Source: Pseudidiomarina andamanensis
GTDB lineage: Bacteria > Pseudomonadota > Gammaproteobacteria > Enterobacterales > Alteromonadaceae
DNA: 32,000 nt
Reading direction: 5' to 3'
NCBI RefSeq assembly: GCF_009734345.1
Contig: NZ_CP032551.1
Location: forward strand, 1,980,001 to 2,012,000
Shown here: positions 1 to 32,000 of the stretch, piece by piece
Layout: every line of letters begins with the position of its first letter
Numbering within the stretch: position 1 is the first letter of the stretch
Made by a program: the position numbers and the translations under genes
Notes under the pieces: generated by a model
What the model was told of the DNA's origin: nothing
The model's input: only the letters and a program-made list of their open reading frames with translations
Databases searched by the model: none

Positions 1-1516
1 CATTATTGCCGTTAATGTCGGTATATTGCTCACCACTTCGTGGTAAGAACGAACGGCTATAACTTGCGTACAGTGAGACATTTTCCATTGGTTTATAAAT
101 AACACCAGCACGTGGCGAAACTTCATTATCGGTGCGGCTACGGGTTTCTAAAACAGCTGGGTCTGCGTTAAATACTTCAATATCAAACTGATCAAAGCGT
201 GCGCCAAGTACCACATCGAAGTGGTCAGATAACGCAATTTCATCTTGGACGTAAACCGATAGCACGTCTAGCTTCACGCGCGTGTCATCGTTCAAGTCGC
301 TGAAACTTACCGTGAAGTTCTCGCCGTCAGCATTGACACCGGCGAGGCCGTTGATGCTAATTGGACGTTGAATATCAAAGAGTTCGCGGTCAGAGCCAGT
401 GGTGCTGAAAACCGGATTGTAACGGTTTTGATCGGAGTGCGTTGAAATCAACTCTGAACCAACAATGAGTGTATGACCAATGCTACCGGTTTCAAATTCG
501 CCAACAATATTGCCAGAAAGAATCAAGTTATCGCGAGATGTACTGTCGATGTAGCCGTCAAGCTCTACAATGTTGTTGGTTGCATCGTAGTCGCTGGCAT
601 AAAAATTTGAGTACACTTTTTCATAATCGCCGTAGAAAGCGCTGAAGTTGCCTTTCACAGCATCGCTAAATTTATGCTCGACAGCTGCTCGGAAGATGTG
701 AGCTTCAAGGTCGGTGTAGTTATGTTGCGGGTCACCGAACACAATCTCTTCAAATGCTTCAACAGGACGGCCATCGGCACCGGTAGGAACACCGCGGTCG
801 ATGAAACGCTCATGATTGGCATATTCATAGGAAACATTAAGCGTGGTGTCGTCGGATAATTCAAACTGTGCAGTTGGGTTGAATCCGTAGCGGTCGCCAT
901 CAAAAAAGTCGCGATGATTCTCAACGCGCTCGTACATGGCGTTAATTCTTAGCGCCGAGCTGTCGCTCATGGTGACGTTCGTGTCGATAGCAGCGTTTAA
1001 GCCACCGAATGAGTTTGCAGATGTTGTGTAATCGGTGAATTCACCGCCAATGTCGGCTTTCTTTGAAACCCGATTTAAAATACCGCCGGTACCACCACGA
1101 CCAAATAACAACGCGTTCGGGCCGCGCAAAATTTCCACTTGTTCAATGTTGTAAAGGGCACGGTAGTACTGCACATCATCACGGTTACCGTCTAGGTAAA
1201 AATCTGCTGTTGAGCGAACGCCACGGAAGACAACGGCGTCGCGATGACCTTCGCCTTGGGTGGTATTCACGCCCGGCGTGTAGTCAATAATTTCGCCGAT
1301 ACTGGTGATGCCGCGCTCGGAAATTTCCTCGGCAGTGATAATGGTGAGACTCTGTGGCACATCAATAATTGGTGTCGGCGTTTTCACCGAATTGGATTCA
1401 CTTACCGATAAATGTTGGCCCCGGACCTCGATTCGCTCAAGTTCGTCACTGTTCTGCGCAGTTGCCGTGTGGCTCATTAAAATGGCCGCGGCGATAGTCG
1501 TAAGTCGGAATTTCAC
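1..1516 (-). CDS. TonB-dependent (siderophore-type) outer-membrane receptor, N-terminal ~505 codons; the C-terminus lies beyond the left window edge
   Basis: Missing from the ORF track because there is no stop in the window. The reverse strand read from GTG at 1516 (GGAG about 9 nt upstream) gives VKFRLTTIAAAILMSHTATAQ, a signal peptide. It continues with ELERIEVRG, PGVNTTQGEGHRDAVVFRGVRSTADFYLDGNRDD and IEQVEILRGPNALLFGRGGTGGILN (plug domain), then barrel-like sequence. I checked codon by codon that the frame stays open to base 1. Confidence 0.85.
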   Translation of the reverse strand, partial: MKFRLTTIAAAILMSHTATAQNSDELERIEVRGQHLSVSESNSVKTPTPIIDVPQSLTIITAEEISERGITSIGEIIDYTPGVNTTQGEGHRDAVVFRGVRSTADFYLDGNRDDVQYYRALYNIEQVEILRGPNALLFGRGGTGGILNRVSKKADIGGEFTDYTTSANSFGGLNAAIDTNVTMSDSSALRINAMYERVENHRDFFDGDRYGFNPTAQFELSDDTTLNVSYEYANHERFIDRGVPTGADGRPVEAFEEIVFGDPQHNYTDLEAHIFRAAVEHKFSDAVKGNFSAFYGDYEKVYSNFYASDYDATNNIVELDGYIDSTSRDNLILSGNIVGEFETGSIGHTLIVGSELISTHSDQNRYNPVFSTTGSDRELFDIQRPISINGLAGVNADGENFTVSFSDLNDDTRVKLDVLSVYVQDEIALSDHFDVVLGARFDQFDIEVFNADPAVLETRSRTDNEVSPRAGVIYKPMENVSLYASYSRSFLPRSGEQYTDINGNN

Positions 1517-1607
1517 GTGTGGGATCTCCAGTTGATAGTCAGTAAATTTTCTTAAAATTTTTTCAGTAGCGCAGGCCGATAGGTCATGGCTTCTAGAACG
1601 GAAGCAT

Positions 1608-1626
1608 GTTAATGCGAATCATTCCT
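1608..1626. promoter_or_regulatory. Fur-box-like site upstream of the TonB-dependent receptor
   Basis: GTTAATGCGAATCATTCCT shares the AATG...AATCATT core with the GATAATGATAATCATTATC consensus, about 11-12 of 19 positions. It lies about 95 nt upstream of the receptor start. Confidence 0.3.
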
Positions 1627-1735
1627 AATTGCAATAACGGAAGTTTAAAATTGGCAGAATGCAGGTTTTTATATGATGTGGCTCCACCATAATGGCTTCT
1701 ATCTAGCCGGATGCCGTGCCTATGTGCGTTTGGCA

Positions 1736-1783
1736 TTGGATTTTTTACTTATAACTGCTCCGAATTTTCGGGGGGATTACAAA
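1736..1783 (+). repeat. Partial copy (3' 48 nt) of the ~165-bp repeat module (copy A)
   Basis: TTGGATTTTTTACTTATAACTGCTCCGAATTTTCGGGGGGATTACAAA is near-identical to 5980-6027. The core TGCTyCGAwTyTTmGGGGGATTACA is shared with 12541-12566. Confidence 0.85.
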
Positions 1784-1787
1784 TGGA

Positions 1788-1859
1788 ATGAATGAAGCTT
1801 ATAAAAGGCAGGTAAAGTTGCTACTCGATGTGTTGCCGGAAATCGCGAAAGAGGACTAA
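1788..1859 (+). pseudogene. N-terminal remnant (23 codons) of an AbiEii/AbiGii-type nucleotidyltransferase toxin gene
   Basis: The ORF reads MNEAYKRQVKLLLDVLPEIAKED then stop. This matches the usual start of one AbiEii subfamily (Y..QV.LLL.VLP.IA.E followed by FALKGGTA), but it stops before the GGTA motif. The family assignment is from memory. Confidence 0.45.
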
Positions 1860-1886
1860 TTGATCAGGTTTTATTCATAAAAATAC

Positions 1887-1962
1887 ATTTATGATGTCTA
1901 CTTCATTTTTGTGTATTTATGTACTACACTTCATCTGTGCTTATTTATGAACCTAACTACAT
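1887..1962 (+). promoter_or_regulatory. Three 20-nt direct repeats at exact 28-bp spacing upstream of hipB (putative operator or promoter iterons)
   Basis: ATTTATGATGTCTACTTCAT (1887), ATTTATGTACTACACTTCAT (1915) and ATTTATGAACCTAACTACAT (1943). The shared pattern is ATTTATG-N6-AC-TwCAT. The last repeat ends 16 nt before the hipB ATG. Confidence 0.35.
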
Positions 1963-1977
1963 CGATGAGGTTTACTC

Positions 1978-2220
1978 ATGATCATCCAGCGCCCAGCCGA
2001 CTTGGCGGTACTCATTAAATCGCAGAGAAAAGCGCAAGGCTACACACAAAAAGAGCTGGCTAAGTTAACTGGGCTTTCGCAAAGAAGCGTGTCGTCCATT
2101 GAACGTACCGGAGAAATGCACACATCGACTTTGCTGAGAATTTTTGCAGCGCTCAGAATTCAGCTAAACGCAGATGCGGTGAAACAAAATACCTCAAGTA
2201 ACAGCGAGGTTATTTGGTAA
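1978..2220 (+). CDS. hipB: HipB-like XRE-family HTH antitoxin
   Basis: 80 aa with the HTH GYTQKELAKLTGLSQRSVSSIERTG. GAGG lies 7 nt upstream of the ATG. Its stop overlaps the hipA start (TAATG). Confidence 0.8.
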   Translation: MIIQRPADLAVLIKSQRKAQGYTQKELAKLTGLSQRSVSSIERTGEMHTSTLLRIFAALRIQLNADAVKQNTSSNSEVIW

Positions 2221-3524
2221 TGGGCCGACGCAAACATGAGAACACACTCTATTGCCACATGAATGATCAGTTCGTTGGCACGCTGACATCGCGGCTGAAT
2301 AATTTGAGCTTTCGATATTCAGATAGTTGGCTACAATCCAAGTTTGCACGGGCAATCTCCATATCCATGCCATTAACTGAACAGGAATATTCCGGCGAAG
2401 CGCTAAACGCTTATTTTGATAACCTATTGCCGGACAGTCCGGATGTTCGTAAAACGATTGTGGATAGGCTTGGGGCTAAAAGTACAAAACCTTTTGATTT
2501 GCTCGAAACGGTCGGCAAAGACTGTATTGGTGCATTAACCTTCGTTGCCAGTTCGGAGCCCCAGCCGGTTCCAGACGTTGAAATAATCCCGTTGAATGAA
2601 GAACAAATCGGCCAACTCGTAGCAGATTCGCGAACCGGCAAAACTCTCGGTATGCACTATGAAGATGCATTTCGTTTTTCACTTGCCGGCGCTCAAGAAA
2701 AAACGGCGCTGACTTTTTGGCAAGGCCAATGGGGTATCCCTGTAGGCCGAACACCAACCACGCACATATTGAAACCGCGGATCATAACTCGCCCAGGTGA
2801 ACCTGATTTATCGAGCAGCGTTGAAAACGAATGGTTTTGTATGCGTGTTGTTCAGGCACTTGGATTGTCGGTAGCCCATACAAGAATTGACAGCTTCAAC
2901 GGTGAAGATGTTTTGATTATTGAGCGCTTTGACAGAAAAGACATTGGGAACAAGATTTATCGACTACCGCAAGAAGATTTCTGCCAAGCGCTTGGTGTGG
3001 CAGGTAGTTCAAAATATGAGGAGCATGGTGGGCCAAGCGCTAAAGAGATCATGAATATTTTATCCACATCTACGGCTTCGGTTCGTGATCAGGATACGTT
3101 TATGTCAGCGCAGCTACTGTATTGGCTTTTCGCCGCTATAGACGGGCATGCAAAGAACTTCAGTTTGGCACTGACTCCCCATGGATACCGACTGACGCCG
3201 TTATATGACGTGTTATCAGCACATGGATTTGCACAAGTAGGCAATTTACATCCTAAGAAAATAAAAATGGCGATGGCCGTGAATAGTAAGAATCGACATT
3301 ATCATTGGCATACAATTCTTCCTCGGCACTGGGGAGCTCACGCAAAGAGTGTTGGCTATGATCCAGATCGCATGGATTCGATAATTGTGAACATCACATC
3401 CAAGTTAGAAGCGTGTCTCGATATTGCATCAGAAGAAGCTGCCTCGATAAGTGTTCGCGCAGAGCAAAGCGCGGAAGCTATTCGCAAAGGTACATTGAAA
3501 GCGCTTGAACGTTTTAAGGTATGA
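2220..3524 (+). CDS. hipA: HipA-family serine/threonine kinase toxin (type II TA)
   Basis: Carries FSLAGAQEKT (P-loop-like, Ser at the autophosphorylation-type position) and the catalytic motif IDGHAKNFS. Length is about 434 aa. I prefer the ATG at 2220, overlapping the hipB TAA, over the track's TTG at 2214. Confidence 0.9.
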   Translation: MGRRKHENTLYCHMNDQFVGTLTSRLNNLSFRYSDSWLQSKFARAISISMPLTEQEYSGEALNAYFDNLLPDSPDVRKTIVDRLGAKSTKPFDLLETVGKDCIGALTFVASSEPQPVPDVEIIPLNEEQIGQLVADSRTGKTLGMHYEDAFRFSLAGAQEKTALTFWQGQWGIPVGRTPTTHILKPRIITRPGEPDLSSSVENEWFCMRVVQALGLSVAHTRIDSFNGEDVLIIERFDRKDIGNKIYRLPQEDFCQALGVAGSSKYEEHGGPSAKEIMNILSTSTASVRDQDTFMSAQLLYWLFAAIDGHAKNFSLALTPHGYRLTPLYDVLSAHGFAQVGNLHPKKIKMAMAVNSKNRHYHWHTILPRHWGAHAKSVGYDPDRMDSIIVNITSKLEACLDIASEEAASISVRAEQSAEAIRKGTLKALERFKV

Positions 3525-3661
3525 GCTTTCTAGTAAATCAGTCGCGATTCAGTATTTTGAGCTTGAGGTCACAAATTTAGACCAACTGAGATAACTTCAA
3601 GTGGTTTGGTCCCATAGAATATTTAGTTGGTAAGTACTATTCTTCTACGAACCATTAAAAA

Positions 3662-3770
3662 TGGCACACCCGACAGGAGTCGAACCTGTGACCTCTATCT
3701 CCGAAAGCAAATCACGGGTTCGGTAGTAAATCGATAAAGCTATATTGAGCAGGGGATTAAGCGGTGTTTT
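3662..3770 (+). repeat. Diverged copy of the tRNA-Arg 3' half (3662-3709) plus a conserved island-end flank (3710-3770)
   Basis: TGGCACACCCGACAGGAGTCGAACCTGTGACCTCTATCTCCGAAAGCA differs from 26922-26970 at six positions, including a 1-nt gap. The flank is about 80% identical (48/60 by hand) to 10249-10308. Confidence 0.85.
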
Positions 3771-3910
3771 GGTTCTCAAGCTAAACATCCGTATGGAACT
3801 TAAACGCTAATAAAGCATTCCGCACCATTAATGGTTACGGGGTAACGCGTTATAAACGTGAGCCATATTATTTCAGGAAAATAAAAAAGGAATTTAAGGA
3901 GCCCTTGGCA

Positions 3911-4600
3911 ATGCGTCATAAGTTAATTTTATTGGCAGGTTTGTCAGCATTGTACTTTATCGCTGGCTGTGCTGTACCAATAGTCTACTTAAACGATTAT
4001 GAGCTTGAAGAAAGCAACTTTGAAAAGGTAAAAAACGCATTAGAAGAGAAGGGCTTTAAGGTAAATCGAGTGTCGTTAAAACCGCCTAGTAACATCCATG
4101 AATCTACAATCATAACCGGTTCGAAAGCGACCGTTGAACAGAACTATAATCAGATTATGCCGATTCTTGCAAGCTTAGGGTATTCAAACACGGATATTAC
4201 ATTCGTTGAGTCGGGAAATCACTGGTACCGTGGTGATAACATAGGTGTATACCTTTTTGATGATGGGGTTGGTGAAAAGCCCGAGAGGGAAATTATTGGT
4301 GAATACTCAAGCGATAATTGTGAATCGATGAAATCACTAATATTAAAAGCGGATGGCAATTTTAATGTTGCTTATACTTTTGGTGGTGAACTGTCCGGCG
4401 AATGGCAGATCATCTCGATGCCCTATGTGAATCTTTGGAATAAACGTACGGGTTTAAATTTTTACTATCAGATAGAGATAGAAGAGCAATCAGATTTCTC
4501 AGGTAAAGTAGATGTCATTACTTTAGTACCTCTTGATGATCAATCTCAGATTCGAGATTGTATATTTTACAAAGGTATTAGAAAGGGTAAAGCAATATGA
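3911..4600 (+). CDS. Lipoprotein of unknown function
   Basis: Signal peptide with lipobox (LYFIAGC). AAGGAG lies 9 nt upstream of the ATG at 3911, while the track's TTG at 3905 is too close to the SD. I recognise no family. The stop codon directly abuts the next tRNA-like repeat. Confidence 0.75.
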   Translation: MRHKLILLAGLSALYFIAGCAVPIVYLNDYELEESNFEKVKNALEEKGFKVNRVSLKPPSNIHESTIITGSKATVEQNYNQIMPILASLGYSNTDITFVESGNHWYRGDNIGVYLFDDGVGEKPEREIIGEYSSDNCESMKSLILKADGNFNVAYTFGGELSGEWQIISMPYVNLWNKRTGLNFYYQIEIEEQSDFSGKVDVITLVPLDDQSQIRDCIFYKGIRKGKAI

Positions 4601-4740
4601 TTCTCTCCCACAGGAATCGAGCCCGTGACCTCTGCTATCGTGATAGAGCATTTGTCAGGCATGATTAAAATCTCAGTTTAGAGGTAGAAAAAATGCCATC
4701 TAAGAAATCGTTCAACTACCGCTGGGGATTAAGCTGATGT
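4601..4740 (+). repeat. Strongly diverged tRNA-3'-half-like repeat (4601-4650) plus a gapped copy of the island-end flank
   Basis: TCTCCCACAGGAATCGAGCCCGTGACCTCTGC aligns with CACCCGACAGGAGTCGAACCTGTGACCTCTGC. Downstream, AAATCGTT and GGGGATTAAGC match the flank motifs of the other two copies. The flank overlaps the fic stop codon. Confidence 0.6.
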
Positions 4741-5811
4741 CATGAGTTTCATCAGGCGAGGATTCACAAATAGCTTTTCTTTACCTGAAGTTGTCTCTTC
4801 TAATATGCCAATTTCAACGAGCTGTTTAAGGTAAACAGAAGCGGTTTGACGCTTGGCGATATCGCGTTCCACTAAATTACTAATTCGACAATAAGGCTGC
4901 TCAAAAATCACTTGAACAAGCTCATAGCTGTATATTTTCGGTAATTGCTCGCGAATCCTGTTTGTAGTCTGCTCCATTAACGCTCGAATAGCGGCGATCT
5001 TCTCACAAGTCCAAAGCGACGTTTGCTCAACACCACGCAACATGAATACCAGCCAGTCTTCCCAGTTTTGTTTCTGAGTTACTTGATTCAGTAATCGGTA
5101 GTAATCTTGCTTGTGCGCAACAATGTAACGGCTAAGGTACAATATCGGCAGTGTTAAAAGCTTTTGCTCAATCAAATAGAGGACATTTAGGATTCTGCCA
5201 GTACGCCCATTGCCATCATAGAAGGGATGAATTGCTTCAAATTGATAGTGGCTCACCGCCATTTTTATCAGCGGATCGATAGTATCGGTGCCATGCAGAA
5301 ACTGCTCCCAATTACTGAGTAAATCGCGAATGACCTGTTCGCCGACCGGTGGTGTATAAACCACTTCATTTGTTGTTTGATTACCAATAATGGTGCCAGG
5401 TAGCTTCCGTAATTCCATCGCCGTATTCTTCAATGTACTACACACTTCAATGGCTGTTGTCGTACATAGAGGTTTGCGCTCTAACTGCGTGAAGCCTTGA
5501 TAGAGTGCTGTGCGATAACGAAGTGCTTCTTTGGTTGCTTGATCAGCACCGCTGTCTTGTTGTGCATATCGAAATAGTTGATCTGTTGTGGTGACGATAT
5601 TTTCAATTCTAGAACTGTCTTTTGCCTCTAAAAGAGGAAGCAAATTGATGAGCATACTTTGATTAGGGAGTAACGCACCAGCTTGTTTCAACTCGGCAAG
5701 CGCAGCGCGAGCAGAGATGCATGCCTTCAATACGTCGCGCGTCTCGATTTGCTCTAATTTCGGCGGTAACATAGGCAAATCGTTATAGGGTTGGTCAGCT
5801 TGCCAAGTCAT
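4729..5811 (-). CDS. Fic-family protein (AMPylase-type) with an N-terminal inhibitory-helix motif and a C-terminal wHTH-like tail
   Basis: Fic motif HPFYDGNGRTGR. (S/T)xxxE(G/N) inhibitory motif SSRIEN. The N-terminus MTWQADQPYNDLPMLPP is typical of this family. I prefer the ATG at 5811 (AGGA 8 nt upstream) over the track's GTG at 5838. Confidence 0.9.
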   Translation of the reverse strand: MTWQADQPYNDLPMLPPKLEQIETRDVLKACISARAALAELKQAGALLPNQSMLINLLPLLEAKDSSRIENIVTTTDQLFRYAQQDSGADQATKEALRYRTALYQGFTQLERKPLCTTTAIEVCSTLKNTAMELRKLPGTIIGNQTTNEVVYTPPVGEQVIRDLLSNWEQFLHGTDTIDPLIKMAVSHYQFEAIHPFYDGNGRTGRILNVLYLIEQKLLTLPILYLSRYIVAHKQDYYRLLNQVTQKQNWEDWLVFMLRGVEQTSLWTCEKIAAIRALMEQTTNRIREQLPKIYSYELVQVIFEQPYCRISNLVERDIAKRQTASVYLKQLVEIGILEETTSGKEKLFVNPRLMKLMTSA

Positions 5812-5855
5812 GTTTAAATTCCTTTGGAAATTCGACACATTATGATGTTGTTTGT

Positions 5856-5884
5856 AGTGTAGGTCGATTCCATCGACACGACAA
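5856..5884 (-). promoter_or_regulatory. Candidate sigma70 promoter for fic, embedded in TCGAC-type repeats
   Basis: The minus strand reads TTGTCG-N17-TACACT, with the -35 at 5879-5884 and the -10 at 5856-5861. The spacer contains ATCGAC/GTCGAT motifs. Confidence 0.3.
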
Positions 5885-6027
5885 GGTTATTTGTCGATTA
5901 TTTATTGTTTTATCGACATGAAGGTTTGTTGGGTGATTTAAAGGATGTTTGGGTTGTATCCGACGTCACTGAGGTGGAGTTGGATTTTCTACTTATTACT
6001 GCTCCGATTTTTCGGGGGGATTACAAA
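5863..6027 (+). repeat. ~165-bp repeat module, copy B
   Basis: Aligns over its whole length with 12406-12566, roughly two-thirds identity by eye. It contains ATCGACA, TGTCGAT and ATCGACA (7-bp inverted repeats) and ends in TGCTCCGATTTTTCGGGGGGATTACAAA. Confidence 0.85.
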
Positions 6028-6129
6028 ATAGCCAATAAAATTGATCCACCCAGGAAAACAAATTAGCGTTAATGTGTGCTATTCGTGACGCTGACAGTGG
6101 TTCTTAGTAAATTATTATCGCTGTTAAAT

Positions 6130-6264
6130 ATGACGGAAGCAGAAGTATCTCGAATTAAAGGTATTGGCGTGCAAACTTTATATAATTGGCTAGATAAAAC
6201 CAAATTACAGGGGAAAGGTCAGCCATCGCTTATCAGTGGCAATTGCTTGAACGTCAGTCAATGA
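6130..6264 (+). CDS. Short HTH-like ORF, possibly a remnant of an excisionase/AlpA-type or transposase OrfA-type N-terminus
   Basis: MTEAEVSRIKGIGVQTLYNWLDKTKLQGKG resembles the '...STLYNWLKK...' HTH of small DNA-binding proteins from mobile elements. The ORF is short and I see no clear SD. Confidence 0.25.
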   Translation: MTEAEVSRIKGIGVQTLYNWLDKTKLQGKGQPSLISGNCLNVSQ

Positions 6265-6425
6265 TGCTATTTCGGTGGTTCATGAGCGAGACGGAGATAC
6301 CTACACCACCGAATACCAATGCAATACAAATCAAGCATCTAGTACCTATTTTTGAATGACCCTGAATCACAGCGCAAATTGAAATACTCTCTTACCTTGG
6401 CCCTGCGGCACTTCTAAATGTGCAT

Positions 6426-7343
6426 TTAAAGGCGGTCGAGCAATTCATACAGTGCTTTGTCGTTCTCCTGACCAAGCTGCTGTGCAAGTTGGCGATGTGT
6501 TTCAACACCCGCTTCATTGTTGTCCAATTTCATGAGCTGAGCCATGCGAGCATGTGCCCAAGCAAGCTCTGGAAGTTCTAAGTCGTTGTCGAATGCAAGA
6601 ATGTATGCTTCCATACTTTGAATTCCATCTTGCACATCAATGCCGCTAAACACTGCATTTCTAGCCACTTGATAGCGAGCGTTTAGTTGTGCTGCACGAA
6701 TTTCTGGATGCTCCGAGAGCGCGCTGTCTGCCTGTAACATAGCGGCTTGTTTGAATAAGGTGTGAGCGCCTGCATAATCTCCCTCTGCTTGCTTTTGTAG
6801 CCCCAAACGAAGTTTGAGTCGGGGTTCATTCGGGTGTTTTGTCATGGCCTGGGTTAATGCAGCGGTATAATTGTTAGCGTCGAAAACGTTCACTACACGT
6901 AATTGCGCAAGTGTACCTTGAAGGTTGTCGATCGTTGCTATATCAGCGGCCTTGGCCCGAGCCTTGGTCTCGCCGCCGCCTACAATAGAAGGTGCATTCA
7001 AGTAGTAGTTCAGCGCGGCTAGTTGGTACTTCATATTAGTTGGCTCGAGGGCCACGGCTTTTTCAGTACACTTACGGCTTCTTGATGCATTGCGCATAGC
7101 GCTCAACATGCCTTCTCCCGCACGTAGGCCATAAATTACACCACAGTAATAATTCACCTGAGGGTTCTCAGGGTACTGCTCAAGAAGCCTTTCCATTAGG
7201 CGCTGCGCAGGGCCAAGTTCATTTGGCAAATGTGCTTCTATTTGCTGCAGCTGAGGCTCAAGAGCTTGGGAATTATGTTGGGCCCAAGTGTTTACAGTGG
7301 CAAATGAGCATGCAGCGACTGTGAGAATAAGTATGTGTTTCAT
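6426..7343 (-). CDS. Secreted TPR/Sel1-like repeat protein
   Basis: N-terminal signal peptide (MKHILILTVAACSFATVNTWAQ) followed by helical-repeat-like sequence. I recognise no catalytic motif. Confidence 0.6.
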   Translation of the reverse strand: MKHILILTVAACSFATVNTWAQHNSQALEPQLQQIEAHLPNELGPAQRLMERLLEQYPENPQVNYYCGVIYGLRAGEGMLSAMRNASRSRKCTEKAVALEPTNMKYQLAALNYYLNAPSIVGGGETKARAKAADIATIDNLQGTLAQLRVVNVFDANNYTAALTQAMTKHPNEPRLKLRLGLQKQAEGDYAGAHTLFKQAAMLQADSALSEHPEIRAAQLNARYQVARNAVFSGIDVQDGIQSMEAYILAFDNDLELPELAWAHARMAQLMKLDNNEAGVETHRQLAQQLGQENDKALYELLDRL

Positions 7344-7364
7344 AATCGGTCCTTATTTATGGCC

Positions 7365-8099
7365 TTAATTTAAAGCTTTGCGTGGCGGGTCATATTTCTT
7401 TGAGAGTTTGGCGATAAAGGATGATCCAATAACTCCAGGAGCGAACCAAAGGGCAGTTTGTACCCAGCCACTAGTGTGTAGTAACGAATTTCCACCAAAC
7501 ACAATGAAAGCGGTGTATGCACCAATTCCAGAGCCGAGATAAGCTCCCAAGTGTTCACGCAACCAAGCCGTTGGAGACACGCTTTTACGGTAGGTATAAA
7601 CCAAGTTAGACACACCAATCACCACTCCAAGTGCGCCGAATACAATGAGTAAAACGAGACTGTTAAAAATTCCAAAAGCGCTAAGTGCTAATCCATTGAT
7701 TGCAAGCGCTCCGTTGATGGCTAAAGGCAGAGGCTTTTTCAAGCCATTACGGTTGCGTTTGTGCTCCAGCACTTGATTACCGTGAAAAATGGCGCAGTGA
7801 ATCAACATGCCAAGATGAATAAGAAACCAAGCAAAAACATAAGTTTGTTGTAGGCGCACCTCGGTAAGGTGAGGAACCGCAGCAAGTTCAGGTTTAACGG
7901 CAGTATTGAATAACAACACCATTACGGAAGCAAAAATGCCAGTCAACGCAACCACGTGCATACTTGAGCCATAGATTTTGCCGAATTTTTTGTGATTTAA
8001 ACCGCCTTTACGAGAAAGTACAGGCACCCAAAATAGGCAGAGTGCGAGCGCTCCAGCCAGTACGTGAATTGCTACGGTAAGTTGATAGATGGTTAACAT
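7365..8099 (-). CDS. Multi-pass inner-membrane protein (DUF2306-like, tentative)
   Basis: About 6 hydrophobic helices. The segment IHVLAGALALCLFWVPVLSRKGGLNHKKFGKIY resembles the DUF2306 H...G...HR.xG.xY region. I prefer the ATG at 8099 (GGAGG 10 nt upstream). Alternatives are 8108 and 8201. Confidence 0.6.
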   Translation of the reverse strand: MLTIYQLTVAIHVLAGALALCLFWVPVLSRKGGLNHKKFGKIYGSSMHVVALTGIFASVMVLLFNTAVKPELAAVPHLTEVRLQQTYVFAWFLIHLGMLIHCAIFHGNQVLEHKRNRNGLKKPLPLAINGALAINGLALSAFGIFNSLVLLIVFGALGVVIGVSNLVYTYRKSVSPTAWLREHLGAYLGSGIGAYTAFIVFGGNSLLHTSGWVQTALWFAPGVIGSSFIAKLSKKYDPPRKALN

Positions 8100-8261
8100 A
8101 ATTGCCATTCCTCCGAGAACATAGGGGTAAAGAGCAGGCCTCTTAAACCTTGGAGGAAATTTTAGGTGGCTATGAAAATGTATGTTAGTGACAGAAGTCA
8201 CAACTTTAAAAATGACTTTTGGCCTATTGGTGATTTACGCAATTGCTTGCATACTCAGGCA

Positions 8262-9392
8262 ATGGAATTGAAAAACTTAAAACTAGATGCTGATCGACTA
8301 AGCGGTATTGGCACCGTGCTGGTAGTGGCCGCTTTCGACTTGTGGCTGTTACTCTCAACCACCAACGCAAGCACACCAAGGCTTACTTTGTTGGCGTTAC
8401 TTTATGCAACTTTTACGACTACATTTTTCATCAATACAAACGATGAAGTTCCGCTCTCAAGATGGCCCCGGCACCTAATAATTGGTGGTCAATTTGTAGT
8501 CATTTGTTCAATAATGTACACCACACCCAATATGTTTAGTGCCATTTTATTAGTGGTGTGGTCGGCGCAGCTCCCTTATTTTATGCCTTTTCGCTGGGCC
8601 CTTTGGCTCACGCCACTGTGGAGCTTTGTTGCGTGGAGTACGCACTTTCTGCGTTGGCAGCCCGACGGCATTGTAATTACTGGGGTGCTGTTCACTACGT
8701 TTAATGTGTTCGCGCTCATTATGATGGAGTCGAGGCGTAATGCAGAATTTCAAAAAGAGCGCGCAGAGCAAGCGAATCGAGAGCTTATTGCTATGCAGTC
8801 ACTTGTGAAAGAGGCGTCGCAGCAGGAAGAACGGCTGCGTATTGCCCGCGATATTCATGATCTTGTAGGCCATCATCTTACCGCGCTTACGGTGCAACTC
8901 CAGGTGCTGGCGCGTAAGGTACCTGAAGCTCTGAAAGTTGACGTAGAGCGTTCTCGTGCTATTTCGAAATTACTGCTCGCAGACGTGCGTGTTGCCGTAA
9001 GCGAAATGCGCGAACATGAACAACTGAATTTGCGCGAAGCACTTGAGGCTTTGGTCGAAAAATTACCGGGCATTGAGGTTTCATTGGCTTTCCCGAACAA
9101 AGTTGCGGTACTCAATTTAGAACAAGCGCTAGCAATATTGCGCGGTGTGCAGGAAAGCGTGACCAATAGCGTGCGACATGGCAAAGCCACCAAGGTAGGA
9201 ATTGAGGTGCAGCAATCTGAACGCGAACTTGTAGTGCGTGTTAAAGACAACGGGCAAAGCAGCAAACCGATCGAGTTTGGCAATGGCTTGAACGGCATGC
9301 GGGAGCGGCTAAAAAGCTTTAATGGCACTGTAACTGCTGAGCGCCAAGCGCGCGGCGTTTTGGTGTGTCTTAGAATACCGGTGGGTTTATGA
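8262..9392 (+). CDS. Membrane-embedded sensor histidine kinase (HisKA_3 / NarL-partner class)
   Basis: H-box ARDIHDLVGHHLT. N and G boxes TNSVRHGKA and DNGQS...GNGLNGMRERL. N-terminal polytopic domain without a large periplasmic loop. The start is uncertain between 8166 and 8262. Confidence 0.85.
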   Translation: MELKNLKLDADRLSGIGTVLVVAAFDLWLLLSTTNASTPRLTLLALLYATFTTTFFINTNDEVPLSRWPRHLIIGGQFVVICSIMYTTPNMFSAILLVVWSAQLPYFMPFRWALWLTPLWSFVAWSTHFLRWQPDGIVITGVLFTTFNVFALIMMESRRNAEFQKERAEQANRELIAMQSLVKEASQQEERLRIARDIHDLVGHHLTALTVQLQVLARKVPEALKVDVERSRAISKLLLADVRVAVSEMREHEQLNLREALEALVEKLPGIEVSLAFPNKVAVLNLEQALAILRGVQESVTNSVRHGKATKVGIEVQQSERELVVRVKDNGQSSKPIEFGNGLNGMRERLKSFNGTVTAERQARGVLVCLRIPVGL

Positions 9393-10069
9393 GCACTTTG
9401 CACTCACCCGAAAAGCACCGAGTTATGTTAGTCGATGACCAAAAATTAATTCGACAAGGCTTAGCGAGCTTATTGTCGCTTTCAGCCCATATTGAAGTAG
9501 CACATGAAGCAGCAGATGGCGAAGAGGCACTTGCGTGGATCAAAGCCCATGGCATCGACATTGACATAATCCTGCTCGACTTAAGAATGCCAAAAATGAA
9601 TGGTATTCAGCTTCTACAAGCCATGCGTGCAGAAAATATAAAAATTCCGGTTTTGATTCTGACCACCTTTGACGACCATAATATGCTTCTTGAAGCGTTG
9701 AAAGCAGGGGCGCGAGGGTACCTACTTAAAGACGTAGAACTCGAAATGCTAGTGAGTGGTATTGAGCGAATAGTCGCTGGCGAGTCAATGATTCAACCTA
9801 CCATTACCACCTCGCTTTTAAACGGATTACAAGGCTTACATTCCGAATTTGAGGCCTTTGCCGCGCCCGAGGCGCTTTCCGCTAAAGAGCTAGAAATATT
9901 ACGCCTTATTGCCGCCGGTTGTTCCAATAAAGAAATTGCCGACGCTCTTTTTAAGTCGGAAGGCACCGTTAAAAATCAAGTAAGCGCCATTATGGCGAAG
10001 CTTGGTGTGAGAGACCGGACGCGAGCAGTTTTAAGGGCTATTGAGTTGGGACTTATCGGGTTTTGTTAA
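9389..10069 (+). CDS. NarL/FixJ-family response regulator (REC + LuxR-type HTH)
   Basis: REC domain (VMLVDDQ...DIILLDLRMPKMNG) and a LuxR HTH (LSAKELEILRLIAAGCSNKEIADALFKSEGTVKNQVSAIMAKLGV). ATGA overlap with the kinase gene. Confidence 0.9.
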   Translation: MSTLHSPEKHRVMLVDDQKLIRQGLASLLSLSAHIEVAHEAADGEEALAWIKAHGIDIDIILLDLRMPKMNGIQLLQAMRAENIKIPVLILTTFDDHNMLLEALKAGARGYLLKDVELEMLVSGIERIVAGESMIQPTITTSLLNGLQGLHSEFEAFAAPEALSAKELEILRLIAAGCSNKEIADALFKSEGTVKNQVSAIMAKLGVRDRTRAVLRAIELGLIGFC

Positions 10070-10199
10070 CGCTAAGGGAACCTATAGCTGCTCTCTGTCG
10101 CTAACTAGCTCCTTAAAATAACAAGTTCTAATCTTAAGTACCTCAGTGGTGGCGGCTAATTAACGGTATTATCGGACAGACGGCTCTGAAATTCTTTGA

Positions 10200-10308
<109 letters not shown>

Positions 10309-10451
10309 AATTTTTTAATTGGTGTCGAAATTGGCACTTTTGAGGCCGTTTAATGACAAATTTGGTCACAGAAAACCGACTCCAAAATTTCAAATTTTGA
10401 CCTTTGCCTCGCGACAAGAAATTCTAAATCTCCGAAAAATCCTGAGTTTTT

Positions 10452-10474
10452 AGGTGGAAAAAATTCCACCTTTT
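10452..10474 (+). terminator. Hairpin followed by a T-run (intrinsic-terminator-like) with no upstream plus-strand gene
   Basis: AGGTGGAA-AAAA-TTCCACCT is a perfect 8-bp stem and is followed by TTT. The T-run is on the plus strand only, so it does not serve minus-strand abiEii. Confidence 0.3.
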
Positions 10475-10553
10475 AACCGGACTTTAGGTGTGTAGATTAG
10501 CCTATAATTTAATAATGCCAACAAACGAGATCGCTTTATTCCAAATATCGAAA

Positions 10554-11612
10554 TTAACGCCGTCCGTTCAAAAAGCTATTAATTAGATCTTGCTGCTCGG
10601 CTAAACGCTCAATGATGCCGGCAAAGCTATCGGGGGCACTAAAGAACATTCCACCGCTTACGGACTGGTCGTAATCTTTTTTGATATCTTCGAGCAGCCG
10701 CCCCGTTGGAATTAGCACCAACTTACCGGAAAGAATGGCTTCAAAGGAAACGCCTCGAGTAGCCCACCTTGCCGACTTCATCGCTACCACGTCTTGCAGT
10801 GCTTCCATGTTTTGGTATGAGCCTTCATAGAGATTTTTCAGAATGCAGTCTACATCATACCAATGTCTGGACAACCGCACCGTATCAAGCGGGTTTTCTT
10901 GCGTGCAGAATTGATGAAGTGCGGTTAGCTTTTCCCAAATAATGTAATCCGGGTGGTAAGCCTCCACTGCAGCTATCGGTAACGTATGGGACTCTGCAAT
11001 CGCATCTATTTCTGACAGGTAAGTCGTTACGGGTTTAGAAACCGTCGGCCGGCCCCGGTTACGGCCGCCAAATTCGAGCAGTACATGCTCTAACTGATAA
11101 GAATCATCCTGGAATGCCACATGTGGAAAGTGAATGTCGATTTTCTCACCACCAGAGTCTTCTTCAATTTCAGCGCTGAGTCCCTCAATGCCATAATCTG
11201 AAAGTCTGCTATTCAATCTTTGAACAAACTCGTTGGTCCAGCCTTCTAAACGCTCTCTCTGCTCACGTCTAAATTTACGTTGCTGACTCGGATTCCGTGT
11301 TGTCTGCGTCCAAGCAGCAGCTTCATCATCTGATTCTGCTAAGTCAGCCCAATGAATCGATAAATCAATATCCTCAGAGAATCGCTCAATGGTGCTATAG
11401 CACTTGCTCAGGGCTGTTCCACCTTTGAAGGCCACATCATGGCTATCTAATAAATCCTCTTCGTATAGCAACCGCAAAATTTCGGTTACCCAAATATCTT
11501 TCTCTAAAAAATTAGCGGCCAAACCTCTTGCGGAGTTCTGCGCAGCATATTCGAGGATTAATTTTAGTTCCGCTCGTTTCGCTTCAGTTCTATAGTAATC
11601 AAATATGTCCAT
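10554..11612 (-). CDS. abiEii: AbiEii/AbiGii-family nucleotidyltransferase toxin (type IV TA / abortive infection)
   Basis: DVAFKGGTALSKCY...ERFSEDIDLSI is the nucleotidyltransferase signature of this family. The ATG at 11612 overlaps the abiEi TGA by 1 nt (TGATG). Confidence 0.85.
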   Translation of the reverse strand: MDIFDYYRTEAKRAELKLILEYAAQNSARGLAANFLEKDIWVTEILRLLYEEDLLDSHDVAFKGGTALSKCYSTIERFSEDIDLSIHWADLAESDDEAAAWTQTTRNPSQQRKFRREQRERLEGWTNEFVQRLNSRLSDYGIEGLSAEIEEDSGGEKIDIHFPHVAFQDDSYQLEHVLLEFGGRNRGRPTVSKPVTTYLSEIDAIAESHTLPIAAVEAYHPDYIIWEKLTALHQFCTQENPLDTVRLSRHWYDVDCILKNLYEGSYQNMEALQDVVAMKSARWATRGVSFEAILSGKLVLIPTGRLLEDIKKDYDQSVSGGMFFSAPDSFAGIIERLAEQQDLINSFLNGRR

Positions 11613-12232
11613 CACACTGACGCGCTCTCAACTTGCGCTAGCTTTTGGCGCCATTGCGAATTCAGCGTAGAATGCTTGAGGTTGCTGAGAACACGCTCCT
11701 TCTCACTTCCTGTCAACGATAATCGCTTAAATACCTTGCGTAACTGCTCGGGCTTGAAGTGTTCTGGCTCCATCACCGAAAGGCCTCGAAGAATCATACC
11801 TTCAGGTTGGTTCAGCCACTTAAGCTTACTCGATGCGACGTGCTTCACTTCAACAGTTGAATTCCCCACTTTAAATTCACGCGATGGGCCGTTCGTCCAA
11901 TAAATGGTTCGGGCAGGAGCCTGAGTTTGCAGTCCAATGCGATATGCCGCTTCAAAGCCATTCGAAACAAGTTTGTACCCGTAATTTCTCGCCCAAGCTT
12001 TTGCGACCTCTTCTGGGCTGGGCATTACCTTCGCCCCCGGTAAGTTTTCTATTGACTTAGGACGAACGTAAAAGCCTTTTGACACACGCACAATCTCGCC
12101 TGACTTCGCCAATCGGCTAAAAGCCTTCTGGACAGCACTTTCCGTGCCTAGCTCATAAAATCCCTCTATGGAAAAAGGAACACCTTTTCTCATGCGAGCA
12201 ATCCGAGACTCAATTTGTGCGGTGATAGACAT
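11612..12232 (-). CDS. abiEi: AbiEi-type (DUF6088-like) antitoxin / transcriptional regulator
   Basis: 206 aa, translationally coupled upstream of abiEii. The N-terminal region (RMRKGVPFSIEGFYELGTESAVQKAFSRLAKSGEIVRVSKGFYVRPK) looks like the wHTH of this family. Confidence 0.7.
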   Translation of the reverse strand: MSITAQIESRIARMRKGVPFSIEGFYELGTESAVQKAFSRLAKSGEIVRVSKGFYVRPKSIENLPGAKVMPSPEEVAKAWARNYGYKLVSNGFEAAYRIGLQTQAPARTIYWTNGPSREFKVGNSTVEVKHVASSKLKWLNQPEGMILRGLSVMEPEHFKPEQLRKVFKRLSLTGSEKERVLSNLKHSTLNSQWRQKLAQVESASV

Positions 12233-12405
12233 TGAGATAATCCTGACTATGAAATGCTGTGTTGATTAAATATACACCTTTAATTGCCCAATGTACATGG
12301 TCATTGATGTCAGGATTGTTTGATCCACCTAACCAATTATTTGGGTAAGGGTAAGACGGTGGCTGTAAATACTTCTAAAGACTCGAGATGCGTACTTTTA
12401 CCTAT

Positions 12406-12566
12406 GTCGAGTCTATCGACGCAACAGGATTGTTTGTCGATTATTTCGTGTTTTATCGACATGAAAGGCCGTTGGATGAAGTAAAAATATTTGGGTCATA
12501 TTCTGCATTTTTTCGCTATTATTCAACTTTCCCCCTAAAATTGCTTCGATTCTTAGGGGGATTACA
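12406..12566 (+). repeat. ~165-bp repeat module, copy C
   Basis: Co-linear with 5863-6027 and has the same ATCGAC / TGTCGAT / ATCGACA arrangement. It ends in TGCTTCGATTCTTAGGGGGATTACA. Track ORF 12388-12591 lies inside it. Confidence 0.85.
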
Positions 12567-12867
12567 GCGATCCCGAACTGGGAAAAGTTGAAACTCGGTT
12601 TATTTAGATAAAATATCAACTAAAGTTATGGTAAGGCCTGATTTTTCCCGACTCTTTTAAGGTCACAAGACACTCTACGAGTGGGCTGTATTATTTGATG
12701 GGATAGTTACACTGGAACGTTAATACTTGATGTCTTGAGAGGGAAAATGTAATCCTCAACTTAATTAGAAACTATCAAAGATAATCCACCTTACTGTGAA
12801 TGAGTGTCCTGAAACGAATGGACTCTTCACACAAATTCACGATTTAAATTAGAAAGTGTGGGACGAC

Positions 12868-14657
12868 ATGGCAAAATATGAAGTAAAGCAAACAGCGATC
12901 AGTCAAATTCTTGCTGACGTTCGTAGCGATAAAATAGCAATTCCGGAACTACAACGACCATTTGTTTGGAAAACATCTCAGGTCAGGGACTTAATTGACT
13001 CACTTTACAACGGTTATCCGGTTGGTTATCTGATAACGTGGCAATCTGTTGGCGCCAAATTAAAGGGGGGAGCTGTCGCAGCACATCAACAAATACTAAT
13101 CGATGGCCAACAACGAGTAACAGCGTTGAGGGCCGCAATTGCGGGACAAACGGTGATTGGTAACCGTTATGAAAAAAAGCGGATCGCTATTTCGTTTAAT
13201 CCTGTAACGGAAGAGTTTGCGACGAGAACGCCAGCGATTACCAATAGCTCCCAATGGATTCACGATATTAGTGAGTTTTTTCCGGTTCCAGTCAGCTGAG
13301 CTTTCTGAGAAATTATTTCGCTAAAAATCCAGATGTTGATCAAGACCAAGTTGAACAAGCCTCGGCGAGACTCGCCGCTGTTGAGCATGCGCAAGTAGGT
13401 GTCATTTCATTGGCAGACGATTTGGATGTAGAAACGGTTGCAGAGATCTTCGTTCGGATCAATGCCAAAGGTGTTCCGCTATCAAGTGCTGATTTTGTAA
13501 TGAGTAAAATTGCCACGTACGGCAATGAAGGGCGCAATCTTCGGAAGCTAATTGATTATTTCTGTCACCTGACGGTCTCTGGGCACGCATTTGATGATAT
13601 TAAAGAGAACGATGAAGAGTTCGCAAAATCGGAGCATATTAGGAAAATTCAGTGGTTAAGTAATCAAACGGACGAGTTATTTCAACCTGACTATACCGAT
13701 GTCATTCGTATTGCCGGTCTAGTTGGATTTAGTCGTGGTAAAGCCGGAGCAATTGTTAGTGAGCTATCCGGGCTTGACCCACAAACGAGAAAAATTGATG
13801 AAAATCTTATTCCAGCCGCGTATTCTCGTTTTGCGGAAGCATTAGATCTACTTGTGAGTAAGACGCATCTCGAGCGATTTGTAATGATGATCAAGTCTGC
13901 TGGGTATATCGATGCCAGCATGATTGGGTCAAAGAATGCATTGAATTTCGCATATGCACTTTACCTGCGCCTTCGGTTGGACGATCAGCTGAATGAGGGA
14001 GAGAGAGCAAGAATTGTAAAACGCTGGTTCGTTATGACATTACTGACCGGAAGAGCCGTGGGAAGCTTTGAATCCACGTGGGAAACTGACTTACGTCGTA
14101 TTAAGGACCACGGTGCGGAACAATACTTACGCACTCTTGAAGCCTCAGTTCTAAGTGATAGTTTTTGGGATGTAACTTTAGTTCAGGAGCTCGAGTCACC
14201 AAGCAAGCGTAGTCCTGCATTCCAAACATATTTAGCAGCAAGAGTTGCAAAAGGAGGGCGGGGATTCCTTTCAAAGTCGATTAATATCGCACAGATGATC
14301 GAGGGGCATGGCGATATGCACCACATAATTCCCAAGAATCACCTTATTCGTCATGGATTCCCGAAACAGGGAGATTACAACCAGATTGCAAACTTTGCGT
14401 TGACAGAAACAGCAATCAACATCGCGATTAAAGACCTACCACCGAAAGAATACATGTTAATGGTTCTTGAACAGATTGAATCCGGAAATTTAAGACTTGG
14501 CGAAATTTGTGATCGAGAAGATTTACAGAGAAATTTAGCCGAAAATGCTATTCCTGAGCTCATATTCAATACTACCGCAGAAAATTACAAAGAGTTCCTA
14601 GCGGGACGCCGTTTTTTAATGGCAACAATGATCAAAGAGTATTATGACAGCCTTTGA
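12868..14657 (+). pseudogene. DUF262-DUF1524 (GmrSD-like type IV restriction) nuclease gene, split by a frameshift in a T6 run at 13276-13281
   Basis: ORF1 carries IPELQRPFVW and DGQQR (13102-13116). ORF2 carries the rest of DUF262 (EIFVRINAKGVPLSSADF) and an HNH-like DUF1524 motif (GDMHHIIPKNHL...NQIANFALTETAINIAI). The ORF2 frame is open from 13275. One extra T in the run would fuse both into about 600 aa. Confidence 0.75.
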
Positions 14658-14758
14658 TCTTAAAGATGAGAAAACTTATACATAATTGTCTTCAATCTAT
14701 TTAAAACTCAATGGCGGCAAGGTGTCTAGCAAATCAGTGTCGATTCAGCTAGGTTATC

Positions 14759-16517
<1,759 letters not shown>

Positions 16518-16530
16518 CGTGTATTGCCTC

Positions 16531-16881
16531 CTAGTAAAAGAAAGGAACAACATAGGGGTAAGCCAATGCTGTTAAAGTAAGCACCGCAACGAGCCAAAAC
16601 ATCACTTTGTAGCTCTTACGAGCATTTGGCGTTGCGCAGGTGTTATCAGGGTTGCAGTCATCAGCACGCCGGTATATTCGACGCCAGGCAAAGAATATGG
16701 CAATCAATGCAATGGCAATAAAAATGGGTCGATAAGGCTCAAGTGCTGTGAGGCTCCCAATCCAGGCCCCGGATACACCGAGTGCAAGTAATATGAGGGG
16801 ACCCAGACAACACGCAGATGCCAGAGTCGCTGCGATCCCTCCCGCGAGAAGAGAGCCCCGACCAGATTTTGAATTTGACAT
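16531..16881 (-). CDS. merT: Mercury transporter MerT
   Basis: 116 aa from the ATG at 16881 (AAGGAG 8 nt upstream). It has the first-helix CC pair (ASACCLGP) and a second Cys pair (CNPDNTC). Confidence 0.9.
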   Translation of the reverse strand: MSNSKSGRGSLLAGGIAATLASACCLGPLILLALGVSGAWIGSLTALEPYRPIFIAIALIAIFFAWRRIYRRADDCNPDNTCATPNARKSYKVMFWLVAVLTLTALAYPYVVPFFY

Positions 16882-16919
16882 AAGAGTAACTCCTTCGGGC
16901 ATTTTGCTTTAATGTGTTA

Positions 16920-16950
16920 ATCTTAGACCCGTACCTCACTACGGAAGCAA
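16920..16950 (-). promoter_or_regulatory. MerR-type operator/promoter (PmerT) with a 19-bp spacer
   Basis: The minus strand reads TTGCTT-CCGTAGTGAGGTACGGGTC-TAAGAT. The spacer is 19 bp and contains the dyad CCGTA-N6-TACGG, as in classical mer operators. Confidence 0.75.
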
Positions 16951-16955
16951 TAGCT

Positions 16956-17399
16956 ATGTTAAAAAAACGCAACGTAATGACAATTGGCACGCTGGCCAAA
17001 ACAGCCGGCGTGGGCGTGGAAACGGTGCGCTATTATCAGCGCCGAGGGCTAATGAGCGAGCCGGAGAAGCCGTATGGGGGGATCCGACATTACGACGAAC
17101 AAGCGCTTGCTCGGCTTCATTTTATTCGCGCGTCTCAATGGCTCGGATTTAGTCTGGATGAAATTGGTGAGCTATTAACTCTGCAAGATGGCGCTCATTG
17201 CGATGAAGCACGGGAGCTTGGAGAGCAAAAGCTCACCAGTGTTCGTCGAAAGATATCGCGCTTACAGCAAATTGAACGAGCGTTGAATGAGCTGGTGCAA
17301 AAATGCAGCTCCGGACACGGAGATGTCTATTGTCCATTGATGGCGTCGCTTAATGACGGGGTTGAGGACGCTACCACGGACAAACATAAGGTGCGTTAG
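16956..17399 (+). CDS. merR: Hg(II)-responsive transcriptional regulator MerR
   Basis: HTH MTIGTLAKTAGVGVETVRYYQRRGL. Three conserved Cys contexts: HCDEA, KCSS and YCPL. It is divergent from merTPA. The start is probably the ATG at 16956. Confidence 0.9.
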   Translation: MLKKRNVMTIGTLAKTAGVGVETVRYYQRRGLMSEPEKPYGGIRHYDEQALARLHFIRASQWLGFSLDEIGELLTLQDGAHCDEARELGEQKLTSVRRKISRLQQIERALNELVQKCSSGHGDVYCPLMASLNDGVEDATTDKHKVR

Positions 17400-17450
17400 T
17401 CTGTGTAGTAAAACTTTTGAGCGTAGTTCTTTAACTGAATTGCTTTATAG

Positions 17451-17786
17451 CTAACGCCAGCCATACACAAGAATCCCCATACCGGTTAGCACAAACGCCG
17501 CCCCAATCAAGTCGAAGCTGGATAAAGGCGATTTATCGACAATTCGCAGCCAGACTATGGCAGTTAACACGTAAATACCGCCGTAGGCTGCGTAAACGCG
17601 CCCGCTTTCCGCCGGATGAAGTGTTAATAAGTAAGCAAATAAGGCTAAGCTTATTGCTGCCGGAATGAGCAACCAAACGGAATGACCCTCTTTGAGCCAT
17701 AGGTAGGGTAAATAGCAACCGACAATTTCTGCAATTGCGGTTGCGATAAATAACCCGAGTGTCTTTATTAAAAATATTGAGCTCAT
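17451..17786 (-). CDS. ynfA: YnfA-family (UPF0060) small 4-TM membrane protein
   Basis: 111 aa. [18 protein letters not shown]...[12 protein letters not shown] matches the YnfA family pattern as I remember it. Confidence 0.8.
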
Positions 17787-17801
17787 TACGAATCCTGGTG
17801 A

Positions 17802-18437
17802 TTACCCGCAACACCCAGAAATATCGTCTTTTTCACCTGTCTTTACAGCTATCGCGTCTTTGATGATGCGAATAGCAGAGTGCAGTACAATGATGGCTAT
17901 GACAGTTGCGATGAGTAAGTCAGGCCATGCCGCATGGAGCTGGGCGACGAGCATCGCAGAGACAATAACACCGACATTCATGATCATGTCATTGCGTGAA
18001 CAAATCCAGCTGGCGCGAATGTTAATATCGCCGTTTCGGGAGCGATATAGAAGGGCAAAGCAAACGATGTTTACCAGTAATGCAAGCCCCGCTATTGAGA
18101 GCATGACAAAGGTTTCGGGCTGACTACCAAATGCCAGTTTAAGGATGACATCCAATAACACCGCCAGAGCTAATAATGTTTGCAGTATGCCGTTTAAAAT
18201 AGCGGCATTGACTTTATATTTAATGGCTTTGCCAACAGCGTATAAGCTCACAGCATAAACCAAAGTATCGGCAAGCATATCCAGCGAATCAGCAATAAGA
18301 CCACTGGATTCAGCCATCCAACCCGCAATGAACTCAACAAAGAACATGACGCCATTAAGGACTAGAACCGTCCATAACAACCTGCGTTGAGAGTTATCCA
18401 TTTCGGCTTGCGCTGAACTTCCGCAACATGATGACAT
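17802..18437 (-). CDS. Short cation-diffusion-facilitator (CDF) transporter, membrane domain only, with Cys pairs at both termini
   Basis: CDF TM motifs (ADSLDMLADTLVY, ICSRNDMIMNVGV). At 211 aa it has no cytoplasmic C-terminal domain. The N-terminus is MSSCCGSS and the C-terminus is DISGCCG. Confidence 0.8.
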   Translation of the reverse strand: MSSCCGSSAQAEMDNSQRRLLWTVLVLNGVMFFVEFIAGWMAESSGLIADSLDMLADTLVYAVSLYAVGKAIKYKVNAAILNGILQTLLALAVLLDVILKLAFGSQPETFVMLSIAGLALLVNIVCFALLYRSRNGDINIRASWICSRNDMIMNVGVIVSAMLVAQLHAAWPDLLIATVIAIIVLHSAIRIIKDAIAVKTGEKDDISGCCG

Positions 18438-18736
18438 TGGAACAACCTAAAACGATTTCGATATACCTACAGTTTATCACACGTTAACACGAGTTTCAGC
18501 GCTGGTTTTATGGTGGATTATTAGATAAAGTGGCCGTTACGAAAATATATTGGTTGCTCATATTGGTCTTATTAACACACAGCTTTTTTACCTCTGCATC
18601 TGCTTCTTTCCATATTTAAGACTCGGGTCACCAAAGTGTCGATGTTGTGTTTGGAGAATATGATATCGAGCATCAATTTCATGCGCACATCTGGTGTATT
18701 ACTGGCTCGTCTTGAACAAAAATAATGCACTCATTA

Positions 18737-19624
18737 TCAGTTGTCCCGGCACGCTTCATCAGGATCTTCGAGTTCTACCGTTGTATGGCTTAGAGCATAG
18801 GGCGCAAGGACGTTATCGATGTGCTGTTTTAAGTCGCTACGGGCCTCGATATCAAGATTTTCAGTTAACACCAAATGAACGGTTAATACATGCTCCTCGC
18901 CGTCTAGTGACCAAAAATGCAAATGGTGTAGGTCAGCAACATGAGGTAGCTCCAGTAAAGCGTCAGCGACTTGTCTGTAGGTTTTTTTGTCCGGAGTTGC
19001 TTGTATGAAGAGTTTCAGCGTTGCCCACAGGTTGCGCAGCACATTCACTAAAATAAATAGAGTAAAGCCAATCGACAATATAGGGTCGAGAATTGGCCAG
19101 TCTACGAACAACAAAACAATACCAACGATAAGTACAGCAACCCAGCCGAGAACATCCTCCAGCAAGTGCCAGTTAATAACGCGTTCGTTTAACGTTTTGC
19201 CCTCTGACAATTTGTAAGCGGCAAATCCATTAACTGTAATGCCAACGACGGCTAAAGCGATCATGCCATCAGCGATGGGCATTTGAGGGTTCCAGAGTCT
19301 GGGAATCGCTTCCACAAGTACCCAGGCAGAGCCTGCGATTAAAACAACGGCATTAATAAATGCACCGGCAAGATTGAGTCGCTTATAACCGTAGGTAAAG
19401 TGTTGGTTAGCCTGTTTTTTGCCCAGCTTATTAAGTACCCACGCCAGGCCAAGCGACAAGCTATCGCCAAGATCATGAACGGCATCAGCTAAAATGGCGG
19501 TACTGTTGGTAAGAAAGCCACCAATAAACTCGATAATGGTGAAAACAAAGTTAAGAACAAATGCCCACCCTAATCGGTTGGACGGCATGTCCTTTGAGTG
19601 ATCATGGTTATGGTGATGCCCCAT
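18737..19624 (-). CDS. czcD: CDF heavy-metal efflux protein (CzcD/ZitB-like)
   Basis: His-rich N-terminus MGHHHNHDHSKD. ILADAVHDLGDSLSL motif. A full C-terminal domain ends in HTTVELE. Confidence 0.85.
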   Translation of the reverse strand: MGHHHNHDHSKDMPSNRLGWAFVLNFVFTIIEFIGGFLTNSTAILADAVHDLGDSLSLGLAWVLNKLGKKQANQHFTYGYKRLNLAGAFINAVVLIAGSAWVLVEAIPRLWNPQMPIADGMIALAVVGITVNGFAAYKLSEGKTLNERVINWHLLEDVLGWVAVLIVGIVLLFVDWPILDPILSIGFTLFILVNVLRNLWATLKLFIQATPDKKTYRQVADALLELPHVADLHHLHFWSLDGEEHVLTVHLVLTENLDIEARSDLKQHIDNVLAPYALSHTTVELEDPDEACRDN

Positions 19625-19683
19625 AATACGTTCCTCTTTGTAGTAGAAGGGGCGGCAATAACCGCCCCCTTAAGTGCTGAACC

Positions 19684-22600
19684 CTAACGGCTCAGATCCT
19701 TAATTTTTTGTTTCGAAAACCAAGGATAGAGCACGGGTAAGATAACCAGTGTTAGCAATGTCGCAGACACCAAACCGCCAACAATGACGGTGGCCAATGG
19801 ACGCTGAATTTCAGCGCCTGCGCCGGTTGCAAACAGCATGGGAATGAGTCCTAACGCTGAGGTTATTGCCGTCATTAATACCGGGCGTAGTCGAGACCAT
19901 GCGCCATCAAACACGGCATCATTAACTGCATGCCCATCGGTTATTCTCTGGTTTATACTTTCGACCAGAACCACACCGTTTAGTACCGCCACACCAAACA
20001 GTGTGATGAAACCCACGGCGCTGGGCACCGATAAGTACTGTCCTGACACATAGAGTGCCACAATACCACCGATGACTGCCAACGGTACATTCACCAAAAT
20101 CAACATGGCTTGACCCATGGTGCCGAAAGCAAAATAAAGCAGCAGGGCGATGAGTGCCAGCGATATGGGAACGACAATGGACAAGCGCTCCTGTGCTCGT
20201 TGTTGACTTTCGAACTGGCCACCAATGTCGACTGAGTAACCGGTTGGTAAATCCACCTTCTCGTCAATCGCCTTCCTAATATCGGCAACCACGCTGCCCA
20301 TGTCACGACCCTGAACGTTCGATTGAATTACAACGCGACGCTGTACATCATCACGACGGATTTGCGGTGGTCCTGATTCAATTGCAACGTTGGCGACTTC
20401 GCCTAAGGTTACCCAGGCCCCCGAGGGAGTTAACAAGCGTAACGAGCGAATAGACTCCGGCGTATCGCGGAATTGCTTGGCCAACCGCACGTAAATATCA
20501 TAGCGCTCATTACCGCGAATGATCTGGCCTGCCGAAGCGCCACCCAAGCCATTGTCGACAACGCTAAGTACATCGGAGACATTTAAGCCGTAGCGTGAGA
20601 GTTGTTGGCGTTTCGGCGAAACCACCAGTTGTGCTTCACCTTTTATTTGCTCCATCGCTACTGCAACGGCCCCGTCAACCTGCTTGACGGCACTTTCTAT
20701 TTCCTGGCCTTTACGGGCCAACACGTCAAGCTCGGGTCCAAATAGTTTGATGGCTAGCTGCGATTTTACACCTGAGAGCAGTTCATCAACCCGTGTTGCA
20801 ATAGGTTGTGAAAAATTAAACAACAAGCCTGGGTGATCATCTAGTTTTGCCTCCATTTTTTCTTGTAAGGCGTAGCGATCCGATGCTGTTGTCCATTCAG
20901 ACTGCGGCTTAAGACCCACATATATCTCGATGTTGCTGATAGGCTCTGGATCGCCGCCCACTTCGGCTCGTCCAATGCGACTGAGTGCGTAGGTGGTTTC
21001 CGGGAACGACATCAGGATTTTTTCAAGCTTCGGAGCCACCTCTAAGGCCGTTTCAAGGTTAGAGGAGGGGGCTAATGTCACGCGAATATTAATCGTGCCT
21101 TCTTCCAGTTCGGGCGCAAACTCTGTGCCGAGACGAGGCACTAACACCAAAGCGCCGACAAACAGCACACCGGCCAGGGCAATAACAGCCTTTTTACTGC
21201 GTAACGCCACCGATAATAGTCTTTTATAACCATTATCTAGTGGTTTAAGCAGCTTATTTTCACGAGGCTTAATACCCCGACTGAAAAAGTAACTGGCTAA
21301 TGCCGGTACAACCATGATGGCCACAAAAACCGCGGAGATAATGGCCAGCATAATACTGATAGCCATGGGCTCAAATAATTTAGCTTCAACACCCTGAAAA
21401 CTAAACAGTGGCATAAAGACCACCAAGATAATCATGGCGGCAAAGAATACCGGTCGTGCCACTTCGTTAGCCGCTTCCTTAACTCGCAGCTTGATACCAT
21501 GACTATCGAGTTTGGCTGCCTGAGGATCCGGGTCGCGGTGCTCTGTGCGTTGCTCGGCGTCGTCTTGGTGTTCACTATCCGGACGACTTAAGTGCTTAAA
21601 GATATTTTCAACCATCACCACGGAGCCGTCGACCAGCATACCAATGGCAACAGCAATCCCGCCCAGCGACATCAGGTTAGCCGACATGCCCATCGCGGAC
21701 ATTACCATCAGGGCAATGGCGATAGAAACGGGAATGGACAGTAACACTAAAAAAGTAGCGCGTATGTTGAGCAAAAACAGTGCTAATACTGCGATAATAA
21801 ACACAAAGGCAATGAGCAGTGAATACGCGACCGTAGATACGGCTTTTTGTATTAAATCGGCCTGATCATAATACGGCTCAAAGGTAACACCCTCGGGTAA
21901 TGCTTGCTGAATAAGCGGAATGCGCTTTTTAATACCGTCGATGGTGGCTTTGGTATTCGAGCCCATGCGTTTGAGCACAATACCCGACACCACTTCGCCC
22001 AACTGGTTGACCTCGCCGTCGACTTTACGCGACATTGAGACCGCCCCCTGGCGAATTTCACTGCCGATTTCGACGTCGGCAACCTGTCCCAGTGTTACGG
22101 AAACGCCGTCAACGGTTTTGAGCGGTATTTGTCGTATTTGTTGCAGGCCTTTTTTACCGCTATCCAACCAGCCGGTGCCGCGAATAACCAACTGCTCCTG
22201 ACCGCGGGGCATATACCAACCACCAACGTTACCGTTATTCTTGTTGACCGCGCCCATGACGTCTTGCTGGGTAAGGTCGTAAGACAGCAGCTTGGCGGGA
22301 TTGAGGTTAACCTGATATTGCTTAACTTCACCGCCAAAGGACAAGACTTCGGTAATTCCCTCAACGGGCATCAGTAGCAGTTTAACCACATAGTCGTTAA
22401 GACTGCGTAGCTCCATGCTACTGACACCAGAGCCCGGCTCGGCAAGTAGCAGATACTGATAAACCTGGCCGAGACCGGAAGAGTTAGGGCCCATTTCGGG
22501 CGTGCCGACTCCCTCTGGAATCAACTCCTTTGCCGCTTGCAGCCGCTCGAATACCAGTTGCCGGGCAAAGTAGATATCGACACTCTCGTCAAATACCACG

Positions 22601-22881
22601 GTAATGCCCGATAAACCTGTTTTTGAGATTGACCGAACTTCTTTGACGTCGGGCAGGGCATACATCACCGACTCTATCGGATAGGTAATAAGCTGCTCGA
22701 CTTCGGTCGCTGCTAATCCTGGTGCTTCCGTATTTACCGTTACCTGAACGTTGGTAACATCGGGAAAGGCATCCAGATTAAGTTTGGGAATAATAAAAAA
22801 TGACGCAATGCTGATGCTGAATAAAGCCAATACCAATAACAGGCGATTGGCGACAGCAAACTGAATAATGCGCTGAAACAT
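19684..22881 (-). CDS. czcA: HME-RND efflux pump inner-membrane subunit (CzcA/CusA family)
   Basis: 1065 aa with a 12-TM RND architecture and typical CzcA-like N-terminal and periplasmic-loop sequence. Confidence 0.95.
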   Translation of the reverse strand: MFQRIIQFAVANRLLLVLALFSISIASFFIIPKLNLDAFPDVTNVQVTVNTEAPGLAATEVEQLITYPIESVMYALPDVKEVRSISKTGLSGITVVFDESVDIYFARQLVFERLQAAKELIPEGVGTPEMGPNSSGLGQVYQYLLLAEPGSGVSSMELRSLNDYVVKLLLMPVEGITEVLSFGGEVKQYQVNLNPAKLLSYDLTQQDVMGAVNKNNGNVGGWYMPRGQEQLVIRGTGWLDSGKKGLQQIRQIPLKTVDGVSVTLGQVADVEIGSEIRQGAVSMSRKVDGEVNQLGEVVSGIVLKRMGSNTKATIDGIKKRIPLIQQALPEGVTFEPYYDQADLIQKAVSTVAYSLLIAFVFIIAVLALFLLNIRATFLVLLSIPVSIAIALMVMSAMGMSANLMSLGGIAVAIGMLVDGSVVMVENIFKHLSRPDSEHQDDAEQRTEHRDPDPQAAKLDSHGIKLRVKEAANEVARPVFFAAMIILVVFMPLFSFQGVEAKLFEPMAISIMLAIISAVFVAIMVVPALASYFFSRGIKPRENKLLKPLDNGYKRLLSVALRSKKAVIALAGVLFVGALVLVPRLGTEFAPELEEGTINIRVTLAPSSNLETALEVAPKLEKILMSFPETTYALSRIGRAEVGGDPEPISNIEIYVGLKPQSEWTTASDRYALQEKMEAKLDDHPGLLFNFSQPIATRVDELLSGVKSQLAIKLFGPELDVLARKGQEIESAVKQVDGAVAVAMEQIKGEAQLVVSPKRQQLSRYGLNVSDVLSVVDNGLGGASAGQIIRGNERYDIYVRLAKQFRDTPESIRSLRLLTPSGAWVTLGEVANVAIESGPPQIRRDDVQRRVVIQSNVQGRDMGSVVADIRKAIDEKVDLPTGYSVDIGGQFESQQRAQERLSIVVPISLALIALLLYFAFGTMGQAMLILVNVPLAVIGGIVALYVSGQYLSVPSAVGFITLFGVAVLNGVVLVESINQRITDGHAVNDAVFDGAWSRLRPVLMTAITSALGLIPMLFATGAGAEIQRPLATVIVGGLVSATLLTLVILPVLYPWFSKQKIKDLSR

Positions 22882-22892
22882 ACAACCTCCTG

Positions 22893-24038
22893 TTAGTGGT
22901 TATGTGGGTCAAAACCGCCTTTAGCGATTTGTGAGCGAACGAAAAACGCGCCGTTGTCTACGTATTTTGTGCCTTCGTTAACGCCTCGAATAACTTTCCA
23001 CGGACCCTTTTCATCAACCAATTCGACTTTCTTCGGTTCAAACTTTCCGGGTTCGTGCTCAATGAATATCTGCCAGTCACCATCAGATGCCCGCATTAAG
23101 GCTGAGTCCTTAACTGCAAGCACCGGTCCATCCGACTTAACTGAGAAATAAACATCCGCAAATAAACCAGGGTGTAATTGGTCCTTTTCGTTATTTACCG
23201 CAAGTCGTACCGTTCGGGTGCGGGTTTTATGGTCTATTGTGTGGCCTTCCTGAATGACTTTTGCCGCAAAGCGCTGATTGTCGACACTCACTGTAACAGG
23301 ATCACCAAACTGCACACTAAGGTCAGCTGAGCCTGGTAGACGAGCATTAACCCACAAGGTTTCTTCTTGCAGCACTTCAACCAAGTGATTACCGGCATTA
23401 ACTTGCTGGCCTTGCTTGAAGTTATCGCTAACCACAATCCCGCCAATTTCTGAGGTCAGTTGGTATTCGCCGATAGGGTAGTTAGCTTTACTTAAACGCT
23501 TAATGTCGCTGGCTGACATACCAAATGCTTTGAGTTGCGCTTGCGCTGAGGTAAAGGCGTTTTTCGCTTCAACAAAGCGTTTTTCACCAACCGTTGACTC
23601 ACCGAGTGACTGCACGCGTTGCCATTCGTTAAGTGTGACCAAATACTGACTTTGCGCCTCCGCCATGGTGGCGCTGAAGAGGGTGGCTAGTGGTTCACCT
23701 TTTTCGACGTGGTCGCCAATACTGACAAAACGTTTGAGAACGGTCGAATCGATGCGCGGACTCACGATATAGCTATTAAAGTCGTTAGCAACCACCTCGC
23801 CCGGAGCATAAACCGGGTATTCAATAACTTGAGTTTGCAAGGTTCGCGTGGTGATATCCGCCATGGACAGCTGCTTGCTGGATAGCTCCACGCCTGCACT
23901 TTCCTTATGTTCACCTTGCTCGTGTTTGCCTTTTTCTTTGTGGGTATCTTCTTTTTCGTCGTGTCCGTGTTCATCCTGCGCCATAACCGAAAAGCTCAGC
24001 GCAAGTGCTATTGCTGCGTATAAAGGTTTTACTGACAT
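22893..24038 (-). CDS. czcB: RND membrane-fusion (periplasmic adaptor) subunit with a His-rich N-terminal region
   Basis: Signal peptide, then QDEHGHDEKEDTHKEKGKHEQGEHKE, then MFP-like barrel and lipoyl regions. It lies immediately upstream of czcA. Confidence 0.85.
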   Translation of the reverse strand: MSVKPLYAAIALALSFSVMAQDEHGHDEKEDTHKEKGKHEQGEHKESAGVELSSKQLSMADITTRTLQTQVIEYPVYAPGEVVANDFNSYIVSPRIDSTVLKRFVSIGDHVEKGEPLATLFSATMAEAQSQYLVTLNEWQRVQSLGESTVGEKRFVEAKNAFTSAQAQLKAFGMSASDIKRLSKANYPIGEYQLTSEIGGIVVSDNFKQGQQVNAGNHLVEVLQEETLWVNARLPGSADLSVQFGDPVTVSVDNQRFAAKVIQEGHTIDHKTRTRTVRLAVNNEKDQLHPGLFADVYFSVKSDGPVLAVKDSALMRASDGDWQIFIEHEPGKFEPKKVELVDEKGPWKVIRGVNEGTKYVDNGAFFVRSQIAKGGFDPHNH

Positions 24039-24041
24039 CGT

Positions 24042-25292
24042 TTACTCTCCAATCTCTGCGTTTGTTGGCTGGCTTAACGGCGATAACGTCAGTGCTTTAC
24101 TGAGTTCGCCCGAACGGTACAACCATTCAATGGCGGCCAACCGATATTGTGTTTGCAGCGCTATCCCTGCAAATTGGCTATCGAGCTGCTGTTGCACAGC
24201 GGTGAGGTAGTCTGTGGTGGATAGGTCACCGGCGAGCCAGGACTGCTCAATCACCTGCATCGACTCATCCTGCCGAGATTGAAAGTCTCTTTGCCAGCTT
24301 TGCCACTGTTTTTTCACAAAACGATAATTGTTAAGAGACGATTTCAGTGCTGCTTGCCATTGTTGCCTTAGTGCAATCAAACGTTTTTCTTCAGCAACAG
24401 CTTCGCTATTGGCTGCGCGCACCGCATCGCTGTAGTTATTGCGAACCTGTAGTGGAATGCTGAATGATAAGCCAATTACTGTTTCGTTATCGCTCTCGCC
24501 CGCTTCGACGCCTACGGTTGGGTTGGCGGTGGTTAACGAGCGTTTCCAGTCGACATCGGCGCGCTTTAATTGCCATTGCAGGTAAGCGGCTTTTAACGCT
24601 GGATGTTGTTGCCAACGAGCCGTTAACGCAGGTTCAACGTTAAATAGCTCCTCATTAATGGAGAGTTGACCGACATCAATCGTGGTTAGCAGAGCGTTTA
24701 ACTCTGCTTCAGCGGATTGCAGCTGTTGATAAGCCGCTGCCGTTTGTTGCAGTTGCCGACTTAGTGCGAGTACCGTCAGTTGTTCGTCGACGGCACCTAA
24801 GTCACCGGCTTTACGTCGTTCGGCAACCAAGCTTATCGCCTGTTTAACGATTTTCTCTTGTTGCTCGGCCAGTGCGGAACGCTGTTTTGCATCCAGCCAT
24901 TGCACATAGGCATTCAACAGAGTTTTAGCATGCGATGTCGCCGACTGGCGATAAATACTCACTGCCATAGCCGTCATGGCGTCACTCTGACTGGCTCGTG
25001 CTTCATTGCGAGTGCTCCAGTCCAGCGTTTGGCTTAGGCCAACAGTGTAATTATTGATGTCACCCTCGCGCTCTAAGCGTGACGATAAGCTAGGGTTGTA
25101 CAAAGGCTGATTTAATTGTTTGCCCTGTTGGATCAGCGCTTCAGCCTGCTGTTGAGCGGCTTCAACACTGGGGTGTTGCTGCACAGTTTTTTGCCATTGC
25201 TCGGGCAACTGTTGTGCATTGGCGTAGCTTGAACTTATTGCCAGACTTACGGCAATAAACAAGCGTTTGCTATGTGTCGAAAACGGACCCAT
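24042..25292 (-). CDS. czcC: Outer-membrane factor (TolC/CzcC family) of the RND system
   Basis: 416 aa with a signal peptide and two coiled-coil-rich OEP-like repeats. It sits 3 nt upstream of czcB. Confidence 0.8.
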   Translation of the reverse strand: MGPFSTHSKRLFIAVSLAISSSYANAQQLPEQWQKTVQQHPSVEAAQQQAEALIQQGKQLNQPLYNPSLSSRLEREGDINNYTVGLSQTLDWSTRNEARASQSDAMTAMAVSIYRQSATSHAKTLLNAYVQWLDAKQRSALAEQQEKIVKQAISLVAERRKAGDLGAVDEQLTVLALSRQLQQTAAAYQQLQSAEAELNALLTTIDVGQLSINEELFNVEPALTARWQQHPALKAAYLQWQLKRADVDWKRSLTTANPTVGVEAGESDNETVIGLSFSIPLQVRNNYSDAVRAANSEAVAEEKRLIALRQQWQAALKSSLNNYRFVKKQWQSWQRDFQSRQDESMQVIEQSWLAGDLSTTDYLTAVQQQLDSQFAGIALQTQYRLAAIEWLYRSGELSKALTLSPLSQPTNAEIGE

Positions 25293-25365
25293 AGATAGAC
25301 TCCTCAGTCATATTACTGCGTAAAATAATGATTTTTTTGCGCTGCTATAGCAGCTTATTAGGCAG

Positions 25366-25710
25366 TTATGAGGAGATGGGAGGCCGGAACAGCGGAGATG
25401 ATAGAGGGTTAGTGTAAAACTCAGTATACCCAGGACGTATTGTGCCCATTCGTGGTAACGCGAGAGTTTTTTCAGTCTTCATGGCATATAAATGAAATGA
25501 GCCATGGCAGTGACAGCAGTGATGGCAGTCAAAGCTGATTTCTCCACTTTTAGGGAGATTGCGCTTATCGATGTGGGATTCGTCATGCTCAAAATTGAGG
25601 TGTTGCTCAGAAGAGGACTGGTGAGATTGATGCACATCAGCAACCGCCTGACTGATTTGAGTCAGAACAGCAACAAGCACCAGTATTAAAAATCCGAGTC
25701 TAAGCATCAT
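25366..25710 (-). CDS. Small exported His/Cys-rich protein (CzcI-like position)
   Basis: 114 aa with an N-terminal hydrophobic signal. Motifs HQSHQSS, HDESH and CHHCCHCHGSFH. It is the first gene of the czc cluster, where CzcI sits in the classical czc operon. I cannot verify sequence homology. Confidence 0.45.
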   Translation of the reverse strand: MMLRLGFLILVLVAVLTQISQAVADVHQSHQSSSEQHLNFEHDESHIDKRNLPKSGEISFDCHHCCHCHGSFHLYAMKTEKTLALPRMGTIRPGYTEFYTNPLSSPLFRPPISS

Positions 25711-25769
25711 TACCTACAGTTCTAAATAAGCAGCTTAACGGTACACTAATTAAAAATAGTTCTCAACTA

Positions 25770-26732
25770 GTGGCGATTCACACAAATACTTCTGCTGTAT
25801 ACCTATGCACGAATCAAGAGCTTCAGGTAGAAGCGCGAGAAGAAGGTTTTGATTTTATATTTGGTACCGATGTGGCAAATAATGAATTGAGTTTTTTATT
25901 CGAGTCAAAATTCGAGCCTTACCAAGAATATTCAAGGACAGACATTAAAGGAATTGATCTCGTCCTAAAACTCGGTGACTCATTTATTCGAGCCTTGGAA
26001 GTTAAGCTTACAGTTATTCCGGACAATACCACTGCAAACGACAGAGAGTCTGACTGGGGTACCGAGTTGGTGATTAGACCTGCAAGTACTTCTTACGCCG
26101 CGCTAGGTATTTTTGATTCGATAAAACCATTTAGAGCGAGACTAAAGGAAATCTTAGAGCCTACCTGTTCGACAATTCAACATTGGGATAATACTGTTGA
26201 AATGTTGAGTAAAAGGGAGGAAATCATTGGGTGTTTAAATAAAATATTTACAGAGTTTAAAGACTACCAAAAACCTTTTTTATTACATCCAATATGGAAG
26301 ACATTGGGTAAGTCACCGATTATTGATAAGGGTAATGCATATGATATTTTTGTTTGGAGCGACTTTGCTATTTGCCGTACCTTTATTGATTGCGCATCAA
26401 GAGAGCGAGATGTGGGGAAAGTTACAAGGCTTTATAGATCAACGCTAAGGCTTGCAAGGATTCTTTACGAACTAACACAAACAGATAAGGTAAATATTCA
26501 TAATATTTATACTCAAATGGCTTTCAACCTGCAGACTGACAAAGAATTTGCTCTGAATGGTAAAATGACTCGTAGATTTATGAATCATCCTCGACGTTAT
26601 AATCCAATTATGAAATTATCTAGCATCACAAATGTGATTATGAATGGCGGGCACAAAGAGTTAAGTCCAGAACGTCGTTTTGATCAAAGCTTGTATTATA
26701 CAGCACAGGAATTATTTAAAGACGATGCTTAA
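25770..26732 (+). CDS. PD-(D/E)XK nuclease-like protein (type II restriction-endonuclease-like), orphan
   Basis: Candidate catalytic core GIDLVLKLGDSFIRALEVKLT (D...E-x-K). The gene is AT-rich. Its only canonical start is a GTG without a visible SD. No methyltransferase gene is adjacent. The family assignment is tentative. Confidence 0.55.
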   Translation: MAIHTNTSAVYLCTNQELQVEAREEGFDFIFGTDVANNELSFLFESKFEPYQEYSRTDIKGIDLVLKLGDSFIRALEVKLTVIPDNTTANDRESDWGTELVIRPASTSYAALGIFDSIKPFRARLKEILEPTCSTIQHWDNTVEMLSKREEIIGCLNKIFTEFKDYQKPFLLHPIWKTLGKSPIIDKGNAYDIFVWSDFAICRTFIDCASRERDVGKVTRLYRSTLRLARILYELTQTDKVNIHNIYTQMAFNLQTDKEFALNGKMTRRFMNHPRRYNPIMKLSSITNVIMNGGHKELSPERRFDQSLYYTAQELFKDDA

Positions 26733-26921
26733 AATTGAATATTGTTGTTTATGCTTAAGAGAAAACGACAGAATTTGCTTCCTAAATCGATTAAGAGCAA
26801 GAATGTTGTGCGAAGGTCATGAAACTTGGAGGCAAAACCTTAACAAGTCACAATTTTGGCACAGAATCGGCACAAAAGCCTCAAAGTTAGTACTTGCTAT
26901 CAATGTCAGGCTATAGAATTA

Positions 26922-26998
<77 letters not shown>

Positions 26999-27084
26999 GC
27001 ATTGATTCACTAAGGAATCGGAAAGAGCCGGCATTATAGTGATCTCAGCAGATGCTGTCTAGCGCGCATCCCCCATTTATGCGG

Positions 27085-28164
27085 TTAGCAGCTAAGGTCA
27101 GTAAGCGCGATAGCTTTGATGCCGTTATCCCATAAACCGAGGTAGAGCATTGTTTCGGAGGCCCTTGGCACAAGCATCAAGCTTTTTACTCCGCCGCGAC
27201 TGGTTTCATCTGACAAGTCATTTTCAACCCACGTTTCGCCGTTATCGGTACTGCACTCAACTATCAACGGTTGTTCAGCTGAAAGTTTGTCGTATTGCGC
27301 GGTATACAGCGTGCCGTCGTCGGCTAATACAACGTCCCAGTAAAATGTATGATCAACGTCGCCCATTGGGGTTTGCCATTGTTTGCCGCTGTCGGTACTC
27401 AACACAATGCCGCCTTCACCACTGAATAGCACAGTGGATGGCGTTAGCGGATGGACTAGGCCACCAATGAAAGTGGCTGGCGCAGGTAATAGTTCATGCC
27501 ATTCTTGTACGGTACCGCTGCTCCGGTCGTAGCGTACCAAATAGCCATTCTCGACCGCACCTTGGCCACCAAACCAAACTTGTTGTCTTGGGCTATCGAC
27601 ATAAAGTAGGCGCAGTCCTGTGGCGAATCCGTCCCACTCGCCGTGCAGCAGTGTCCAGTTGGTAGCGGTCACGTCAGTCACGGCGAGCGATGTACTGCCT
27701 ACTGCGTATAGTTGGTCGGTACCGGTGTCGTACGCTAAGTTGCGTATGGCGTCGTGAAATTCGCCACCAAAGTTGTGATCAATTTGCGTCCAGGTTTCGC
27801 CTGCATCTTGGCTGTGATAGAGCGGAGATGGTGCTGAATCATCGGCAATATCGTCGCGCTCAAATGCAGCCACGTAATAGCTCGGAGCAATAATGGCGAC
27901 CCCTTTAACAGCCGTGTTGGTTGGGGAACGCAATTGCCACTGGGCATCAGGATGAGCTCGCCAATATAGCCCCGAGGTTGTGCCAGCGAGCTGCGATTCA
28001 CCGTCTTGCGCCAAAAACTCAACGGTAACTTGATTGGCAAAGATAGTCTCCAGTTTTCCTGTAATCGGCGGAGTATCGGGTTTTTCATCAGTCGAGTCAC
28101 CGCCGCAACCGGCGAGCACAAAACTGACGGCCAAAAGTAGACTTAATCGTAATTGTGTTGTCAT
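27085..28164 (-). CDS. BNR/Asp-box repeat beta-propeller lipoprotein (Ycf48/sialidase-like fold)
   Basis: Lipobox VLAGC. Asp-box repeats SQDAGETW, STDSGKQW and STDNGETW. I prefer the ATG at 28164 over the track's TTG at 28182. Confidence 0.8.
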   Translation of the reverse strand: MTTQLRLSLLLAVSFVLAGCGGDSTDEKPDTPPITGKLETIFANQVTVEFLAQDGESQLAGTTSGLYWRAHPDAQWQLRSPTNTAVKGVAIIAPSYYVAAFERDDIADDSAPSPLYHSQDAGETWTQIDHNFGGEFHDAIRNLAYDTGTDQLYAVGSTSLAVTDVTATNWTLLHGEWDGFATGLRLLYVDSPRQQVWFGGQGAVENGYLVRYDRSSGTVQEWHELLPAPATFIGGLVHPLTPSTVLFSGEGGIVLSTDSGKQWQTPMGDVDHTFYWDVVLADDGTLYTAQYDKLSAEQPLIVECSTDNGETWVENDLSDETSRGGVKSLMLVPRASETMLYLGLWDNGIKAIALTDLSC

Positions 28165-28178
28165 CGTCCTTGTCCTTT

Positions 28179-29735
28179 TCAATTAGGATTATAGGCTAGA
28201 CGTTCTAATTCTAAATTATGAAAATCGAAGCTAAAATCGGTAAACGGCGCAACGGCTTCCATTTGGGCACCGGTGACCTCATTCGAGCGGTTCACATTAA
28301 AATCAATATAGGCATCGGCTTCTAACAATGGCTCGTCCCAGCGCACTACAAAAGTATCGCCGTTGTAGTGCTCTAGTGTTCCTTTCAGCATTGGCGTGTG
28401 GGTAAAGTTAATGCGTAACTTCTTGTCCGCCATGCCAATATCCACCGCGCCGTACCATGCATCGTGGTAGCTGCCTACGTAACGCGTCAACGGCAACGCT
28501 TTGCGTACAACATCAAGCGTTGGCATTTTAAATTCGGCTTTGGCGTCCATAAACTCCCGGTATTTCTCACTTTCTTCCGCCACCCAATCACGATCTGTTA
28601 GCTCTAATAAATCTTCCAGCGCTTCTTGAGTGATAGCGGTTAATGCACCGAAGGCTTGTTGATTGCTCATCACGGTAATGGCGAAGTTGCGCTCGGGAAT
28701 GATGGTTGTGAGTGAGAGCATGCCTAAAATGCCACCGCTATGGTAAACGTGCTTCACGCCATGCTCGTTTTTCACGAACCAACCAAGGCCGTAGCCACGG
28801 TAATGGGTGCCGTTCTCTGCAGCGCTAGCGCTTACCGACAGTGGCGTCACAACCTGCCACATGGCACGTTGCGAATCCGCACTGAATACTGATGAACCTG
28901 AAGAATTTGAACCTTGAGCGACCTGCGCTAGAAGCCATTTTGCGAAGTCATTGGCGTTGCTTGCCATAGCGCCTGCTGCTGCAAAATCTTCCAGATAATC
29001 CAGCGGGAAGCGGTGTAAGTCGTCATTCATTTCAATGGTGCCGACGGCGACATTAGAAACGTCTGACGGAATATTCGAATAACCAAGTACGGTGTCAGTC
29101 ATGCCCAACGGTTCAAGTAGCGTTTCTCGCACATAATCGTTATATGACATGCCACTTGCGCGTGCGATCACTTCACCGGCGGTAACAAACATTAAGTTGT
29201 TGTAGGCGAACCGCTCACGCAGCCCAGAAGCAAACGGTACGTGGGCAAGCCCAGCCAGAATGTCGGCGGTGGATTTGTCAGTATTTGGCCAAATCATTAA
29301 ATCGCCAGCACCGAGGCCTAAGCCAGAGCGATGGCTCAACAAGTCACGAATGGTCAGTTCGGCTGTAATGGCAGGGTCTGACAAACGAAATTCAGGAATG
29401 TGCTGAATGACTTTGTCGTCCCAATGAAGTTTCTTTTGCTCGACTAATGTGGCAAGCGCCGCTGCCGTGAATGCTTTGGTATGTGAGGCCACGCCGAATA
29501 GGGTGTCCGCAGTTACCGGTTCGCCGTTACCAATATCACGCACCCCGAAGCCTTCGGCCAAAATCACTTCACCATCTTTCACCGCAACCACAGCGAGCCC
29601 AGGAATATTAAATGCGCTCAACGCTTCTTCAGCGGTTGCACGAATTTCATCGGCAGATTGCCCAAACGCTGGCGCGGTTGAAAAGAGCAATACACCGAAC
29701 ACGAAACTGGCTAAGTGTTTGAGAGATAACGTCAT
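28179..29735 (-). CDS. Beta-lactamase-family serine hydrolase (class C / PBP4*-like) with a C-terminal extension
   Basis: Signal peptide. SxxK motif SHTK, YxN motif YNN and an HSG variant of KTG. 518 aa. Confidence 0.85.
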   Translation of the reverse strand: MTLSLKHLASFVFGVLLFSTAPAFGQSADEIRATAEEALSAFNIPGLAVVAVKDGEVILAEGFGVRDIGNGEPVTADTLFGVASHTKAFTAAALATLVEQKKLHWDDKVIQHIPEFRLSDPAITAELTIRDLLSHRSGLGLGAGDLMIWPNTDKSTADILAGLAHVPFASGLRERFAYNNLMFVTAGEVIARASGMSYNDYVRETLLEPLGMTDTVLGYSNIPSDVSNVAVGTIEMNDDLHRFPLDYLEDFAAAGAMASNANDFAKWLLAQVAQGSNSSGSSVFSADSQRAMWQVVTPLSVSASAAENGTHYRGYGLGWFVKNEHGVKHVYHSGGILGMLSLTTIIPERNFAITVMSNQQAFGALTAITQEALEDLLELTDRDWVAEESEKYREFMDAKAEFKMPTLDVVRKALPLTRYVGSYHDAWYGAVDIGMADKKLRINFTHTPMLKGTLEHYNGDTFVVRWDEPLLEADAYIDFNVNRSNEVTGAQMEAVAPFTDFSFDFHNLELERLAYNPN

Positions 29736-29823
29736 GATGGTGTCCTAATTTGGGTTATTTTGCTGTCAATCAATCTAACCCTATCGGCACCATTTCGCAA
29801 ACCACACTCAAGCGGTTTACCAC

Positions 29824-29931
29824 CTACAACAATACCGCTCGAATAATCAAGCCGACGAGGGTGATGGTGATCACCCCGGCGGCCCATATGCCGATAAACC
29901 ATAACCAGCGCTGCCAAGTTGGTTTAGTCAT
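29824..29931 (-). CDS. 35-aa single-TM protein after cydB (DUF2474/CydX-like small subunit candidate)
   Basis: Not in the track because it is under 60 aa. It reads MTKPTWQRWLWFIGIWAAGVITITLVGLIIRAVLL. Its ATG (29929-29931) lies 2 nt upstream of the cydB TAA codon (29924-26), so the small ORF overlaps the last 8 nt of cydB. The family call is from memory of small ORFs downstream of cydB/cioB. Confidence 0.5.
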   Translation of the reverse strand: MTKPTWQRWLWFIGIWAAGVITITLVGLIIRAVLL

Positions 29932-30925
29932 GGTAGCCACTATCTTCTTTCACTTTGCCGCGGAATACCCAGTACGTGTAGCCGGTATAAGCAAATATAA
30001 TCGGCAGCAAAATGACCGCGCCAACTAACAAGAACGCCAAGCTATTATCTGGTGCCGCAGCTTCCCAGAGGGTGATTTGAAATGGGATTAAATAAGGGAA
30101 AATACTTACGGCAAACCCAATAAAGGCAATCAGGAATACACCAAGCGCCCATAAATAAGGGCGGCCTTCTTGTTGTTTGGTGAGTGAGTTGAGCAATCCG
30201 CCGCCAATGACAGCCAAGGCAAACGGCACCAACCACAGCCCAGCTGAGCCAGGCCAAGAAAGCCAGCGTTCTGCCACGTTTTCAAATGACGACACCAAAT
30301 AAATACTCACGCCAGCAATGGCAAGAATTAATAAGATGGCACTGTTACGACCGTAGTTATAGGCACGCGCTTGTAATGGGCCGTCGGTTTTCATCACTAA
30401 CCAAGTTGCGCCCAACAGCGCGTATCCCACACAAACCGCAATGCCCGCAAAGAGAGTGAACGGGCTAAGCCAATCAAACCAGCCGCCCGCATAGGCGCGG
30501 TCGGTTACCGCAATACCTTGCAACATAGCGCCGAGCATGATGCCTTGGCTTAACGCCGCCACCATAGAGCCGAGCATGAAGGCGCGATCCCACCAATGTT
30601 TGTTGGCTTTACTCTTAAAGCGGAACTCAAATGCTACGCCGCGGAATATCAGCCCCAATAACATCGCAATCACAGGCATGTAGAGCGCTGGCATTAATAC
30701 CGAATAGGCTAAAGGGAAGACGGCAAGCAAACCACCACCGCCAAGCACCAACCAGGTTTCATTGCCATCCCAAACGGGGGCAACGCTGTTGACCATGCGG
30801 TCACGATATCTTTCTTCTCGTATCCATGGAAACAAAATTCCCATACCTAAATCGAAGCCATCGAGTGCGACATAGGCGAACACAGCAATAGCAATAAGAG
30901 CAGCCCAAATGAGTGCATAATCCAT
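29924..30925 (-). CDS. cydB: Cytochrome bd-type ubiquinol oxidase subunit II
   Basis: The N-terminus MDYALIWAALIAIAVFAYVALDGFDLGMGILFP is typical of CydB. 333 aa, polytopic. Confidence 0.95.
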   Translation of the reverse strand: MDYALIWAALIAIAVFAYVALDGFDLGMGILFPWIREERYRDRMVNSVAPVWDGNETWLVLGGGGLLAVFPLAYSVLMPALYMPVIAMLLGLIFRGVAFEFRFKSKANKHWWDRAFMLGSMVAALSQGIMLGAMLQGIAVTDRAYAGGWFDWLSPFTLFAGIAVCVGYALLGATWLVMKTDGPLQARAYNYGRNSAILLILAIAGVSIYLVSSFENVAERWLSWPGSAGLWLVPFALAVIGGGLLNSLTKQQEGRPYLWALGVFLIAFIGFAVSIFPYLIPFQITLWEAAAPDNSLAFLLVGAVILLPIIFAYTGYTYWVFRGKVKEDSGYHD

Positions 30926-30928
30926 GGC

Positions 30929-32000
30929 TTAGTCCTCCTCGTGATACAGGCGCTCGGCGGCCATTGGCACGCGCGCGTATTCGGGAATATCGGTATGTTC
31001 AGGGCGACCTGCCATTTTCCGTATGATGTACACTGTGCCTGCGCCGAACACTAAAAAATACACCACAATAAAGGCAATTAAGCTGGCACCAACACCAACG
31101 GCATCAATGGGTGAAGCCGCATCACTCGTGCGTAGCAAACCATAAATCACCCAAGGCTGACGACCAACTTCGGTCACAATCCATCCTGCGATCACTGCGA
31201 CGAATCCAAGTGGTCCCATCAATAGAGCGGCACGATGAATGGTGCGCGATTCATAAAGTTGGTTGCGTAGTCGTAAATACCCCGACCATAAGCCAATAAG
31301 CACCATCAGCACGCCAATGCCAACCATGATTCGAAACGACCAAAATACAATTGGAACTGGGGGCCATTCGTCGCGTGGAAAAGCGTCTAAACCAGTCACC
31401 GTGGCATCAATGTCGTGCTTCAATATCAAGCTGGCGAGACCGGGGATCTTAATCGCGTAATCCACTTCAGCGGTTTCTTCGTTTGGCAAGCCAAATAAAT
31501 ACAGCGGCGCTTGAGCCTCAGACTTGAAGTGACCTTCCATGGCTGCAACTTTCGCTGGCTGATGTTCTTGAGTGTTTAAACCGTGTAGATCACCAACAAA
31601 GACTTGTAATGGGGCAACAATCAGCGCCATCCACATTGCCATGGAGAACATTTTACGCGCCGCTTGTGAGCTCTTGTCTTTTAACAAATGCCAAGCGCCG
31701 ACAGCGCCCACCACAAACGCAGTGGTTAAGTAAGCAGCTAGTAACATGTGCGCGAGTCGATACGGAAACGACGGATTAAATATCGCTTCAAGCCAGCTCG
31801 TTACAACGTACTGACCTTGTTCATTCATGGTGAAACCGGCAGGCGTTTGCATCCAGCTATTGACCGATAAAATCCAGAAGGCACTGATAGCGGTACCCAC
31901 TGCAACCATCAGCGTCGCAAAGTAGTGTAAGCGCTCACCAACCTTGTTCATCCCGAATAACATGACGCCCAGGAATCCCGCTTCTAAGAAAAAGGCGGTT
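30929..32000 (-). CDS. cydA: Cytochrome bd-type ubiquinol oxidase subunit I, C-terminal part; the N-terminus lies beyond the right window edge
   Basis: The frame is open to base 32000 (...TAFFLEAGFLGVMLFG...). It has the conserved GRQPW motif (TEVGRQPWVIYGLLRT). It sits 3 nt upstream of cydB. Confidence 0.95.
   Translation of the reverse strand, partial: TAFFLEAGFLGVMLFGMNKVGERLHYFATLMVAVGTAISAFWILSVNSWMQTPAGFTMNEQGQYVVTSWLEAIFNPSFPYRLAHMLLAAYLTTAFVVGAVGAWHLLKDKSSQAARKMFSMAMWMALIVAPLQVFVGDLHGLNTQEHQPAKVAAMEGHFKSEAQAPLYLFGLPNEETAEVDYAIKIPGLASLILKHDIDATVTGLDAFPRDEWPPVPIVFWSFRIMVGIGVLMVLIGLWSGYLRLRNQLYESRTIHRAALLMGPLGFVAVIAGWIVTEVGRQPWVIYGLLRTSDAASPIDAVGVGASLIAFIVVYFLVFGAGTVYIIRKMAGRPEHTDIPEYARVPMAAERLYHEED

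Follow-up and report, generated by a model that had tools for sequence, protein, structure and literature searches.

Tandem accretion of genomic islands at a tRNA gene has been described for CIMEs (Pavlovic 2004; Bellanger 2011; reviewed in PMC5704250), which were defined in streptococci as decayed ICEs. A related case is provided by the tycheposon arrays in Prochlorococcus islands (bioRxiv 10.1101/2020.12.28.424599), whose elements carry their own tyrosine recombinase. Here we analysed a stretch of 32,000 nucleotides of Pseudidiomarina andamanensis DNA (the window). In the original prediction, two successive segments of it were read as integrase-less cassettes of an undescribed organisation, whose fixed parts, a tRNA-derived repeat with its flank and a 165-bp module, would bracket an exchangeable addiction or abortive-infection gene. 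Integrase-less tandem units that retain their att sites at a tRNA gene are, however, already known as CIMEs and their accretion (PMC5704250).

Results

Positions 3661-26998 of the window hold genomic islands arranged in tandem behind the 3′ end of tRNA-Arg(CCG) of this Pseudidiomarina genome (Table 1; L numbers denote compared loci). The recombination core is the 3′ 49-50 nt of the tRNA gene (26921-26970), and repeats of this end lie at 3661, 4601, 10199 and 26921. At the start of each unit, 48-50 nt of the tRNA 3′ end are repeated, and a conserved non-coding arm of about 230 nt, the flank, comes next. The genes, modules and repeats named in the original prediction, fic and abiEii-abiEi included, all lie where it had placed them, and its claim that both segments open with repeat and flank holds for 10199, where the repeat with flank extends to 10308, but not fully for 4601, where a degenerate copy matches the core at 26 of 29 nt and only part of the distal flank hairpin remains after it. 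The core copy at 3661, absent from the prediction, is better than that at 4601. The 110-nt repeats at 3661 and 10199 are 83% identical (E 9e-26), and L004 is without 3771-10308, so the 6.5 kb between them represent an insertion or a deletion. The rank of the same islands in the array differs between genomes (L019 versus L027/L028), and the likeness of two stacked islands is probably due to a common ancestral island end.

Table 1. Positions of the features of the island array in the window
Feature	Position	Strand	Evidence
Most distal core copy (3661-3710) and first 60 nt of flank	3661-3770		Repeat alignment; L004 comparison
Degenerate core copy (4601-4650) and flank-hairpin remnant (about 4680-4703)	4601-4703		Alignment
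SoFic, Fic-domain AMPylating anti-phage defence toxin	4729-5811	minus	Pfam Fic_N, Fic, SoFic-like_C; PADLOC SoFic 1.4e-125
Complete SoFic promoter/operator	5812-5924	minus	Alignment, site positions, promoter prediction
Module B right part, solo IS3-family terminal inverted repeat, tip at 6027	5980-6027	plus	Match to complete IS3-family ends
Module copy A, IS3-family inverted repeat only, no SoFic operator	1731-1783	plus	94% identical to B
Non-coding debris right of module B, including 44-aa HTH ORF remnant	6028-6425		Weak transposase-type HTH matches
SoFic-island cargo: TPR protein, hypothetical protein, histidine kinase, LuxR-type response regulator	6426-10069		Pfam
Proximal arm of SoFic island, second sequence class (…GGTATTATCGGACAGACGGCTCTGAAATTCTTTG)	10160-10198		Comparison with L035, L025, L036
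Core copy 2, distal boundary of abiE-mer-czc island	10199-10248		50 nt, 100% identical to tRNA 3′ end
Flank, conserved attP-type arm, four conserved blocks	10249-10471		85-90% conserved in about 17 loci
Earlier-occupant remnant: promoter-like TATAAT (10503-10508) and 5′ part of yhfG-type antitoxin gene (FicTA pair)	10480-10552	plus	Alignment with L008, L030, L025, L035
abiEii-abiEi abortive-infection / type IV toxin-antitoxin pair	10554-12232	minus	Pfam AbiEii, DUF6088/AbiEi_4; PADLOC AbiEii 2.5e-179, AbiEi 3.6e-57
Module C left part, orphan distal half of SoFic promoter/operator	12403-12467	minus	Homology to upstream regions of five SoFic genes
Module C right part, solo diverged IS3-family terminal inverted repeat, tip ...GGGGGATTACA at 12566	12520-12566	plus	Homology end
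Island 2 cargo	12856-26732		Pfam; PADLOC
tRNA-proximal (P′) arm of abiE-mer-czc island	26850-26920		Aligned with 6 other junctions; motif scan
tRNA-Arg(CCG), integration target	26922-26998	minus	ARAGORN; Rfam tRNA 67.8 bits; repeat family D2

The flank terminates in the hairpin AGGTGGAAAAAATTCCACCT (10452-10471), and in all of the loci that carry it the DNA on both sides is unrelated, which bears out the proposal that tRNA core and flank form a conserved cis element. Its blocks are conserved, the spacers between them are variable and covariation is absent, making an RNA unlikely; the blocks look like sequence of a protein-binding type. On the tRNA side, the P′ arm of the abiE-mer-czc island contains two TTGGCACA-type direct repeats (26856-26880) and a GTTAGT motif, and could be aligned across 7 junctions (the window, L025, L038, L008, L027, L019 and L039). 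This conserved arm of about 70 nt is kept with its TTGGCACA repeats by at least the abiE-mer-czc island. The full proximal arm of the SoFic island is common to L035, and L025 and L036 match its last ~20 nt only (GCTC(T/C)GAAA..TTG).

As predicted, the units are integrase-less: searches of the window, of about 10 kb to its left and of four complete units (0.94, 5.6 and 16.7 kb, and the 5.7-kb unit of L025) yielded no integrase gene, and no integrase remnant or pseudogene was detectable in island 2 or the other units checked. An integrase recognising the flank arm was not found either; elements that do carry an integrase at this core have another arm. The flank-bearing islands appear to behave like CIME-type or trans-dependent islands.

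The position beside the flank is a slot of repeatedly replaced defence and toxin genes, in line with the exchangeable gene of the original prediction. It is occupied by yhfG-fic, SoFic, AbiE with AbiEi_4 or AbiE with AbiEi_3 (both orientations), the AbiEi_3-type pairs following the flank in L030 and L037. In the window, the yhfG remnant ends abruptly at the abiEii stop; the FicTA pair is intact in L035. The fic gene of the window encodes a full-length SoFic, known as an anti-phage defence protein (PMC12249575), with the Fic motif HPFYDGNGR, and no AS1-type antitoxin gene was identified downstream of it in the window. The abiE promoter is flanked by its own inverted repeats, AATCCTGAC at 12240 and 12309. 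Cargo genes of island 2 encode a GmrSD-like nuclease (split here), merRTPA, ynfA, two CDF transporters, czcCBA and a HindVP-type restriction endonuclease, with no mobility genes among them.

The 165-bp module is present as copies B (5860-6027) and C (12403-12566), both in plus orientation and each divergent from a toxin-type operon, with 79% identity over the left 95 nt (E 2e-15). It consists of a left part of ~65-75 nt, a spacer of about 40 nt and a right part of ~45-50 nt. The left part is the distal half of the SoFic promoter/operator: it aligns with the regions upstream of SoFic homologues (nhmmer, E 4e-10 to 9e-9), and outside islands, in unrelated surroundings, it also precedes SoFic in Pseudidiomarina salinarum, Rheinheimera and Shewanella. 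Comparison of five SoFic genes from three genera (Pseudidiomarina in three contexts, Rheinheimera and Shewanella) revealed TGTCGA/TCGACA half-sites at -107, -86, -67, -56 and -26 from the ATG. The window SoFic has TGTCGA-type sites at -26, -67, -86 and -107, TCGACC replaces TCGACA at about -56, and a predicted -35/-10 lies at 5867-5839. Copy B, whose left part is 5860-5924 of this promoter/operator, is in its native place upstream of SoFic. In copy C, which contains the palindromes GTCGA-N5-TCGAC and TGTCGAT-N13-ATCGACA, operator homology stops at ..TCGACATA, the start of abiE intergenic DNA. SoFic may bind the TGTCGA palindromes via its C-terminal winged-helix domain; the SoFic paper (PMC12249575) mentions neither the conserved five-site operator nor such binding.

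On its right, the module ends in a solo terminal inverted repeat of the IS3 family. In copy B this repeat shares 86-88% identity with the termini of complete IS3-family elements carried by IncC plasmids of Klebsiella and by Glaciecola plasmids, a similarity that breaks off at the ...ATTACA tip, and the same IS family is present in P. aquimaris (L017). Homology among B, C/L019 and L011 stops exactly at the IS tip; beyond ...GATTACA, copies B and C run into unrelated cargo (two-component genes versus GmrSD/mer/czc), confirming that such cargo starts only after the module. As in IS3-family elements (OrfA/OrfB, TG...CA ends), the repeat ends in ...CA, but the module, unlike complete elements, has a single end, no transposase gene and no second inverted repeat. 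Copy A sits between a TonB-dependent receptor gene and hipBA. In four different island ends (B, C, L035/L031 and L038), a solo IS end occurs with the same orientation and at a distance of 0.8-2.4 kb from the flank, a recurrence for which a simple random scar model is insufficient. Taken together, the module is a composite relic and no new cassette signal.

Discussion

We consider it about 80% probable that stacked islands carrying such a relic explain the locus as a whole. Islands would accumulate as one after another integrates site-specifically at the 3′ end of tRNA-Arg(CCG), with an integrase that is provided in trans, is provided in cis by an adjacent element or has since been lost. The slot would have been held by yhfG-fic, then SoFic, then AbiE. 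In the unit 10199-26920, abiEii-abiEi would have replaced the SoFic coding region and proximal promoter, leaving the distal operator as the orphan copy C together with the IS scar; in the unit 4601-10198 the operator is still joined to SoFic. IS-associated rearrangement may have set the cargo boundary at the IS tip. Island 2 has no detectable remnant of the SoFic coding region or of an integrase, so loss and replacement are read from the junctions only.

It is possible, though we doubt it, that the islands are inert fossils that lost their own integrases and spread between species by homologous recombination of flanking DNA with no trans integrase. Exactly such a route has been described for CIMEs (PMC5704250), and decay is visible in the degenerate 4601 core, a microhomology deletion of the core in L031/L026 and the split GmrSD gene. 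Against this, in the four complete integrase-less units the flank runs to one common end point, the class-1 proximal arm also survives in at least two of them, namely the abiE-mer-czc island and the efflux island of L025, and no integrase pseudogene was seen. The abiE-mer-czc island shows 97.5-99.9% identity across other Pseudidiomarina species and samples, a sign of horizontal spread, next to chromosomal DNA with 94% identity in L004. In the other species this adjoining DNA could not be aligned, which speaks against simple homologous replacement.

That the orphan operator was co-opted, still bound by the SoFic encoded 6.5 kb away or by another regulator and tuning abiE or the rightward cargo (GmrSD), strikes us as improbable. 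In its favour, four diverged copies have kept a 35-nt core, TTTGTCGATTATTT-NN-TGTTTTATCGACATGAA, unchanged, the palindrome is overlapped by a promoter-like site facing right, and between the window and L019 conservation reaches 96% in the module as opposed to 82.5% in the adjoining intergenic region. In L011, however, conservation of the module (78%) does not exceed that of the intergenic DNA beside it (79%), abiE has inverted repeats of its own around its promoter, and many genomes (L003, L004) have the abiE island without the SoFic island.

The cassette reading of the original prediction, with flank and module as two functional cis elements around an exchangeable gene, is very unlikely. Both elements are conserved, the gene between them differs, and the flank is a genuine cis element beside which toxin and defence genes turn over, but the second element dissolves into an operator that travels with SoFic outside islands and an IS end. 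The expected fixed distance from repeat to module was not observed (1259 versus 2204 nt), and the two do not consistently co-occur, the flank being found alone in L025, L027, L033, L035, L031 and L037 and the module alone in L019. Finally, a dispersed MITE- or REP-like repeat, suggested by the transposon-type inverted repeat and sharp homology tip at the module end, can practically be discarded, since an operator-core scan of one genome per species gave ten stretches, of which six lie in five Pseudidiomarina species with abiEi always the visible neighbour (window copy B lies beside SoFic) and four look like chance matches, while the left end has no matching inverted repeat, target-site duplication is missing and plasmid and phage collections gave nothing except the IS end.

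Turning back to the stacked islands, several known systems share some of their traits. Integron gene cassettes and IMEX, whose recombinase is encoded elsewhere, are likewise integrase-less, have one recombination site each and are stacked at a single locus, but the window units have no intI, attC structure or dif site, span several genes (1-17 kb) and have tRNA-derived cores as their boundaries. In L025, L038 and L039, P4-type integrase islands (Arm-DNA-bind_3, Phage_int_M and Phage_integrase; AlpA, Rep) also use this 48-nt tRNA-Arg core, but their arm, with GTGGGACTAA repeats, differs from the flank and the window has no such integrase gene. Tycheposon arrays, too, belong to a marine bacterium in which a single tRNA has taken up one element after another, so that partial tRNAs separate them, older elements are displaced outward and degenerate remnants occur; the flank-bearing units differ from them in having no recombinase of their own. 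The closest known kind is tandem accretion of CIME-like islands: like CIMEs, the window units have no integration or transfer genes, retain att sites and stand in tandem at a tRNA 3′ end with copies of that end between them. Unlike the decayed ICEs of streptococci, they show no integrase or conjugation-module remnant, and they combine several unrelated cargo sets with one well-preserved arm.

Tandem units at a tRNA-Arg gene

By exact protein matches, the window is placed on contig JAMZRF010000002 of assembly GCA_031624335.1. The single tRNA gene recognised by ARAGORN in the window is tRNA-Arg(CCG), and its 3′ 50 nt are repeated at two distal positions, one copy (at 10199) being 100% and the other (at 3661) 86% identical. 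Beyond both cores the similarity runs 60 nt more, giving two 110-nt repeats with 83% identity (E 9e-26, self-BLAST). The original prediction had the segment at 4601 open with the same repeat, which is true although the copy is poor: this third, degenerate core matches over 26/29 nt and has a remnant of the distal flank behind it. Direct repeats of the tRNA 3′ end border each unit (cores at 3661, 4601, 10199 and 26921). Comparison with related loci from genomes and metagenomes (L-numbers) indicates that the units are independent of one another, since in L004 hipBA comes straight after the abiE island and the 6.5 kb that separate the two 110-nt repeats are missing, L003, L005 and L002 carry different DNA on the distal side of the abiE island, and a czc-like island that adjoins the tRNA in L019 lies one rank farther out in L027 and L028.

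Scanning of metagenomes with a 25-base flank pattern gave 13 loci, and about 17 sequences from metagenome and genome loci align across the 48-50-nt core and the ~230 nt of the flank. The hairpin AGGTGGAAAAAATTCCACC closes the alignment, and neighbouring DNA is unrelated on both sides, by which the predicted conserved repeat-plus-flank cis element holds. Conservation of the flank is confined to four blocks with variable spacers between them. A structured RNA was rejected, as RNAalifold found compensatory changes in none of 50 predicted pairs and a covariation term of -0.03; neither flank nor module has an Rfam match. Because of this block pattern and the lack of compensatory change, the flank suits protein-binding DNA, a putative attP-type arm, rather than RNA.

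The DNA to the left of the cores sorts into three classes. Class 1, with two TTGGCACA-type repeats and GTTAGTG, adjoins the true tRNA in the window and is found at six other junctions, and we read it as the probable arm of the islands on the tRNA side. In the window and in L035, class 2 terminates in ...GCTCTGAAATTCTTTG, its last ~20 nt being common to L025 and L036. Class 3, seen in L030, L032 and L037, is made up of hairpin terminators, as expected for the native sequence downstream of the tRNA. Both attL and attR are kept with conserved arms, the flank in ~17 loci and the proximal arm at 7 junctions.

Two further observations concern the att sites. In L031 and L026 the SoFic island is joined by its response-regulator end to the next flank via a ~140-nt deletion at CTCTG microhomology that takes out most of the core, which is direct evidence for decay of an att site. 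L019 and L033 have a degenerate partial copy of the tRNA (…CCGACCTTTACCTCCGGAGGGTA) ~45 nt upstream of the complete tRNA-Arg gene, and in L033 a flank comes after the partial copy; such copies may derive from a second tRNA-Arg target that once stood in tandem.

Positions of features in the window and in related loci
Feature	Sequence	Position	Strand
tRNA-Arg(CCG)	window	26922-26998	minus
Core, 86% copy	window	3661-3710	
Core, 100% copy	window	10199-10248	
abiE-GmrSD-mer-czc island	window	10199-26920	
Class 1 (proximal) arm	window	26850-26920	
Class 2 left sequence	window	10160-10198	
Fic (SoFic) gene	window	4729-5811	minus
AbiEii/AbiEi genes	window	10554-12232	minus
Module copy B	window	5860-6027	plus
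Module copy C	window	12403-12566	plus
Copy A, solo IS3-family repeat	window	1731-1783	
TGTCGA/TCGACA five-site operator	window	5812-5924	
TGTCGA/TCGACA five-site operator	L040	7875-8000	
TGTCGA/TCGACA five-site operator	L042	7875-8000	
TGTCGA/TCGACA five-site operator	L043	1375-1500	
TGTCGA/TCGACA five-site operator	L044	1375-1500	
Inverted repeat AATCCTGAC	window	12240-12248	
Inverted repeat GTCAGGATT	window	12309-12317	
Motif (TAAAA)TTGATCCAC(C), right of module B	window	6040-6055	
Motif (TAAAA)TTGATCCAC(C), abiE intergenic region	window	12320-12329	
GmrSD-like ORFs	window	12856-13299; 13410-14657	
114-aa ORF	window	25366-25710	
HindVP-type endonuclease gene	window	25770-26732	
~140-nt deletion	L031	-34 to +10 (oriented)	
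~140-nt deletion	window	10087-10235	
Partial tRNA-Arg copy	L019	7300-7385	
Partial tRNA-Arg copy	L033	4618-4690	
fic with abutting or interrupting IS3-family sequence	L035	1098-1636 (oriented)	
abiEii with abutting or interrupting IS3-family sequence	L002	11497-12324	
IS3-family end at truncated AbiEii-like ORF	L038	9155-9202	

Units without an integrase

No recombinase domain was found in the ORFs of the window or ~10 kb farther left (L021), and Pfam searches of all ORFs of at least 80 aa revealed no integrase or transfer gene inside the units. The prediction that the units are integrase-less stands: tblastn with a P4-type integrase gave no match in the window or related loci, and none of the four units visible end to end (three of 0.94, 5.6 and 16.7 kb in the window, and in L025 an efflux island of 5.7 kb) contains an integrase. 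A check for an ICE or IME origin detected no integrase pseudogene or conjugation remnant in the units. Viral contigs contain neither the flank pattern nor the module pattern, and plasmids match the tRNA core alone, without the flank.

Integrases were found at the same target with a different arm. L025 has a second copy of the 48-nt core, and 171 nt beyond it lies the gene for a P4-type integrase (domains Arm-DNA-bind_3, Phage_int_M and Phage_integrase), with a rolling-circle Rep gene next. Close homologues of this integrase in Pseudidiomarina sp. 1APP75-32.1 (L038) and Idiomarina piscisalsi (L039, also with Rep) share the layout of core, arm with GTGGGACTAA twice, integrase and AlpA. That these P4-type elements sit at the 48-nt core shows that tyrosine integrases in this family use the tRNA-Arg end as an att site. 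The arm of these elements is, however, not the flank, and they thus do not point to the enzyme that would serve the flank-bearing units.

The module is a SoFic operator joined to an IS3-family end

Pfam and sequence comparison confirmed the predicted fic gene, the abiEii-abiEi pair, the differing cargo behind each and the two homologous modules, the left 95 nt of which are 79% identical (E 2e-15). The module proved not to be a second cis element as proposed, because both of its halves have ordinary identities. It is also separable from the flank both ways, and its spacing from the repeat is variable rather than fixed.

The right part belongs to an insertion sequence. A plasmid search with module B gave a match limited to the last ~45 nt, which is the terminal inverted repeat of complete IS3-family elements (orfA and orfB) on Klebsiella IncC and Glaciecola plasmids, TGTAATCCCCCC being present at both ends of the Klebsiella copy. 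Similarity to these IS copies, which encode OrfA and OrfB (rve) and have the tip ...CA, ends exactly at ...ATTACA. Homology of copies B, C/L019 and L011 ends precisely at the IS tip, with three different sequences beyond. The window has no orfA/orfB similarity and no inverted second copy of the IS repeat, and the element is thus not a complete IS; copy A is the IS repeat alone. In P. aquimaris, an IS copy of the same family ends 2.5 kb from the module. A solo IS end in the same orientation after a toxin gene also occurs in L035/L031 and L038.

The left part is the SoFic promoter/operator. The Fic protein of the window is SoFic (PADLOC 1.4e-125, 347/360 aa), with HPFYDGNGR at residue 195 corresponding to the Fic motif HPFxxGNGR. 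Homologues were compared from L040/L041 (88% identical), P. salinarum (L042, 81%, between yicC and a GGDEF gene), Rheinheimera (L043, adjoining a NERD gene) and Shewanella algae (L044, within a type I restriction locus). Immediately before the ATG, all of them have TGTCGA(T)-N13-ATCGACA, ~12 nt and TGTCGAT-N3-ATCGACATA, followed by a -10 region, another TGTCGAA half-site and a ribosome-binding site. In five SoFic genes the half-sites lie at -107/-106, -86/-85, -67/-66, -56/-55 and -26, a few being off by one base. An nhmmer model built from four module copies matches the SoFic upstream regions with E 4e-10 to 9e-9. Copy B retains the complete operator region joined to SoFic; in copy C, L011 and L019 the operator homology ends at ...TCGACATA, after which abiE's own 168-nt intergenic region begins. 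Judged from its sequence, the putative five-site operator suggests transcriptional (auto)regulation of the toxic SoFic, by SoFic or a partner; the winged-helix domain of SoFic may bind the palindromes. SoFic is a dimer (PMC12249575); its promoter and the five-site operator are not discussed in that paper. The conservation of this operator spans three gammaproteobacterial genera, Pseudidiomarina, Rheinheimera and Shewanella.

Other readings of the module were rejected. An open frame in the left part (FYRHERP) resembles the YNNERP motif of IS3 orfB at the same distance from the tip; when the left part was taken as a decayed orfB 3′ end, Pfam gave nothing at E up to 10, BLASTP no alignment, and Smith-Waterman scores against shuffles were not consistently significant, and this reading was dropped because the SoFic operator then accounted for the left part. 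A genome scan with the module core returned only Pseudidiomarina, plus four stretches resembling chance matches; the six Pseudidiomarina stretches, in five species, have abiEi adjacent wherever a neighbour is visible, and window copy B lies beside SoFic. A MITE or REP-like dispersed repeat is contradicted by the few stretches and by the lack of a left inverted repeat and of a target-site duplication. An AbiEi operator was discarded, as separate inverted repeats flank abiE's own promoter, and so was, for the left part, a Rep origin of the integrase-bearing elements, as the palindrome is absent from L025, L038 and L039. A small protein gene in the left part fails on an in-frame stop in copy B and frames that differ among copies, and an RNA on Rfam (no match at gathering score or E up to 1) and on ssDNA folds no better than shuffles (z-scores -1.1 to -1.6).

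Toxin and defence genes beside the flank

Between the flank and the abiEii stop lies a remnant of a yhfG-fic promoter and antitoxin gene, a pair that is intact in L035. In other loci the neighbour of the flank varies: L030 and L037 have AbiEi_3/AbiEii pairs there, in either orientation, and L025 has no toxin gene. With SoFic, AbiE types and yhfG-fic all at the flank, the predicted exchangeability of the toxin or defence gene is borne out. In the simplest reading, abiEii-abiEi would have taken the place of the SoFic coding sequence and proximal promoter, the IS scar being present in that island end beforehand; in an older layer below, the yhfG-fic pair would have been the earlier occupant beside the flank. 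One slot beside the att arm has held at least four toxin or defence systems, which illustrates defence-gene turnover at island ends.

Several features near these genes were recorded. The inverted repeats AATCCTGAC and GTCAGGATT bracket the predicted abiE promoter, are conserved in L011 and probably form the AbiEi operator. The short motif (TAAAA)TTGATCCAC(C) is present twice in the window and also closes the 990-nt contig L011; it may mark where another repeated element ends. IS3-family elements or solo ends abut or interrupt toxin genes, namely fic, abiEii and a truncated AbiEii-like ORF; at island ends of this type, toxin genes recur as IS targets or as survivors. Copy A lies 195 nt upstream of a hipB-hipA toxin-antitoxin pair and immediately beyond the outermost tRNA repeat. 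Both hipBA and the TonB-dependent receptor are missing from L003, which makes window 1731-3524 variable too.

Spread of the abiE-GmrSD-mer-czc island

In comparisons with L002-L008 and L015-L017, this island shows 97.5-99.9% identity to its counterparts in P. homiensis, P. aquimaris, P. atlantica, P. fusca and several metagenomes. For the chromosome beside it, identity is only 94% in L004, and between species no alignment is possible. Near-identity of the island next to divergent chromosome shows recent horizontal spread, and no mobility gene is present in its 16.7 kb. Its GmrSD-like nuclease gene (PADLOC HEC-05 type) is split into two ORFs in the window, whereas L003 and L005-L008 have a single 596-aa gene, so the window copy is probably a pseudogene. 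Adjoining the tRNA is a gene for a HindVP-type type II restriction endonuclease; no methyltransferase gene is recognisable near it, and the adjacent 114-aa ORF has no family match.

Overall reading

The shared backbone most probably stems from common descent of two island ends plus one defence-gene replacement, and not from a new two-element cassette system. A less probable alternative, which we consider rather unlikely, is that the flank units form a family of non-autonomous integrative cassettes, each with an attP-type site, a defence stabiliser and free cargo, moved by an integrase encoded elsewhere. Both arms are well kept yet traces of an integrase gene are absent, and near the flank the solo IS end recurs in a single orientation, which together leave room for such trans-dependence; a cognate integrase for the flank arm was found in none of the related loci compared. 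If true, the attP-type site would comprise ~350 bp (TTGGCACA-repeat proximal arm, tRNA-Arg core and 230-nt flank), the units would insert, excise and transfer between Pseudidiomarina species, and the recurrent solo IS3 end in fixed orientation would be a joint for capturing new cargo, the whole being a tRNA-site analogue of integron cassettes or IMEX. An integron-type cassette array itself was rejected, the window having no tyrosine recombinase and boundaries that are tRNA-derived cores.

A set of islands without an integrase is marked by one well-delimited att arm that many loci share. Their genes include those for mercury and zinc/cadmium resistance and for phage defence, and with near-identical copies in several Pseudidiomarina species they offer a tractable case for how integrase-less islands spread. 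The overall organisation of the window matches the description of cis-mobilizable elements (CIMEs) accreted in tandem at a tRNA gene (PMC5704250), and its array resembles those of tycheposons (bioRxiv 10.1101/2020.12.28.424599).

Follow-up and report, generated by a model that had tools for sequence, protein, structure and literature searches.

In type IV AbiE toxin-antitoxin systems, the promoter of the wHTH repressor AbiEi contains inverted repeats to which AbiEi itself binds. For SoFic of Shewanella oneidensis (SO_4266 / mloA), a July 2026 preprint reports that the dimeric but not the monomeric protein binds the 300 bp upstream of its own gene, with the strongest binding in the 100 bp nearest the start codon (fragment F1) and none to a composition-matched random fragment; the resolution is that of 100-bp fragments, no motif is named, and repression lies outside the tests made there (10.64898/2026.07.09.737422). 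CccR of Yersinia pseudotuberculosis, a dimeric Fic-HTH toxin, acts as the repressor of its own gene; its autorepression is mediated by inverted repeats near the -35 and -10 boxes, and its relation to SoFic is distant (29% identity at 45% coverage) (PMC9755527).

The window (the whole stretch of 32,000 nucleotides of Pseudidiomarina andamanensis that was analysed here) holds three related sequences, copies A, B and C, which the sequence-only reading had taken for a single repeat family of about 165 bp. They are composed instead of two unrelated elements joined together: the unit is an autoregulatory operator of the SoFic type attached to the scar of an IS3-family insertion sequence (IS), with one relic (C) and one solo scar (A). 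It is not a new RNA, a new small protein or a new mobile element, and an apparent new repeat family is removed from the list. That the array upstream of fic is the promoter-operator of a SoFic-type fic gene, and that the 3' end of the unit is an IS3-family scar, is considered very probable. The features concerned are listed in Table 1.

Table 1. Features of the window discussed in the text (positions are those of the window; strand given where assigned; IRL, left terminal inverted repeat)
Feature	Position	Strand	Description
Solo IS3-type IRL scar, copy A	1736..1781	-	Outer end 1781, faces hipBA
hipBA	1978-3524		
Direct repeat 1	3661..3770	.	3' 50 nt of tRNA-Arg (3661-3710, 86% identity) plus 60-nt arm
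Lipoprotein gene	3905-4600		
fic	4729..5811	-	SoFic-like class II Fic AMP-transferase with C-terminal wHTH; Pfam Fic_N, Fic, SoFic-like_C
Very probable fic promoter/operator array, copy B 5' part	5831..5918	-	Layout common to fic orthologues and to SoFic-bound S. oneidensis DNA
Spacer, operator to IS end	5926..5983	.	Unlike the IS interior and unlike fic upstream regions of other genera
IRL scar, copy B	5975..6025	-	Outer end 6025, reads TGTAATCCCCCCGAAAAATCGGAGCAG...; identical to the IRL before orfA/orfB in relatives
Two-component system	8166-10069		
Direct repeat 2	10199..10308	.	Exact 3' 50 nt of tRNA-Arg (10199-10248) plus 60-nt arm
abiEii-abiEi operon	10554..12232	-	Pfam AbiEii; DUF6088 + AbiEi_4; sits where fic would be relative to C
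Relic operator, copy C 5' part	12405..12461	-	TGTCGAT-N13-ATCGACA intact (12435-12461); palindrome 12405-12421 degenerate, 2 mismatches
Diverged IS3-type IRL scar, copy C	12525..12566	-	Reads TGTAATCCCCCTAAGAATCGAAGCA...; about 70-76% identity to the IS IRL
GmrSD-type gene	12856-14657		Split into two ORFs; frame open across the break in G010 (L020)
Large efflux-like ORFs	19684-25292		After cation-efflux (CDF) genes
tRNA-Arg(CCG)	26922..26998	-	Intact, island anchor
Further window genes			mer genes; HindVP-type restriction enzyme

Copies of the repeat were searched for in the whole genome (2,414,343 bp), as the sequence-only reading had suggested; A, B and C were found where it had placed them, and there was no fourth copy. 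Across 83 nt, the identity between B (5860-5942) and C (12403-12485) is 80% (E = 9.7e-16), while A (1731-1783), rightly described as the terminal part only, matches just 5975-6027 of B, with 91% identity across 53 nt and 94% in its 48-nt core (1736-1783; E = 2.2e-14). The end-to-end alignment of B and C that had been described is somewhat overstated: identity is 82% for 5860-5925, 70% for 5984-6027 and only 56% for 5926-5983 between them, against 86% between the same spacer and a hipBA-linked copy (L018) in the relative G016. To the left of 5860 the similarity of B and C is at chance level. The outer pair of 7-bp inverted repeats in B, TGTCGAT (5892-5898) and ATCGACA (5912-5918), is separated by 13 nt rather than by the 14 first counted. 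Two elements had been missed: a second inverted repeat in B, GGTCGAT-TCC-ATCGACA (5862-5878), whose counterpart in C is TGTCGAG-TCT-ATCGACG (12405-12421), and a half-site TTCGACA (5831-5837) near B. At the other end of the unit, TGTAATCCCCCC is found on the minus strand, exact in A (1770-1781) and B (6014-6025) and with one mismatch in C (12555-12566). The heptamer ATCGACA occurs 17 times on both strands of the window (1-32000), against 3.35 expected from dinucleotide-preserving shuffles; 12 of the 17 occurrences lie outside B and C, mostly within genes, and the excess is probably explained by codon usage.

The gene adjoining copy B is the sole fic of the genome. Its product aligns with the PDB SoFic chains 9tch and 3eqx over residues 1-359 (phmmer, E = 7e-173) and, as an orthologue of SoFic, is about 72% identical (tblastn) to close Shewanella-type orthologues; its true start is likely the ATG at 5811 (MTWQADQPYN...), which is preceded by AAGGAA. 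Read in the sense of fic, the distal part of the array consists of TGTCGAT (5918-5912), 13 nt, ATCGACA (5898-5892) and a further 13 nt, and the proximal part of the palindrome TGTCGAT-GGA-ATCGACC (5878-5862) followed by the half-site TGTCGAA (5837-5831). A sigma-70 promoter of fic, a call that is a consensus scan prediction only, is placed on the minus strand at TCGACC (5867-5862), 17 nt and CATAAT (5844-5839). The predicted -35 box overlaps the right half of the palindrome and the proximal half-site lies directly past the -10 box, and the sites overlap the predicted promoter within about 120 nt of the fic start codon. A Fic protein with a wHTH is encoded next to copy B, but not next to C, where abiE is found instead, or A.

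The motif is conserved and is tied to fic in other genomes. In three genomes of the same genus, fic orthologues are directly preceded by the first 70-90 nt of B (in two of the three, DNA identity runs through fic at 87-89%), and in five other genera of the family the 5' part of B likewise precedes fic; at the fic upstream region of genomes from other genera, no IS end was found. In the sense of fic, the layout common to the orthologues is an optional ATCGACA, 13 nt, TGTCGAT, 13 nt, ATCGACA and 13 nt on the distal side, then the palindrome TGTCGAT-N3-ATCGACA, about 24 nt, TGTCGA(T/A), about 22 nt and the ATG. Across families of the order, no Fic orthologue with an identity of about 61-66% or more was without this array, and the motif also tracks fic in core-like contexts adjoining yicC-rph (L032, L048). 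Fic paralogues whose identity to the window Fic is 59% or less fall into subfamilies that each have a different repeated palindrome upstream, and operator and Fic-wHTH subfamily seem to change in step; these subfamily-specific palindromes provide ready operator/protein pairs for specificity studies. Examples of paralogue operators (L072-L085) are repeats of ATATGTATAGAAAATTAANNTTTCTATACATA, of TTAACCTAT and of GGTGC..GCACC.

A pattern scan for the palindrome only was performed on all species-representative genomes, and 80 loci were fetched; because about 70 chance matches were expected (our own estimate), only those palindrome loci that also hold a Fic were used. A Fic homologue is present at 35 of the 80 loci; at most of them its start lies 20-250 nt downstream of the palindrome, and these 35 belong to beta-, gamma- and alphaproteobacteria, a cyanobacterium, Flavobacteriaceae and Phycisphaeraceae. 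The Fic of Pseudidiomarina terrestris, one of the palindrome matches, is 92.5% identical to that of the window. In four distant genomes (L170, L103, L120, L102), the palindrome is located just downstream, and not upstream, of the fic homologue.

The promoter DNA of S. oneidensis (Table S2 of 10.64898/2026.07.09.737422) reads ...GCTATCGACATGAG...CATGTCGATTAAC...ACATGTCGATTGAATCGACATAAGC...TTATGTCGATAAAAG...TTTAAAC, with sites and spacing as in the window, and the best-bound fragment, F1, contains ACATGTCGATTGAATCGACATAAGC and TTATGTCGATAAAAG. Both loci have ATGTCGAT-N3-ATCGACAT, a proximal TATGTCGAT and distal half-sites, at equal distances from the ATG; the window sites match those in the promoter DNA bound by SoFic, at the 100-bp resolution of the binding. 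Unlike in S. oneidensis, the window has an IS scar beyond the distal side of the operator, and it contains a further copy, C, that has no fic. The S. oneidensis promoter DNA also has TGTATAGATA..TATCTATACA further upstream. CccR is alike in combining a Fic domain with a C-terminal HTH; its operator differs from that of the window in sequence and geometry (AGATAATCAT-N26-ATGATAATCT). By analogy with the experiments on SoFic and CccR, the half-sites, among them the palindrome over the -35 box and the half-site just past the -10 box, would be bound by a dimeric Fic via its C-terminal wHTH, and transcription of fic would thereby be repressed; the window Fic would be expected to bind exactly the sites described here. 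Among the candidates put forward at the outset, a protein-binding operator is very probably right for the ATCGACA/TGTCGAT half of the unit, for which the C-terminal wHTH of Fic, one of the two binders proposed, is the best candidate.

The likely recognition element of SoFic is (A/G)TGTCGAT-N3-ATCGACAT, with extra half-sites spaced about 20 bp (two helical turns). This comparative definition of a SoFic operator is a useful by-product, the published binding data being at 100-bp resolution. With a definition at the level of the motif, the dual role proposed for SoFic-type enzymes, as EF-Tu AMPylators and as transcriptional autoregulators, is therefore directly testable with defined site mutants. 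In a scan of the whole genome for a Fic regulon, the perfect pattern TGTCGAT-N13-ATCGACA was present at B and C and absent elsewhere, and the remaining palindrome matches, which have 2 mismatches, seem to be chance occurrences.

Copy C is a relic of such an operator, from which the promoter-proximal part and fic are gone: it is without a -10 box, a proximal half-site, a ribosome-binding site or a fic gene. No fic remnant was detected between C and abiEi by tblastn, and local DNA alignment of this interval was at chance level. The abiE genes, 170 nt from C, have a promoter-like site of their own (promoter scan, 12297-12269). Near-identical C copies were found in G010, where the only Fic is a 46%-identity paralogue, and in G016, which is 99% complete and carries two C-type copies yet no SoFic orthologue; L043, a C-type copy of G016 with 76% identity, is likewise joined to the abiEi start. 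The distal pair TGTCGAT-N13-ATCGACA is perfect in the diverged copies B, C and L043, of which C and L043 are without fic. This could hint at a function independent of fic, but with three sequences chance would account for it equally well.

That C is still a working operator, to which the resident Fic or AbiEi would bind so as to tie abiE or the neighbouring GmrSD gene to Fic levels, is unlikely. The genome does hold both fic and C, and the distal pair, perfect in C and L043, is otherwise present in this genome only at B; however, C-type copies persist in G016, which is without a SoFic orthologue, the palindrome of C is degenerate and its -10 box lost, more than 100 nt separate C from the predicted abiE promoter downstream of it, and the heptamer is present within 400 nt upstream of none of 11 abiEi homologues in other genera. 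The last count also speaks against AbiEi, the second binder that had been proposed. C is like an AbiE operator in lying upstream of abiEi, and unlike one in that its motif follows fic, not abiEi, and in its position well upstream of the predicted abiE promoter. It is likewise unlikely that C and L043 were kept because their distal pair still works, with the resident Fic coupling the AbiE abortive-infection module or GmrSD to Fic levels; if true, C would represent cross-regulation between two toxin systems, made by promoter re-use.

The other half of the unit is of a different nature. Its 3' end, TGCTCCGATTTTTCGGGGGGATTACA, comes from an IS3-family insertion sequence, of which it is the left terminal inverted repeat, and the candidate "transposition end" of the sequence-only reading was correct for this GGGGGATTACA half. 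Among 56 related genomes searched, the last ~42 nt of B (about 5984-6025) were found at up to 8 places per same-genus genome, many of them ~290 nt from contig ends, as with assembly-breaking repeats. These IS copies match only positions 130-171 of the unit used as query, and their outer flank, which begins exactly at TGTAAT, is different in every one. In relatives they read TGTAATCCCCCCGAAAAATCGGAGCAGTTATAAGTAGAAAATTCCGTTAAACTAAAACGAAGGAGTTTTCT-ATG, where the ATG is the start of an orfA of 88 aa (Pfam HTH_Tnp_1, E = 6.5e-24), followed by an orfB with an rve domain (rve/rve_3); the right end, ...TGCTTAAAATGGGGGGATTACA (terminal ...GGGGGGATTACA), makes an imperfect inverted repeat with 5'-TG...CA-3' termini. 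The stretches retrieved are contig ends, solo ends or internally deleted copies, the latter including L026 and L027. The ends in the window resemble IS3-family elements, multicopy and often contig-breaking in relatives, in their 5'-TG...CA-3' terminus; unlike full IS3 elements, in which orfA and orfB follow, the window holds left ends of 45-55 nt only, without transposase or right end.

No integrase or transposase gene was found in the window, and no intact IS copy or cognate transposase in this genome, where the nearest relative of orfA is distant (54% identity over 50 aa) and located elsewhere on the chromosome; A, B and C are therefore scars, and the IS scar is inert here. In A, B and L018, the last being a longer, 91-nt B-like version situated before hipBA in G016, the IRL passes into non-IS sequence at the same junction, ...GAAAATCC followed by AA, and this shared junction points to one ancestral internal deletion. 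The GGGGGGATTACA end represents the left inverted repeat, the initial 45-55 nt, of an IS3-family IS; this IS would once have been present upstream of fic and would have lost its interior by deletion.

Several observations were made on the same IS and its surroundings. Solo left ends of 40-56 nt, followed by unrelated sequence, are common in the genus (L033, L034/L036, L035, L037/L038, L055). The locus L040 (G014:C1, about 1391950-1391981) has, within a tyrosine-integrase-like frame, a perfect palindrome of 32 nt, TGTAATCCCCCCGAAAAATCGGGGGGATTACA, equivalent to two IS ends back to back without interior. Just outside the B scar, a small ORF (6130-6264) matches HTH_17 (E = 0.004), with HTH_Tnp_IS630 and HTH_Tnp_1 below threshold, and may be another mobile-element remnant; a 23-codon ORF to the right of copy A has no Pfam match.

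The same data bear on a second alternative, in which the unit would be the functional end of a non-autonomous cassette derived from IS3 (a MITE or mobile insertion cassette), in which fic or abiE would be passengers and for which an IS3 transposase would act in trans. In B, C and L017 the IS end points inward to an operator and a toxin gene, which occupy the place of orfA in the IS, and the genus has many solo left ends whose interiors vary. We nevertheless regard this as very improbable: an opposing end was not found around fic and abiE (at most 2 mismatches in 12 nt, or at most 7 in 27 nt), the right end is absent from the window, and the three window ends are co-oriented, so that the unit is not a MITE or insertion cassette. 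The genome has no cognate transposase, and in most genomes the operator, but no IS end, accompanies the fic orthologues.

A structured small RNA or cis-regulatory RNA is a still poorer account of the unit and can be given hardly any weight. The plus-strand folds are somewhat more stable than those of shuffled sequences (z = -2.9 for B and -3.5 for C), but this stability is due to the DNA inverted repeats, and the folds predicted for B and C differ in their 3' halves. The analysis of covariation proposed in the sequence-only reading gave no compensatory change in 14 candidate pairs across 17 sequences, the changes present being ones that break pairs, and the module has no Rfam match, either at the gathering threshold or with E up to 1; the distal sites, moreover, are upstream of the predicted -35 box of fic. 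Conservation "at the DNA or RNA level" is accordingly retained for DNA, the half-sites being kept in sequence without compensatory change, and dropped for RNA, together with the small RNA as a candidate. A small protein gene can practically be dismissed: the 67-codon frames of B and C are both open and their first 20 codons had been found to look alike, but stops occur in frame in 13 of 17 orthologous copies of B, in keeping with the earlier non-coding argument, the motif VD.ID..VD..YRH is the mere translation of conserved half-sites, no Pfam family matches, and the B/C alignment requires indels. Integrase arm-type sites were also considered and rejected, the window having no integrase and the motif following fic in the yicC-rph contexts too.

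With the unit read as a SoFic-type operator joined to an IS3 scar, its repetition can be placed in the setting of the window, an island region built up by accretion on the downstream side of tRNA-Arg(CCG). The segment 3661-10198 (6,538 nt) is bounded by direct repeats of 110 nt, 83% identical, and is absent from G016, where hipBA and abiE are 1.25 kb apart. Each direct repeat joins a tRNA fragment to an arm: that of direct repeat 1 includes about 24 nt related to the fic 3' flank plus stop codon of same-genus genomes, and that of direct repeat 2 agrees at 22 of 24 nt with the sequence 3' of fic in Pseudidiomarina terrestris and in G021. B and C have the same order and orientation relative to these repeats, and the spacing between direct repeat and module is nearly equal in the two units (2199 versus 2204 nt), although their contents are unrelated.

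In the simplest history, an island end would once have consisted, in the orientation of the window, of a tRNA fragment, the fic 3' flank, fic (minus strand), the operator, the spacer and the IS scar, and tRNA-Arg would then have come to carry two such ends in tandem. At the one with C, abiE would have taken the place of fic and of the promoter-proximal part, and in A only the IS end would survive. We infer that the repetition reflects shared descent of a joined segment made of IS scar, spacer, operator and fic. The window illustrates how IS decay and gene replacement shape toxin/defence islands at a tRNA gene. Directly downstream of fic, at 4607-4650, a second tRNA-like 3' fragment (CCCACAGGAATCGAGCCCGTGACCTCTGC) was observed, which is unlike tRNA-Arg(CCG).
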